Source: a bacterium
Lineage (GTDB): Bacteria > Planctomycetota > JADGBV01
NCBI GenBank assembly: GCA_023261545.1
Contig: JAHFOS010000005.1
Span: forward strand, 1 to 58,910
Length of the DNA stretch: 58,910 nucleotides
Direction of reading: 5' to 3'
Under the pieces are notes generated by a model. It was given only the letters and a program-made list of their open reading frames with translations. It made no database searches and was not told where the DNA came from. A program made the position numbers and the translations under genes. Each line of letters begins with the position of its first letter. Position 1 is the stretch's first letter. Below, one piece after another: positions 1 to 58,910 of this stretch.

Positions 1-908
1 GCAAAGCCGCTGACGGCAAAGGGGATGGCAAAGGTGGCGACCAGGCGAACGCCAAGGCGGATGACAAAGCCGCTGACGGCAAAGGTGATGGCAAGGGCGA
101 CGACCAAGCGAACGCCAAGGCGGATGACAAAGCCGCAGGCGGCAAAGGTGATGGCAAAGGCGGCGACCAGGCGAATGCCAAAGCGGATGCCAAAGTCGCG
201 GGCGGAAAAGGCGAAGGCAAGGGTGACGACCAAGCAAACGCCAAGGCGGATGACAAAGCCGCTGACGGCAAAGGTGATGGCAAAGGCGACGACCAGGCGA
301 ATGCCAAAGCGGATGCCAAAGCCGCGGGCGGAAAAGGTGATGATCAGGCGGCTGCCCAAGCCGCAGGTGGTAAGGGCGAAGGCAAAGGGGATGACAAGGC
401 GAACGCCAAGACGGATGGCAAAGCCGCAGGTGGCAAGGCCGACGGTCAGGCGAATGCCAAGGGGGATGGCAAAACCGCGGGCGGCAAGGGTGATGGCAAA
501 GCACATGCTGGCAGTGCCCCCCCGGGTGCGCCTCCGGGTCACGGGGATGGCGGCACGAGTGCTGGCGCTGCCGCCGACGCCACCGCGTATCGCGCCGCCG
601 AGCGGATGGGGAATCTCGCCGCCTTGCTGGAGAAAGCCGGGCTCGATGCCAAGGACCTGAAGGGCCTGACGGTGGATCCCAAGCAACTGGCCAAGCGCCT
701 CGCGGCCGAGCCGGCGGCGACGGACGAGGCCAAGCGCATCGTCGATCACGTCGCCCGCATGATCGAGAAGGAAGTCGCCAGCACCGCTGACAGCGGCAAA
801 ATACTCTCCGGAGATCGCGGCGAATGTCCGCCGCAGTACCGCCAACTGGTCAACCGCTACTTCGAGACCCTGTCGCGCTTCGGCGCTAACGGCAGGACGG
901 TGCCATGA
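1..908 (+). CDS. 3' part of a large protein with a Gly/Lys/Asp/Ala repeat linker and a C-terminal 'PPQYRQLVNRYFETL' motif (DUF4175-like partner of vWA clusters); 5'-truncated by the window edge
   Basis: The frame beginning at nt 3 is open through to ORF 606..908 (KAADGKGDGKGGDQANAKADD...). The C-terminal P-x-Y-R-x-L-V-x-x-Y-F motif is typical of these proteins. Its stop overlaps the next start (ATGA). Confidence 0.75.
   Translation, partial: KAADGKGDGKGGDQANAKADDKAADGKGDGKGDDQANAKADDKAAGGKGDGKGGDQANAKADAKVAGGKGEGKGDDQANAKADDKAADGKGDGKGDDQANAKADAKAAGGKGDDQAAAQAAGGKGEGKGDDKANAKTDGKAAGGKADGQANAKGDGKTAGGKGDGKAHAGSAPPGAPPGHGDGGTSAGAAADATAYRAAERMGNLAALLEKAGLDAKDLKGLTVDPKQLAKRLAAEPAATDEAKRIVDHVARMIEKEVASTADSGKILSGDRGECPPQYRQLVNRYFETLSRFGANGRTVP
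3..500 (+). repeat. Degenerate coding tandem repeat, 63-bp/21-aa unit (KAADGKGDGKGxDQANAKADD)
   Basis: About 5 clear units, then shortened variants, read directly from the sequence. Confidence 0.85.
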
Positions 909-3166
909 ACATTTGGGAAGCTCTGACCGGACGATCGGCGCAGGACCTGGCCGAGGGCAAGCTCGTCTTCCTCGGCGGCCTGTTCACCTTGCTGGCGATC
1001 GTGGCTCTCGGCGTGCTGGGCTGGCTGGCTTACCACCGCGTCCGCGGGCGTGTGGCGCCCGGCCGCTGGCGGATCCTCCTCGGCTTGCGCCTGGGCTTGG
1101 CGCTGCTGCTGGGCCTGATGCTCGGCGTCCCGGTGCTGCGCGTCATCACCCAGCGCGACGAATTCAGCTATGTCGCGGTGCTGGTGGATACTTCGCGTTC
1201 GATGACGATTGCCGATACCGGTCTGGCCGGCAAGGAAGTCTCGCGCATCGAGGCCGCCCGCGCCCTGTTCGCGGGCGAGGACGGGCTGCTCGCCGCGTTG
1301 GGCAAGGTCCGGCCGGTGATCTACGGCTTCGATGACCGCCTGCAGCGCGTACCCGGCCCCGAGGGGTTGAAGGCCAACGGCACCACCACCAACCTGTTCG
1401 GCGCCGTGCGCGATGCCGATGCCGACCTGCGCGGCCTGCCCGTGGCGGCGGCGGTGCTGATCAGCGATGGCTGCCGCAACGCCGGCGGCCCCGAGGACGA
1501 GACCGCCAACCTGCTCAAGCAGCGCGGGGTGCCGCTCTACGCCATCGGCGTCGGCTCGATGGTCCAGTCGCTCGATCTCGAGGTGCTACGGGTCGAGGCG
1601 CCAAAGATGGTGCGGCGCAACACCGAGATCATGGCGCGGATAGCGGTGCGCCACAGCGGGTGGCATCAGCCCTTCACCCTCCAGATCAAACGCGGCGCTA
1701 TCGCCCTCGCGACCCAGACCGTCGAGACCCATGGCGAGGGCGACCTCGACTTGGTCACCCTCCCCTTCACTCCCGACAGCGAAGGCGCCCAGGCCTATCG
1801 CGCCGAGGTCACGCCGGTCGAGGGCGAGAAGGTCACCGCCAACAACCAGCTTGACTTCACCATCGAGCTGAACGACGACCGCCTGCCGGTGCTGTACGTT
1901 GAGGGCAGCCCGCGCACCGAGTTCCGCTTCCTGCGTCAGGCGTTGTTCCGCGACCGCGATTTCCGCGTCGTCAGTATCCTCCGCCTCGGCAAGGGCAACT
2001 TCTATGTCCAGGGAGCGGCCGAGAACGAAAACTATCTCCAGCAGGGCTTCCCCACCACCCGCGATCAGCTCTTCGCCTACCAGGCGGTGATCATCGGCAG
2101 CATCGAGGCCAGCTACTTCAGCGCCGCGCAGTTGTCGCTGCTGGAAGAATTCGTGCGCGTGCGCGGCGGCGGCGTGCTGATGCTCGGCGGATCGTCGTCG
2201 TTCGGCTCCGGCGGTTACGCCGGGACGCCGTTGGACAAGGCCCTGCCGTTCGCCATCACGGCCCAGGACGGGGCCTACCGTCCGGGCGTCTTCCAGCTCC
2301 ATGTCGCCGATGCCACCCGCGACCATCCGCTGCTGCGCCTGACAGCCGACGCCACTCGCGCGCGCAAGCTGTGGGATCAGGCGCCGCCGCTCATCGGGAT
2401 CTCGCCGGTCGCTGGCCTGCGGCTTTCAGCCCAGACGCTGATCACCAACCAGGAAGGCACGCCGGTCCTGGCGGCGCACACCTACGGCTCCGGGCGGGTG
2501 GCGGCGTTCATCTCCAGCGGATCGTGGTACTGGCAGATGAATCTGCCGTCCGAGGTCGGCTTCCACGACAAGTTCTGGAAACAGACCCTGCGCTGGCTGG
2601 CCGTAGGCTCGCGCGAGCGCCTCAGTGTTGATGTCGCGTCCGACCTCTTCGCCCGTGGCGCGCCCGTGACCGTCCGTGCCACGGTCCTGGCCAAGGACCT
2701 GCAGCCGATCAACGATGCGCGGGTGATCTGCACCATCACCAACGCCGCGGGCACCTCCGAGGACCTCGACATGGATTGGATCCTGCGCGAGGACGGGGTC
2801 TATGAGTGCCGCTATATCCCGGGCGATGATGGTGAATACCGGGTATCGGTGCGCCTGGAGGGTGCTGAAGACCATCCGGTGCGCAGCCTGTTCTCGATCA
2901 ACGAGCCGCTGGTCGAGTTCAAGGACGCCACCCTGAAGGAGGAGCGCCTGAAAGCCCTCGCCGCCGCCACCGGCGGCGCTTACGCCCCGGCCGCGTCCGC
3001 GAGCCGCGACCTGGTGCCGCAACTCAAGCGGCTGCTCGCGGCGGTGCGCTTGAAAGGCGAGCAACCCGAGGATCTGCCGTTGTGGAACATGCCACTCCTG
3101 CTCGCGTTGCTGGTCGCGCTGGCGGCGAGCGAATGGTCGCTGCGCCGGCGCTGGGGTTTGGCATGA
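905..3166 (+). CDS. Membrane-anchored vWA + Ig-like + class I glutamine amidotransferase-like (DUF1355-type) protein
   Basis: N-terminal TM helices, MIDAS-like VDTSRSM...T...ISDG, 'YQAVIIG..LEEFVRVRGGGVLMLGG', and a C-terminal TM ending EWSLRRRWGL. Confidence 0.85.
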   Translation: MNIWEALTGRSAQDLAEGKLVFLGGLFTLLAIVALGVLGWLAYHRVRGRVAPGRWRILLGLRLGLALLLGLMLGVPVLRVITQRDEFSYVAVLVDTSRSMTIADTGLAGKEVSRIEAARALFAGEDGLLAALGKVRPVIYGFDDRLQRVPGPEGLKANGTTTNLFGAVRDADADLRGLPVAAAVLISDGCRNAGGPEDETANLLKQRGVPLYAIGVGSMVQSLDLEVLRVEAPKMVRRNTEIMARIAVRHSGWHQPFTLQIKRGAIALATQTVETHGEGDLDLVTLPFTPDSEGAQAYRAEVTPVEGEKVTANNQLDFTIELNDDRLPVLYVEGSPRTEFRFLRQALFRDRDFRVVSILRLGKGNFYVQGAAENENYLQQGFPTTRDQLFAYQAVIIGSIEASYFSAAQLSLLEEFVRVRGGGVLMLGGSSSFGSGGYAGTPLDKALPFAITAQDGAYRPGVFQLHVADATRDHPLLRLTADATRARKLWDQAPPLIGISPVAGLRLSAQTLITNQEGTPVLAAHTYGSGRVAAFISSGSWYWQMNLPSEVGFHDKFWKQTLRWLAVGSRERLSVDVASDLFARGAPVTVRATVLAKDLQPINDARVICTITNAAGTSEDLDMDWILREDGVYECRYIPGDDGEYRVSVRLEGAEDHPVRSLFSINEPLVEFKDATLKEERLKALAAATGGAYAPAASASRDLVPQLKRLLAAVRLKGEQPEDLPLWNMPLLLALLVALAASEWSLRRRWGLA

Positions 3167-3183
3167 ACCGGTCGGCAACCTAA

Positions 3184-3367
3184 GAGCCTGTTAAAAAATA
3201 TGAATTTACTCACCACAGAGACACAGAGGACACTGAGAATATGCAGAGGCGAAATAGCGATTTTAAGTATTTCTTCATATTGTCTCTGTGCTCTCTGTGT
3301 CTCTGTGGTAAAATATTATTTATAAAATATTGAAAAGCGACATGCAAGACACTTTTAAAACAGGTTA
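3184..3367. mobile_element. MITE-like element family 1 (type A) with an internal CACAGAG hairpin
   Basis: Ends GAGCCTGTTAAAA...TTTTAAAACAGGTTA; near-identical to 50638..50822; AT-rich. Confidence 0.8.
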
Positions 3368-3380
3368 TCAGGAGGCGACG

Positions 3381-4232
3381 ATGCCCGAACTTCACAAAAT
3401 CCATCATAACTATCCACGCGAGCGGCTGCGCGAACTCGATCCGCACCGTATCGCGGACGAGATCGGTGGCGCGTTGGAGTCCATCGCCAACCTCAGCCGC
3501 CGCTCGGTCCTCAAGGCCGGCGTATTGGCCGCAACCAGCGCCATGCTGGCGCCGCTCGCTGGCTTGCTGGGCTCGCGTGCCGATGCCGCTGTCAGCGGCG
3601 GGCATCGCGCCGACCAGTTCGTCTTCCCCCGGTTGAAGTTCGTCACCGTGGACGGGACCGGCAAGCATTGGGACATCAGCCCCATCGGGGACGTCACCCT
3701 GCGGCACAAGCTCAAGGAGATGACCAACGTTGACGTCAGCATGGAACCCAAGGTGGTCCAGCTCGCGGACTTCGACGACATGTGCCGCAATCCCTTCGTG
3801 TTCATGACCGCTGGCGGTTCGTTCACCCTGCCCCCCAAGGAGGTGCGGAACCTCGACGAGTTCCTCAAGCGGGGTGGCTTCATCTTCGCCGACGACTGCA
3901 TGGGTGTCGGCGGAGGCAATGACACGGATGCCTTCTTCCGCTGCTACACCAAGATGATCGATCAGCTCAACCCCGATAACCCCATGCGCCTCATCCCACT
4001 CGACCACGAGATCTACCACATCTTCTTCAAGTTCCCCAACGGCTGCCCGCATATGCAGGGCGTCAAGCACGGCGCCTACGGGCTGTTCGAGCCGGGGACC
4101 GGCCGGCTGATGACCTTCGCCTCGGCGGGCGATCTGCATTGCGGCTGGATGTGCCGCTTCTTTGGCCCGGCTCAGGACTTGGAGGCTATTAAGATGGGCC
4201 TCAACATCGTCATCTACTACCTCACCCACTGA
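3381..4232 (+). CDS. DUF4159 domain protein with a Tat-like signal
   Basis: GGAGG RBS before ATG 3381; SRRSVLKAG twin-arginine motif; PFVFMT, LKRGGFIFADDC, HEIYHIFF and MGLNIVIYYLTH are typical of DUF4159. Confidence 0.8.
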   Translation: MPELHKIHHNYPRERLRELDPHRIADEIGGALESIANLSRRSVLKAGVLAATSAMLAPLAGLLGSRADAAVSGGHRADQFVFPRLKFVTVDGTGKHWDISPIGDVTLRHKLKEMTNVDVSMEPKVVQLADFDDMCRNPFVFMTAGGSFTLPPKEVRNLDEFLKRGGFIFADDCMGVGGGNDTDAFFRCYTKMIDQLNPDNPMRLIPLDHEIYHIFFKFPNGCPHMQGVKHGAYGLFEPGTGRLMTFASAGDLHCGWMCRFFGPAQDLEAIKMGLNIVIYYLTH

Positions 4233-4238
4233 CCTCCC

Positions 4239-5306
4239 ATGCACCGCATCTCCATACTGCTGACGCTCGGACTGGCCTGCTGCTCCCATGCCTCGGCGGC
4301 CTCGTGCCAGGTCCTGCTGTTCGGAGGCGAGCCCGGCAGCCCGGTCTATCAGCGGCGCTTCCAAGATTGGCTGACACGCAGCCACGCCCTGCTGCTGAAG
4401 GCCGGGGTCGCGGCGGCGGATATCCGCCTCCTCACCGCCGATCCCACCTTCAAGGCACCGATCGTCAGTGGACCAGCTACCGCTGAAACGGTCGTCGCCG
4501 AGATCAAGGCGATCGCCGGCCGCGCCAAACGCGAAGACCAGTTCATCCTCATCCTCATCGGCCACAGTTCGCTGGTCGAGGGCATCGGTCCACGCCTGCT
4601 GCTGCCGGGACCGGACCTGGCGCCGGAACCCGTGGCGGCGGCACTGACCGCCATCCCTTGCCGTGAACAGGTGGTGATCAACCTCGCCGGCGTCTCGGGC
4701 GAATGGCTCGCCAGCTTCGCGGCAGCCGAACGGGTGAACATCGCCGCCGCGTCCCCCGGCGAGCTTCCGGACGCGGTGTTCGGAGAATTCTTCCTGCGTG
4801 GCCTCGAGAGCGGACGCGCCGATGGCTGCGCTGGCGGTCCCGGAGATGGCCAAGTCAACTGCTTGGAAGCCTTCACCTGGGCGTCGCACGAAACCGCGCG
4901 CTGGATCGCGCGCCTGACCTTCAACCGCCCGGCCGACTGCTGGCGTATAGACGGTCGCGACTCGGTGGCGGTGTTCGAGCAGCTCTTCGGCGGTTTCACC
5001 GGGGTCTCAGGCGCGCGCAAACTCGATCCGGCCAGCAAACGTGACTCCGCCGATGCCGAGCCGGTGGTGCAGCCGCTGGATGGCAAGCTCGACAAGGAAT
5101 GGGATTCACGGCGGATGATCAACGAGCATGCCATGCTCGAGGACTGCGGCGCCGCCGAGGGAGTACCAGCGCTCGGCACCGCCGGCTTCACCACCTTCCT
5201 CGCCGATCAACCGCTACAGCCGGGCTATCTCGCGCGTCACATCGTCCTCGGCAGACCCACGCACGCGGCGGCGGTTGGCGCAGCGGCGGAAAAGCCGAAC
5301 GACTAG
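4239..5306 (+). CDS. Secreted hypothetical protein, possible caspase/C13-like fold
   Basis: Signal peptide; 'FILILIGH' strand-His motif; such genes commonly accompany vWA/DUF4159 clusters. Confidence 0.55.
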   Translation: MHRISILLTLGLACCSHASAASCQVLLFGGEPGSPVYQRRFQDWLTRSHALLLKAGVAAADIRLLTADPTFKAPIVSGPATAETVVAEIKAIAGRAKREDQFILILIGHSSLVEGIGPRLLLPGPDLAPEPVAAALTAIPCREQVVINLAGVSGEWLASFAAAERVNIAAASPGELPDAVFGEFFLRGLESGRADGCAGGPGDGQVNCLEAFTWASHETARWIARLTFNRPADCWRIDGRDSVAVFEQLFGGFTGVSGARKLDPASKRDSADAEPVVQPLDGKLDKEWDSRRMINEHAMLEDCGAAEGVPALGTAGFTTFLADQPLQPGYLARHIVLGRPTHAAAVGAAAEKPND

Positions 5307-5317
5307 GCGACCGCTGA

Positions 5318-5632
5318 GAGCCTATAAAAGTGTATATCTCAACTCGGGAGCATCCACAGATTACACAGATTTGCACTGATTAAAAAGATGGCCCTGATAG
5401 ATTATTATCTGTGTTAATCTGTGCAATCTGTGGAAAATCCCCCTGGCAGTTCGATTGGGTTCGAATCTTACCTGGCCATGCACCCGTGTGAAAATTTGGC
5501 AAAGTACGCATTATTCGGATGAGTTATTTAAATTATGTCGGAAGCCTGCGCTCAGGCTTAGCATTGTTCGGTGAACTCTCTGTGCTCTCTGTGACTCTGT
5601 GGTGAATGAATTCATACTTTTCAAACAAGCTC
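5318..5632. mobile_element. Composite MITE: family-1 ends with a nested, left-truncated family-2 element
   Basis: Starts GAGCCTATAAAA and ends TCAAACAAGCTC. 5338-5525 matches parts of 48299..48724, including the right TIR GTACGCATTATTCGGATGAG. 5530-5632 matches the right half of 26949..27167. Confidence 0.75.
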
Positions 5633-5638
5633 ACCACC

Positions 5639-8600
5639 ATGAAGGCCGTCCTCGTCGCAAGCCTGCTGCTGTTCACCACGACGTTCCCCGTCGCGGGCGA
5701 CAGCCTGTTCCGCCATGGAGACGCGGATTATCCCCATCTCGACCTGACCTGGCAGCCGGTATCAGGGCTTGGCCCCAGCGATCATATCTGGACGCATCCG
5801 CTGCTGCCGGGCGTGGCGGCACTCACCGGTGAGCAAGGTATAGCCGTGTCGAGCGATGGTGGCACGACCTGGTCGGTCCCCGCCGGGCTGCCCGTGGGCG
5901 CGGTCGGCGGAATCGCCTTCCATCCCAGCAAGCCGGGCGAATCCCTGGTGGCGTTGCCGAGCGGCCTGTGGCGCAGCCAGGATGGTTGTCGGACCTACTC
6001 CAAATGGACGGTCGCTGGTTTGCCGCCGCCAACCGGGGTCTGGTATCATCTCTACGACCCGCTGGGCCGGATCATCGTCGTGGCCCACGGCGACAACGCT
6101 CCGGGCCTCTCGCTGACCCTCGATGGCGGCACGACCTGGCAGAGGCTAGTTCCCGAATACCACGTCCACGGCGTGCTCACCTTCGCCCTCGGTGAGAAGC
6201 CGTTGGCCGTGCTGGCCGCGCCGATCAGCGATCCAGGGCTTCGCTCCCTATTGTACCTGTCGACCCTGGGGGAAAAGCCGGTCGAGACGATGCACGATTG
6301 CGTCATCGCTGGCGCTGCCATGCCCCTGCACGTCGGTCAGATGCACTTCGCCAGCCCGCGCGAGGGCCTGCTGCGCCTGGTGGCGCCGAAGGACGATGTC
6401 ATCGGCATCGGTGGAGCGGAACCCGTGCCGATAGCCCATGCCTCCGACAACGGATTCAGCGCCCTCGATTTCAGTTGGGGAGCGAACGCCGACCGCCAAC
6501 TGCTGTTGCTCTTCGATCCCTATAAGCTGGGTCTGATCTGCAATGCAGGCGGCGCTGCCTGGACTGCCGTCGGAGCCGGCTTGCCTATTGGGCCGATGGT
6601 GAAGGAGGGATCTCAATTCCGCGCCAACGCCAACGGCTCGCGCTTCTATGCCATCATCAACGATCAGGCCTTCGTCGGCCGTCCGCGCGACCTGCGCTTG
6701 GATGGGTTTCAACTGCGAGTGGACCCGCCGGTGGTGCTGGTGCAGCCCAACGGTTACAGGCTGGCGGTGAACGCGCTGGCCAACGGACTGACCCAGTTCG
6801 TCAAGGTGGCGGATCCCATCGCTGCTGCGCGCGACTTGCGCGGGGTGCTCGACGAGCTCGATGCGACGCTGCAGCCCGCCACACTCCGCCTGCGCGCGAC
6901 CCTGGCTGCGGGGCAGGTGCCGAAACGGCTGACCCTCGATCTCACCCGCTTCGGCCTCTCGTCCGCGGAGCAATTGTTCGATGACGGAGGCCATGACGAT
7001 GGCGGCGCCGCTGACGGGACCTGGGCCACCGAGGTGCGCATCCGACCGAACCGGCTCGCCCCCGAACGCGACGAATGGCGGCGCACCCCTGGCATCCTCG
7101 GCCTCAGCGTGACCGCGCATTGGGGGGACGGTGCACGTTCAGGCGCGGTCGCCCCGTTGCTGGCATGGACGTTAGCCGAGCGCCTGAACCTGTCCGATAG
7201 GATAGACAAGCCCCAGGAGCGCCTGGCCCTCGAAGGTCTCACCGTGAGCCTGACCAAGACCAATAACTCGGGCCTGGATCCGGAGATGAGGTTTGTCGCC
7301 AAGGGTGGCCCATGGACCGTCACGATGCGCTTCAACTACATGTTCGGCTTCGTTGACATGGGACCGTTCGCCAAGGTCGGCTTCGATTGGAGCGGCGGCG
7401 CGGCCCAGTTCCGCCTCCTCGATGCCTCGATGTACAACGAACCCCACGAGAGCGCCGAAGCCGATATAGCCGGCGCGGTGATCGGCAAACCCGACGCGGA
7501 GGGCTGGTGTCCGGTCGAGATGCCTGTTTCCAGCCTGATCAAGGAGGGGTCGGGGTTCAACCGCAACCGGCTCGTCGCCTTCATCTTCAGCGGCAACGCC
7601 AAGGACGGCGAGGAGTTCCGCTTGCGCGCCCCGTGCCTGCTGCCGGAGGACAGGGCAAGTTCACGCCGCCTGGTTCCCGAAGCGACGCTCAGTGCGGGTC
7701 ATCCCGCCACGGCACGCGCGTCAACCGCGGCACGCCCCCAACCTGGTGACGCCCGACGGACCGGTCTCGCGGAGATTTCCAAAGCCCGGGCCCAGATCAA
7801 GGAAGGCAAATTAGATGGCGCCATCGCCCTCCTGCGCCAACAGTTGGCGTCGAGCGATGCGCTGGTGAAGGCCGCAGCCGGATACCAACTGGCCAGGCTG
7901 CTGGCGGTGGACAAGAAAGGCAATCCGACCCCTGCCCAGGCACAGACGGAGGTGCTCGCCCTCGCCGAGCCGGCCAGTGTGGACCTGGAAGATGTCCGGG
8001 AGGCCGAACAGGCGCTGCTGTTGGCGCAGCGGGCGGCGGAGTGCATCAAGGACACCGCGGCCTACGAACGGACGCAGCGGCGCTTCCTTGCCGAGCCGCT
8101 GCTCAGCGCTCTGAAACCCGACGCGCATGACGACCACGCCGTCCGTCTCGGCTTGCTGCTCGAGGACGGCAAACGTTTCTCGGAGGCGCGCGCCATCTAC
8201 GAAGGCCAGCTCGAACGCACCGACACCGAGCTTCCGCGTTGGCGTGTCCTGCTCGCCCAGTTGTGCAAGAACGAGGGCAAAATCGAGGAGGCGGTCGCCA
8301 AGTGCGAGGACGTCTTCATGGCCGCCGCCGACGCCGGGAGCTTCGCCATCGAGGCGCAACGCCTGATCATTGAAAGCCTGGCGGCCGATCCCCAGCGCCA
8401 GGCCGAGGCCGTGCTGACCTGGTACGAAGCGGCCGGGAACAACCCCGACGCGGCGAGAAAGCTCGGCCAGATCCTCGGCGGCAAGGACGCCCAACGGGTC
8501 AAGGCCATCGCGGATTGGTATGTCTTCGGCTCCAACGGCGCCGATGGACGTCCGGGAACCTCTGACGATCTGAGCGACCCCAAGCTGGGCCTCCAGCGTG

Positions 8601-9319
8601 CGGTCTATCCCAAGCGCGCGGCCGCGGCCCTGGCCGTGCAGTTGGCGAGCGGAGCGCAGGCGCGTCGTCGCTTCGCCCTGTTGCTGTGGGCCGGCCAGCC
8701 CGCCGAAGCGGCGGCAGTGGCGCGCTGGTGGATGGGCCAGGTGCGCTCCGCCGCCGAGCTGGGCACGGTCGCCGACGCTCTGGCGCTCTGCGCCGTGGCC
8801 CTCAGCGGCGATCCCGGGGTCCGCATCCCCGAGTTGCAGTTCATCGCTTTCGGCCCCAACGGCGCCGACGGCAAGCCCGGCACCGCCGATGATCTGAAGG
8901 AACCGTTGCCGGCGCTGACGGCGTTCGCGCCACCGCCGCCCCTTGGAGAGGACGCCCTCCTGTTGCGGCGCCTGCGTGCCACGGCCGCCAGGTTCGCTGG
9001 CGATGACCGCATCTCCTTCCCGCGCCCCGCGGCCTTCGGGACCCTGCTGCGCATAGACATGTTGTTCGACCAGCGGCCACAGTCCGAAGCCATCCTGCCC
9101 TGGTTGAGGGTTCTCCCTGTCGAAGTCCACGAAGCAATGTGCGCTGGCCGAATAGCCCAGGACGGCAACCTCGCCGGCCTACCCGGCACCTTCAAGCAAC
9201 TCGACGATGCCGGGGGTTGGACGAAGCAACCCGACGGGGTCAAGGCGCGGCGCAAAGCGTGGAACGATCTCTGCCTATCCTTGAGAAATGGCACTTCGTA
9301 TAGGGTCGCGTGGCCTTGA
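5639..9319 (+). CDS. Large secreted multidomain protein: BNR/Asp-box beta-propeller, choice-of-anchor-X-like motif, beta-sandwich, TPR-like helical region
   Basis: Signal peptide MKAVLVASLLL; Asp-boxes SSDGGTTW, SQDGCRTY, TLDGGTTW; LFDDGGHDDGGAADGTW; Ala-rich helical C-terminal half. The upstream ATG at 5606 lies inside the MITE. Confidence 0.7.
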   Translation: MKAVLVASLLLFTTTFPVAGDSLFRHGDADYPHLDLTWQPVSGLGPSDHIWTHPLLPGVAALTGEQGIAVSSDGGTTWSVPAGLPVGAVGGIAFHPSKPGESLVALPSGLWRSQDGCRTYSKWTVAGLPPPTGVWYHLYDPLGRIIVVAHGDNAPGLSLTLDGGTTWQRLVPEYHVHGVLTFALGEKPLAVLAAPISDPGLRSLLYLSTLGEKPVETMHDCVIAGAAMPLHVGQMHFASPREGLLRLVAPKDDVIGIGGAEPVPIAHASDNGFSALDFSWGANADRQLLLLFDPYKLGLICNAGGAAWTAVGAGLPIGPMVKEGSQFRANANGSRFYAIINDQAFVGRPRDLRLDGFQLRVDPPVVLVQPNGYRLAVNALANGLTQFVKVADPIAAARDLRGVLDELDATLQPATLRLRATLAAGQVPKRLTLDLTRFGLSSAEQLFDDGGHDDGGAADGTWATEVRIRPNRLAPERDEWRRTPGILGLSVTAHWGDGARSGAVAPLLAWTLAERLNLSDRIDKPQERLALEGLTVSLTKTNNSGLDPEMRFVAKGGPWTVTMRFNYMFGFVDMGPFAKVGFDWSGGAAQFRLLDASMYNEPHESAEADIAGAVIGKPDAEGWCPVEMPVSSLIKEGSGFNRNRLVAFIFSGNAKDGEEFRLRAPCLLPEDRASSRRLVPEATLSAGHPATARASTAARPQPGDARRTGLAEISKARAQIKEGKLDGAIALLRQQLASSDALVKAAAGYQLARLLAVDKKGNPTPAQAQTEVLALAEPASVDLEDVREAEQALLLAQRAAECIKDTAAYERTQRRFLAEPLLSALKPDAHDDHAVRLGLLLEDGKRFSEARAIYEGQLERTDTELPRWRVLLAQLCKNEGKIEEAVAKCEDVFMAAADAGSFAIEAQRLIIESLAADPQRQAEAVLTWYEAAGNNPDAARKLGQILGGKDAQRVKAIADWYVFGSNGADGRPGTSDDLSDPKLGLQRAVYPKRAAAALAVQLASGAQARRRFALLLWAGQPAEAAAVARWWMGQVRSAAELGTVADALALCAVALSGDPGVRIPELQFIAFGPNGADGKPGTADDLKEPLPALTAFAPPPPLGEDALLLRRLRATAARFAGDDRISFPRPAAFGTLLRIDMLFDQRPQSEAILPWLRVLPVEVHEAMCAGRIAQDGNLAGLPGTFKQLDDAGGWTKQPDGVKARRKAWNDLCLSLRNGTSYRVAWP

Positions 9320-9487
9320 GGTGGAGGCGACGAGCTGCAGGGTGTCTATCGGCGCTGAGAGCTGACCGAAAAATTTCTTAAACGCATTTTTAGGGGAGAA
9401 ACATGCGAATAAGGCCGGAAATCGACGGAATTTGGCACCTATCTTCTGAAGTATCGGTCACTTAGCTTGCGGGTTACTTTACGCACG

Positions 9488-9919
9488 CTATGCTTTTATC
9501 TGACCAAGCAGGTGCAGGGTAGTCTCGTTCACCTCAACGACATATGCACGCCAATCCCACTCCCTTTCGCCTGAACGATCCAGCTTCACGCGAAAATCCA
9601 TCTCGTCTCTTATCATCCAATGCCGATCATCGTGGTTCAACTCTAGCCCATCACCCGCCACAAGAGTGCCTGTAAACCAGATTCCGGTCCCTCGCTCTGG
9701 GTAGAAGCCACAATCTTTTATGCCTGGATAACGATAGCCCCTGTCACCCTTCGCCTTTACGGTGGTAATCTCTCGGCAACTGATGATGTGCAGATGGTCG
9801 GCTTCATCTCCATACATGGCGAACACGACCGGGGGCCATGAGAGGGCACCCGGTGGGAGCTTGGAAAGGTGTGTGAGGACCTGGTCCCATACCACCCGAT
9901 CTATCCGCAGATTACTCAT
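9488..9919 (-). CDS. Hypothetical protein, possibly a degenerate JAB/MPN fold
   Basis: 143-aa ORF with AGGAG RBS; the pattern resembles JAB domains but lacks HxH. Confidence 0.5.
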   Translation of the reverse strand: MSNLRIDRVVWDQVLTHLSKLPPGALSWPPVVFAMYGDEADHLHIISCREITTVKAKGDRGYRYPGIKDCGFYPERGTGIWFTGTLVAGDGLELNHDDRHWMIRDEMDFRVKLDRSGEREWDWRAYVVEVNETTLHLLGQIKA

Positions 9920-10057
9920 GCGATGCTCCTATAGTTAAAGAAAGGCTATACAATTCAAGGATTGTTTTTCTCCACTCCTCCCCGCGCGACGGCGGAGCGG
10001 CGCATTGCCCGCCCTCTTCTATATTACCATGGTCTTGTGTCATAATTCTAGCTCCGT

Positions 10058-11248
10058 TCAGAACTTGAGGGTTGTTTCAATCGCATAAATGGTTGCTTTC
10101 GCCGCCCCAGAAGTTGCAATTCCGGAGGGATGTTCGTCGCTTGTCGGATATTTTGCATCGCCCTTTTGACTCGCATACTCTATCTTGGATTCCCATTGCG
10201 GGAAACTCGGGAGGAATTTTATAATCGTTGCAACCGTTAGATTCCGAATGTTTCCGCTCATACGTGAGGTGGGATCTCGTTCATCCGCTTTGTTCACACC
10301 ATATCGAAAAGTCAGCGATAGTGGATCTGAAAATGAATAATTCGCCATCGCTTCCCACGCGGTGTCCTCGGAAGTGGCGGAGGTTTTAGTGGTCGGAAAA
10401 GGACCATAATATGTAGTTATTATGCCTTGGTCGCGCTTGACGTTAATATGTTCCAATCCAAAATACCAACTCCCCATCCTGTATTCGATATTAAATGATT
10501 GAAGCGTAATGTCGTTTTGCAAAGAAACATCTGTCAAGTAACTTGTAGTCCCAATAAGCGCTTCTTCTTGTATGCCATCCGTTCCCTCGCCACCTGTTCC
10601 ATAGTAGAGGTTCAACTCAAGATTATCTATAGGGGTAACCCCAAAATGAAATTGCGTTGTAAGTTTTTTGTTGAAGTCAAAACTTACGTTGGAAAGACTA
10701 TCCACCAACGCTCCCTCGATTACAAAAAAATCCCTTTTATACTTAACACTGGCTCCTAATTGCTCGGTGGGTTCGAGTTCTTTTGTAAGGCCTAACGACA
10801 TCGTGTAACTATCTGTTGGTTCCAATGGCTCGAGTCCAATAAATGTATCCCATTTCCCAAGCGTGATCGTGAGGTTATTATTGGGAGAAAAATCAATTCG
10901 CATTTGTTCAACTATACTCTCAGCTCCCCCTCCCCCCACTGGCAATCCTACTATTGCCAAGTCTCCCCCTTTTGCATCTGAACCAGCGCCATCACTAACG
11001 TCAATGCGTCCGGTCAGGCCATTCCCGTATTTAAATGTGCAATCTACCTCTGCTTGTCCAAACATGAACCCCCTTAAACCTTTATCGCTTGATACATTGA
11101 TTACCCCGCTCTGTTTTTGCGATAAATACATGGCATCCATGAACCCAGAAATGGAAGCCTCGACCCCTTCCGTAGCGTTCGCTACGGGTGTCAAGGATGC
11201 CAAAACGATTACCAAGAAGGCCCAAGGGTTGATAGGGTTTTTCTTCAT
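10058..11248 (-). CDS. Outer-membrane beta-barrel porin (BBP2/DUF1597-like)
   Basis: Signal peptide, ISGFMDAMY start, LGKWDTFIGLE motif, amphipathic strands, C-terminal Phe; markedly lower GC than the backbone. Confidence 0.8.
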   Translation of the reverse strand: MKKNPINPWAFLVIVLASLTPVANATEGVEASISGFMDAMYLSQKQSGVINVSSDKGLRGFMFGQAEVDCTFKYGNGLTGRIDVSDGAGSDAKGGDLAIVGLPVGGGGAESIVEQMRIDFSPNNNLTITLGKWDTFIGLEPLEPTDSYTMSLGLTKELEPTEQLGASVKYKRDFFVIEGALVDSLSNVSFDFNKKLTTQFHFGVTPIDNLELNLYYGTGGEGTDGIQEEALIGTTSYLTDVSLQNDITLQSFNIEYRMGSWYFGLEHINVKRDQGIITTYYGPFPTTKTSATSEDTAWEAMANYSFSDPLSLTFRYGVNKADERDPTSRMSGNIRNLTVATIIKFLPSFPQWESKIEYASQKGDAKYPTSDEHPSGIATSGAAKATIYAIETTLKF

Positions 11249-11421
11249 GTTATCGCTCCTGTTTTCGTGTGGGGCTCCGGTCTAACCAAGCTAAGCGCTT
11301 TCCGCCACGCCCACGGATTTTATATGCCTTAAATAGTAGTCAAATTAAACGTGTATTTATTAAACGTGGACATGAATAGGGCAAACGAACATGGCCTTAT
11401 CCTTTTAATTAGGGTTGGTTC

Positions 11422-11730
11422 GTGGAGAAAAAGAGTGAATACTGCCGCCTTTTTGGCCTTGCTGTGCGGCACTTGCGAAAAACAGAAACTTCCCTATCGC
11501 AAGAGGGGTTTGCCGTGAAAAATCAGATCGAAAGATCGTACATGGGCAGCGTCGAGCGCGGAGAGAAAAACCCTGGGCTGGAGGTGGTCCTTCGCATCAG
11601 CCAGGGTTTGGGTGTTCCTTCCGCGAGAATCTTCCAGCTTATGGATGAGATCAAGGAAAAGGGGCTGGAAAACGATCCTGACATCGCACAACCTATGCGA
11701 GCCGGCAGAAAACATAAGCCCCAAAAATAG
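11422..11730 (+). CDS. XRE-family HTH transcriptional regulator
   Basis: FGLAVRHLR...LSQEGFA...IERSYMGSVERGEKNPGLEVVLRISQGLGV. Confidence 0.9.
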   Translation: MEKKSEYCRLFGLAVRHLRKTETSLSQEGFAVKNQIERSYMGSVERGEKNPGLEVVLRISQGLGVPSARIFQLMDEIKEKGLENDPDIAQPMRAGRKHKPQK

Positions 11731-11969
11731 GGTGCTCTCAAAATCGGACGCGCGGGCGCGAAAACTCCGTGTTCGCGAGACACGCCCAAAAGGCGCATCC
11801 GTTTTACACTCTCATGTTCCACGGTTGTGCGGTATGTGGCGGGGTGATGAAAATCGGGGGTCGGACCACGATAACATATTGCGATTCAATCGAATAAGGC
11901 CTAAATTCAGCCATTTTTAGGCCTTAGAAGCATGTTTTGCCCCCCAAAAAAGGGGTTCTAAGGATTTTC

Positions 11970-12311
11970 TTATGCCTCATGCGAGCGCACATGTCTCCGT
12001 TGGGACGGACGATGTGGCGTGCGGGATTCCATCCATTTGCTCAGCGATCTTTGACTTTCACCGGAGGGCCTGCCCATCAAAAGGTTCTCAACGCTGATGT
12101 CCTCGTCAATATCTTCCCAGTGTATTCCGTGTCCCTTGCCGATAAGTCGCCAGTGCCTTCGCTCTTTCGCCGTTGCATGCAGCAACCGCGGATACCAGTC
12201 AAGAGGCACTGAGATAGTGCGTCCGTCGCTGAGGTTCGCGCTTAACGCGTCCCCGGCGACCTCCACGTTCTCGATGGTCGGCAGTTCTATTTCAACCGTG
12301 AAAATATTCAT
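11970..12311 (-). CDS. DUF2442 domain protein (putative antitoxin)
   Basis: LSDGRTISVPLDWYPRLLHAT...GIHWEDIDEDISVENLL. Confidence 0.9.
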   Translation of the reverse strand: MNIFTVEIELPTIENVEVAGDALSANLSDGRTISVPLDWYPRLLHATAKERRHWRLIGKGHGIHWEDIDEDISVENLLMGRPSGESQRSLSKWMESRTPHRPSQRRHVRSHEA

Positions 12312-12540
12312 CCCAGGCCTCCGTCAATTGTTGCTGGCGCTCCTCGACTATTCTGCGGATCCGTCTGATTTCAATCGGGTTGAAGCCACCGCTCCACTGA
12401 AGCCGCACGGGACCAAGCCAGAACTTCGCTATTTTGTCATCGCGCTCCACGTGAATATGCAATGGCTCATCTCCATCCCCGGCGTAAAAAAAGAGCCGAT
12501 AGGGCCCCTCACGAAGCACCTTTGGCATCAGATTTGCCAT
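12292..12540 (-). CDS. DUF4160 domain protein (putative toxin)
   Basis: MPKVLREGPYRLFFYA..EPLHIHVERDDKIAKFWL...AWDEYF; overlaps the DUF2442 gene. Confidence 0.9.
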   Translation of the reverse strand: MANLMPKVLREGPYRLFFYAGDGDEPLHIHVERDDKIAKFWLGPVRLQWSGGFNPIEIRRIRRIVEERQQQLTEAWDEYFHG

Positions 12541-12628
12541 CCTTGAATGTAAAAAAGCACCCAGAGGATGGGTCTAAGAAAGTCGCCTTCCTCCATTATG
12601 GAGAAGGGAAATACAACCCGGGAGCGAT

Positions 12629-12841
12629 TCAAAAGATGTAAGTGCGTTCCTTCCGGATATCGAGGTTGATGAAGATCGGAACCGCACAACCCTTCGCTCG
12701 TGCCTCCGCCATGACGGCGGCGACCTTATTGCCCTGCGCCAAGCAGACGCCTTTGGAATTCAACGCGACATACCGGCCTTTCCGCGCCGAGGGCAGCGGA
12801 CTCTTCGCAAAGGGACGAGTGGGACGCACCTGAAGTGGCAC
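12629..12841 (-). CDS. Small DUF5678-like protein
   Basis: KGRYVAL...VCLAQG....VMAEARAKG...PIFI pattern. Confidence 0.6.
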   Translation of the reverse strand: MPLQVRPTRPFAKSPLPSARKGRYVALNSKGVCLAQGNKVAAVMAEARAKGCAVPIFINLDIRKERTYIF

Positions 12842-12935
12842 TACAAGCTTGTCGTTCAGCTTATGGCTTCGTGTTCAAATTCAAGCATTTTGGCGGGGAA
12901 AGAAACGCCCGCGTGTCGCCGTCCCGATCATGGCC

Positions 12936-13040
12936 AAGCTTGCGAACAAACGCGAACGACTCGGAAGCGGCTCGGAAGTCCAGCGCTTCCGAGTCGAGCC
13001 CTGGCATCGGCCGTTCGTCGAAGACCTCGCCCCGCGCGAA
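12936..13040 (-). pseudogene. Internal fragment of an AlbA_2/Schlafen + RecG-C-like (HATPase_c_4) regulator gene
   Basis: The minus strand reads FARGEVFDERPMPGLDSEALDFRAASESFAFVRKL, recalled as a conserved linker of such proteins; no start codon and no flanking domains. Confidence 0.5.
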
Positions 13041-13097
13041 TTGGCATAGCGCGAGGGCTTGTCCAAAGTTCCCCGCGCCACTTTTAGGGGTCGAATT

Positions 13098-14261
13098 TCA
13101 GGGCTTCTCCGTCCCCTCGTTGAGGATGGCGAGGTAACGGTCGTACACGAATAGCCGATCGCGGCGCTTGCCGGTGAGTTCTCGCACCATTCCGATCTCG
13201 ACCAGAAAGTCCATTGCCGATGAGACCGCGGGGAACGAGAGACCGGTCGCGTCACGGACCCCCGGCATGGATTGGATCGGTCGCGCCTTGAGCGCCTCGT
13301 GCACGCGCAACGCCGAATTCGCCCGGCGCCCCGCTCCTTCGACCCGCGAGCGATCTGTCCGAAACAGCTCCCCGATCCTCTCCGCGGTGGAAACCGCCCC
13401 GCGCGCGATCTGCGCCACCCCTTCTAGGAAGAACGTCAGCCATGCCTCCCAGTCGCCGTCGCGGCGCACCCGGCCCAGCAGCTCGTAGTAGGTCGGGCGG
13501 TTCTGCTTGAGGTAGAGGCTGAGATAGAGCAGCGGCTCGCGCAGGATTCCGGCATGGCACAAGAGGAACGTCATCAACAGGCGGCCAACGCGCCCATTGC
13601 CATCGAGGAACGGGTGGATGGTTTCGAACTGTACGTGAGCGAGCCCTGCCCGCAGCAATACCGGCAGGCCGTCATCGGCGGCGTGTAGGAATTGCTCCAG
13701 CGCCGCCATGCAGACGGGCACCACCGTGTGCGGCGGCGGCACGAATGCGGCGTTGCCTGGGCGGGTGCCGCCGATCCAGTTCTGCGAACGCCGAAACTCG
13801 CCAGGATCCTTGCCACTGCCGCGTCCGTGCGCCAGCAGCACGCCATGGATCTCGCGGATCAGCCGATTCGAGAGCGGGAACCCTCCGCGCAGCCGGGATA
13901 AACCATGGTCGAGTGCCGCGACGTAGTTCGATACTTCCACAACATCGTCGAGCGGCACGCCTGGGGCTTCGTCGAGTTCGAAAAGGAGCAGATCGGAGAG
14001 CGACGATTGCGTCCCCTCGATCTGGGATGAGAGCACCGCCTCTTTGCGGACGTAGGTGTAGAGGAAGAGCGACTTGTCCGGCAGTAGGGCCGAGACGCCG
14101 TCAAGCCTGCCGAGCGCCAGCACCGCGGATTCGAGCAGCGGCACCAGCCCTGCGTCTGTTGCCAGCGGTGGCACGGGTGGGAGCGGCACGGGGACGAAGG
14201 CGCGAACCTGTTCGCCGCCGACGTTCGTTTCCTCGTATCGGCCAATTTCACCGCGTTTCAT
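13098..14261 (-). CDS. fic: Fic family protein (class II, N-terminal inhibitory helix, C-terminal HTH)
   Basis: [12 protein letters not shown] catalytic motif and SSQIEG inhibitory motif. Confidence 0.95.
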
Positions 14262-14387
14262 TACGGATAGACCTCACTGTGCAAAACTGAATAGCGAATC
14301 TAACTATTAATACTTTGGTGGCAAAGTTTAAATAAGAATCGCGGGGTGGCAAGTACTTTCCCTTATCTTCGTCTGTCATGGGGGCCA

Positions 14388-14461
14388 GACGCAGCGGCGC
14401 TTTCTCGCCGAGCCGCTGCTCAGCGCGCTGAAAGCCGACGCGCATGACGACCACGCCGTCC
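14388..14461 (+). repeat. 74-bp diverged copy of 8071..8144 (internal part of the large secreted protein gene)
   Basis: 70/74 identical; ends exactly at the IS21 left end. Confidence 0.9.
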
Positions 14462-14571
14462 TGTTGATCGGCGTCTAAACTTGACCCCCTCTACGAGCAG
14501 ATCGGCGTCCAAAAATGGCCCCCCTGGAAGGCGTCTCATCCTCCGTCTCCCCCCAAGGAGATGGAACGGCG

Positions 14572-16087
14572 ATGATAAGCCAAGAAACATTCAGTCGGGT
14601 GATCGCGGACTTTCGCCGAGGAGTCCCGAAGAAAGCGATTGCCCGAAAGCGGTGCCTGTCGAGGACAACGGTTCGCAAAATACTGAGCGGAAATGCGGCC
14701 GGGCAGGAAGGACCGAGCTACGAACGAAGCCAACAGAGTTATCCTCAGCTGGATAAGTTTCGTGCTCGTCTGGAAGAAGAGCTGGAGAAGGACGGGCAGC
14801 TTTCCCGTCGTCATCGCCGACGGTTGACGCGAGTATTTGAGGCGCTTCAAAATGAAGGCTACGCTGGCGGATACGACAGCGTGAGGCGCTACGCGCGGGC
14901 CTGGCGGATACAGCACAGCCAAGCGGATTTGCCGCCCGCGTGTATTCCTCTGACCTTCAAGCCTGCCGAAGCCTATCAATTCGATTGGAGCGAAGAGCAT
15001 GCCAGCCTCAAGGGCGTCGTGACGAAAATCCATGTCGCGCAGACGACGCTCTGCTACAGTCGGATGACGCACCAACGGGCCTATTTGCGCGAACAGCAGG
15101 AGATGGTCTTTGACGCGCACGCGAAGGCCTTCGAGTCCTTCGGGGGAGCGTGCGAGCGTGGTATCTACGACAACATGAAGACGGTTGTCGTGAAGGTCCA
15201 GGTAGGGAAGGAGCGCACATGGAATCGCCGGTTCCTGGTGATGGGAGCACACTACGGCGTTGAGATTGACGCCTGTACGCCATTCGCGCCTCAAGAGAAG
15301 GGCCGCGTGGAGCGGCGCATTCAAACGATGCAGAATGATTTTTTTTATTCCCTTCCGAAAGCGGAATCCTTGGAGGAGTTGAATCAAGCCCTGGATCGGG
15401 ATTGCCGGGAACGGGCCATGCGCCGTCCTCATCCTGACTTTCCTTCCCGGACGGTTTTTGATGTTTACCAGGAGGAGAGGCCGCTATTGATAAAGGTCGC
15501 GGGCCTTTTCGACGGGTACGGCTCAAAGCAGGCCACGGTCACGCCAACGCTCCTGGTGCATTATGACAACAATGCCTACAGCGTGGACTGCACGGCGAAA
15601 GGGCGAAGCGTGGAAATCCGCGCCTATGCGGATCACTTGGGACTGTTGCTGGATGGCAAGGTGGTTGGGGAACACCGCCGGAGCTTCAAGAAGCACGACA
15701 CGATTATTGACGTGCGGCACTACATCCCCGTCCTGGAACGTAAACCTGGGGCGGTCCGCAACGGGCTCCCGCTCCAGGATGAGAACCTTCCAAGTGGACT
15801 GGCACGGGCACGGCTCGCCCTGGAGCGACACGCCGATGGCATGCGGCAGTTGGCGAACGATCCTTCTTCAGGCGCCACGGTATGGGCTGAACCGCGTTGC
15901 CGAGGCCTGCGATGGCGTGTTGGCCAATGGCCCTATGAGCGCGGACCTGGTCTTAAACCTCCTTGCGAGCCAGCAACCACCTCCGTCTCAGGATGCCGTC
16001 GTGCCGGAACGGCTTCGCCTGCGCGAGGATCCGTCCGCGGATTGCGCCTCGTTTGATCGCCTCTTGACGCTGATAGGAGCCTGTTGA
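14572..16087 (+). pseudogene. istA: IS21 transposase IstA, frameshifted near 15855
   Basis: QFDW, YDNMKT and KGRVE DDE motifs. The typical IstA C-terminus (TILLQAPRYGL...[10 protein letters not shown]) is in the +1 frame ending at 16087. Confidence 0.85.
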
Positions 16088-16812
16088 TGAGTACGCGCGC
16101 AGAACTGTTTGAGCTGCTATCTCGCCTGAAGCTCATCGGGATGCGCGATGCTTGGGATGGCATTGTGGCCGATGGCGTGCGGCACCGCAAGGGAATTGAA
16201 GCTATTCTTCTGGACCTGCTGCGGGCTGAGGCCGTGGAGCGAGAGAACCGATCCATCCGCTATCGCCTCGGCGTCGCGAAAATTCCCGTCCAAAAAAATC
16301 TGGAAGGATTCAACTTCAAGAAAAGTCCCGTGAACGAAGACCTGATCCGGCGGCTTCACGATGGAAGTTTCCTCCGGGAGGGAAAGAACATCATCTTTGT
16401 CGGCGGCACTGGCACGGGCAAGACGCACCTCGCCAGCGCCATCGTCGCCCAGTGCATCCGCCAAGGAGCCCGCGGCATGCACTATTCCTTCGTGGACCTC
16501 GCCAATCGCCTGGAGCAAGAAAAGGCCGTGGGCCAGAGTGGACGGATCTCTGACCGCCTCGCGCGAAAAGAGCTCCTTTATCTCGACGAATTAGGCTACA
16601 TCCAGTTCGCTCCCACCAGCGCCCAACTCCTTTTTCACCTCTTCTCAAAACTTTACGAGCGCGTTCCCATCGTCATCACGACCAATCTCACCTTCAGCGA
16701 ATGGCCCCGGCTTTTCGGAGATGCGAAAATGACCCGGGCTCTGCTGGATCGACTCACGCATCACTGCGAGATTGTAGAAACCGGCAACGAAAGTTGGCGG
16801 ATGCGCAAATAA
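16084..16812 (+). CDS. istB: IS21 helper ATPase IstB
   Basis: GGTGTGKT Walker A, LDELGY Walker [15 protein letters not shown]. Confidence 0.95.
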
Positions 16813-17170
16813 CCTCATCTCATTAGCCGCCGCGCTCTTCGAGTGTCCGCCATGGAAGGCGACTCTCCGTGGCGGCAATGTCCTGGCAGGGGGCTTTGCC
16901 CCCTGCACCCCCCAGGATTTACCGCTTTGGGCCAAAGATTCAACATGGAAAAAAAGGGGCGCCCCCAATAACGGAGCGCCCCCAATCTTTGGCACCGCAC
17001 GGCGCTCGGGTCGCTTCCCAGCGTTGCCCTATCCTCCGCCCGGGTGACATAAGTTTTTCCAACAAGCAATCCCGGCAAGCCGTTCTCATCCTTGCCCCAC
17101 ACCGAAAGGGGTCCTCCGGGGGATCAGTATTCGACGCCGATCAGGGGTCAGTTTTCGGCGCCGGTTGACA

Positions 17171-17314
17171 CAACTTTTCTTCAACGGTCTCTGGCGAAGC
17201 AGTCGGCAGCGGTGCGGTTGCAATGTGTTTTGCATCGCGCTTCCGACGACGTGACCAAGCCCACGCCAACACTACGGCGACCACGAACAGCGCGATGATG
17301 ACGAGCTTGGCCAT
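17171..17314 (-). pseudogene. 5' part of a membrane-anchored protein gene interrupted by IS21
   Basis: MAKLVIIALFVVAVVLAWAWSRRRKRD...VEEKL (48 codons) runs straight into the IS right end. Confidence 0.55.
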
Positions 17315-17417
17315 TTATTTTGTGAGAAGATTTACACTTAAGATCTTGAAAATCAAAAGACTATTTTTGACTCAGCAAAAGATCCGCCGGTGAAAAGTTG
17401 GATAAAAGGCCGCACAA

Positions 17418-17491
17418 TACGCCCGACAGGACTCGAACCTGTTGCCTCAGCTTTAGGAAAGCTGCGCTCTATCCCGGTGAGCTACGGGCGC
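17418..17491 (-). tRNA. tRNA-Arg(CCT)
   Basis: GCGCCCGTAGCTCACCGGGATAGAGCG-CAGCT TTCCTAA AGCTG-AGGCA-ACAGGTTCGAGTCCTGT-CGGGCGTA folds as a cloverleaf; CCA not encoded. Confidence 0.95.
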
Positions 17492-17588
17492 GTCTGGCCC
17501 GGCATCCTAGAAGCGGGGTTTGCCCCTCAAGCCGACGGCTTGCGGCGGGGCGCGCGGCGGCAGAATCCCGCCAGAAAGGTTTTGCAGC

Positions 17589-18542
17589 GTGCTCGCTATT
17601 GACCTCAAAGGCAAAACGGCTTTTGTCGCCGGCGTGGCCGACGACCAGGGTTTCGGCTTCGCCATCGCCAAGGCCCTGGCCGAGGCCGGGGCGGAAATCG
17701 CGGTGGGCACCTGGCCGCCGGCTTGCAACCTTTTCCGCATGGCCCTGGAGCGCGGCAAGTTCGACGCCTCGCTGGTGCTGGCGAACGGGGGCAAAATGGC
17801 CTTCCGCATCTACCCCATGGACGCCGTCTATGACGCCCCGGCTGACGTTCCCGGAGAGATCCGTGAGGACAAGCGTTACCGCGAGAACCCAAATTATACC
17901 GTAGAGGAAGTAGCCGCGCAGCTCAAGGCCGATCTCGGCGGCCGCCGCCTCGATATCCTGGTGCACAGCCTCGCCAACGCTCCCGAGGTGAAGAAGCCGC
18001 TGCTCGAAACTTCGCGCGCTGGATACCTTGCTGCGGTCTCGGCCTCGGCCTACTCGCTGGTGAGTCTCAGCCGCCACTTCGCGCCCCTGATGAATCCCGG
18101 CGGGGCCATCTTGACCCTCAGTTTCCTCGCTGGGGATCGCGTGGTGCCGGGCTACGGGGGCGGCATGAACGCCGCCAAGGCGGCGCTGGAGTCCGACATG
18201 CGTGTGCTGGCCTACGAGCTGGGCCGCGCCTACCAACTGCGCCTCAACGCCATCTCGGCCGGACCACTGGCTTCGCGCGCCGCGCGCGCCATCGGCTTCA
18301 TTGACCGCATGCTCGATTACACCGAGCGCAACCAACCCCTGGCGAAAAAACTCGAAGCCAACGAAGTGGCCAGCGCCGCGGCCTTCCTGTGCTCGCCGCT
18401 GGCCTCCGCCGTCACCGCGACCATCCTGTACGTGGACAACGGCTACCACGCCATGGGCGTGGGCGTGGACGAAAAGGGCATGCAGGGCGGGGACAGCACC
18501 TCGCTGCACACCCGGCCGGGCTTCGTCCCACGGGCACCGTAG
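17589..18542 (+). CDS. fabI: Enoyl-ACP reductase, chlamydial/plant-type
   Basis: [55 protein letters not shown]. Confidence 0.93.
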
Positions 18543-18550
18543 GCAGAGCC

Positions 18551-19525
18551 ACGCCGGACGCGTCCGCCGCCTACGACGTCTTCAACGGGGATGCCGACGG
18601 CCTTCTCGCCCTGCACCAGTTGCGGCTGGTGGAGCCAAAACAGGCAGCCATCATCACCGGCATGAAACGCGAGGTGGAGCTCCTGGGCCAGGTCCCCCCC
18701 GAGACGCACGGCGCGGAAATCACCGTACTCGATATCTCCATGGCGGTGAACGCCGCCGCCCTGCGCGCGCTCCTCGAAGGCGGCAACCGCGTGCGCTGGT
18801 TCGACCACCACGAGGCAGGCCGCGTGCCGAAAAGCGGGTTGCTCGAAGCCCATCTCGACGCATCCCCCAGCGTGTGCACGTCGCTCCTGGTGGATCGCCA
18901 CCTCGGCGGGCGAGAGCGCCTCTGGGCCATCGCCGCGGCTTTCGGCGATAACCTTTCGGAACGCGCCCAGGAACTCGCGGCGGGGCTCGCGGCGCCCGAG
19001 ATCGAGGCGCTCCAAGAGATCGGCGAGACGCTGAACTACAACGCTTATGGCGAGGAGCGCGCCGACCTCTGCGCTTGGCCCGCCGAGGTTTATCATGACC
19101 TGCACGCCTACACCGCGCCTTTCGATTATCGCAAGCGCTCCACGCTTTTCGCGCGTATTTTCTCGCAAAAGCAGAAAGACGAAGGCGCGCTCAGGGCGGC
19201 CCAGGAGATCTACCGCGGGGCCGAGGGCGTTGTTCTGGCCCTGGACGAGGGCGCGGCGGCGCGGCGGCTGCTCGGAATTTTCGCCAACGAGATCGCGCGG
19301 CGCGAGCCCGCCCTGGCCCACGGGGTACTGGTGCGGCTCAAGAGCGGAGGCTTCCGCGTGAGCCTGCGCGCACCCCTGGAGCGGCCCTGCGGCGCGAGCC
19401 GCCTCGCCCTGCAATTCCCCAGCGGCGGCGGGCGCGCCGGGGCGGCGGGCATCAACCACCTTCCCGAAAGCGATCGCGATCTTTTCATCAGCAAATTCAA
19501 GGAGGCTTTCGCGCCGCCATGTTAA
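18551..19525 (+). CDS. DHH-family phosphoesterase (start codon uncertain)
   Basis: YDVFNGDADG, LDIS, WFDHH and a C-terminal GGGRAGAAG DHHA1-like motif. Confidence 0.8.
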   Translation, partial: TPDASAAYDVFNGDADGLLALHQLRLVEPKQAAIITGMKREVELLGQVPPETHGAEITVLDISMAVNAAALRALLEGGNRVRWFDHHEAGRVPKSGLLEAHLDASPSVCTSLLVDRHLGGRERLWAIAAAFGDNLSERAQELAAGLAAPEIEALQEIGETLNYNAYGEERADLCAWPAEVYHDLHAYTAPFDYRKRSTLFARIFSQKQKDEGALRAAQEIYRGAEGVVLALDEGAAARRLLGIFANEIARREPALAHGVLVRLKSGGFRVSLRAPLERPCGASRLALQFPSGGGRAGAAGINHLPESDRDLFISKFKEAFAPPC

Positions 19526-20118
19526 TCGCCTGTTTCGACCTCGAGGGTGTGTTCACGCCCGAAGCCTGGATCGCCGTGGCCGAAGCCACCGGCATCCCGG
19601 ACCTCAGGCGCACCACCCGCGACGTGCCGGACTACGACGAGCTGATGCGCTACCGGCTCAAGATCCTGGACGCGCACGGGCTCACCCTGCCGCGCCTGCA
19701 GGGCATCATCGCGGGCCTGGACCCGCTCCCCGGAGCGCGCGCCTTCCTCGACTGGGCGCGCGCGCGCTGCCCGGTGGTCATCCTCTCGGACACCTACTAC
19801 GAGTTCGCCGATGGTTTCATGGCCAAGCTCGCCCGGCCCATGCTCTTCTGCCACACCCTGGAGGTGGACGGCGCCGGCCGCATCACCGGCTACAAGCTGC
19901 GCCTCAAGGACTCCAAGCGCCGCGCCATCCTCGCCTTTCGCGACCTCGGTTTCAGCACCCTGGCCGTTGGCGACTCCTACAACGACATCACCATGCTGCG
20001 CGAAGCCGACCGCGGCATCTTCTTCCGCGCGCCGGCCTTGGTGAAACGCGATTTCCCGCAACATCCCGCCGTGGAGAGCTATGCGGATCTGCAGGCGGAG
20101 ATGGAGAAGTTGCTGTGA
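19519..20118 (+). CDS. thrH: Phosphoserine phosphatase/homoserine phosphotransferase ThrH
   Basis: DLEGVFTPE, TTRDVPDYDELM, ILSDTYYEF, GDSYNDITML. Confidence 0.95.
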   Translation: MLIACFDLEGVFTPEAWIAVAEATGIPDLRRTTRDVPDYDELMRYRLKILDAHGLTLPRLQGIIAGLDPLPGARAFLDWARARCPVVILSDTYYEFADGFMAKLARPMLFCHTLEVDGAGRITGYKLRLKDSKRRAILAFRDLGFSTLAVGDSYNDITMLREADRGIFFRAPALVKRDFPQHPAVESYADLQAEMEKLL

Positions 20119-20282
20119 GGAGGCACCCGTTTATCCTCGGCGCGCAGACCTGAAAATCCGAGCATCAACCCAGCTCTGGATTCCTTGCGCGCGTCTCAGC
20201 CCGGCGGGCCGCTTGACAGCGGGAGCACCTTTTTTCAATCAGCGGTTCCGCAAACCGCGAAAGTTCAACAAGGAGTATCAAT

Positions 20283-20870
20283 ATGGCTGTTCTAGTCGGA
20301 AGAGACGCACCGGATTTCAAGGCTAACGCCGTCGTCAAGGGCGAGATCAAGGAAGGGTTCACCCTTTCACAGTTCAAGGGCAACAAGTATGTCGTCCTGT
20401 TCTTCTACCCCCTCGACTTTACCTTCGTGTGTCCCACGGAGCTGCACGCTTTCCAGGAGAAACTGCGCGACTTCGAGTCCCGCAACACCCAGGTGATCGG
20501 TGTCTCCGTGGATTCCTGGTTCAGCCATTTGGCCTGGGTCAACACGCCCAAGGGCGTGGGCGGCATCCAGGGCGTGACCTACCCGCTGGTTTCCGACCTG
20601 AGCAAGACCATCAGCGCCGACTATGACGTGCTTGTGGACGGCGTGGGCATTGCCTACCGCGGGCTGTTCCTCATTGACAAGGCGGGCAAGGTGCGCCACC
20701 AGGTGGTGAACGACCTGCCGCTGGGCCGTAGCGTGGACGAGGCGCTGCGCATGGTGGACGCCCTGCAACACAACGAGAAGCACGGCGAGGTGTGTCCCGC
20801 CAACTGGAAGGCCGGCGCCAAGGCCATGAAAGCCACGGGCCCGGGACTCAAGGAGTATTTCGGAGGCTGA
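20283..20870 (+). CDS. ahpC: 2-Cys peroxiredoxin (AhpC/TsaA)
   Basis: [13 protein letters not shown] and GEVCPANW; AAGGAG RBS. Confidence 0.96.
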
Positions 20871-20882
20871 TTTCGCGTTGGC

Positions 20883-20906
20883 CGGGGGAGGCGCGAGCCT
20901 CCCCCG
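20883..20906 (+). terminator. GC-rich hairpin after ahpC (possible terminator)
   Basis: CGGGGGAGGC-GCGA-GCCTCCCCCG; weak U-tract. Confidence 0.5.
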
Positions 20907-20966
20907 TTGCCCGAAATCCAGGTCGGGGGGGTTCAATTGCAGGAGGGGCGGGAAGGGGTTGGCCGC

Positions 20967-21716
20967 GTGAGCGCTGAACTGGGCGTCGGCTTTGCGGATT
21001 GGGTTTCCTCCTTCTTCCAAGCCGCGGGAGTGGTTCCCTCCGCCATGGTGGCTTCATTTCTGGAGGAACGGTTTGCCCGCTACGGCGACGCGCTCACGCC
21101 CGAGGAGTTCGGAGAAGCGGCGACGCGCTGGTTGGCCGAGTGGTTCTGCGCCGATCCCCCCGTGGGCGGGCATGCGGAGATCGCCGAGCAGCTCTTTCAC
21201 ATCGCCCATAAGCGCAAGACCTTTTTCGCCTCTCTGCTGTTCGGCGACGAGGAGGGGCGGCGCGCCATGCTGGCGGAATATTTCGCCGGTGACGAGACCC
21301 ACTACCAGGCGGTCGTGGAGCAGGATCTCATCCCCAAACTCGCCGAATTTTTCCGCCGCGCGGTGGATGAGTTCCGCAACAACGCCAACCCCCAGGGCCA
21401 GGAGCGTCCCGATTGGGACGAGGCCATCTCGCGCTTCGTGGACGACGGCCTCTTCCTAGAGTTCGCCCGCAAGTTCCAGGAGCAGGAGGGGCTGGAAGAG
21501 CTGGACGAGGAGCTCTGCGCCAAGGTTTTCTACCGCGTTTTCAAGGAGCACTTCGACACCCGCAAAGGCCTGGGGCTGGTGGAGATGATCGAGGTGGGGG
21601 AAAAACATCCCGCGGAACTCAAAAAGATGAGCCTGATGCAGGAGTACGACGACATCCGCGCGCTGCTCCTGAAATTGCAGCTCACGGGCAAAATCCGCTC
21701 GCGCAATTACCGCTGA
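20967..21716 (+). CDS. Hypothetical alpha-helical acidic protein (start uncertain)
   Basis: Long ORF with host-like codon usage; no recognised motif. Confidence 0.65.
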   Translation: MSAELGVGFADWVSSFFQAAGVVPSAMVASFLEERFARYGDALTPEEFGEAATRWLAEWFCADPPVGGHAEIAEQLFHIAHKRKTFFASLLFGDEEGRRAMLAEYFAGDETHYQAVVEQDLIPKLAEFFRRAVDEFRNNANPQGQERPDWDEAISRFVDDGLFLEFARKFQEQEGLEELDEELCAKVFYRVFKEHFDTRKGLGLVEMIEVGEKHPAELKKMSLMQEYDDIRALLLKLQLTGKIRSRNYR

Positions 21717-21736
21717 AGCGGCGCCATCTATCTTCG

Positions 21737-21946
21737 TAAGCGTTCAGCTATGTTACAGAAATCCCAGCCGTTCGCCCTTTATCCCACGCTTTGGGGGATG
21801 AGCCTGTCGAAGGGTGAATGGCGATGGAGGCTCGCGGCCCGTTCATGCTTCGACAGGCTCAGCACGAACGGGCCTGGCTGCTGACCCCGCAATGCGTAAG
21901 CTCGAATCATGGGGTGAACGCTTGGTGAACGCTTGGTGAACGCTTA
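21737..21946. mobile_element. MITE-like element family 3 carrying a TTCGACAGGCTCAGCACGAACGG REP-like hairpin
   Basis: TA-AGCGTTCAGC ... GGTGAACGCT-TA ends, with the right end tandemly triplicated; homologous to 42979..43193 (inverted) and 40837..40970. Confidence 0.7.
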
Positions 21947-21970
21947 ACGATCTTCTAAGGGAGACAAAGC

Positions 21971-22420
21971 ATGCGCGAATCCATCCTTTTCGCGGCCCTG
22001 GCGGGCTTGGCCTGGGGCACGGGCGGCTTCATGGAGAAGGCCGGCCTTAAGGCCCTGGGCCTGCCGGCCTTGGGCGGCATCACGCTGCGCAGCGCCGTCG
22101 CGCTGGTGGTGTTGGGCGCCCTTTCCCTTCCCGCCTGGAAGGCATTGGCGCATCCGCGCTCGGGGCAGGGCTGGTTGCTGCTGGTCGTGGGCGGCGGACT
22201 CATCGCTGGCAGCCTCGGCATGTGGAGCTTCTACCGCTCCCTGGAGACCAGCACCAACCTGGGCGTGAGCCTGGCCATCGCCTTTGCTGGCGCTCCCGTG
22301 GCGGGAACGGCTATCGGCCTGCTGCGCGGCACGCAAAATTTGAGCTGGACCACAAGCCTTGGCCTGCTGGCCATCATCGGCGGAACCGCCTTGCTGCAGC
22401 TCGGGAGGGGTCCGGGTTAG
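21971..22420 (+). CDS. Single-EamA (DMT superfamily) small membrane transporter
   Basis: Five hydrophobic helices, AWGTGGFMEKAGL, FYRSL. Confidence 0.75.
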   Translation: MRESILFAALAGLAWGTGGFMEKAGLKALGLPALGGITLRSAVALVVLGALSLPAWKALAHPRSGQGWLLLVVGGGLIAGSLGMWSFYRSLETSTNLGVSLAIAFAGAPVAGTAIGLLRGTQNLSWTTSLGLLAIIGGTALLQLGRGPG

Positions 22421-22518
22421 CTCACTTTCCGGCTCTAACGGCCATGGGGGCGCCCGCGGCCTTGCGGTTCGGGTAACGAGCCTACCCTTGCCCCCCCATT
22501 TCTCGTCGAGGAGTTCCG

Positions 22519-22782
22519 ATGGCGGTCCGCTTGCGCCTGCAGAGGGTTGGTAGGAAGAATTACGCCCAGTGGCGCGTGGTGGTCACAGACCGGCACAAGG
22601 CCCGGGATGCCCAGTGCCTGGAAGTGCTGGGATGGTACGACGCCCACCGCAAGGACGGGACCGAGAAGGTTGACCTCGATAGGGTCCAGCACTGGATCTC
22701 CCTCGGGGCCGAGCCCACTCCGGCGGTGAAGCAGATCGTGAAGCGTTTTAAACAGCGACAGGCGGCGGTCGCCAAGGCGTGA
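22519..22782 (+). CDS. rpsP: 30S ribosomal protein S16
   Basis: MAVRLRLQRVGRKN...EVLGWYD...WISLGAEPT. Confidence 0.96.
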   Translation: MAVRLRLQRVGRKNYAQWRVVVTDRHKARDAQCLEVLGWYDAHRKDGTEKVDLDRVQHWISLGAEPTPAVKQIVKRFKQRQAAVAKA

Positions 22783-23462
22783 AGTTCAGTTTCCTCACGC
22801 TGTTTCCGGATCTGTGCCGGGCCATGATGTCCTCCGGAGTCTTGGGACGCGGCGTAAGCCGCGGACTCCTGGACGTGGAGGCCGTCAACATCCGCGCTTT
22901 CGCGGGCGATACTTACGGCACGGTGGACGATCTGCCTTACGGCGGGGGTCCCGGAATGGTGATGAAGGCGGAGCCTATCGTGAAGGCGGTGGAAAGCCTG
23001 AGCCTCGAAGCTGGTTCGCGGCTGTTGCTGCTGTCGCCCCGCGGCCGCGTTTTCAACCAGTCGCTGGCGCGCGAGCTCTGCGCCGCCCCGCGCATCGCCT
23101 TCATCTGCGGGCGCTACGAAGGCATTGACGAGCGCGTGCGCCTGCTCCTGCAACCCGAGGAAATTTCCGTGGGGGATTTCGTGCTCACGGGCGGCGAGGC
23201 CGCGGCCCTCGTCATCGCGGACGCGGTGGGCCGGCTCATCCCCGGCGTGCTGGGTTGCTCCGACTCTTTGAGCGAGGAATCGTTTTCCGCGGAGCACGGT
23301 GATTTGGAACACCCGCATTACACGCGTCCGCAAAATTTTCGCGGCTTGTCCGTTCCCGAGGTGCTGTTGAGCGGCCACCACGGGGAGGTCGCAAAATGGC
23401 GCCGCGAGCAGTCCGAGGCCCTCACGCGCGAGCGTCGGCCCGATCTGCTGGCGGCGGTTTGA
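22779..23462 (+). CDS. trmD: tRNA (guanine-N1)-methyltransferase
   Basis: VDDLPYGGGPGMV, CGRYEGIDER, SVGDFVLTGGE, HYTRP. Confidence 0.97.
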   Translation: MKFSFLTLFPDLCRAMMSSGVLGRGVSRGLLDVEAVNIRAFAGDTYGTVDDLPYGGGPGMVMKAEPIVKAVESLSLEAGSRLLLLSPRGRVFNQSLARELCAAPRIAFICGRYEGIDERVRLLLQPEEISVGDFVLTGGEAAALVIADAVGRLIPGVLGCSDSLSEESFSAEHGDLEHPHYTRPQNFRGLSVPEVLLSGHHGEVAKWRREQSEALTRERRPDLLAAV

Positions 23463-23477
23463 AAACAGGAAAGGCCC

Positions 23478-23897
23478 ATGAAGAAGCAAGCTGTCCACGA
23501 TTTTGAAAAACGCCAGGCCACGCGCGTCTGGCCGGAATTCTCCCCGGGCGACACCGTCGTGGTGAGCTACCGCATCGCCGAGGGCGAGACCGAGCGCGTG
23601 CAGACCTTCAAGGGAACGGTCATCGGCCGGCAGGGCGAGGGCATGGGCCGCACGTTCACCGTGCGCAAAATGACCCAGGGCGTCGGCGTCGAACGCACTT
23701 ACCCGTTGCAGTCGCCGCTCATCGCCGACATCAAAATAGAGAAGCGCGGCATGGTGCGCCGCGCCAAGCTCTACTACCTGCGCCACCGCGCCGGGCGCTC
23801 CACGCGCATCACCGAGCGGCTTTCCCGCCATGGCGTGGAACTCGAATCCGGCGAGGCGCAGCCCGCCGCGGCCAGCGCGGATCCCGCCGCGCCCTGA
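23478..23897 (+). CDS. rplS: 50S ribosomal protein L19
   Basis: PEFSPGDTV, ERVQTFKG, GVGVERTYP, VRRAKLYYLR. Confidence 0.97.
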   Translation: MKKQAVHDFEKRQATRVWPEFSPGDTVVVSYRIAEGETERVQTFKGTVIGRQGEGMGRTFTVRKMTQGVGVERTYPLQSPLIADIKIEKRGMVRRAKLYYLRHRAGRSTRITERLSRHGVELESGEAQPAAASADPAAP

Positions 23898-23900
23898 CGA

Positions 23901-24356
23901 TTGCCCGTGACCCGGCCCAGGCCCCTGGGGGGGACCCTAGAAACCCTAGGGTCGCTGGAGAAAACCAGCGCGCATGATCCCACCGCCACGGGGGCGCGCG
24001 CTGAAGAAGCGGCTTGCCTGTGGCTGCGCGCACGATCCTTTGCCATCCTGGAGCGCAACTACAGGATTCCCCAAGGCGAAATAGACATCATCGCCCGCGA
24101 CGGGGCGGAATTGGTTTTCGTCGAGGTCAAATTCCTGGCGGACACGCGCCGCTATTTTCCCGAGGAGCAACTGACGAAACAGAAACGCCGCCGCCTCACG
24201 CGGGCTGCCGCTGCCTGGCTCGCCAACTGTCCGCAGCACGCTGGTCCTTGCCGTTTCGACGTCCTGGCCGTCACCCCCGGAGCCTCGGGGTCCTACGAGG
24301 TGCACCACGTCCCCGCCGCCTTCGAGGCGGAAGAAAACCGATGGCCGAATCGCTGA
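23901..24356 (+). CDS. yraN: YraN/UPF0102 family protein
   Basis: GARAEEAA, ILERNYR..QGEIDIIA, LVFVEVK, CRFDV. Confidence 0.9.
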   Translation: MPVTRPRPLGGTLETLGSLEKTSAHDPTATGARAEEAACLWLRARSFAILERNYRIPQGEIDIIARDGAELVFVEVKFLADTRRYFPEEQLTKQKRRRLTRAAAAWLANCPQHAGPCRFDVLAVTPGASGSYEVHHVPAAFEAEENRWPNR

Positions 24357-26116
24357 AGCTTTTCATCCAGGTGGCCAACCGCGCTGTCGCCGCGGGCGGG
24401 GCGGAGCTCGCCCGCAAAGCGGCGGCGGCGGGTCATCAGGGGAGCGCCGGAGAACTCGTGGCGCTGCTGAGGAAACACGCCGGGCTCTTCGACGGCGAAT
24501 TTGCCGCCCAACTGCCGGGCCTGGAGAAACACCTGGCCACGCGCTCTCAGGACAACCTGCGCGCTATGATGGAAGTGGTGGGCGCGCGCCTGTCGCAGCT
24601 CGCCTCCGGTCCAGTAGCGCCCGCCGGGGCTGTGCCCGTGGCCACCGCGCCGGCTCCCGAGGAGGATTTCAGCGCGCTGCTACAGCAGAAATCCGTGGAC
24701 GAGATGAGCGAGGAAGAGCGCGCCGCCATCGCCGTGAAGGAGGGCGCCGCGCACGCGGAGGAGTCCGTCGTCCAACATGTAGAAGTCGCAGATCAAAGCT
24801 ATCTTGACGAGCTGCTTTCCGAGGCGGAAACGCCTTCGCCAGCGTCAGCTCCCGCTCCTCCTCCGCCTCTTGCCGCGGGCGCCGCGGCTGAGCCGGCTCA
24901 TGAAGAAGACTTCAGCGCGCTTTTGGAACAGAAATCCGTGGACGAGATGAGCGAGGAGGAGCGCGCGGCCATCGCCCTCAAGGAGCACGCTGCGGCTTCT
25001 CCGCCAGCCATCGCTGAAAAAAAGCCCGAAAAACCGAGCACGCCTGATTTAAAACCAGAAAAACTGGAGGAAAAAGCGCCGGACGAGCTCGACGCCCTGC
25101 TGGCAGGAACGGACCCGACACCGGAGGCTGCCGAGGAAAAAAAACCTGAAGATGTGAGCCTTCCGGAAAAAAATCCCGCTGAGCAGAAGCCGGCAGCACA
25201 GGAGGAGCTCGACGCCCTTTTGGCAGGTGAGCCCGCCGCTGCCGCCGAGGTGGCCGGCGCTGAAAAAAATCCTGGAAAAGTGAGCCCGCCGGATATAAAT
25301 CCCGATAACGTGAAGGAAGAAACGCAGGACGAGCTCGACGCCCTGCTGGCCGGTGAGGGCGCGGCGCAAGGGGCCACCGCGGGTTCCGCGAGTGCGGCGG
25401 CGGGCGATCCCCTGGACGCGCTGCTGGCTGGTGGCGGTGATCCTGTGGAAGAGGCGCGCCCGGCGGAACCGCCTGCGGCAGCGGCTAAAGACGAAGGTGG
25501 CGAGGGCCTCGATGCTCTGCTCCAGGATATCGGCGGTGTTAGCAGGGAGGATGAGAGCGCCGCTGATATTATCCAGGATCAGCCCGCCAGCGGGGTCCAG
25601 GGTCACCCCGCCGACAAGGCTTCCCCCGCGCCCGAAGACGAAGCCGCGAGCGAAACCGAGGTCGAAACCTTCCTTGAGGACGTGCCCGGTGAGGAAGACA
25701 CCGGCATCACGGGGATGATCGAAGCCCTGCAAGAACCGACGGCCGGCGCGGAGAAGGAGGACATCACCGACCTCCTGAGCAAGGCCACCGGCCGGGAGAT
25801 CAAGGAGACGGACCTCGAGAATGATCCCGGCGGTTCCGTGACCCTCGACGAGCTCATCCATGACGCCGAAGAGTCTTTGAAGGGAGGCGTCACGGGCGAG
25901 CGCGTGGTGGCCGAGGACTTCAAACTCGAACAGGCCGGGCAACTGCTCTACAAAGGACCGGACGAGCAGGAAATGCGCAGGGTGCTCGAAGAAGCGGTGC
26001 TGTGCGGCCAGACCGCGGGGATCAAACTTACCAAGGTCATCACCCGCGAGATCGTGCGCACCGAGACCGAGGTGCGCGAGCTTCCGTTCAAGATCCGCGT
26101 CGAGATAGGCGCCTGA
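24341..26116 (+). CDS. Acidic, largely disordered repeat protein with multiple LDALL motifs
   Basis: ATG 24341 overlaps the end of yraN; very Glu/Asp/Ala/Pro-rich; duplicated EEDFSALLxQKSVDEMSEEERAAIA. Confidence 0.75.
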   Translation: MAESLKLFIQVANRAVAAGGAELARKAAAAGHQGSAGELVALLRKHAGLFDGEFAAQLPGLEKHLATRSQDNLRAMMEVVGARLSQLASGPVAPAGAVPVATAPAPEEDFSALLQQKSVDEMSEEERAAIAVKEGAAHAEESVVQHVEVADQSYLDELLSEAETPSPASAPAPPPPLAAGAAAEPAHEEDFSALLEQKSVDEMSEEERAAIALKEHAAASPPAIAEKKPEKPSTPDLKPEKLEEKAPDELDALLAGTDPTPEAAEEKKPEDVSLPEKNPAEQKPAAQEELDALLAGEPAAAAEVAGAEKNPGKVSPPDINPDNVKEETQDELDALLAGEGAAQGATAGSASAAAGDPLDALLAGGGDPVEEARPAEPPAAAAKDEGGEGLDALLQDIGGVSREDESAADIIQDQPASGVQGHPADKASPAPEDEAASETEVETFLEDVPGEEDTGITGMIEALQEPTAGAEKEDITDLLSKATGREIKETDLENDPGGSVTLDELIHDAEESLKGGVTGERVVAEDFKLEQAGQLLYKGPDEQEMRRVLEEAVLCGQTAGIKLTKVITREIVRTETEVRELPFKIRVEIGA

Positions 26117-26128
26117 TCCCGGCCCGGG

Positions 26129-26911
26129 GTGGGCCTCCTCGACTCCCACTGCCACCTCCACCACTGCGCGGAGGATGCGCTCGTCCTGCTTTCCCGCGCG
26201 CGGCAGGCGGGGCTTTCCGGAATCGTGCAGGTAGGAACCGATGTCGCGAGCGCCCGCTTCGGGCTTGAACTCTCGCGCCGCGCAGGACTCCCCATTCCGG
26301 TCTATCCCAGCGCCGGCCTCTATCCCACGCGCGCCGCCGGTCCCTGGCGCGAGGAGTTGCCGCCCTTGCGCGAGCTTCTCGCCGCGGGCGGCATCCGTGC
26401 GGTGGGCGAAGCCGGACTCGACCGCCACCACGCGGCGGAGTGCTTCCCCGAGCAGGTCGCGATGTTGCGCGCCCAGCTCGAACTCGCCTGTGAATTCAAG
26501 CTCCCCATCATCCTGCACTGCCGCCAGGCCGCGGCCCCGCTGCTCGAACTCATCGCGGATTTTCAAGGAGCAGGGCTGCGGGGCGTCTGGCACTGTTTCG
26601 ACGGCACCCAGGAGGAGGCCGCACTCGCCATCGAGCGCGGCCTGCATCTCTCGCTTTCAGGCCTGGTCACTTTCAAGAGCGCCAAGGCGCTTCAGGAGGT
26701 GAGCCGCGGGCTCCCGCGCGAGCGCCTGCTGATCGAGACCGACAGCCCGTACCTTTCCCCCGTGCCGCTGCGCGGCCGCCCCAACGAGCCCGCCCACGTC
26801 GTCCACGTGCGCGACTTCCTCGCGCAACTTTTCGGGGAAGATCCCGCCCGGCTCGCGGAAACATTCGCGGAAAACACGCGCGCGCTGTTCGGGATTCCCG
26901 AGGAGAAGTAG
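26129..26911 (+). CDS. tatD: TatD family hydrolase
   Basis: DSHCHL, VGEAGLD, LHCR, WHCF, IETDSPYLSP, NEPA. Confidence 0.93.
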   Translation: MGLLDSHCHLHHCAEDALVLLSRARQAGLSGIVQVGTDVASARFGLELSRRAGLPIPVYPSAGLYPTRAAGPWREELPPLRELLAAGGIRAVGEAGLDRHHAAECFPEQVAMLRAQLELACEFKLPIILHCRQAAAPLLELIADFQGAGLRGVWHCFDGTQEEAALAIERGLHLSLSGLVTFKSAKALQEVSRGLPRERLLIETDSPYLSPVPLRGRPNEPAHVVHVRDFLAQLFGEDPARLAETFAENTRALFGIPEEK

Positions 26912-26948
26912 GGACGCGCGCGGGAACGAAGCTATGTCACCAGCCTTA

Positions 26949-27167
26949 GAGCCTGTTTAAAAAGTATTTTTAGTGTCACCATTTTTGTTTTTTAAAAGAA
27001 TATTTTGCCACAGAGGGCATAGAGAACGGACAAGAATAAGATGAAAAATCCATTGAAAATTAAAAATTATGTCGGAGGCCTACGCTCAGGCTTAGCATGG
27101 CTCGGTGAACTCTCTGTGCCCTCTGTGTTCTCTGTGGTGAAAGAATTCGTATTTTTTAAACAGGCGC
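26949..27167. mobile_element. MITE-like element family 1 (type B) with TTA target duplication
   Basis: TTA|GAGCCTGTTTAAAA...TTTTAAACAGGCGC|TTA; reverse-complement homologue of 50826..51053. Confidence 0.85.
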
Positions 27168-27454
27168 TTATAAAATTTTCACGCAGATCCCCCTTGGCGC
27201 ACTGGGCGATAAACTCTTGGTTTTCTAAAACAAAATGCCGGGGAAGATGAACCGCCAAGTGCGCCAAGAACGCCAAGAAGATCAGCAAATATCATGCGTT
27301 TGAGCGCCGAATCGCCCGACCCGTCGCCAAGCCCGGCACGTGCGCGCCGGCTCTGGCAGGCCTGGCTTTGGGCGACGCTGGGCTTGTATCTCGTCTTTTA
27401 CCTGCACGGGGCCGGCAGCCGCACGCTGCGGCGCCTCGTGGAGCTTTTATTCTG

Positions 27455-29437
27455 ATGGCCCTGCAGATCCTCGCTGCCCTGGAGGTCCTGGCCCTGGCGG
27501 CGCTGCTGCCGCTGCTCGCCGCCGCTCTGGGCCGGCGCCTCCTGGGGGGGCGGCCCGCGCCCGCCGAAAGCGCGGCCCTGGGCTTGGCGGCCATTTCAAT
27601 GGTTGTTTACGGGCTGGCCTGGGCCGGAAATATGAGCGCGCTCAATTTGAAACTGCTCACGCTGGCGCTGGCGATTTTGCTGTGGCGCGAAATGGCCGGC
27701 CTGCTCGCGGGCCTCATCGCGGGAGCGCGGAGGCTGTGGGCGGGGTTGGATCGACCGGAGGGCGCGTTGCCGCAGAGGACGGGACTCTCACAAGCAGGGC
27801 TCCAACAAACCGGGCACCCAATGGGGGGGCACCCGTTGGGTGCCCCCCCACAAGGGGCGCCCCTACTGCTGCGCGCGTTGCTGTTGCTGTTGGTCGGTCT
27901 TGAAATGATGCGGCTGTTCCGCTGCCTGCTGCCGGCCTTGGGCTGGGACGCCCTGGGCTATCACTTGACGCTCGCGGACGCCTACCTCACGCGCGGCGCG
28001 CTCGATCCCCCGCCCTGGTATTTCCCCGCCGACCGCCGCGTCAGCCCCGCGGGGGTGCTGCTCAAGGCGTGGCTCATGGCTTTCGACAGCGAGGGCCGCG
28101 TCGTGACCGTCATGAACGGCGCGCTGCACGCGGTGCTGATCGCAGAGATCGCCAGCCTGGCCGCGCTGTTGTTGCCCTTGCGCCTCGCCCTTCTCGTGGC
28201 CGCTGCCTACGCCGCGCTTCCCGAAGCCGCGGTGCACGCCGCTGGCGCTGGCGACGAGATGCTGTTGAGCCTCATCCTCTTGGCGGGGCTGCGGCGCGTG
28301 CTGAAGCCCGCGACTTTGCTGGTTTCAAAGCGCATGGCCCCGCTGCTTGGATTGCTGCTCGGGTTCGCCCTTGCCATCAAGATGACGACCGTCTTCTGGA
28401 TGCTGCCGCTGGTTCCCTTGCTGCTTTGGCGCCAGCGCCGCCGTCCCCTGCGAGGACTGCTTTTTCTCGCGCTGCTGGCGCTTGTGGCCGGCGGCTATCA
28501 CGGTCACAGTTACTCCCGCTACGGCGCCGTTTTTCCCTTCGAGCGGCACGCCAACCTGCTTTATTCCGGGCAACCGGGTCAGCCGCGCGTGCTGGCGGGC
28601 GAGGAGATCCGCGCCGAGCGCAAAACCCTGGGGCTTGAGCGCGATTTCAATGAAGTGGATATCCTGGACAACTGGCGCAGCCGCACCTGGAGCAATCTGC
28701 GCGCCCTGCCGCGCGTTCCCGCCGGGCCGTTCTTGCTCTGGTTGTTGCCGTTCTTTTTCCTGCGCCCCGCGTCACCGCGCTCCTGGCGGCGCGCGGCGTT
28801 GGCGGGTCTGGGTTTTGCCGCCTTTGTGCTGCTGGCCAGCGCCGCGGCCTGGCATTTCACGCCCCCGGCTTTCTTCCGTTACCACCTGCCCACCTGGGCC
28901 GTGCTCGTCGCCGCGGCCATGGTGGGCGTCGCGGGTTGGTGCCATCAACGCGGATGGGAGAGCACGCTGGTCCTTCCGCTGTCGGCCCTGCTGATGGTCG
29001 CCTTCTTCCTCGAAGGCCGGCAAATAGCGGCGCTCACCCTGGATCGGCCGGTCCTCGATCCCGCCCGTTATCGGCAGCGCTATGTGGCGGATGGCCCGTT
29101 GGCCCTGCGCTTGACGGCACTGAAAAAGCCTGGCGAGGCGGTCTTTTACATCGGCCCAGCCTCTTTCCTGTTTCGCGGACCGCGCGTTTTTCCCGCTCAA
29201 CTCGGCAACGAGGCGGGCTGGCGCCGTATCTCCGATATCGAGAGCTTTTTGGTACAAGAACATATCCAGTGGTGGGTCACGAGCGCCGCCTGTTCCAAGC
29301 TGGATCCAGCCTACGAAGCTCTCACGGACTATTTTTTGCAACACGGGTGGTTGAGCCTGGTCGAGAAATTGCCCGCGGGCCAGATTTTTCGCGTGCTTCC
29401 GAGCGCCTCTCCGACTGCACGGCCCGCACCGCTTTAA
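27455..29437 (+). CDS. Polytopic membrane protein, putative GT-C (ArnT/PMT-like) glycosyltransferase
   Basis: Many TM helices, WDALGYHL loop motif, ALAIK, FFRYHLP, and a C-terminal periplasmic domain. Confidence 0.65.
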   Translation: MALQILAALEVLALAALLPLLAAALGRRLLGGRPAPAESAALGLAAISMVVYGLAWAGNMSALNLKLLTLALAILLWREMAGLLAGLIAGARRLWAGLDRPEGALPQRTGLSQAGLQQTGHPMGGHPLGAPPQGAPLLLRALLLLLVGLEMMRLFRCLLPALGWDALGYHLTLADAYLTRGALDPPPWYFPADRRVSPAGVLLKAWLMAFDSEGRVVTVMNGALHAVLIAEIASLAALLLPLRLALLVAAAYAALPEAAVHAAGAGDEMLLSLILLAGLRRVLKPATLLVSKRMAPLLGLLLGFALAIKMTTVFWMLPLVPLLLWRQRRRPLRGLLFLALLALVAGGYHGHSYSRYGAVFPFERHANLLYSGQPGQPRVLAGEEIRAERKTLGLERDFNEVDILDNWRSRTWSNLRALPRVPAGPFLLWLLPFFFLRPASPRSWRRAALAGLGFAAFVLLASAAAWHFTPPAFFRYHLPTWAVLVAAAMVGVAGWCHQRGWESTLVLPLSALLMVAFFLEGRQIAALTLDRPVLDPARYRQRYVADGPLALRLTALKKPGEAVFYIGPASFLFRGPRVFPAQLGNEAGWRRISDIESFLVQEHIQWWVTSAACSKLDPAYEALTDYFLQHGWLSLVEKLPAGQIFRVLPSASPTARPAPL

Positions 29438-29468
29438 CGAAAGTGAATGCGGATCGCGAGAACAGCTC

Positions 29469-29546
29469 TTGACTTTGAATAATTTGGGAATATAATACCA
29501 AAGTTGTGAATAAATTTTCCCAAAATATTCTCGGAATTAGTTTTCC
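29469..29546 (+). promoter_or_regulatory. Sigma70 promoter with three imperfect palindromic operator-like boxes
   Basis: TTGACT(29469)-N16-TATAAT(29491); boxes GGGAATATAATACC, GTGAATAAATTTTCCC, GGAATTAGTTTTCC. Confidence 0.7.
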
Positions 29547-29555
29547 AAGAATTTG

Positions 29556-30377
29556 ATGGCTAAGGTGAATCAGGCTCTGGCCGCTGCCGCCACCAGGTTA
29601 TTGCGACCGCTGGTGCGCATTCTGCTCAGGAACGGCGTGCCCTACGGCACCTTCGCCGAATGGGCCAAGCGGGTTTTCGCCGACGTGGCCACCCAGGAAT
29701 TCTCTCTGGCCTACAAGAAGCAAACAGATTCGCGCGTTTCCGTGCTGACGGGGCTCAGCCGCAAGGAAATACGTCAGCTCAGGGAAACGCCGGCGCTGGA
29801 CGACAGTCACTGGAGCGAGAAGTACAACCGCGCCGCGCGCGTGGTCAGCAGTTGGGTGCGCGACCCGTCCTTCGCCGGTGAGTCCGGCCAGCCGGCGGAC
29901 CTTCCCTTCGAGGGTGCGGGAGCGAGTTTCACCGAGCTCGTCAAGAAATACAGCGGCGACGTGCCGGCCCGCGCCATGCTCGACGAACTGCTGCGCGTGG
30001 GCACCGTGGAGCTCGTCAAGGGCGAGCGCGTGCGCCTGCTGGCGCGATCCTATGTTCCGGCGGGTGACGACAGCGAGAAGGTGGTCATGATGGGCGAGGA
30101 CACGGCGGACCTGCTCGCCACCTTCGACCACAATTTCACGCATCCTCCGGAAAAGAGCTTCCTGCAACTCAAGGTCGTTTACGACAACCTGCCCGCCGGG
30201 GTGCTCCACAAGTTGCGCGGGCTTTCCAAGGAGAAGGCCCAGCTTTTCCTGGAGGACCTCGATCAGTGGCTTTCCTCCCACGACCGCGACACCAACCCGG
30301 CTTCGGAAGGGCCGGGTCGCCAGCGCGCCGGCGTGGCCGTCTATTACTTTGAAGAAGACCTGGAGGGCGGGAAATGA
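29556..30377 (+). CDS. DUF6502 family protein (putative transcriptional regulator)
   Basis: LLRPLVRILLRNGV, TDSRVSVLTGLSRKEI (HTH-like), LPFEG..SFTELVKKYSGDVPARAMLDEL, RAGVAVYYFEE. Confidence 0.9.
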   Translation: MAKVNQALAAAATRLLRPLVRILLRNGVPYGTFAEWAKRVFADVATQEFSLAYKKQTDSRVSVLTGLSRKEIRQLRETPALDDSHWSEKYNRAARVVSSWVRDPSFAGESGQPADLPFEGAGASFTELVKKYSGDVPARAMLDELLRVGTVELVKGERVRLLARSYVPAGDDSEKVVMMGEDTADLLATFDHNFTHPPEKSFLQLKVVYDNLPAGVLHKLRGLSKEKAQLFLEDLDQWLSSHDRDTNPASEGPGRQRAGVAVYYFEEDLEGGK

Positions 30378-32578
30378 TCGCGCGCGCACACTTCTCCAGT
30401 TGCCTTCCTCTGGGTCTGCTGCTCGCCGCATGGCTGCTGGCCCTTGGCTGCGGGGGCGGCGGCGGGGTCAACCTCGCCGCGGGGGGCATTCGCGGCACGG
30501 GTGGCGGCACCATCGTGACCGGCGTCATTGACGACGGGGCGCTGCTTTCCAAGGCCCGGATGGCGGCGGCGGACAGCTTGCAGGTCCAGGCGCGCGACGT
30601 CGCCACCGGCAGCCTCTACTCCGCCACCGTGCAGGGCCGCGGCTACACGCTCATCGTTCCCTTTGGGGCCGAGGTCGAAATTACGGCCCGCAACGGCGGC
30701 ACGGTGCTGCTTTCGCGCACGCTGGACGGCGACAAGACGGCGCTGCCTGCCATCACGGCGGACATCAACGCCGTCACCCATGCGCGCGCGCGCATGGCCC
30801 TCAAGGTGATGGAGGGCGGAAGCGCCCTGAAGGCCGCTCACGAGGCCGCCGATTTCGAGCTGTACGGCCGCACCGGAGTGCCCGAGGCCGATCTCAAACT
30901 CGCGGCCCTGGTCGCGGCCAACCCCACGCTTGCCGCGCGCGTGGCGGTGCACCAGCACCTGGCCGGCCAGGTTTTGAGTGGCGAGGTGGCCGAGCTGCTG
31001 CGCTTGTTCACGGAGGCCTTTTCGCGCACCTCGTCCGCCAAAGCCCGCGAGGCCTTCGCTGCCGCGGCGAATGGGCTTTCGAGCCCCGCCCTGGCGCGCA
31101 CCTTCGCCTCCGCCCTGGAGGCGGTGGAGAACTCCGGGAAAGTAGGCGCCGCGGCCTTGGCGGGGCTGCGCGCGGAGTGCACGAACACCCTGGTGCGGAC
31201 GGCCTTCATCGAGGCGGAGGAGAACCCCTACTTCCTTGCCAGCGCGGGAGGGACCTTGGCCGCTGCCCCCGGCGTGACGCTGCTCGTCACCCACGCGGCG
31301 GCCAGCACCCGGGATATCCTGGGGATTTCCAGCACGACGGGCACGCTCAACCCCGCGCCGGCCGGGGCCTACGATGCCGCAGGCGACGGCGGGCGCACGC
31401 TGCGCTTCACGCCGGCCCTGGCCGATGTCGGCGGCACCTTCACCTGGACGCTCTCGGCCCAGGGCGGCAACGGGCGCACGGCCACGGACCTCCTGCGCAT
31501 CCCGGTGCGCGCGCTTGAACTCAAGAGCGGCGCGCGCCGCAAAATCGGCGTATCATCGGCCAACACCGGCAGTTACCGGCCCCTGCTAGGGCCGGTTTCC
31601 TCCGGAAGCAGCTTCTACCTGCTCGCGCGCTATTCGGCCAATTTTCACCGCATCGAGGGCTACAAAATAGCGGACTTCAGGAGCGGCGAGGGGGACAGCG
31701 CGGTCCCCTTTACGAGCTACAATCTGCCGGTCACCATCGGCGGCGTGCGCGACTTCATCATCCACCAGGGCGTGGGCTACGTCGCCACCACGGACGCCGG
31801 CGTGCTGGGCTACGACCTCGCGGGGGATGCCGCTGCCGGGCCGAAATATGCCGCGCCTTCCATGGACGTGCACAGCCTGGCCGTGGCGGGCGGCCGCCTC
31901 TATGGGCTCAATACCGCGAGTTCCGCCGTCCTGCGCGCCGGGCTCGACCTCACTTTCCCCACCGCCCTTGTTGGAGCGGGCAGCCCCGGCGAAAAGGCCG
32001 CGGCGCTGCGCGCGGGTGATCTGGCCGGCCAGGGAGGGATCTTGCTCCTGGCCTCGGGCAACGCGCTCGCTTTCTACGACACCGCCAGCGCGTCCTTCCT
32101 GCCCGATTACAATTCATCCGCGTCCTTCGCTTTCGCCGCCGACAACAGCGGGCTCGATGACTCCGCCCTTTACATCCTCGGAAGTACGACGGCCACGCGC
32201 CTCAACCTCGCGGCTCCGACCTGGACGGCGAGCACGCTGGCTGGGATTTCCTGGAGCTCGGAAGGCGGAGCCTTCGCGGTCCACGCCGGCCACGCCTATG
32301 TCCTCGAAGGCAACTCCACGGCGGCCGCCTACAGCCTGCGCGCGACAACCCAGCGCACCCCGGCCTTCCAGGCCACTCCCACGCCCGTGTTTTACGCCAA
32401 TAATGGCGCCTTGCTGCCCCTGGTGGTCGCTGAATCCGGAGGCATCGAAGCCGGAAAAAGCGGCGCCTGGCTACTGGCCCCCGGCCAGTACAGCGCCGGC
32501 GGCAGCATTGACTCCCTGGTCGCCGCCCAGGACGGCACATGGTACATCCGCACCACCGTGGCGCAGCCCATTCCCTAG
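30374..32578 (+). CDS. Lipoprotein with an Ig-like and a C-terminal beta-propeller-like region
   Basis: Lipobox LALG-C followed by GGGGG and GGIRGTG (a motif typical of genes after DUF6502); translationally coupled to DUF6502. Confidence 0.75.
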   Translation: MIARAHFSSCLPLGLLLAAWLLALGCGGGGGVNLAAGGIRGTGGGTIVTGVIDDGALLSKARMAAADSLQVQARDVATGSLYSATVQGRGYTLIVPFGAEVEITARNGGTVLLSRTLDGDKTALPAITADINAVTHARARMALKVMEGGSALKAAHEAADFELYGRTGVPEADLKLAALVAANPTLAARVAVHQHLAGQVLSGEVAELLRLFTEAFSRTSSAKAREAFAAAANGLSSPALARTFASALEAVENSGKVGAAALAGLRAECTNTLVRTAFIEAEENPYFLASAGGTLAAAPGVTLLVTHAAASTRDILGISSTTGTLNPAPAGAYDAAGDGGRTLRFTPALADVGGTFTWTLSAQGGNGRTATDLLRIPVRALELKSGARRKIGVSSANTGSYRPLLGPVSSGSSFYLLARYSANFHRIEGYKIADFRSGEGDSAVPFTSYNLPVTIGGVRDFIIHQGVGYVATTDAGVLGYDLAGDAAAGPKYAAPSMDVHSLAVAGGRLYGLNTASSAVLRAGLDLTFPTALVGAGSPGEKAAALRAGDLAGQGGILLLASGNALAFYDTASASFLPDYNSSASFAFAADNSGLDDSALYILGSTTATRLNLAAPTWTASTLAGISWSSEGGAFAVHAGHAYVLEGNSTAAAYSLRATTQRTPAFQATPTPVFYANNGALLPLVVAESGGIEAGKSGAWLLAPGQYSAGGSIDSLVAAQDGTWYIRTTVAQPIP

Positions 32579-32604
32579 CTTGTCGCAGAAGAGGAAACGC
32601 TAAC

Positions 32605-35600
32605 ATGCCCCAGCCCATGCCTGAAATCCCGCACCTCCAGAGGTTTTTTCGTCTTTTTTCGGCGTTGCTGTTGGCCGTGGTCGTCTCGATGACGGCTGTC
32701 TTTCCCGCTGAACAACATCTGCTGATCTACTACCCCCCCTACCAGAGCCAGGCTCAGAAGATCAAGGATTTCCTCAACAAACGCGGCATCGAAACCCTGC
32801 TCATGCCGGCCCCCTACGGCTTCAGCAGCGACCGCGAGTACCCTGCGGATACCGCGCCCTCCTGGAAAACCTTCTGGGAAAGCCTGGTGGGCACCGGCGA
32901 GAGCGCCAGCGCCATGCTCATGGTGGATCCGCTCATGATCTTGAACGGGCAGTATCTCAATGGCGTCACCCCGGCGACCTTTGTATGGGACGGCACCCGC
33001 AACATGTATCCTCATGGCGCCTTGGTTGACGGGCGCTTGGCAACCATCGCCCATGTCACGATCCTGGGCAATCCCTTGGAAATTCCGCCGAGCTCCACCA
33101 TCCTGCGGGGCAACATCCGCCAGCCGACGGACCACTACTACTCGCTCAAGGGGACGCTGTCCGACTTCGTCCCGGATCACACCGTGAGCCGCATTCCCAT
33201 CACGGTGACGGACTCGACCAACCAGATGGACCTCTTCAATATCGCCGGCACCACGCCTTCCTTCAGCACCATCAACACCCGGGGCTGGGCGACGTTCAGG
33301 AGCTCCAATGCCGGCGAACTCAATGGCGTCAGCATCTACCTGAACCTTCCCAACCATAAGGATCCCAATCCCACCTCGCTGCTCGTCAATGTGGCCGACA
33401 ACACCAGCATCAAGAGTCCGACGACGCTGGACGGCAACGTCAAGCTCATCGTCACCCGCACGGTGAGCGGTTACGCCCTGCCCAGCATTGCCACCCACCC
33501 CCACATCGTGCGCAAGATTCCCTCCGACAAGAACGCCAAGGGCGCTTTCGCCTACTATGCGAACAGCGGCAATTTCGTGGAGGCCCTGCACATCAAGTCC
33601 ATCGGCAACTTCACCTACAGCGTCACCGTCGGCAACGAGGTGTTGCTGGGCACCGTCAAGGCGGTAGCGGCCGGCGCCGGCCAGATCTCGGCCGATCCCA
33701 CCAGCATCAGCACCTCTTTGGCCACCGCCTTGGCGACCTCCGGAAATTACCTGCTCATATCCCAGGGTGGCGCCGACAAAGGGGACAATTACGTCATGGT
33801 CAATTTCACGTCGCCCGCCTTCACGGTGGATTCCAGCATCGGCGACACCCCCGACAACGATCTGAAGGACCAGACCCTTGAAGTCTGGAGATACACCGCC
33901 GCCGATACCTCCATCAAGGGCACCGGCACCAAGAACGCTAGCGACGGCGGCATCGCGTCCGTGAAATACATCAGCCCCGGCACCTTGAGCGGCACGCCCA
34001 CGACCGGCACGGCCTACGATCTGCGCGGTGCGGCCACGCGCATCGTGGACAAGGTCGTCGCCTGGGGGGAGTACGTGTGGTCGAACTCATCCGACGCTAC
34101 CTCGGTGCTGGCCTCGGGCCTCGGCCAGGGCGGCAAGCCCGACTTCTTCAACAGCGCCCTGGTGGCTATTCCCATCAACGACTACCGCTGGGACTACTAC
34201 TATGAGCACATCGCCCTCGATCTCGTGAACTACTACGATAGCGCGCTTTCCGCCAGCCCCTCGGTTTTCAACGGTTTCCGGGTGGTCAAGGTCTTCCCCA
34301 GCAACGACAACTACAGCGGTAACGCCACGCACCCGCGCATCCGGCCCGGCATCAACCGCCTCAGCAACAACGTGGCGGCGCGCATCACCTCCATCGCCCA
34401 GGGCACCGATCAGGGCAGTTATGGCGGCATCATTCAACTGGTGCAAGTGAACCAGGGTGAGGCGGCCATCCGCCTCACCGGCAACTCGGCGGAGAAATTC
34501 CAGGTGCTGATCCAGGAAAGCACCCCCGGCAGCAGCGCGCTCAGCAACCCCCTGCCCGCGGAATACACCGTGGCCACAGCGGGCAATCCCACCAAAATAG
34601 CTTTCGCGGGCTATGGCGGCAGTTTCATCGTGAACGGCACCACCACGGTGCGCGTGCATGTACGCGATGCCAACGACCAGTTGGTCACGAGTTCGAGCAA
34701 CAGCCTCACCTTCCAACTCGCCAGCAACACCGCCACCATCTCCGGCATCAACGTCGGCGGGGCGGTGACGGACGGAGCCCTCAACACCCAGCGTGTGACC
34801 TTCCCGGCCGCGAATGGTGTCGCCGAGATCAAAATCCTGGATACTTCCGCCGAGAATTTCCTGGTGGTGGTGACCAATGCCGGCAACGTTCTCGCCAATC
34901 CCCAGCAACTCACGGTGAACTCCGTGGCCTCGTCGGTGGGCACGCCCATCCGCATCGAGGTGAGCACCAGCAGCAGCTTTTCCGGCGTCGGCAGCGTCGC
35001 GGAGTTGCGCGTCCAGATTCAGGACTCCAACGGCCTGCGACTCAACACCGACAACACCACCATCGTCAGGTTCGAGCTCAATCCCTTCCCTTCCACCGAC
35101 ATGATAGCCCAGACCTCGGGCAAGGGCATCTTCTACATGACCGACAATTTCGAGAGCATTTTCGGCAACACCACGAACTGGAACAGCAGCCATTTCCAGA
35201 ATACCGGCGTCACGCCCGAATTGCCCCTCGTCATCGCCGGCGGTGAGAACGGCTTCGACCTCACCTATGACCCTGAGAACATCGAGCGCTGGATCGGCTA
35301 CGGCACGGCGTCGCTTTCCTATCGCCCCAGCGGCAATACCTTTGCCGGCAGCATCGGCTATATCGGCTATCATTCCCACAGCCTCTATATCAAGCGCCCC
35401 CCCATTGACACCACCTTCGAGTGGGGATATCCCATCCTCACCAATCCGGTGGATGTTCACTGGGACAAAGGCGCCTTCAAGCCCGAGCTCATGGCCCGGC
35501 ATATCCTGGCCCGGGAGGCCGTGCGCGAATACTCCTCGGCCAGCCAGCCCACCATCGGCACCCTGTGGAAGGAATCCATCACCGGCTACCTCGACGATCT

Positions 35601-38600
35601 GATGACGAAATATCCCTCCGTTTTCAAGACGAGATCGGATGCCGCCAAGTACGCCATCGCGGACCTCGAGCGCTGGGGAGCCATCGGGCTTTCCGCCCAG
35701 GAACTTCCCGTCCACAAGTACTGGCCGCACAAATTCAATTCCGCGACCAGCGACTTCGTGGCCGATGAGGTGCCTGTGCCCTCGGTCACCGTCACCTCCG
35801 CCAGCCTGCGGTCCACGGACACTTACGATCGCTATGAGATACCGGTGGTGGAGATCCCAGACTCGGCCACCAGCGGGCAAAACGTGACCTTCTCCATCAC
35901 CAACGCGTCCTCCTATCCCAGCGGCACGGATTTCCGCGTCACGCTGGTGGCTTTGCCGTTGGTCAATCCCAGGGATTCGGTTTTCGAACTCCACGGCCGC
36001 ATCTCCCAGCTCGACTTCAGCGCTCCGCCCCAGCAGGGGGAGGTTTCTTACACTCTTTTCGCGAACTCGGGCAATGCCAGCTCCTTCAGCCTCCCCTTCT
36101 ATCCTACCTGGGGGCGCAGTTCGGGGACCACGGGCACGCTGCAGCGCGGGCCCTCGCTCTACACGCTGCGCGTGGAGGCCCTGGAGCCGGCCCACAGCGG
36201 CGAACTCAGCACGGCCCAGAAGACGGCGCAATACACCAAGGAAACCCGGCTCTATTTCCGTGTGGTCAACAAGTTCACGCTCTACGACGAGACCATGTTC
36301 CTGCTGGTCAACAATACGGATCACGACCCCTACCAGTTGCGCTACTTCTGGAACAACATGGTTCCCTCCACCAGCATCCGCTACTACGCGGATGCCCTCG
36401 ACAACTACCAGTACACGCGCGGCACGCTTTCCCTGAGTTCGGCGGCCAGCGGCGGTTCGGCTACTTTCAGCGCCGACGTCAACAGCAATACCTATTGGGA
36501 TCAGCGCCTGGCGGCCGGGGACAAGATCCGCGCCCTCGATCTCAGCACCAACCTTTTCAGCCCTTGGCATCGCATCACTTCGGTAGGGACGGCTTCCATC
36601 GCGGTGAGCGACGGCGACAGCACCTTCTCCAGCACCACCAATTATAAGAAGACGCTGTACGTCTCCCAGCGCGCCTATACGGAGGGCTACGCGCTGCTCA
36701 CCTACACCTCCGCGGCGGGCACCAACAGCGGCAAGCCCACGGTGTCCACCACGGGGGTCAAGCTCATCCTGCCTGGCAGCGACTACCTCGGTTTCAGCGA
36801 TGTAGTGAAGACGGGAGATTATTTCAAGCTCCTTGACGAGGGGACTTATTCTGAAATCACGGCTTTGTCTGTAGCCGGAAACGTTGCCTCCATCACCCTG
36901 GCCAGCGAATATCCCCTGGACTCCCTCTACCACTACCACGCCCAGCCGACCGGGCAATTCTGGGGCGAGGGCAGCATGCTGGCCAGCACGGCTTCCGGGA
37001 ATATTTTGGGTTCCTACGCCATCTACCCCTCCACGGGCAGCGGTTCGAGCAAGCGGCCGCTCTATCTCTATCAGACATGGCATGTCCACAACTTCAACAC
37101 CGCCAACACCACCGGTCAGGGCCTGTACGGCGATGTCACCCAGGGTATCCTTGACAGCTTCGCCAAGGGCGACAGCACCAGCCGGCGTCACAAGGCCGTG
37201 GTCTGGGCTCACGAATCCGGATATGAGGTCAACGACTGGAACATCCTGGTGGGGCTTACGGGCCGGGAGCTCAACCGCAATTTTTCCACTGGGGACACCA
37301 CCGGCGATGCCGGCATTATCCTTGAAGGCAATTTGCCCATCCATTATTTCTCGGTGAAGGACAAGGCGCGCATCGCCTCGTTCCTGAGCCTTGGAGGCAG
37401 ACTCTTGACAGGCGGGCAATGGGTGGACGCCGGAAACACTACCATGGACGACTCTTTCTACGACACCTTGGGCGTGGCCATCCAGCATTCTGGGAATGGC
37501 ACGGGCATCATCCAAATCACGGATTCTGGATTGCGCGCCCTCAAGAAGGTGCCGGGAGATCCCATCACAGATAAATTCGAAAACAACCTCGATATCCAGG
37601 GCGGTGTTTCGCCCAATACCACAAAGCAGGTGGATAACGAGGCCAGCCTATGCGTCTATAACCCCAGTCCGCTCTTCATTCGCAAAGGCCAGGGTCTGCC
37701 CTTCGTTTACTATGGAGGCACGGGCTCCGCGGGCGGTGAGACCATCGCCGGCGTGCGCGCCAGCGGCGGGCCCAACGAACGGCCCTATGGCACGGTTTTT
37801 GCGGGTTTCGATTTCGGGACCCTGAGCCCCTCGGGAGCGCGCAGTATTTACAAACCGCTCAGCGATTCCCTTGAAGAAGGCCGGCGCCTGCTGCTCAAGC
37901 AGTCTCTGGACTGGCTGCGCGATCCCTCGCGCACCTCCGAAAGCCAGATCCTCAAAATAATCTATCACGCCAAGCTGGCCGACGGCACCCTTTACGCCAT
38001 TACGCTCTCCACGGACAACACCATCACCGTGAACACGGCGGTGCACACCGCGGCCGGCATCACGGGTGGCGTGGGGCCCAACAGTGATCTCATCTTCAGC
38101 GCTCAAGGTGGCCAGATCTACGATCTCACGAGTTATTCCTGGGTCGTGGCCAGCACTGGCACGGGCGGGGCCAAGCAGCCCACCCTCACCGTGGACAGCA
38201 ACTACCCCGGCAATTCGCGCATCGTCTTTCGCACCGGCGACCTCACCACGGGCAGCGATACCATCCGCCTCACCGGCCCGGACGGCAGCGTGCGCAACCT
38301 GGTGATTGCGCCTCAGAAGTTTCCCCTCTCTTTCACTGTCCAAAACAGCGGCAACGCGGTGGTGGGCGGAAAGATCTTGAACACGGCGGGTGCCACCGTA
38401 AAAATCGTGGCTTTGGGTGGAGACGGCCTCGGATCTTACATTTACTCCGTCATTCCAGGGGACCCCATCTTCAGCAACAGCACGCTGATCTCGGCGGGCA
38501 GCGAATCCGTCACCTACACGTTGCCCAACGCGGTGATCACCGACACCGTGAGCGTGACCTTCCTCGTGGAGTCCGGATCCCAATCCGCCACCGCCACCCT

Positions 38601-39795
38601 CAAGATTCTGGCGCCGGTGAACTTCACGGCCAGCTCGGACACCTTCACCGTGGTCGGGGGGGCGCCGGCGCACCTCGTGGCCGCGGGCGGGGATGGCAGC
38701 TACACCTTTTCCACCACGGATTCCGGAATGGTCAAACTCACCGACGATACAGACAAAAAAGGCACCAGCGTGGCGGGGTTGACGACTGCCTCGATCAGCA
38801 TTGATCCGAACAGCCCCAGCGTGTCCACCATCCAGGTGCAGTCTTTCGGTTCCGTCAATTACGGGTATGTCAAGGTTTACTCGGCGCCCGTCCTGCGCTA
38901 TCGTTTGGATTCGGCCTCCGGTTGGACCAACATTGCCGACGGCGACAAGGTTCCGCTGCCCACGGGAGGCCAGCTTGAACTCAATGTCGCCGGCGGGCTG
39001 ACCACGGCCACCTGGCGCGTCCTCGACGAGACCTTATCCACGACCAACGTGCTGCGCCGTGTTTCCGACAGCAGCGAATACGCCAAAGGGGGGAGTTTCA
39101 CGGCCAGCTACGCGACGACCGCTCAGGCGCTGTTGCTCACGGGCACTACGGGCAGCGGCAACTCGGTAACGCTCTCCATCAACAGCGGTGGTTCCACCAT
39201 CAGCCGCACCATCAACCTCGTCTCCTCCATCAACGTCACGCCCACGCCCACGGCCATGAAGTTCAGCACCAGCAAGCAGTTCACCGTGGCCACCGGCACG
39301 GCACCCTACACTTGGACTTTTGTGCCTTCGAATTTGGGCACGGGCTTCGCCACAAGCTCCACGGGCAACGCTGTCACCACCCTCAGCGGCAGCGGAACCT
39401 CGGTGTACTTCTTCTCGGGTTCTACCACTGAGCAGGGCACGATTTCGGTCACGGACACGAATGGCAATCTGGGAACGGCTTTTGTCTATGTCAACACCGA
39501 CGGCACCATCCCGGCGACTAGCGGCACGGCACCCCCCACAACCACGACGACCGGCACCACGGGGGCTGCGGCGGGTGTGACCACGCTTCAGGGCGGGGCA
39601 CCGCCAGCGCCGGCCATCGCAGGAGGTGGTTGCTTCATGTCGGGCACCACTTTTATGGTGCGCGCTGGCGGTGATTACGACGGAGACGTCACAGTTGGAT
39701 CATCCCCCGAGTTTTTCGTGCCGGGCGCGGGAACCCCCATGAGCACGGACAGCCAGCCCGCGAAGGCGGCGCACTCCACCCCGAAGGGGAGATAG
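32605..39795 (+). CDS. Giant (~2396 aa) secreted Ser/Thr/Gly-rich surface protein: split gingipain(C25)-like scaffold, Ig-like domains, GATase-like domain, GGGCF motif near the C-terminus
   Basis: GAGGA RBS, signal peptide, uninterrupted 7.2-kb ORF; motifs listed in findings. Confidence 0.8.
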   Translation: MPQPMPEIPHLQRFFRLFSALLLAVVVSMTAVFPAEQHLLIYYPPYQSQAQKIKDFLNKRGIETLLMPAPYGFSSDREYPADTAPSWKTFWESLVGTGESASAMLMVDPLMILNGQYLNGVTPATFVWDGTRNMYPHGALVDGRLATIAHVTILGNPLEIPPSSTILRGNIRQPTDHYYSLKGTLSDFVPDHTVSRIPITVTDSTNQMDLFNIAGTTPSFSTINTRGWATFRSSNAGELNGVSIYLNLPNHKDPNPTSLLVNVADNTSIKSPTTLDGNVKLIVTRTVSGYALPSIATHPHIVRKIPSDKNAKGAFAYYANSGNFVEALHIKSIGNFTYSVTVGNEVLLGTVKAVAAGAGQISADPTSISTSLATALATSGNYLLISQGGADKGDNYVMVNFTSPAFTVDSSIGDTPDNDLKDQTLEVWRYTAADTSIKGTGTKNASDGGIASVKYISPGTLSGTPTTGTAYDLRGAATRIVDKVVAWGEYVWSNSSDATSVLASGLGQGGKPDFFNSALVAIPINDYRWDYYYEHIALDLVNYYDSALSASPSVFNGFRVVKVFPSNDNYSGNATHPRIRPGINRLSNNVAARITSIAQGTDQGSYGGIIQLVQVNQGEAAIRLTGNSAEKFQVLIQESTPGSSALSNPLPAEYTVATAGNPTKIAFAGYGGSFIVNGTTTVRVHVRDANDQLVTSSSNSLTFQLASNTATISGINVGGAVTDGALNTQRVTFPAANGVAEIKILDTSAENFLVVVTNAGNVLANPQQLTVNSVASSVGTPIRIEVSTSSSFSGVGSVAELRVQIQDSNGLRLNTDNTTIVRFELNPFPSTDMIAQTSGKGIFYMTDNFESIFGNTTNWNSSHFQNTGVTPELPLVIAGGENGFDLTYDPENIERWIGYGTASLSYRPSGNTFAGSIGYIGYHSHSLYIKRPPIDTTFEWGYPILTNPVDVHWDKGAFKPELMARHILAREAVREYSSASQPTIGTLWKESITGYLDDLMTKYPSVFKTRSDAAKYAIADLERWGAIGLSAQELPVHKYWPHKFNSATSDFVADEVPVPSVTVTSASLRSTDTYDRYEIPVVEIPDSATSGQNVTFSITNASSYPSGTDFRVTLVALPLVNPRDSVFELHGRISQLDFSAPPQQGEVSYTLFANSGNASSFSLPFYPTWGRSSGTTGTLQRGPSLYTLRVEALEPAHSGELSTAQKTAQYTKETRLYFRVVNKFTLYDETMFLLVNNTDHDPYQLRYFWNNMVPSTSIRYYADALDNYQYTRGTLSLSSAASGGSATFSADVNSNTYWDQRLAAGDKIRALDLSTNLFSPWHRITSVGTASIAVSDGDSTFSSTTNYKKTLYVSQRAYTEGYALLTYTSAAGTNSGKPTVSTTGVKLILPGSDYLGFSDVVKTGDYFKLLDEGTYSEITALSVAGNVASITLASEYPLDSLYHYHAQPTGQFWGEGSMLASTASGNILGSYAIYPSTGSGSSKRPLYLYQTWHVHNFNTANTTGQGLYGDVTQGILDSFAKGDSTSRRHKAVVWAHESGYEVNDWNILVGLTGRELNRNFSTGDTTGDAGIILEGNLPIHYFSVKDKARIASFLSLGGRLLTGGQWVDAGNTTMDDSFYDTLGVAIQHSGNGTGIIQITDSGLRALKKVPGDPITDKFENNLDIQGGVSPNTTKQVDNEASLCVYNPSPLFIRKGQGLPFVYYGGTGSAGGETIAGVRASGGPNERPYGTVFAGFDFGTLSPSGARSIYKPLSDSLEEGRRLLLKQSLDWLRDPSRTSESQILKIIYHAKLADGTLYAITLSTDNTITVNTAVHTAAGITGGVGPNSDLIFSAQGGQIYDLTSYSWVVASTGTGGAKQPTLTVDSNYPGNSRIVFRTGDLTTGSDTIRLTGPDGSVRNLVIAPQKFPLSFTVQNSGNAVVGGKILNTAGATVKIVALGGDGLGSYIYSVIPGDPIFSNSTLISAGSESVTYTLPNAVITDTVSVTFLVESGSQSATATLKILAPVNFTASSDTFTVVGGAPAHLVAAGGDGSYTFSTTDSGMVKLTDDTDKKGTSVAGLTTASISIDPNSPSVSTIQVQSFGSVNYGYVKVYSAPVLRYRLDSASGWTNIADGDKVPLPTGGQLELNVAGGLTTATWRVLDETLSTTNVLRRVSDSSEYAKGGSFTASYATTAQALLLTGTTGSGNSVTLSINSGGSTISRTINLVSSINVTPTPTAMKFSTSKQFTVATGTAPYTWTFVPSNLGTGFATSSTGNAVTTLSGSGTSVYFFSGSTTEQGTISVTDTNGNLGTAFVYVNTDGTIPATSGTAPPTTTTTGTTGAAAGVTTLQGGAPPAPAIAGGGCFMSGTTFMVRAGGDYDGDVTVGSSPEFFVPGAGTPMSTDSQPAKAAHSTPKGR

Positions 39796-40823
39796 CCGCC
39801 GTAGCCCAGCAGTGGCATTTCGAAGACGCGGAAGCGCTGCACCCAGGGGACGTGATACACCCAGCGCGCCAGGCTGTGCAGGTTCCACATCTCCCAGAAG
39901 AAGCCGCAGGCCAGGGCCGCCAGGGCGGCGGACCAGAGCCCGCTGAAGTCCCCGCGCGGGCTCGCGCTCAGCACGTGCTCTTCGCCGACCAGAGCTTGTA
40001 GTCCTATAAAAAGCAGTCCGGGCGCGAGCCAAAGCATCGGGTAGAACTCACGTGGGTGAGCCGGCAAAACGAAAAGGCCGAGCGCTGAGAATAGAACGGC
40101 GAAAAAAGCGAGCGGTCGGAACGGAATTTTAAAAGCGGGAGCGTGCCCGGAAAACGCTGACTTGAAGCCCGGGCAGGACAAGACCAGTTCCTGCATGGCG
40201 ACGAAGGCTGGCAAGACCGTGGAAAAGGCCAGCGTGCAGTGCAAAGCGTACTCCCCGGCGCTGAACTGCTCCACGTTCTCATAGCTCCAGTTCCCGGCGA
40301 AGCGGTTCAAAAACTCGAACATCCACCACAGCAGCGCGCTCAGGGGAAAGAGCGCCGCGTACCAGGCGGGGTGGTGCGTGAGCGGGCAGCTTCCACTGGC
40401 GCGCACCAGCCGGGCGTTGAGGCACAGGATGAAGCTCAGCCATAGCGGCGTGAAGGTGTATTTCTGGAATCCGGCAAAGCACGGGAAGCGCGTCCAGGCG
40501 ATGAGCCAGAAGAAGCCGAGTCCGAGAAAGGAAGGTGCCGCCCAGGCCGGCCAGGGATGCGCGGCGATCGGCCACCAGCGCACGATGCCTCGGGCGCGAT
40601 ACGTCCAGATCAGGAAAGGGGATATCGGGGCGAGGATCAGCGCCAGGATGACACCGGCTCCGAACCACGACCACGATTCCATCCCCGAAGGCGCCGGCCG
40701 CGGGGGAAAGACGAGGTAGGGGCCGAGCTCCAGGCCCGCGACGGCCACGCCGGCCACAGGCAGGGCCAACACCAAACCCAGCACGCCGCTGATAACCAGC
40801 AAACGCAGTAATAATTTAGCCAT
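39675..40823 (-). CDS. Conserved hypothetical integral membrane protein
   Basis: Multiple TMs; WWMFEFLNRF..NWSY and FWEMWN..W.Y.VP...FEMPLLGYGGYLPFG motifs. Confidence 0.75.
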   Translation of the reverse strand: MAKLLLRLLVISGVLGLVLALPVAGVAVAGLELGPYLVFPPRPAPSGMESWSWFGAGVILALILAPISPFLIWTYRARGIVRWWPIAAHPWPAWAAPSFLGLGFFWLIAWTRFPCFAGFQKYTFTPLWLSFILCLNARLVRASGSCPLTHHPAWYAALFPLSALLWWMFEFLNRFAGNWSYENVEQFSAGEYALHCTLAFSTVLPAFVAMQELVLSCPGFKSAFSGHAPAFKIPFRPLAFFAVLFSALGLFVLPAHPREFYPMLWLAPGLLFIGLQALVGEEHVLSASPRGDFSGLWSAALAALACGFFWEMWNLHSLARWVYHVPWVQRFRVFEMPLLGYGGYLPFGVECAAFAGWLSVLMGVPAPGTKNSGDDPTVTSPS

Positions 40824-40836
40824 GACGCAGAACGCT

Positions 40837-40970
40837 CAGCCGTTCGCCCTTGATCCCCCGCTTGGGGGGATGCGCTTGTCGAAGCCTGTCCTGAGCATAG
40901 TCGAAGGGGGCAAATGGCGGTGGGGTCGCGGCCCGTTCATGCTTCGACAAGCTCAGCACGAACGGACCTG
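40837..40970. repeat. Family-3 REP-like hairpin repeat (no clear TIRs)
   Basis: CCGTTCGCCCTT...GTCGAAG...CTTCGACAAGCTCAGCACGAACGG, as at 21765-21875. Confidence 0.8.
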
Positions 40971-41131
40971 AATGCCGGTAGCAAAGCGAAGATGCGTCTC
41001 GTGGGCCGAGCTATTATCGGGCGCGAAAGCCATCGCTGAGTCGCCGTCATGTCGGGTTGCGACTATAGGCGCGGCGCCGCCGCTTGAAGCGCCCGGCTTC
41101 CGCAGGGGGACGGCCTCACTATCATGTCCGC

Positions 41132-42592
41132 GTGCCTGCCCGCTGGTTCACCCTCTCCGCCATCACCCGGCGCATCGAGGAGCTTATCGCTCCCGCCATG
41201 GATCGCACCTTTTGGGTGAAGGCGGAGATCCAGTCGCCGCGTCATAAGGGCGGGTCCTTCTACGCCGATCTCGTCGAGGGCGGCACCCAGGGCAAGGTCA
41301 TCGCCCAGATGCGGCTGGTGATGTGGGGCAGCGAGTTCACCGCTATCCGCCGCCGCTTCGAGCGCGAGGGCCTGGAACTTAAACTTGAAAATGGCACGGC
41401 GGTGCTGATGGAATGCCGCCTGCAGTACCACCCTGTTTACGGGCTTTCGCTCAAGGGTCTGGACATCGATCCCGCTTTCGCGCTGGGCGAGATCGAGCTC
41501 AAAAAGCGCCGTATCCTGGAGAAACTGGAGGGCGAGGGATTGAAGGGCCGTAATGCCGGCCGTACCGTGCCGCTGCTGCCCGCGCGTATCGGGCTCATCA
41601 CCAGCTCCGGCAGCGCCGCCTGCCGCGACTTCACCGAGACGCTGCGCGCCTCGGGTTATGGTTTCAGTGTTTTGCTCGCCGATGCTTTGGTGCAGGGCGC
41701 GGAGACTGAAACCAGCATCTTGCGGGCGCTCGCCGCGCTGGAATGCCTGCGGCCCGACCTCATCGCCATCTGCCGGGGCGGAGGCAGCAAGACCGATCTC
41801 TCCTGGCTGGACAACGAGGCGCTGGGCAGGGCGGTGGCGCTTTGCCCCGTGGCGGTGTGGACCGGCATCGGCCACGAGACCGACAGCGGCGTCCTGGACT
41901 TCATGGCGGCCCGCCACTTCAAGACGCCGACGGCGGTGAGCGAAGAACTGGTGGCGCGCTACGTGGAAATGGAGAAGCGTTTGGAGCACGGCCGGAGCCG
42001 CCTGGCCACGGGCTGGCGGCATCGCCATGAGAGCGAGCGGCGCTCCTTGCGAGAGGCCGCCATCGGGTTGCGCCAGGGCACGCGCAAACTGCTGGAGTCC
42101 ACCCGTGCTGAACTGAGCGCCGTGGCCCGGGGATTTCGCTCCCAAGCGGAAGGTCGGCTCAAGGAGGAACGCTCGCGGCTCACCCTGGCGCGCGGGCGCC
42201 TGCGCTCATCCGCGGCCACGCGCCTCAAAGAGGCGAGCGCCCGCTTGCGGGAGCGCCGCCGCGCGCTCACCGTGGGATCGCGCCAAAGTCTGCGGCTCGC
42301 CCGCGGCAGCCTCAGGGCGCTCACGCGCGGGTTCCGTCCCGGCCGCTTCCTCGCGCGCCTGCGCCAGGAGCGGGGGCTGCTGCGCGCGCGCCTGTTGCGC
42401 CTCAGATCCGCCGATCCGCGCCAGGCGCTGAAGCGCGGCTACGCCATGGTGCGGGGCGATAACGGCCAACCCGTGCGCCGCGCCGGGGACCTGCGCGTCG
42501 GCGGGACCCTCAGCGCCGAGTTCCACGACGGGTTGGCGCACGGGGTGATTTCCGCTATCGAGAGGAGGAAACATGGTCAAAAAGACGGCTGA
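41132..42592 (+). CDS. xseA: Exodeoxyribonuclease VII large subunit
   Basis: OB-fold start, RIGLITS.GSAA..DF, RGGGS..DL, TGIGHETD, TPTA, LKRGYA. Confidence 0.93.
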   Translation: MPARWFTLSAITRRIEELIAPAMDRTFWVKAEIQSPRHKGGSFYADLVEGGTQGKVIAQMRLVMWGSEFTAIRRRFEREGLELKLENGTAVLMECRLQYHPVYGLSLKGLDIDPAFALGEIELKKRRILEKLEGEGLKGRNAGRTVPLLPARIGLITSSGSAACRDFTETLRASGYGFSVLLADALVQGAETETSILRALAALECLRPDLIAICRGGGSKTDLSWLDNEALGRAVALCPVAVWTGIGHETDSGVLDFMAARHFKTPTAVSEELVARYVEMEKRLEHGRSRLATGWRHRHESERRSLREAAIGLRQGTRKLLESTRAELSAVARGFRSQAEGRLKEERSRLTLARGRLRSSAATRLKEASARLRERRRALTVGSRQSLRLARGSLRALTRGFRPGRFLARLRQERGLLRARLLRLRSADPRQALKRGYAMVRGDNGQPVRRAGDLRVGGTLSAEFHDGLAHGVISAIERRKHGQKDG

Positions 42593-42902
42593 AGAAAAAG
42601 GGCGCAAACCGCCCTCTTACGAAGAGAAAGTGGGCCGGCTTGAGGAGATCCTCACCAGGCTCGATGACTCCGAGACGCCCATTGACGAGCTCGCCAGCGA
42701 CGTCAAGGAGGGCGCGCGGCTCATCCTAGAGCTCAACCGCAAGCTGCGCGCGGTGGAATTCGAGGTGCTCGAAGCCTTCAAGGAACTGGAAAAAGAGGGC
42801 GCCGCTCGCGGTGCCGATGCCAGCGCGGAAGAACCCGCGGAGGATTACACGGAGGATGGAGAGGAAGAAGATGATGAGGCGGAAGACAAAACGGGGCGGT
42901 GA
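42573..42902 (+). CDS. xseB: Exodeoxyribonuclease VII small subunit with an acidic tail
   Basis: SYEEKVGRLEEILTRLD....IDEL...VKEGARLI; follows xseA. Confidence 0.9.
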   Translation: MVKKTAEEKGRKPPSYEEKVGRLEEILTRLDDSETPIDELASDVKEGARLILELNRKLRAVEFEVLEAFKELEKEGAARGADASAEEPAEDYTEDGEEEDDEAEDKTGR

Positions 42903-42978
42903 GGGGGAGGGTCGTCCGAGAAAGAACGCCGACACAGCTTTTGGGATTCCTACTCCCGCGTTCCAGTTTCCGGAAACG

Positions 42979-43193
42979 TAAGCGGTCACCCGCTGATTCG
43001 GACCTTTTCATCGCTGTGTCGGCCAGCTAGGCCCGTTCGTGCTGAGCTTGTCGAAGCATGAAGGGGCCGAGCCGTCGGCGCCGTCCGCCCCTTGTGGCCC
43101 TTAGTGGCCATTCGACAGGCTCATCCCCCAAAGCGGGGGATGAAGGGCGAACGGCTCGGGGGCTGTCGTGGCACCAAAAAAGCTGAACGCTGA
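42979..43193. mobile_element. MITE-like element family 3 (inverted relative to 21737)
   Basis: TA-AGCGGTCACC...AGCTGAACGCT ends; internal CCGTTCGTGCTGAGCTTGTCGAAG...TTCGACAGGCTCA hairpin. Confidence 0.7.
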
Positions 43194-43212
43194 CCCGGAA
43201 ACAAATCCCGAT

Positions 43213-44379
43213 CTACTGCGCCGGCAAGTCGCAAAAATTCTTTTTCAGGATTCCCTGGAGGGGAAAACTTTCGAGGACTTTGACGATGCGCCGGCTCGCC
43301 CCGCCCGTGCCGTAAGGGTTACGCACGCCGGGGAGTTCGCGGCGAAACTCCGGGCTGTAGAGGCGGTCCAGAGCCTTCAGGATGGCCGCGCGCTGCGGCG
43401 CGCAGTTGATGACGCTTTCGGCCTGGAGGCGGCCGCGCTGGCGCTCGCCGATGTTGATGGTGCCGATGTGGAAAGCGGGCGCTTCGATAAGCCCGCTTGA
43501 GGAGTTGCCCACCACGCCGTCCACGTGCTTCAAGGCCGAGAGGTACTTGAGCTGCCCGAGCGAGACGAAGGCGGCGGCGCGCCCGGCATGGCGCGCGACG
43601 AAGTCGTCAATTCCGCGGATCAGCGCGCGCCCACCCACGTCGGCATTGGGCTTGGTGAAAATGACGCGGAGGCCGGGCCGGGCCTCCAAGGCGGCGAGGA
43701 GTTCCGCGAATTGCGCGTCCGCCGTGGCCTCCTCAAGCGTGACGGGATGGAAGGTGACGAGCAGGTTGCGTTCCCCGAACTTGAAGCCCAGTTCCGCCTC
43801 CAGTTTCGCGCGCGACAGCAGTTTCAGTTTGCGCACGTTGTCGAGCCCGAGCCCGCCGACGTTGAAAACGCGCCGGGGATCCTCTCCGAGCTGGATCACG
43901 CGCCGGCGGTACTTTTCGGCGGCGGTGAAATGCAGGTGCGACATCTTGGTGAGGCAGTGGCGGATGGCCTCGTCGTAGGCGCCTTCCGAGGACTCCCCGC
44001 CGTGGAGGTGCGCCACGGGGATGCGCGCCACCAGGGCCGCCGCCGCGGCGGCCAGAAGCTCGAAGCGGTCCCCGAGGACGATGAGGATGTGGGGTTGAAG
44101 CTCCGCCAAGGCGTCGGCGAATCCGATGAGGCCGAGCCCCATGGATTTGGCGATGCCCGCCGGCGTGTCCGAGGAGAGCAGCATTTCCACCTTCTTATGG
44201 ATGTGGAAGCCATCGGCTTCGATGGCGCGCCAGGTGAGCCCGAACTCCGGCGCAAGGTGCATGCCGGTGGCGACGACCTGGAGCTCGAGCTTGGCGGAGG
44301 CCCGAATTTCCTTCATCAGCCAGTGGAGCAGGCCATACTCGGCCCGCGATCCGGTGACGACGCAGCAGCGGCGCTTCAC
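43213..44379 (-). CDS. neuC: Hydrolysing UDP/GDP-N-acetylglucosamine 2-epimerase (NeuC/LegG)
   Basis: VTGSRAEYGLL, TGMHL, LGDRFE, HLHGGE, TFHPVT, GNSSSG. Confidence 0.93.
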   Translation of the reverse strand: MKRRCCVVTGSRAEYGLLHWLMKEIRASAKLELQVVATGMHLAPEFGLTWRAIEADGFHIHKKVEMLLSSDTPAGIAKSMGLGLIGFADALAELQPHILIVLGDRFELLAAAAAALVARIPVAHLHGGESSEGAYDEAIRHCLTKMSHLHFTAAEKYRRRVIQLGEDPRRVFNVGGLGLDNVRKLKLLSRAKLEAELGFKFGERNLLVTFHPVTLEEATADAQFAELLAALEARPGLRVIFTKPNADVGGRALIRGIDDFVARHAGRAAAFVSLGQLKYLSALKHVDGVVGNSSSGLIEAPAFHIGTINIGERQRGRLQAESVINCAPQRAAILKALDRLYSPEFRRELPGVRNPYGTGGASRRIVKVLESFPLQGILKKNFCDLPAQ

Positions 44380-45377
44380 AGTTCGATGAGCTCGTCCGCC
44401 GCGAAATCGCGGGGCGCGGCGCGACCCAGGACTTCATCCCAGCGCATGGGGCTGATGCCGCTGCCCGGCCGTTTCACGGCCAGGTTCGCAAGATCGAACC
44501 GTTCGCCCTTGCGGATGGGCTTCAGGGCCACGATGGACTTGCGCGCCACGGGAATGTTCTTGGCCTCGCTGGGGGTCGGGCGCTTGATGCCGTCGCCGAG
44601 AGCCAGTTCGATGTGGCGCACGGCCCGCACCATGGCCTTGAGCTCGCCGGGTTCCAGGCTGGCCTGGTGGTCGGGGCCGGGAAGACGGCGGTCCAGGGTG
44701 AAATGCTTCTCCAGGAAAGCCGCCCCGAGCGCGGCGGCGGCAACGCAGACCTCGAAACCCGCCGTGTGATCGGAGTAGCCCACCTTGACCCCTGGGAAAG
44801 CGTGGCGCAGCGTTTCCATGGCGCGCAGATTGACGTCCCCCATGGGCGTCGGGTATTCGGTATTGCAGTGCAGCAGGACGAGGTTGCGGCGAGCGAGCCC
44901 GCCGCTTTCGAGCACGGCGACGGCCTGTTCCACCTCGGCGAGGGTGGCCATCCCCGTGGACATGACCACGGGTTTGCCGAGGCGGGCGATGTGCCGCAGC
45001 AGCGGCAAATTGACGATCTCTCCCGAAGAAATTTTGAGCAGCGGTACCCCGAGCTCCACGAGCAGGTCGGCGCTGGGCTCGTCGAAAGGCGTGGAGATGA
45101 AGAGGATGCCCCGGGCTTGGGCACGATCCATGAGGGCCTCGTGGGCGGCGCGGTCAAGCTCAAGTTTTTTGACCATCTGAAGCTGTGACTCCTCGGCACC
45201 TGTAGCTTGGACCTGGTACTCGGCTTTGGGGGCATGCCGGCTGATGATGCGCTCCGCCCTGAAAGTCTGAAACTTCACGAAATCCGCCCCGGCCTCAGCC
45301 GCGGCGTCCACCAGGGCCAGCGCGCGCTCGAGACTGCCGTTGTGGTTGACACCGGCCTCGGCAATAATGAGGATCAT
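44376..45377 (-). CDS. neuB: N-acetylneuraminate/legionaminate synthase
   Basis: IIAEAGVNHNG, VKFQTF, STGMA, LHCNTEYPTP, GYSDHT, EKHFTLD, C-terminal SAF domain. Confidence 0.95.
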   Translation of the reverse strand: MILIIAEAGVNHNGSLERALALVDAAAEAGADFVKFQTFRAERIISRHAPKAEYQVQATGAEESQLQMVKKLELDRAAHEALMDRAQARGILFISTPFDEPSADLLVELGVPLLKISSGEIVNLPLLRHIARLGKPVVMSTGMATLAEVEQAVAVLESGGLARRNLVLLHCNTEYPTPMGDVNLRAMETLRHAFPGVKVGYSDHTAGFEVCVAAAALGAAFLEKHFTLDRRLPGPDHQASLEPGELKAMVRAVRHIELALGDGIKRPTPSEAKNIPVARKSIVALKPIRKGERFDLANLAVKRPGSGISPMRWDEVLGRAAPRDFAADELIEL

Positions 45378-45619
45378 GGGGATTTTCCTGCCCGCGGGCG
45401 GTGGAGGCGCGGGGAAAGGCCCGGCAGAGCCCACCGAACCAGCATTTTACCCATGCCGGGTCTCCGGCAATCCTGGCGAAGCTTTCCCGACCTCACCCAG
45501 GTCGGTGCGCGGGCCTCTGGCCCGCAGAGGATGGTTTGAAATGCCGCCATCGCAGGGCTTTCATCCCGCTTGTACTCGCTGGACTGAGCTTAAATTTCCC
45601 CCTCTGAGAGGAGTCTGCC

Positions 45620-46402
45620 ATGCACGAAGGTAAGATGCTGGGTCTGTGGTCCATCCCCCCCGACTGGGCGGCGCACGGCGCCCATATTGACGGCCTTGTT
45701 TCCTTCGTCCACGTCCTCATGCTGGTGCTTTTCGTGGGCTGGTCCGCTTTCTTCGTCTATTGCCTGCTGCGCTTCAAGGCCAGCGCGAACCCCGTGGCCA
45801 ATTACCATGGCGTGAAGTCGCATTTTTCCTCCTACATCGAAGTGCTGGTGATCATCGTCGAGGTCATCATGTTGGCGGGTTTTTCCATCCCATTGTGGTC
45901 GGAGTGGACCGATGAGTTTCCGGAAGAGAGCCAGTCCTTGCTGGTGCGCGTGGTGGCGGAGCGGTTCGCCTGGAATTTCCACTACACCGGCCCGGACGGC
46001 AAGTTCGGCGTCACCTCCCCCAAGATGGTGAACGTCCAGGACAACCCCGTGGGGTTGGACATCAAGGCCGATGCGGCCGGCAAGGATGATATCGTCACCA
46101 AGAAGCTGTTCTTGTCCGTGAACAAGCCCACCATCCTGCACATCACCTCCAAAGACGTTATTCACAGCTTTGGCGCGCCCACGCTGCGCCTCAAACAGGA
46201 CGCCATTCCCGGCATGAACATCCCCATCCACTTCAAGCCCATCCAGGAAGGCAAGTCGCTCATCGCCTGCAGTCAGCTCTGCGGCAGCAACCACGCCACG
46301 ATGAAGGGCTTCATCGAGATCATGAGCCAGGAGGCCTTCGACAAGTGGTATGCCGCCGAAGCGGAAAAGTCCGTGAAGGCGAGCTCCGAGGAAAGCTTCT
46401 AG
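45620..46402 (+). CDS. coxB: Cytochrome c oxidase subunit II
   Basis: Two TMs, FAWNFHY, SKDVIHSF, DAIPG, CuA motif CSQLCGSNHATM. Confidence 0.92.
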   Translation: MHEGKMLGLWSIPPDWAAHGAHIDGLVSFVHVLMLVLFVGWSAFFVYCLLRFKASANPVANYHGVKSHFSSYIEVLVIIVEVIMLAGFSIPLWSEWTDEFPEESQSLLVRVVAERFAWNFHYTGPDGKFGVTSPKMVNVQDNPVGLDIKADAAGKDDIVTKKLFLSVNKPTILHITSKDVIHSFGAPTLRLKQDAIPGMNIPIHFKPIQEGKSLIACSQLCGSNHATMKGFIEIMSQEAFDKWYAAEAEKSVKASSEESF

Positions 46403-46421
46403 CCGCAATCCGGCGCGGGAC

Positions 46422-46775
46422 TTGGAGGTGCTCACCTACAGCGCTTACAAGTTCCTGCACATCGTCTTCGTTTTCGTCTTCCTCACTTCCGCCAGCGTCG
46501 CGCTTTTCTCCGAAGGTGGCCGCAGCCGTGGGTTTACCATCGTCTCCCACGGCGCCGGCCTGCTGATCTTTTTCTCCGGCCTGGCCACGCTCTACTACGC
46601 CGGCGAGTTCAAGTTCCCCTTCTGGGTGGTCATGAAATTCGTACTCTGGCTGGGCCTCATGGCCTACAGCGCCGTGGCCGTGAAGCGCCTGCGCAACTGG
46701 CGCGTCACGGCCTATCTCGGCTTTATTCTGCTTTCATCGGCGGTGGTTTATTTCGCGGTGCACAAACCGCTCTGA
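46422..46775 (+). CDS. Small 4-TM membrane protein (SirB2-like)
   Basis: YKFLHI, SHGAGL, WVVMK, terminal AVHKP. Confidence 0.65.
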   Translation: MEVLTYSAYKFLHIVFVFVFLTSASVALFSEGGRSRGFTIVSHGAGLLIFFSGLATLYYAGEFKFPFWVVMKFVLWLGLMAYSAVAVKRLRNWRVTAYLGFILLSSAVVYFAVHKPL

Positions 46776-46780
46776 TTTCC

Positions 46781-47656
46781 GTGGCCCTGAAGTCTTATTT
46801 CGATCTCGAAGGCGATGGCGGCTCAGACATCATGGGCCAGGTCGTTTCCCGGAAACAGGCCGTGGCCCGCGCCACCGCCGGCGTCCGCCGCTGGCTGGCC
46901 GTGGGCTCGGCCAAGGGCGGAGTGGGCAAGAGCACCGTCACCTTGCTCCTGGGAGACGCCCTGCGCCGCCAGGGTCTGCGCGTGGCGTTGCTCGATGCCG
47001 ACCTGAACGGACCCTCGCTGGCGCGCTTGGCCGGGCTCCAAGGGGCCGCGCTGCTGCCCGGGCCCGAGGGCATTTTCGTGCCGCGCAATCGCGATGGGCT
47101 GGGCGTGATTTCCCTGGGCTCGGTGCTTCCCGAGGCGCAGAATCTTGAGTTCGCCAGCGTGGCGCCGGGGGAATCCTTCGTCTGGCGCGCCACCCGCGAG
47201 TTTACCGCCCTGGGCGACGTTCTCGCCGGCACCGCCTGGGGCGCACTCGACTTCCTCATCGTGGACCTGCCGCCCGGGGCCGAGCGCGCGGAGCAGTTCG
47301 CCGGTTTCCTGGGGCCCGCGACCCGCCATCTGCTGGTGAGCCATCCTTCGGCCCTTTCGCGCGGCGTGGCCGCGCGCGGCGTGGCTGCCCTCGCCAAGGC
47401 CGGAGCCCCCGTGCTGGGCTGGGTGGAGAACATGTCCGGCTATTGGTGCAAGGATTGCGAGGAGATCCGCCCGCTTTTCCCCGCGGCGGGCGGCGTGGAG
47501 ATCGGCGCGCCGCTGCTGGCCCGCATTCCTTTCGACCCCGAGCTCGCCATGACGGTGGACCGCGGCGACTCGCCGCTCATGGCCTCGGCTTCCCCCGTGC
47601 ACCGCGAAGTGAACGCCTTGGCCGCCAAGCTTCTTTCCCTCTGGCCGCTCGCATGA
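46781..47656 (+). CDS. Mrp/NBP35 (ApbC)-family P-loop ATPase
   Basis: SAKGGVGKST, DADLNGPS, WGALDFLIVDLPPG, VENMS..WCKDC, IPFDP. Confidence 0.9.
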   Translation: MALKSYFDLEGDGGSDIMGQVVSRKQAVARATAGVRRWLAVGSAKGGVGKSTVTLLLGDALRRQGLRVALLDADLNGPSLARLAGLQGAALLPGPEGIFVPRNRDGLGVISLGSVLPEAQNLEFASVAPGESFVWRATREFTALGDVLAGTAWGALDFLIVDLPPGAERAEQFAGFLGPATRHLLVSHPSALSRGVAARGVAALAKAGAPVLGWVENMSGYWCKDCEEIRPLFPAAGGVEIGAPLLARIPFDPELAMTVDRGDSPLMASASPVHREVNALAAKLLSLWPLA

Positions 47657-47747
47657 GGGCGCTGCCCTTGTTGGCCCACCCGTGACCACCGGCTTGCGCC
47701 GGGATGCCGCCCGCCATGATTGACCGCCGTTCCGAGAGGAGAAAGCC

Positions 47748-48248
47748 ATGAAGTTTCTGTGTGTTTCCTGCAATACCCAGATGAAGCTCAAGCAGACCCA
47801 GGGCCGCGCCGCGCCCGACGCGCGTGGGTCGTTGAGCCTGCTCTTCGAGTGCCCGGACTGCCTGATGGAAGTCGGGATGCTCACCAACCCTTTCGAGACG
47901 CAGCTCGTGACCTCCCTCGGCGTCGAAATTGGCGGCCAGACCGTGGCGGCGGCGGGAACACCGGCTGTAGCCACTTCCACAGCCGGCGGGCCGCAAGCGG
48001 CGGGCGAAGCCAAAACCGGCAAATGCCCCTTCTCCGGTATGGCGCGCGAGGCCATGGCCACGGCCGGAGTTGACGCCAGCGGCGAAACCCTGCCCTGGAC
48101 GGCCCAGGCGCGCGTGCGGCTCATGAACATTCCCGAATTCGTGCGCCCCATGGCCAAGCAGGGCATCGAGCGCTTCGCCCGCGAAGGCGGTTTCGGCGAG
48201 GTCAACGACAAGTGTTTGGATGCCGCCAAGGAGAAATTCGGGATGTGA
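47748..48248 (+). CDS. Zn-ribbon + PCP_red (BchB C-terminal-like) domain protein
   Basis: CVSC...CPDC, KCPFSG, WTAQARVRLMNIPEFVRPMAKQGIERFARE. Confidence 0.85.
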   Translation: MKFLCVSCNTQMKLKQTQGRAAPDARGSLSLLFECPDCLMEVGMLTNPFETQLVTSLGVEIGGQTVAAAGTPAVATSTAGGPQAAGEAKTGKCPFSGMAREAMATAGVDASGETLPWTAQARVRLMNIPEFVRPMAKQGIERFAREGGFGEVNDKCLDAAKEKFGM

Positions 48249-48298
48249 AACGCGGCACGCCGGTCTTCCACGGGAGGCCAGCGTGAGCGTATTTTTAA

Positions 48299-48724
48299 GG
48301 CTCATCCGAATAATGCGTACCTCTGGTGGTGTCTCCTCCCAGTTTTTTCCTGGTGCTCCGTGCCCTCAACTCGGATTTATCCACAGATTACACCGATGGG
48401 CACTGATTAAAGAGACCCGTCACGATTGGTTGTTTTCTGTAGAACAAACCCTGTGAATCTTGTTTTTCTGCGCAGATTTTACGCGACTGAGAAGTCCGGA
48501 GAAATATTTGCACCACGAAGGCACGAAGAAATGCAAGATGCGTTTCTGTTTTTCGTAATTCTTCGTGCCTTCGTGGTAAAAGCAGTTTGGTTCCGGTTAA
48601 GCTGGTCTAGGTTAATCTGTATTCTCTGTGGAAAAATCCCCCCGGTATTACATTCGACTTCCGTCTTGCCAGATCGTGGCCTCGCGTGAAAACTTTTGAA
48701 AAGTACGCAGTATTCGGATGAGCC
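48299..48724. mobile_element. MITE-like element family 2 with 22-bp TIRs and an 8-bp target duplication
   Basis: ATTTTTAA|GGCTCATCCGAATAATGCGTAC...GTACGCAGTATTCGGATGAGCC|ATTTTTAA. Confidence 0.9.
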
Positions 48725-48769
48725 ATTTTTAAGTCAAATGCAAGTGCGGACCACGCCGAAAGTCTCTCC

Positions 48770-50146
48770 ATGACCGCTCCCGCCGACACGGGTGTGTTCG
48801 CCCGGCCCTACGTCATCTCCTGGAACCTCACCTACCGCTGCAACCTCCGTTGCGAGCACTGCTACCTCGATGCGGGCGCCAAAAAAGAATGGAAGGTGAA
48901 CTCGCCGGCCTTCGCCGACCGCGGCGAGTTGTCCACCCAGAAATGCCTGGAGGTTTTCGACGAAATCGCGCTCTTCGCCCCCGAGGCGCTGGTCATCCTC
49001 ACTGGCGGCGAGCCGCTGTTGCGGCCCGACATCCTCGATCTCATCGCCCGTGGGTCTGAGCGCAAGCTCTGGACCGTGGCCGGCACCAACGGCGTGCTCA
49101 TCACCGCCAGCCTGGCGCGGCTCCTCAAGGAAAAAGGGCTGCGGGGCCTGGCGCTCTCCCTGGACGCGCTCGACCCCGCCACCCACGACCGCTTCCGGCG
49201 CGTCGAGGGCGCCTGGAACAACACCGTGGAGGGCGCGCGCATCCTGAATGGCGAGGGACTGCCCTTCATCGTGCAGACCACCGTGGGCCGCCACAACCAC
49301 CGCGACATCGCCCGCATCGCCGAATTCGCCTGCAAGAGCATGGAGGCGCGGGTCTTCAACCTCTACTTCCTTGTGCCCTCGGGGCGCGGCCAGTACGTCA
49401 CCGATCTGGAGCCCGCAGAATACGAGGTGGTGCTGGCCGAACTCATGGAGATCCAGAAACGTTACGAGGGCCGCATGGTGGTGAACGCCAAGTGCGCTCC
49501 ACACTTCTCGCGCTACCTTTTCGAACGCGAGCCGGCCTCGAAATTCCTGAAATCCTTCCGCGGCGGGGCCGGGGGCTGTCCCGCCGGCACGCAGTACCTC
49601 GGCATCCGCCCCAACGGCGATGTCACCCCCTGTCCTTATTTGCCGCTCTTCGGCGGCAACCTGCAAAGCGCCGGCCTCAAGGATATCTGGGAGGGCTCCG
49701 ACCTCTTCCGCCGCATCCGCGCGCGGAACGAGCTCGGCGGCCGCTGCGGCAACTGCGAATTTTCCGGCCGCTGCGGCGGCTGCCGCGCCCGCGCCTACTC
49801 CGCTCTCGGCGACGTCATGGCCGAGGACCCGCTCTGCCATTACGAGCCCGGCCAGCACGCGCGCGCCGACATCGAGGCGCGCTTCGCGGAAAACTACGGC
49901 TTCGCAGCGGCGGCGGTCGCCAGCCATGGCAACGGCGCACCGCCAGCTCCCGAAGCCGATCTCGCCTGGGACAGCAACGCCGAGGAACGCCTGCTGCGCA
50001 TCCCCGCCTTCGTGCGCGGCTACGTGCGCAAGAGAGTCGAAGAACACTGCCGCCGCAACGCCATCCCGCGCGTCACCGAGCAGGTGATGGCGGAGATAAG
50101 AGCGCGCCTGCCAGCGTCGGGGATCTTCACGCGCAAGCCGGGGTGA
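48770..50146 (+). CDS. Radical SAM/SPASM protein (NirJ/AhbC/AhbD-like) with a C-terminal PCP_red domain
   Basis: WNLTYRCNLRCEHCY, TGGEPL, GCPAG...PCPY...CGNCEFSGRCGGCRARAY...DPLC, then WDSNAEERLLRIPAFVR. Confidence 0.9.
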   Translation: MTAPADTGVFARPYVISWNLTYRCNLRCEHCYLDAGAKKEWKVNSPAFADRGELSTQKCLEVFDEIALFAPEALVILTGGEPLLRPDILDLIARGSERKLWTVAGTNGVLITASLARLLKEKGLRGLALSLDALDPATHDRFRRVEGAWNNTVEGARILNGEGLPFIVQTTVGRHNHRDIARIAEFACKSMEARVFNLYFLVPSGRGQYVTDLEPAEYEVVLAELMEIQKRYEGRMVVNAKCAPHFSRYLFEREPASKFLKSFRGGAGGCPAGTQYLGIRPNGDVTPCPYLPLFGGNLQSAGLKDIWEGSDLFRRIRARNELGGRCGNCEFSGRCGGCRARAYSALGDVMAEDPLCHYEPGQHARADIEARFAENYGFAAAAVASHGNGAPPAPEADLAWDSNAEERLLRIPAFVRGYVRKRVEEHCRRNAIPRVTEQVMAEIRARLPASGIFTRKPG

Positions 50147-50194
50147 GGGTTCGCTCTTCGCGAGGAAATTTTTTTAATCATTTGGCCAGCCACG

Positions 50195-50602
50195 ATGAAG
50201 GAGCAAACGCCAAAGATTGAATTTATAAATGTCGATCTGGACTTGGAATCAAAAACGCCTTTTGACAATCTCGTCAAGGTGTTCGAAAAAAGCGAGATCG
50301 TTCTGCACTATGAGGGTTCCAAGAGAAAGTGCTGGTTTGCGCGTATCGAAGTGTCATTCTCACCTCGTAAGCCAGAAACCGCGGTTTTGCATTTATGCCG
50401 ACTTGTCAAAAACTTGTCGGGTATCGAACTCCAAGAATGGAACAGTTGTTATATGCGAGAATTCAATCTTGGCTATCATTGCGGTGAAAAGCCATGGGCC
50501 TACCCGTCGGCTTTATCGAAAAATGCGGTTCTTCTGATGTCCCAAGTGCAGGCCAGTTTGGCGATCACCTTGTATCCCCCCGACAGGAGCGAGGGGCCAT
50601 AG
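50195..50602 (+). CDS. Hypothetical protein (lower GC)
   Basis: 135-aa ORF, FINVDLDLES...REFNLGY; no function recognised. Confidence 0.6.
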   Translation: MKEQTPKIEFINVDLDLESKTPFDNLVKVFEKSEIVLHYEGSKRKCWFARIEVSFSPRKPETAVLHLCRLVKNLSGIELQEWNSCYMREFNLGYHCGEKPWAYPSALSKNAVLLMSQVQASLAITLYPPDRSEGP

Positions 50603-50637
50603 CCGAACGCGGATCAAATTCTAGCAAAAATCCCTTA

Positions 50638-51053
50638 GAGCCTGTTTAAAAAGTATGAATTTGCTCACCACAGAGACACAGAGGACACTGAGAATATGCG
50701 GAGGCGAAAATAGCGATTTAAGTATTTCTTCATATTATCTCTGTGCTCTCTGTGTCTCTGTGGTAAAATATTATTTATAAAATATTGAAAAGCGACATGA
50801 AAGACACATTTTAAACAGGCTCTTAGAGCTTGTTTAAAAAATACGAATTCTTTCACCACAGAGAACACAGAGGGCACAGAGAGTTCACCGAGCAATGTTA
50901 GGCCTGAGCGTAGGCCTCCGACATAATTTTGAATTTTCAATGGATTTTTCCTCTTATTCTTGTCCGTCCTCTGTGTTCTCTGTGCCCTCTGTGGTAAAAT
51001 ATTCTTTTAAAAAACTAAAAGGGTGACACTAAATATACATTTTAAACAGGCTC
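50638..51053. mobile_element. Tandem pair of family-1 MITEs (type A 50638..50822, type B 50826..51053)
   Basis: TTA|GAGCCTGTTTAAAA...TTTTAAACAGGCTC|TTA|GAGCTTGTTTAAAA...TTTTAAACAGGCTC|TCA. Confidence 0.9.
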
Positions 51054-52067
51054 TCAGTCCCACCCCAGCACGCCGGAGCCGCTGAAAGCGCGCGATGGGA
51101 GCTGGCCGTGCCAGATGAGATCACGCTGCGGCAGTTCTTTGCAGATTTCCGGATCCGGCGGCGTATAGATCAGGCGAAAACGCTCGCCGGGGGAGAGCGC
51201 GCCGATCTCCCCCGGCGCCTCGCCGTTCTTGACGAGCCACGCTTTATCCGCCAGGTCGATCACCAAGGCGTGCTCCTCGCCGGGCTGCAGAAGAACGATG
51301 TCCTCCGCGCGCGGCGCGGGAGGCGGCGCGGCGCGGTTCGGCAGGCTCCAGTTTTCCGCCTCGCCATCGGCCGGCGCAAGGATTATGGAGCGCATTTCTG
51401 GCAGTAAAACCAACGCTTTGGGCTGGGTGGACGCGTTCATCAGCCGCAGTTTCACCTTGGCGCTGCGCCGTGCCGGCGGTTTCTTGGCGTCCGCGTCGCG
51501 CTCGCTTTCTCGGCCCGCAGCTTCAAGGATCTCCAGACCCATGCCGAGATCGCACCAGCGATGGCCGGTGAGGACGCCGGTCCCGCTAGAGCTGATGGCC
51601 ACGCGCATTTCCAAGGGCACCTGGACGCCCTCGCTACCGCGCATGCGCTGTTCGAGTTTCGCGGCTTTGCCTTGCTGGGTGAAATAGGCCTCAAGGCCAT
51701 ATTTCACCGACAGGGATTCCGTGCGCCAGTCGTTCTCAACGCGGCCACGGAGATAAAGGCCCCGCGGTGGCGGCTCGGAGGAGAGGTGATCGAGTTCGTG
51801 CAGACCCCCGGGCGCTTCTTTGAGCGCGGCATAGACCGGCGCTCCGCGCGGATGACGCACCCGCAGATCGCCCTGCACCTTGGCCAGGCGCACCTCGTTA
51901 AAGGGGTAGCGCAGCGTCAAATAGTCCCCCCGGAAAGGATCGCGCGGATCCACGGGCGCGGTGCGAAGATAAACCGGCGTGCCGGTGACGGCGATGGTCT
52001 CGCGCGCACCCGCCATCCAACCCAAGGCCAGGATCTGGAAAGCGGCGGCAGCCAGGGCGAGCCTCAT
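51054..52067 (-). CDS. GDYXXLXY domain protein
   Basis: LRTAPVDPRDPFRGDYLTLRY, VKYGLEAYF. Confidence 0.92.
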   Translation of the reverse strand: MRLALAAAAFQILALGWMAGARETIAVTGTPVYLRTAPVDPRDPFRGDYLTLRYPFNEVRLAKVQGDLRVRHPRGAPVYAALKEAPGGLHELDHLSSEPPPRGLYLRGRVENDWRTESLSVKYGLEAYFTQQGKAAKLEQRMRGSEGVQVPLEMRVAISSSGTGVLTGHRWCDLGMGLEILEAAGRESERDADAKKPPARRSAKVKLRLMNASTQPKALVLLPEMRSIILAPADGEAENWSLPNRAAPPPAPRAEDIVLLQPGEEHALVIDLADKAWLVKNGEAPGEIGALSPGERFRLIYTPPDPEICKELPQRDLIWHGQLPSRAFSGSGVLGWD

Positions 52068-53374
52068 GCCGAGGCCGCTTTCTTGAGAGCGCGTTGCCGG
52101 CCAAAATACAGGCCAACGGCGGTCAGCACGACTCCGGCCATGAGGAAGGCGCTGGCGCGCGCAAGCAAGCTATCGAAAAGATCGAAGAACCGCGCGCCGC
52201 CCAGCAAGCACAACAGCACGCAACCCCAGACCGCGAGCGCGCTATGGTTCTCGCGGCTGCCGCGCAAGATAAAGGCTACGGCGTGAAAGATGAAGACAGC
52301 GGAGAAGACGCCAGCGCCGATCCACCTTCCCGTTTCCCCGGCGAGTGCGCCTGTGCGCAGGAAGACCATGATCAGGGCAAACGGGAATCCGAAGAGGTCC
52401 CAGGGCGCGGAGGACGGCCCACCGCTGGCCGAACGCCGCGGCCACAGGGCCGCGATCCAGGCCAGGGCCGCCACGGCGGCGAGGGTGAAGAAATAAGCGG
52501 CGGAGGCTGGACTGAGTTCAACCGCCGCCAGAAGTTCGTCGCCAGCTTGAGGGAAGGAAAGTGCGTAAAGCATCAGCAGATAGCCCAGGTAACCGGTTTT
52601 GGCAAGCGCCGCGGAACACTCCGCGCAGAAATCGCGGGCACGCAGGAGCACTCCGGCGGCGACGAGAGCACAGGAGGCGAAGAAAAGCGCCGGCAGCACC
52701 AGCCGGCCGCTGATGGCGCCACAGGTGAATCCCAGGGCACACATCCAGGCGATGGCTCCGCAGGCCGCCAGCGCCTGGGATCGCAGCCGCAGCGCCAGGG
52801 GCAGCGTGCCCGCCAGAAGGACGAGCGGCCCGAGGTGCTGGGGTTCGTGGAAATCGGAGGTTTCAGCCCCGTGCCAGACACAAAGCAAGACGCAGGCCAC
52901 GATGCCCTGGACGGAGGAAGGAAGCGTCCAGGCCAACGCCAGCGCCGCCGCACCCCAGAGCAGGAAGGCATTGGGGTAATGCTCGTCAATGTGATAGATT
53001 TGCGCCACCAGCCAGATGCCTGCGCCGAACAGCATGGTCCCAAGGAGGTGCAGCGCCTGGCTGCCGGGAGTGATCCGTCCGGCCTTGTGGCTGCGGTAAA
53101 AGCCGGCGCAGTGCATCCCTGCTATCCCCGCGAAGATCACGGCGAGCTTGGCGAAGCGATGCATTTCTTCCCAGTTGTAGGCGAAGAAGAGGATGACGGC
53201 GAGCCCCGCCAGGATCGCGCCCAAGCTGGTGAGCAGCAGCATGGCCTTCGAGGGAGCGGAGCCGGCCCGGGCCTCATAACGCGCGACGATGCGCTGGGCC
53301 TGGCCGCTCTCCACAAGGCCCTCGCGCACCCACGTTTCCGCCTCGCGGCGGACCCAGCTCAGTTCGTCACGCAC
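52064..53374 (-). CDS. DUF2157 domain membrane protein
   Basis: WVREGLV, LGAILAGLAVILFFAYNWEEM, GIWLVAQIYHI; the usual partner of GDYXXLXY. Confidence 0.92.
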   Translation of the reverse strand: MRDELSWVRREAETWVREGLVESGQAQRIVARYEARAGSAPSKAMLLLTSLGAILAGLAVILFFAYNWEEMHRFAKLAVIFAGIAGMHCAGFYRSHKAGRITPGSQALHLLGTMLFGAGIWLVAQIYHIDEHYPNAFLLWGAAALALAWTLPSSVQGIVACVLLCVWHGAETSDFHEPQHLGPLVLLAGTLPLALRLRSQALAACGAIAWMCALGFTCGAISGRLVLPALFFASCALVAAGVLLRARDFCAECSAALAKTGYLGYLLMLYALSFPQAGDELLAAVELSPASAAYFFTLAAVAALAWIAALWPRRSASGGPSSAPWDLFGFPFALIMVFLRTGALAGETGRWIGAGVFSAVFIFHAVAFILRGSRENHSALAVWGCVLLCLLGGARFFDLFDSLLARASAFLMAGVVLTAVGLYFGRQRALKKAASA

Positions 53375-53395
53375 CGGAGGATTCTGGCCTGGCCG

Positions 53396-53484
53396 TCCGC
53401 CGCGCAATGCGGGCCGGTCACGCTCAGAATCGCGGGAAGGCGCGCCGCCCCTACCCCCGGGAAAACGGCGTTATACTGCCGGCG
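53396..53484 (+). repeat. 89-bp direct repeat, copy 1
   Basis: 84/89 identical to 55716..55804. Confidence 0.92.
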
Positions 53485-53562
53485 CGAATCGTTGGCGGCT
53501 GAGATCTTGATTGTGCACCAGATGGGATACAATGGGGATTGAGCCGTTCACGAGGAACTCCC

Positions 53563-53826
53563 ATGGAAACCAAATCGGCCATGATCAGGGCCAGGACTAT
53601 GCCCGCGGTGAAGAGGCGAGCTGAGAAAGTATTTTTGGGGCTGGGCATCACACCCACGGAGGCCATCAACATGTTCTACCATCAGGTGGCGCTGCGGCAG
53701 GGCATCCCCTTTGATGTCAGGATGCCCACGAAGGAAACTCAGCAGGCCATGGAGGATGTCTTGAACAACAGGAACCTGAAGGAATACAAGGATGTTGACG
53801 AACTGCTCAAGGAGTTCGGAGTCTGA
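53563..53826 (+). CDS. dinJ: RelB/DinJ family antitoxin
   Basis: KSAMIRAR...AEKVFLGLGITPTEAINMFYHQVALRQGIPFDV; upstream inverted repeat ATTGT...ACAAT (53510-53533). Confidence 0.92.
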   Translation: METKSAMIRARTMPAVKRRAEKVFLGLGITPTEAINMFYHQVALRQGIPFDVRMPTKETQQAMEDVLNNRNLKEYKDVDELLKEFGV

Positions 53827-54099
53827 ATGCTCAAGATTCGGGCGTCACGGCAGTTCAGGAAGGATCTGAAGAAGGCACTCAAGCAGGGCAAGGACGGCTC
53901 GAAGATCGGTGCCGTCATCGGGGCTCTCGGCTTACAGGAACCCCTGGCGCAGAAACACGTGGACCATGCCCTTACAGGAAATTTCAAGGGATTTCGGGAA
54001 TGCCACATCGAACCTGATTGGCTGCTCATCTACCGGGTCCACGAAGACATGCTTGACCTCACCAGAACTGGCAGCCATTCGGAGCTGTTCAGAAAATGA
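53827..54099 (+). CDS. yafQ: YafQ family mRNA interferase toxin
   Basis: FRKDLKK, DHALTGNFKGFRECHIEPDWLLIY, RTGSHSELF. Confidence 0.95.
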   Translation: MLKIRASRQFRKDLKKALKQGKDGSKIGAVIGALGLQEPLAQKHVDHALTGNFKGFRECHIEPDWLLIYRVHEDMLDLTRTGSHSELFRK

Positions 54100-54387
54100 G
54101 GTGACTTAGATCATGGCCGGAGAAACCCGCCTACGTCGTGGGCCGCATCGTGCTCCCGCAGGGCGAGGGGCTCGACAAGCCAGTGACACTGGATTTCACG
54201 GCTGACGAGAATTCCAAAGACCGCTTTTTCCAGATTTTCCAGGGTATCGGGGCGGCTGGATTGGCCCCGCGCTTGACCGGCAGGGCCTTGGCCAGCCAAG
54301 CCGGCAAGCAACATTTGGCCGCAGCGCGATTATGCGGCGCGGCCTCTGGCTGGGTTCACAGGTCGTCGGCGTGTTTTTTCGCCAGCC

Positions 54388-55548
54388 TTACAGCCACTCG
54401 CGCAACCTTTGTAGATACTCCTGCCAGGGCAGGATCTGTATGCCTTCGAGGGTGAACGGGTGCTCAGCCATGCACACGATAACGCGCGGGGTGTCGGGGT
54501 GTTCGTCGTGAAAGGAGCGCAATCCCGTGAGCTGGGCGCCGGAGATCTGGCGCGACGATTTGATCTCTACGGCCAGCGCCATGCGGCCGTGCTTTTCGAG
54601 GACAATATCCACCTCGGCGCCGTGGTTCGTGCGCCAGAAGAACATGGCCGCCTCGCTGCGGGCGTAATGGAGGTGGCGGTGGGTTTCCAGCACGATGAAG
54701 TGTTCGAAAAGGCGGCCGCGCCATACGGGATCGGCGGGGGCCGTGAGGCGTCGCGTGAGGGCGTTCACGATGCCGGTGTCGAAGAGGTAGAATTTGGGAT
54801 GGACCGCGAGCCGTTTGCGCAGGCTGCGCCGCCAAGGCGCCAGTCGCAAGCCGACCAGCGTGTCCTCCAGGATCTCGAAGTAGGACTGGACGGTGCGCAC
54901 GGGCAGGGCGCAGTCGCGCGCGATAGAGGAGAAATTCACGAGGTCCCCGCTCTGGCTCGCGACCATCTCCAGGAAGCGCGAAAAGCCGCCGAGGTTGCGC
55001 GAGAGCCCCTCGGCGCGGATCTCTTCCTCCAGGTAGGTATGCACGTAAGCAGAAAGAATGTCGCGGGCCTCGTCATCCCCGCGCCCGAGGATGGGCGGTA
55101 GGGTGCCGAAGCGCAACGCAGCCTCCACGTCGAAGCCCGCGCCGATTTCCTCGCGGACCAGGGGAAACAGCCTGCGCTCCACGGCACGCCCGGCGAGGAG
55201 GTTGCCCCCGCCGCGCTTGAGTTTGCGTGAGCTTGAACCCGTCAGGATGAACTGCACCCCCGAGTGCCGTTCCATGAGCAGATGCACCTCGTTGAGCAGA
55301 GCGGGGAGCCGCTGGATCTCGTCAATGAAAACGCAGGGTGGCTCGCCACGCCGGAGCTTTTCCTCCAGGCGCATTCTCAGGAGTTCGGGCTGGCGCGAAT
55401 ACTCCAGGAAGACCTCGCTGCGGAGCAAGTCAATCCTCCAGGCGCGATCCCCGAAAAGGGAGTTGATCAGCGTGCTTTTCCCCGTCTGCCGTGGGCCGAA
55501 GAGGAAAAAGGAGCGGTCCTGGGGCAGTTGGATGAGGCGTTTTAGCAT
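54388..55548 (-). CDS. AAA_14 ATPase + DUF4143 (C-terminal PD-(D/E)XK-like) protein
   Basis: FGPRQTGKST, IDEIQ, LTGSS, LAGRA, KFYLFDTG, FFWRT..GAEVD, VEIK. Confidence 0.92.
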   Translation of the reverse strand: MLKRLIQLPQDRSFFLFGPRQTGKSTLINSLFGDRAWRIDLLRSEVFLEYSRQPELLRMRLEEKLRRGEPPCVFIDEIQRLPALLNEVHLLMERHSGVQFILTGSSSRKLKRGGGNLLAGRAVERRLFPLVREEIGAGFDVEAALRFGTLPPILGRGDDEARDILSAYVHTYLEEEIRAEGLSRNLGGFSRFLEMVASQSGDLVNFSSIARDCALPVRTVQSYFEILEDTLVGLRLAPWRRSLRKRLAVHPKFYLFDTGIVNALTRRLTAPADPVWRGRLFEHFIVLETHRHLHYARSEAAMFFWRTNHGAEVDIVLEKHGRMALAVEIKSSRQISGAQLTGLRSFHDEHPDTPRVIVCMAEHPFTLEGIQILPWQEYLQRLREWL

Positions 55549-55715
55549 GTTGCCGCAAGATTGCACGGTGTTCTTGCATTGTAATGCGCGATATGACAAT
55601 TCCATCTCTGCGTTTGCCATCCGTTTTTTTATGCTTTGAGCCGAAGGATCCATTTTCAGTGTTGGTAAGGAAGGCTGGGCTTGGCCGCTCTACAAAGCCG
55701 TCGCGCACCCGCGTT

Positions 55716-55804
55716 TCCGCCGCGCAATGCGGGCCGGTCACGCTCGGAATCTGGGGAAGGCGCGCCGCCCCTGCCCCCGGGAAACCGGCGTTATACTGCC
55801 GGCG
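55716..55804 (+). repeat. 89-bp direct repeat, copy 2
   Basis: Matches 53396..53484; contains TATACT and ends at the GTG of the AEC gene. Confidence 0.92.
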
Positions 55805-56736
55805 TGCGGCTCGTCGGGGACATCTTCTCGCAGATCCTTCTGCCCATCCTGATGCTGGTGGGCGTGGGGGCGGGGGTGCAGCGCGCGCTGGTGCTGGACC
55901 TGGCCACGTTGTCGCGCATCAACATCTATATTTTCGTACCGGCCTTCCTGTTCGTGCGCGTTTACGAGAACAAGCTTTCCTGGGCGGCCATCGGCGGGAT
56001 TGCCGCCGCGGTGGTGCTTCCGAAAATCATCGTGGGCTCCGGCTTTTATCTCGCGCTGCGCGCGCGGCGGGTCGAGCGCCGGGCTCTGGCCAGCATGGTC
56101 ATCGGAGGGGTGATTTACAACGCGGGCAACTTCGGCATCCCCTTGGCCCAGCTCGCTTACGGGGATGCGGGCGGCGAAGTACAGGCCTGGGTGGTGATGT
56201 TGAGCAACCTCGCCATCTGGTGCGTCGGCTATAGCATCCTCTCCTGGGGGCAGGGAGACGGAGCCCGGGCGGCCATGGCCGGCTATTTCAAGCTGCCCAT
56301 GATCTACGTGCTGGCGGCGGCGCTGTTGCTGCGCCACTTCGGCCTCGGCCTGCCGCGTTTCTTAGGCTATCCCCTGCACGCGGCGGCGGATGCCATGGTG
56401 GCCCTCGGCCTCGTCACGCTGGGGGCCCAGCTCGCGCAATACGCGCACTGGCCGAAATGGCGCAGGGTCGCGCCGGTGGTTTTCACCAAGCTGCTGCTGA
56501 TGCCGGCGGCCACCGCGGCGGCGGTGCTGCTGCTGGGGCTTTGGCCCTGGCCGGGGGCGATGCTCATCGCCGCCGCGGCGGCGCCTACGGCCATCAATAC
56601 GCTGCTGCTCACTATCGAACTTGAAGGCGACGCCGAACTCGCGGCGCACTGTGTTTTCTGGAACACCCTGCTCAGCGGCCTGAGCGTGGCGCTGGTGCTC
56701 GTGGCGCTGCGGGCGTTGGGAGCCGGTCCGCCTTGA
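55804..56736 (+). CDS. AEC (auxin efflux carrier/malate permease) family transporter
   Basis: ILLPIL, YIFVPAFLF, NAGNFGIPL, APTAIN; about 10 TMs. Confidence 0.88.
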   Translation: MRLVGDIFSQILLPILMLVGVGAGVQRALVLDLATLSRINIYIFVPAFLFVRVYENKLSWAAIGGIAAAVVLPKIIVGSGFYLALRARRVERRALASMVIGGVIYNAGNFGIPLAQLAYGDAGGEVQAWVVMLSNLAIWCVGYSILSWGQGDGARAAMAGYFKLPMIYVLAAALLLRHFGLGLPRFLGYPLHAAADAMVALGLVTLGAQLAQYAHWPKWRRVAPVVFTKLLLMPAATAAAVLLLGLWPWPGAMLIAAAAAPTAINTLLLTIELEGDAELAAHCVFWNTLLSGLSVALVLVALRALGAGPP

Positions 56737-56781
56737 GTTCGGATTCCCGGCGCGCCGCCGGGACGGATCTTTCCGCGCCCC

Positions 56782-57369
56782 CTATTTGTGCCGCTGCTTC
56801 TTGGGCGGCGCCTTGGGTGCTTCGGGCTCCTCATCGCCGTCAGCCTCGTCCTCGGACTCGGCCACCACCTGGAGCAGTTTGTCGCCGAGGCGCGCCAGCG
56901 TCACGGCCTCGTCGAGGGTGACGATGGCGCTGCCGTGGACGCGGTGCATGGCGTTATGAGCCGGGCCGCGGGAGGCAATTTCGGCATTGTAGGCGAGGCG
57001 CACCTTGCCTTCGTCTTCGTGGGCCTGGACGGTGCCTCCGGTCTTGAAGTGGAACTGCTGGCCGTCGTTCTCGAAGTGGGTCTCCATGCCATAGTGGCCA
57101 TCGGAACAGGTGACCCGGAATTCCGTTTTATCTTCGCGCGGCTCCAAGGTGAAGATCAACACGACCGTGCTGCGCAGCGGCGCCATGAATTCGCCATGGA
57201 AATCACCGCGGCGCGGAGGCCGGTCGGGCTCGCCCGGGCCCGGTTCGCGGGCCTCCCACATGGGCTCCTGGCGCTCACCCGCGCGGCACGCGTCGTCTTC
57301 AGGGCCCTCCCCTTGCGCGGCCAGGGAAAACAACAGGGCCAGGACGGGAAACAGGAGGATTTTTCTCAT
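56782..57369 (-). CDS. Secreted hypothetical protein
   Basis: AAGGAG RBS, signal peptide MRKILLFPVLALLFSLAAQG, beta-rich body. Confidence 0.65.
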   Translation of the reverse strand: MRKILLFPVLALLFSLAAQGEGPEDDACRAGERQEPMWEAREPGPGEPDRPPRRGDFHGEFMAPLRSTVVLIFTLEPREDKTEFRVTCSDGHYGMETHFENDGQQFHFKTGGTVQAHEDEGKVRLAYNAEIASRGPAHNAMHRVHGSAIVTLDEAVTLARLGDKLLQVVAESEDEADGDEEPEAPKAPPKKQRHK

Positions 57370-57399
57370 GGGCGGCTCCTTATCTCGGGGTCGCTGATG

Positions 57400-58479
57400 T
57401 TAAGGTTGCGAACTTATCTGCAAAGGCTGGCGACCCGCGGGCAACAGTTTCAGGAGCTCCGCCGCGGCGCGGCTGGCGCCTTGGCCGTCCACGAGTTCGC
57501 GGCCTCTTTCAGACATGCGCGCCAGCGTTTTCCCGCCGCGCAAAAAGGAGAGGAACGCCTCTTCGAGCGCGCCAACTTGAAGAGAAGCCGCTTCCCCCAG
57601 ATAGACGCCGATGCCCGCGGCGGTGATTTTGAGCCCATTCACCTCCTGGTTGGGGCTCAACCCCAGGGCGATTTGCGGCACCCCGAGGCACGCGAGTTCC
57701 AGCACCGTGCTGCCGGCGGCCGTGAGGGCGAAGGCGCAACGCCGCAGGGCCGGAGCCAGATCCAGGCGATCCACGAAGACTTCGATCTCGATGTGCCGCA
57801 GCCCCTGGAAAAGGGCTTCGACGACGGGAAGCTGCGCGGAGGTCGTGGCCAGCAGCAAGCGCAGCGGTTTCTTGAGCCGGCGGTCCAAGGCGGCGATACG
57901 CCGCAAAACGGCCTCGACCTTGTCGGGAAGATGCGCTCCCCCAAAGGTGATCAGCACGCAGCGCTCCTGGGGATCGCGCTTCACTCCCAGGATCGTTTCG
58001 CGCAGGAGAGCGTAGCGCGGGCCCAGCAGCACCTTTGTCCCTGACTCAACCCGGTAAACCAGGTCACCAGCCCCGAGGTTCTGGTTCAGCACGGCTTCGC
58101 AGGAAAAGCGGCGGTCGGCGAGATCGTCAATGGCGGCGAGCCGCGTGCCAGCGCGGCGGTAGGCCAGCATCTGTTCCTCCGTCGCGCCATAGTGATCGAA
58201 AATGGTAAGGATATTTTCTTTCACGGGCGGATCAAAATCAAGGCCGCGACCGGACTCGGGAAGCTTCTCCACGGACATGCCATGACCGCTGAGAAGCTCC
58301 TGTACGGCAGCCTGGCGCGAGTGGGTGAAGAACGTGACTTCGGCTCCGGCGCGAACCAAAGCCTGCGCCAAGGCCAGGCAGCGCATGACATGCCCGAGGC
58401 CATGGTCCGGCCCGTACTCGCAGAAGATGCGGACCTGGGGTTGCCCATCACCGGCGTTGTCCACGACCTCTGATTTCAC
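57400..58479 (-). CDS. PseG/SpsG-like nucleotide-sugar hydrolase (GT28-like fold)
   Basis: GLGHVMRCLALA, DHY, IDDLADR, LLGPRYALLR, ITFGG, AAGSTVLELACLGVP, NQ, VDGQGA. Confidence 0.88.
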   Translation of the reverse strand: MKSEVVDNAGDGQPQVRIFCEYGPDHGLGHVMRCLALAQALVRAGAEVTFFTHSRQAAVQELLSGHGMSVEKLPESGRGLDFDPPVKENILTIFDHYGATEEQMLAYRRAGTRLAAIDDLADRRFSCEAVLNQNLGAGDLVYRVESGTKVLLGPRYALLRETILGVKRDPQERCVLITFGGAHLPDKVEAVLRRIAALDRRLKKPLRLLLATTSAQLPVVEALFQGLRHIEIEVFVDRLDLAPALRRCAFALTAAGSTVLELACLGVPQIALGLSPNQEVNGLKITAAGIGVYLGEAASLQVGALEEAFLSFLRGGKTLARMSERGRELVDGQGASRAAAELLKLLPAGRQPLQISSQP

Positions 58480-58510
58480 TCTTGTGTGCGCGGGCCGGCG
58501 GTGCGGGCCC

Positions 58511-58876
58511 TCATGCGGAGTCGCGGTGAACGGTTTGCGGCGAGAACGCCGGCTGGCAGATGGCGATGTATTCCGCGCCACCGGGTTCAGGGCTGGAGTA
58601 TTGCACCCACTCGCCGCGCGCGGCGACCACCGCCTGCCCCGCGCGCACGTCGAGCACGCCCGCGCGCGAACGCACGCGCAGCATTCCGGCCAGCACCACG
58701 GTGGTTTCATCAAATTCCGGAGTCTGGCCCGGCTCCACCCAGCCCGCGGGGCTTTTCATCTTGGCGACGCTGATGTCAGCGGTCTTGGAGTTCACCCGGC
58801 CGATGAACTCCTCGATGATCTTGGGCTTGTTGCCGGCGGCCTGGACGACGGAAGGGCTGGGGATCAGTTTCGGCAT
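58511..58876 (-). CDS. Cupin domain protein (EutQ-like)
   Basis: KIIEEFIGRVNS, SPAGWVEPGQTPEFDE, GEWVQYS, ICQPAFSP. Confidence 0.85.
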   Translation of the reverse strand: MPKLIPSPSVVQAAGNKPKIIEEFIGRVNSKTADISVAKMKSPAGWVEPGQTPEFDETTVVLAGMLRVRSRAGVLDVRAGQAVVAARGEWVQYSSPEPGGAEYIAICQPAFSPQTVHRDSA

Positions 58877-58910
58877 TTTCGGCTTCTCGGTGCTCTGGAA
58901 GGGTTCGAAC

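Follow-up and report, generated by a model that had tools for sequence, protein, structure and literature searches.

A secreted giant protein with a split, non-catalytic gingipain-like (C25) head and a C-terminal cysteine tag

The window analysed here, a stretch of 58,910 nt, carries on its forward strand an ORF at 32539..39795 (2418 codons, from the ORF list and its translation). Met23, at 32605, is the likely start, which gives a protein of 2396 aa, identical to the database protein P0002; residues are counted from this Met, and an alternative upstream ATG lies at 32539. The protein comes from an uncultured groundwater bacterium. When gene neighbourhoods were compared, none was found to be conserved. 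The gene comprises the following features:

32605..39795, forward strand: whole gene, encoding a secreted giant protein
32605..32709, forward strand: N-terminal, Sec-type signal peptide, residues 1-35 (read from the sequence)
32710..33219, forward strand: first part of the C25-like N-terminal subdomain, residues 36-205 (hhalign against 20 C25 domains)
33220..34020, forward strand: insertion 1, an all-beta module of ~267 aa, residues 206-472 (model and alignment)
34021..34374, forward strand: C25-like middle segment, residues 473-590 (hhalign and structural alignment to RgpB)
34375..35094, forward strand: insertion 2, Ig-like beta-sandwich repeats of ~240 aa, residues 591-830 (alignment and phmmer)
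35095..35724, forward strand: C25-like C-terminal (caspase-like) subdomain, residues 831-1040 (hhalign and structure)
35902..37974, forward strand: most conserved region of the family, residues 1100-1790 (invariant columns cluster here)
37975..39498, forward strand: C-terminal stalk-like region, residues 1791-2298 (conserved along the family alignment)
39499..39621, forward strand: Thr/Gly/Ala/Pro-rich linker, residues 2299-2339 (read from the sequence)
39622..39639, forward strand: C-terminal tag G-G-G-C-F-M, with Cys2343 (codon 39631-39633)
39640..39795, forward strand: 51-residue extension past the tag, running into the convergent ORF 39675..40823 (reverse strand)

The predicted signal peptide has a basic n-region and a hydrophobic stretch (LFSALLLAVVVSMTAV), followed by VFPA/E as the putative cleavage site, and in the AlphaFold2 model a helix (residues 9-31) occupies this region. 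Eleven full-length homologues of 2072-2536 aa share 29-38% identity over the whole length. Besides the source genome, the family was present in one of 300 sampled genomes of the phylum, and only ~10 cluster representatives were found among 1.84 billion proteins. The family alignment used below holds 15 sequences.

The original prediction held that nine motifs occur here in the order of C25 proteases, but pulled apart by insertions. Each motif was found once, at the nucleotide claimed for it ±1 base:

33052, forward strand: HVTILGNPLEIPP (residue 150)
33124, forward strand: PTDHYYSL (residue 174)
33163, forward strand: DFVPDHTVSRIP (residue 187)
34039, forward strand: RIVDKVVAW (residue 479)
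35119, forward strand: GKGIFYMTDN (residue 839)
35221, forward strand: LPLVIAGGENGFD (residue 873)
35347, forward strand: GSIGYIG (residue 915)
35551, forward strand: TIGTLW (residue 983)
35674, forward strand: WGAIG (residue 1024)

Two inter-motif gaps measure 280 aa and 351 aa, and the inserted domains account for ~267 aa of the first and ~240 aa of the second; sizes of ~270 aa and ~200 aa had been proposed. The three non-inserted pieces were aligned profile to profile (hhalign) with 20 true C25 domains, all from genomes of this phylum. Their hits were colinear, at template positions 7-152 (score 58.5), 140-215 (21.4) and 210-365 (34.2); the best of 20 column-shuffled templates reached 18.2, 15.3 and 18.6, respectively, and the reversed template 12.6 to 14.7. 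The two inserted pieces found no match in these domains (E 0.49 and 0.36 for insertions 1 and 2, respectively). The N-terminal subdomain (residues 36-205) was matched with a probability of 94.6% and E 6.9e-8 over 141 columns, and carries the motifs H-x-I-I-Y-Y, T-I-L-G-N-P-L-E-I-P-P-S, T-D-x-Y-Y-S-L and V-P-D-x-x-V-S-R-I-P. The middle segment (E 0.016) scored above all 21 controls, is colinear with its neighbours and falls within the structural alignment to RgpB; its features are the helix RIVDKVVAW, the strand ALVAI, R-W-D-Y-x-x-E-H and F-N-G-F-x-V-x-K-V-F-x-S-N-D. For the C-terminal subdomain the local E was 4.7e-4 and the global E 3.7e-6. Judged at the sequence level, the order of the motifs is thus beyond chance.

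The search with Pfam PF01364 (cut-off 23 bits), which had been suggested as a check, succeeded in part: two of the 15 family members exceeded the cut-off, P0009 (38 bits) and P0014 (31.2 bits), both in the N-terminal subdomain region, but the giant protein itself had no Pfam match, PF01364 included, and no PDB sequence match either. This lack of matches speaks for a chance arrangement of short motifs on an unrelated fold, a reading that is scarcely credible with two homologues above the Pfam cut-off. A chance resemblance to C25 is refuted by a Z of 32-33 to RgpB over ~326 residues in two structure searches, together with colinear profile matches above all controls.

The AlphaFold2 model of residues 1-1100, built from the 15-sequence alignment, was of moderate confidence (pLDDT 65.3, pTM 0.66), with pLDDT <50 at 313 of the 1100 residues, most of the Ig insertion included. 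RgpB (1cvr, 4ief) provided the sole Foldseek matches with a probability of 1.00. VIA-align over the Foldseek list gave Z 32.8 for RgpB (4ief_D; 326 residues, rmsd 3.2 Å), 31.9 for 1cvr and 27.6 for Kgp (4rbm), and the best fold outside clan CD, the clan of caspase-type proteases, reached Z 8.5. A Foldseek-independent search of 48,161 chains produced the same ranking, followed by other clan CD enzymes (separase, Z 14.4; PorU, 14.1; then CHAT, legumain, metacaspase and caspase), with RgpB at Z 32.7-32.8 over both structure searches. The gingipain fold was therefore recovered as predicted, and so was its splitting, i.e., the alignment to RgpB spans residues 35..1038, yet only ~326 residues are aligned. 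Since the alignment to mature RgpB begins at model residue 34-36, directly after the signal peptide, the N-terminal prodomain is absent.

As had been assumed for C25 proteases, the His of the G-H-G motif was present in 19 of the 20 true C25 domains and the Cys in all 20. Residues 1-1100 of the giant protein contain no Cys. The dyad would fall on T846-D847-N848 (35140-35148) and G879-G880 (35239-35244), a mapping based on hhalign, in which the local probability of the C-terminal subdomain is only 32.7%, and on secondary structure. In the alignment, the column of the catalytic Cys corresponds to the second G of IAGG (G880), and the G-H-G loop lies in a gap adjoining MTDN. Strands 842-845 and 875-878, as modelled, would stop just ahead of these positions, in agreement with the available text of PMC4357240, which places the two dyad residues of clan CD, as a rule, at the C-terminal ends of neighbouring strands. 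The window was reproduced without a difference over 34652-35279, a stretch that includes both dead positions, by contigs of one study that stem from three sequencing runs. Across the family, the residue in the Cys-equivalent column is G in 10 members, D in 2 and otherwise Q, A or S, and the His-equivalent columns hold T, L, N, V and S, or D, E, G and N, so that neither His nor Cys occupies a dyad column in any member. The proposed loss of the dyad, with MTDN and IAGG at the equivalent positions, is thereby supported: T-D-N and G-G stand in place of the dyad, which no relative has.

The C25-like domain could still be a peptidase or transpeptidase with a non-canonical site, e.g., one in which His38 or His1037 is paired with Ser, Thr or Asp as the nucleophile. 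These His residues are conserved (12 of 12 and 15 of 15 rows, respectively), and D176, S553, E534 and D545 are invariant within the span. We regard this as very improbable, because no Cys is conserved, every clan CD nucleophile known to us is a Cys, and the residues at the canonical positions differ freely from one relative to another (G, Q, D, A and S at the Cys column), as a site released from catalytic selection would be expected to do. In addition, the missing prodomain is, according to the available text of PMC4357240, what secreted C25 proteases use for latency. By these results, the head of the protein, its first ~1,040 residues, is homologous to the gingipain catalytic domain (MEROPS C25, clan CD) and keeps both subdomains, but is non-catalytic.

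Surface loops of this domain accommodate two inserted beta modules: the all-beta one follows the N-terminal subdomain, and the Ig-like repeats precede the strand that would carry the His. Insertion 1 was present in all 13 alignment rows spanning the site and had a pLDDT mostly of 84-93 over residues 280-440, and its fold matches, to EF-Tu domain 2-type barrels and to tail-tip proteins of phages, were no better than moderate (Z 5.5-8.5; 66-84 residues). Insertion 2 was present in 6 of the 14 rows that span its site, with a pLDDT <50 over residues 635-781. Its segment was found by phmmer in many unrelated multidomain proteins, whose matching stretches gave Ig_GEX2_N, Big_1 or GH2_C5-type matches, mostly below cut-off; in the giant protein, the Big_1 match (E 0.025, 15.1 bits) was under the cut-off of 34.9 and Invasin_D3 was also sub-threshold. 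Only insertion 2 corresponds to the Ig domains that had been predicted in the loops; insertion 1 is a different all-beta module.

Downstream of the head, residues 1100-1790 carry the motifs VNNTDHDPY, YYEDALDNYQY, QRAYT, GDFFK-LDER, SYAIYPP, YLYQTWNVHN, HKAVVWAN, GGRL-TGGQ, GFDF and DWLRDP. This region had no Pfam, NCBIfam or PDB sequence match, was unrelated by hhalign to C25 or to the N-terminal part (E 0.19-0.54), and yielded in the ESM Atlas only a weak lead, to DUF5057 (0.78). Since conservation is best here and not in the C25-like head, the main activity of the protein may reside in this middle region. The protein might then be an enzyme after all, with a catalytic region of an undescribed family, e.g., acting on polymers, and the dead head with its beta insertions solely as a substrate-binding or targeting accessory. 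Invariant and near-invariant columns are indeed far denser here than in the head, with many Asp, His, Arg, Tyr and Trp, and the other cargo of the same C-terminal tag consists mostly of hydrolases. We nevertheless consider an enzyme unlikely, as no match in these databases allows a catalytic family to be named, and conservation alone does not demonstrate catalysis. The stalk-like region that follows consists of repeated G-G-D/x-G-x-G-S-Y and T-A-P-Y-T-W type segments, and has no Pfam match.

A new observation is that the C-terminal tag recurs in the source genome on about twenty further secreted proteins, large hydrolases and adhesins. The pattern GG(G)C[FL][LFI] was found in all 11 full-length homologues, with the Cys 4-6 residues from the end in 10 of them. 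In the source genome, 18 ORFs carry the tag (0.94 expected), and 20 occurrences of its DNA pattern compare with 2 in the control; in the sole other genome having the family the counts were 13 and 0. The carriers, many of which have signal peptides, include proteins with GH2, GH42, GH123, SASA, GDSL, LamG, Calx-beta, PKD, cadherin and TSP3 domains, and similar Ser/Thr/Ala-rich stretches precede the tag in other tagged proteins. Tagged ORFs mostly stop 3-8 residues after the Cys. The gene described here differs from most of them in that 51 more residues follow the tag. The extension region was covered by contigs of three runs (39488-39741, 39055-39900 and 39418-39873) with no indels, which rules out an error confined to this assembly; the reading frame also continues beyond the tag in three or more further ORFs of the genome, among them those on C15, C61, and C90 (by 10 residues).

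A structural, S-layer-like coat protein that self-assembles on the cell surface and does not bind foreign ligands would also fit the giant size, the signal peptide, the Thr-rich linker and the anchoring-type tag, and the layout resembles that of archaeal PGF-CTERM S-layer glycoproteins as presented in the available text of the Haft preprint. The rarity of the family argues against such a coat, which we find improbable. The reading that we favour, and hold to be probable, is that of a Sec-exported protein of ~2,400 residues tethered at the cell surface, in which the dead protease domain and its insertions would serve as the binding head, distal to the membrane, of an adhesin-like protein, followed by the conserved core, the repeat stalk, the linker and the G-G-G-C-hydrophobic-hydrophobic tag. 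By analogy with CAAX boxes and MYXO-CTERM, the tag Cys may be modified, probably lipidated, and the residues after it removed, which would tether the cargo to the cell envelope. The role initially proposed, a display scaffold, adhesin or S-layer component, is consistent with the signal peptide and the tag. The source genome encodes LpxB and two secretins.

With RgpB and Kgp (C25, PF01364 Peptidase_C25) the protein shares the two-subdomain alpha/beta clan CD fold (~325 residues, rmsd 3.2-3.3 Å), colinear sequence motifs and secretion. Unlike them, it has only 13-14% identity, lacks the catalytic His and Cys and the prodomain, carries two inserts of ~267 and 240 aa, escapes PF01364 and embeds the C25-like domain in 2,396 aa. 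No type IX secretion C-terminal domain was found in it, and the source genome had no match to PF01364, PF18962 or SprA, searches that were also without match in every control genome. PorU, the C25-like sortase of the type IX secretion system (6za2), likewise places a clan CD C25-like fold in a large multidomain surface protein, but its match (250 aligned residues) is much weaker than those of the gingipains. PorU keeps its catalytic Cys. No dead C25 family was found described in the literature searched. In the available texts of PMC3220528 and PMC6426788, Trypanosoma brucei metacaspase 4 and bacterial pseudo-orthocaspases are dead clan CD proteins with a substituted His/Cys dyad, thought to be non-enzymatic; these belong to family C14 and not C25, are small and without domain insertions, and the pseudo-orthocaspases have other substitutions (Tyr/Ser). 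The tag resembles a CAAX box in the two hydrophobic residues and very short tail after the Cys, but the Cys-to-end distance is variable, so that it is not a strict CAAX box, and the tagged proteins are Sec-exported, not cytosolic. Four bacterial and archaeal sorting signals are tripartite (motif, transmembrane helix and Arg cluster) in the available text of 10.1101/2023.06.07.544157. The tag described here has neither helix nor Arg cluster and matches no NCBIfam sorting model, but it shares with these signals an invariant Cys in a short Gly-rich C-terminal signature, a low-complexity linker ahead of it, and its presence on many secreted proteins per genome.

The ORF of the giant protein and the features discussed with it are the following (nucleotides of the window, or residues counted from the Met at 32605):

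27368-32578, + strand: three same-strand genes upstream of the giant gene
32539-39795, + strand: ORF of the giant protein, 2418 codons
39622-39639, + strand: C-terminal tag G-G-G-C-F-M
Residues 206-472: insertion 1, between V-S-R-I-P and the helix R-I-V-D-K-V-V-A-W
Residues 591-830: insertion 2, ahead of the strand that would bear the His

The database protein P0002 (2396 aa) begins at the second Met of this ORF (nt 32605), i.e., at the start coordinate of the original prediction, and each of the nine motifs quoted there was found once, within 1 base of the nucleotide assigned to it. By eye, the N-terminal sequence has the make-up of a Sec signal peptide, in which two Arg precede LFSALLLAVVVSMTAV and VFPA/E comes next. 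When the protein was searched whole and as six pieces against Pfam and NCBIfam, no match was obtained except for sub-threshold Ig-type hints at residues ~680-790.

It had been proposed that the head of the protein carries a gingipain fold. AlphaFold2 modelled residues 1-1100 with a pLDDT of 32.3 from the single sequence and of 65.3 (pTM 0.66) with the 15-row family alignment (A3), the latter model having a pLDDT of at least 70 at 503 of the 1100 residues. A Foldseek search of the PDB returned the gingipain RgpB (1cvr, 4ief) as the sole match with a probability of 1.00, every other row remaining at or below 0.54. Upon VIA-align superposition of the Foldseek list, RgpB 4ief_D gave a Z score of 32.8 (326 aligned residues, rmsd 3.2 Å, model residues 35..1038) and RgpB 1cvr of 31.9, followed by the gingipain Kgp with 27.6 (4rbm, 324 aa, 3.3 Å) and 27.4 (6i9a); the first entry after RgpB and Kgp reached 8.5 and was confined to residues 344-431. 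A scan of 48,161 representative chains, independent of Foldseek, left the top two unchanged and ranked next separase (Z 14.4) and PorU (Z 14.1), then the CHAT and Craspase proteases (Z 10-11), and then legumain, metacaspases, GPI transamidase and caspases (Z 5.7-7.5). Since RgpB and Kgp had the top Z scores and other clan CD enzymes came next, the head is a gingipain-type clan CD domain. The model shows the two subdomains and the clan CD topology of the C25 fold, which is described in PMC4357240 as an alpha/beta sandwich of two subdomains whose central sheet has ten strands, and the ~330 core residues of this fold are spread over ~1,000 residues of sequence. The proposed fold was thus recovered by structure. 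By sequence, phmmer of residues 1-1100 against PDB sequences gave no match, and the ESM Atlas gave no usable match for the same residues. The family profile had a sole match in the PDB, Csy1 (E 0.36), which was judged spurious.

The Pfam C25 model PF01364 gave no match to the giant protein of the window up to an E of 10, and so stayed short of its curated cut-off. Two of the 15 aligned members exceeded the cut-off of 23 bits (P0009 with 38 bits and P0014 with 31.2 bits), both over profile positions 2-133 only, which correspond to the N-terminal subdomain. Among the sampled genomes of the phylum PF01364 matched in 172 of 301, with no match in the source genome (G000) or in G005, the other genome of the family. 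We then aligned 20 true C25 domains, taken from PF01364 loci, and compared them with column ranges of A3 by hhalign.

Alignment of head segments to the true C25 domains by hhalign
N-subdomain, residues 30-235: template 7-152, probability 94.6%, E 6.9e-8, score 58.5
Middle piece, residues 471-590: template 140-215, E 0.016, score 21.4
C-subdomain, residues 831-1065: template 210-365, E 4.7e-4 (local) and 3.7e-6 (global), score 34.2

The probability for the C-subdomain was 32.7% in local and 73% in global mode. The three pieces are colinear and jointly tile the C25 domain, and their scores exceed the maxima of 20 column-shuffled templates (18.2, 15.3 and 18.6 for the N, middle and C pieces, respectively) and those of the reversed template (12.6, 13.9 and 14.7). 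Both inserted pieces and residues 1100-1790 stayed at the level of the controls when compared with C25 by hhalign (E 0.19-0.54). The idea that the C25 motifs occur in their canonical order once the insertions are removed therefore held against every control.

We then analyzed the positions of the catalytic dyad, which was proposed to be lost. In the true C25 set the His of N-Y-x-G-H-G is kept in 19 of 20 domains and the Cys of P-V-V-x-x-x-x-C-x-x-G-x-F in all 20. In the hhalign alignment the catalytic Cys falls on G880, the second G of I-A-G-G, and the G-H-G loop falls into a 7-residue gap beside M-T-D-N, so that the loop is shortened in the family; the Trp that follows this loop in C25 aligns to F849, in a column that is W in 10 of 14 rows. 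At the Cys-equivalent column the 15 rows hold G (10), D (2), Q, A and S, and no family row has a His in columns 845-848. The C25-like spans contain 0-2 Cys each, none of them at a conserved catalytic position, and the giant protein of the window has no Cys at all in residues 1-1100. Conserved His residues are found elsewhere in the head, at H38 (12/12 rows) and H1037 (15/15 rows). The contigs of three sequencing runs of one study are identical to the window across both dead positions. The catalytic His of RgpB is presumably His211. The RgpB dyad is given as His221/Cys244 in PMC4357240. According to the same review, the residues of the clan CD dyad are placed where two adjacent strands end C-terminally (PMC4357240), and with this rule agree strands 842-845 and 875-878 of the model, which stop just ahead of the dead positions. 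RgpB is also described there as having an inhibitory N-terminal prodomain of 229 residues that is removed on activation (PMC4357240); the giant protein has no prodomain, because the alignment to mature RgpB, from residue 8 of the latter on, begins at model residue 34, where the signal peptide has just ended. The homologues thus bear out the loss of the dyad, since neither His nor Cys occupies the equivalent columns in any row.

The original prediction also placed two inserted domains in the head, the second being of invasin-like Ig type. Insertion 1 is kept in 13 of the 13 rows that span it and was modelled confidently as all-beta (pLDDT 84-93 over residues 280-440); the fold matches that it gave, to EF-Tu domain 2-type barrels and to phage tail-tip proteins, were only middling (Z 5.5-8.5 over 66-84 residues). 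Insertion 2 is present in 6 of the 14 rows spanning its site. Its segment recurs in many unrelated multidomain proteins, whose stretches match Ig_GEX2_N, Big_1 or GH2_C5-type models, mostly below cut-off, and its model is weak (pLDDT < 50 over residues 635-781), with beta strands in the low-confidence part. On the giant protein itself Big_1 scored 15.1 bits (E 0.025, cut-off 34.9) and Invasin_D3 11.9 bits (E 0.34, cut-off 33), both below threshold. Given the Ig-type hits of the relatives and the poor model, an Ig-like nature of insertion 2 is reasonable and an invasin-like one is not established; the two inserted domains themselves stand. The Ig-like repeat was also seen in three other ORFs of the source genome (C192:1579-1914, C133:19579-20025 and C100:25214-25561, in open frames of 1201-1479 aa), with 29-35% identity and E values from 1.6e-7 to 1.2e-4. 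Taken together, independent evidence from fold, profile and alignment columns supports the view that the head is a split, catalytically dead C25 scaffold with domains in its loops.

The best-conserved part of the family is located outside of the head, in residues 1100-1790, which are rich in invariant Asp, His, Arg, Tyr and Trp. Sequence searches with this part matched neither a family nor a solved structure, and the ESM Atlas gave only a sub-threshold lead, DUF5057 (0.78). A second degenerate C25 domain in this region was considered and rejected, as hhalign against C25 and against the head gave E values of 0.19-0.54. The main activity of the giant protein could be located here. Downstream, a repeat-rich stretch is followed by a Thr/Gly/Ala/Pro linker and then by G-G-G-C-F-M, whose Cys codon is at 39631-39633.

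When residues 1-1100 were searched exhaustively with phmmer against 1.84 billion cluster representatives, 25 proteins were obtained at E <= 0.001. Nine of them are giants of 2072-2536 aa (P0003-P0008, P0010, P0011 and P0014) and three more (P0009, P0016 and P0018) are head-covering fragments; in the remainder only the Ig-like segment 591-839 was aligned. Metagenome contigs contributed two more copies, L008, which is near-identical to P0008, and L009. The giant homologues share 29-38% identity and can be aligned end to end. A scan of genome contigs with a further alignment (A2) matched 41 pattern stretches, with no relative among them. In 300 sampled genomes of the phylum the giant protein was found in G005 alone, the only other genome of the family, as one diverged copy. 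This homologue (L125, on G005:C572) appears as two ORFs, 7274-10627 (1117 aa) and 10645-11577 (open-ended), with a stop and 17 bases between the halves, in an assembly that is 69% complete; the gene may truly be split, may be a pseudogene or may owe the break to a sequencing error. Since the giant family has no Pfam or NCBIfam model, its members of 2,000-2,500 aa are at present unannotatable, and the family alignment now provides a basis for building such a model.

The neighbourhood of the giant gene is not conserved across the window, the metagenome loci and G005. Of the three upstream genes of the window, one encodes a polytopic membrane protein of 689 aa that Pfam does not match, another a DUF6502 protein (29553-30377, E 1.3e-83) and the last a protein of 734 aa whose signal (LALGC) is of lipoprotein type. 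This last gene begins 4 bases ahead of the DUF6502 stop, and its end lies 27 bases ahead of the start of the giant gene. None of the three adjoins the homologues elsewhere. The L008 (16707-21825) and L009 (8417-13534) homologues have methionyl-tRNA synthetase upstream and, downstream, a trio of DUF2760, Hsp70-like and Hsp70-like/DUF3731 genes that is absent from the window, and the neighbours in G005 are a TIG-domain protein and a sugar transferase. Other parts of the window showed the following. At 24014-26116 (+) lies a 700-aa, highly acidic, low-complexity ORF without a Pfam match, overlapped by a long opposite-strand ORF, in which EEDFSALL-QKSVDEMSEEERAAIA occurs twice together with several ELDALLAG units. 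Two stretches of low G+C, 10001-12000 (0.467) and 50001-52000 (0.553), in a window that is otherwise at 0.59-0.69, may be islands of foreign DNA. At 43213-45434 (-) a UDP-GlcNAc 2-epimerase and a NeuB-family synthase are encoded side by side, and this adjacency indicates synthesis of a nonulosonic (sialic-like) acid.

The C-terminal tag is a feature of the whole family, GG(G)C[FL][LFI] being present in 11 of 11 full-length homologues, with the Cys 4-6 residues from the end in 10 of them. When GGC[FLIMV][FLIMV] was counted in the last 12 residues of the 19,343 stop-bounded ORFs of at least 100 aa in the source genome, 18 tagged ORFs were found versus 0.94 expected from the frequency of the motif elsewhere (e.g., at C142:14869-14885, C276:25768-25784, C103:58463-58479 and C231:23528-23544). 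In these ORFs the tag lies 3-8 residues before the stop, after a Ser/Thr/Ala-rich linker; most are longer than 1,000 aa and many have a signal peptide at the start. Domains of surface hydrolase or adhesin type were found in 13 of the 15 tagged ORFs scanned, the other two being without a match, and include GH2, GH42, GH123, SASA esterase, GDSL lipase, LamG, Calx-beta, PKD, cadherin-like, He_PIG, TSP3 and thioredoxin-like domains. Twelve tagged tails gave no match to the NCBIfam sorting-signal (CTERM) models. At the DNA level, the back-translated pattern was compared with a reversed-pattern control.

Hits of the tag pattern and of its reversed control per genome
G000: pattern 20, reversed control 2
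G005: pattern 13, reversed control 0
G016: pattern 8, reversed control 0
G009: pattern 10, reversed control 4
G014: pattern 5, reversed control 0

The other 36 genomes had at most 6 hits each, with controls of similar size, and the tag is enriched in both genomes of the family, G000 and G005. We treated G000, G005 and G016 as tag-positive and G009 and G014 as possibly so. Several more ORFs of the source genome read past the tag, among them the window gene and ORFs on contigs C15 and C61. In the window gene 51 codons follow the tag (39640-39795) and overlap the 3′ end of a convergent ORF (39675-40823, - strand; 382 aa, no Pfam match). The contigs of the three runs agree on this extension, so that it cannot be put down to an error in this assembly alone.

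The source genome encodes LpxB and two secretins and is therefore that of a diderm with a possible outer-membrane route. In a scan with TrmD the hits came from many phyla and shared only 46-58% identity. The giant protein did not match the type IX C-terminal sorting domain (PF18962/TIGR04183) in the Pfam and NCBIfam searches. In the 91%-complete source genome PF18962 and TIGR04189 gave no match, the same searches being also blank in every control genome, and the PF01364 and SprA searches for type IX secretion were blank as in the control genomes. Because a CPBP/Rce1-like family occurs not only in all 5 genomes that were tested for it but in 11 of the 14 controls as well, it does not discriminate as a candidate for processing the tag.

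Gingipains are virulence proteases, and PorU is a secretion sortase. In the literature searched no description was found of a conserved dead C25 domain that heads giant surface proteins and has taken up whole domains in its loops, and the dead clan CD proteins found in it belong to family C14 only, with no dead C25 family; MEROPS may list automatic "non-peptidase homologues" of C25. If real, the dead head extends the pseudoenzyme concept to family C25 and provides a case from nature of a protease fold in which large insertions into loops are tolerated. A function as adhesin or display head is a reasonable inference from the export signals, the head-stalk-tag architecture and the company of the tag. 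The tag is the more novel lead of the two. We advance, as a pair of ideas that is tentative and rather doubtful in combination, that the G-G-G-C tag may be an undescribed minimal sorting signal of diderms, and that, in one conserved cargo family, the dead head may be a module dedicated to binding a ligand. The former would amount to a "periplasmic CAAX box" that lacks a transmembrane helix; lipidation or another linkage of its Cys, with trimming of the short tail that follows, would tether a set of giant adhesins and hydrolases to the cell surface. The latter may keep the protease substrate pocket in order to bind rather than cleave. The nonulosonic-acid genes may have a putative link to the glycosylation of Thr-rich linkers in the tagged proteins. 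If true, the proposed role of the tag would also tell which proteins make up the surface proteome of this uncultured groundwater lineage.

According to 10.1101/2023.06.07.544157, the Cys-containing C-terminal signals known so far are without exception tripartite and include a transmembrane helix and an Arg cluster; once the Cys has been modified, CPBP/Rce1-type proteases are proposed to cleave them. The tag shares with the MYXO-CTERM type a signature motif with an invariant Cys. In contrast to that type, however, the 18 tagged ORFs have neither a transmembrane helix nor an Arg cluster, and the longer tails (window gene, C15 and C61), on reading, do not show a hydrophobic helix followed by an Arg cluster. 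The tag rather resembles a loose version of a CAAX box that is carried by exported proteins.
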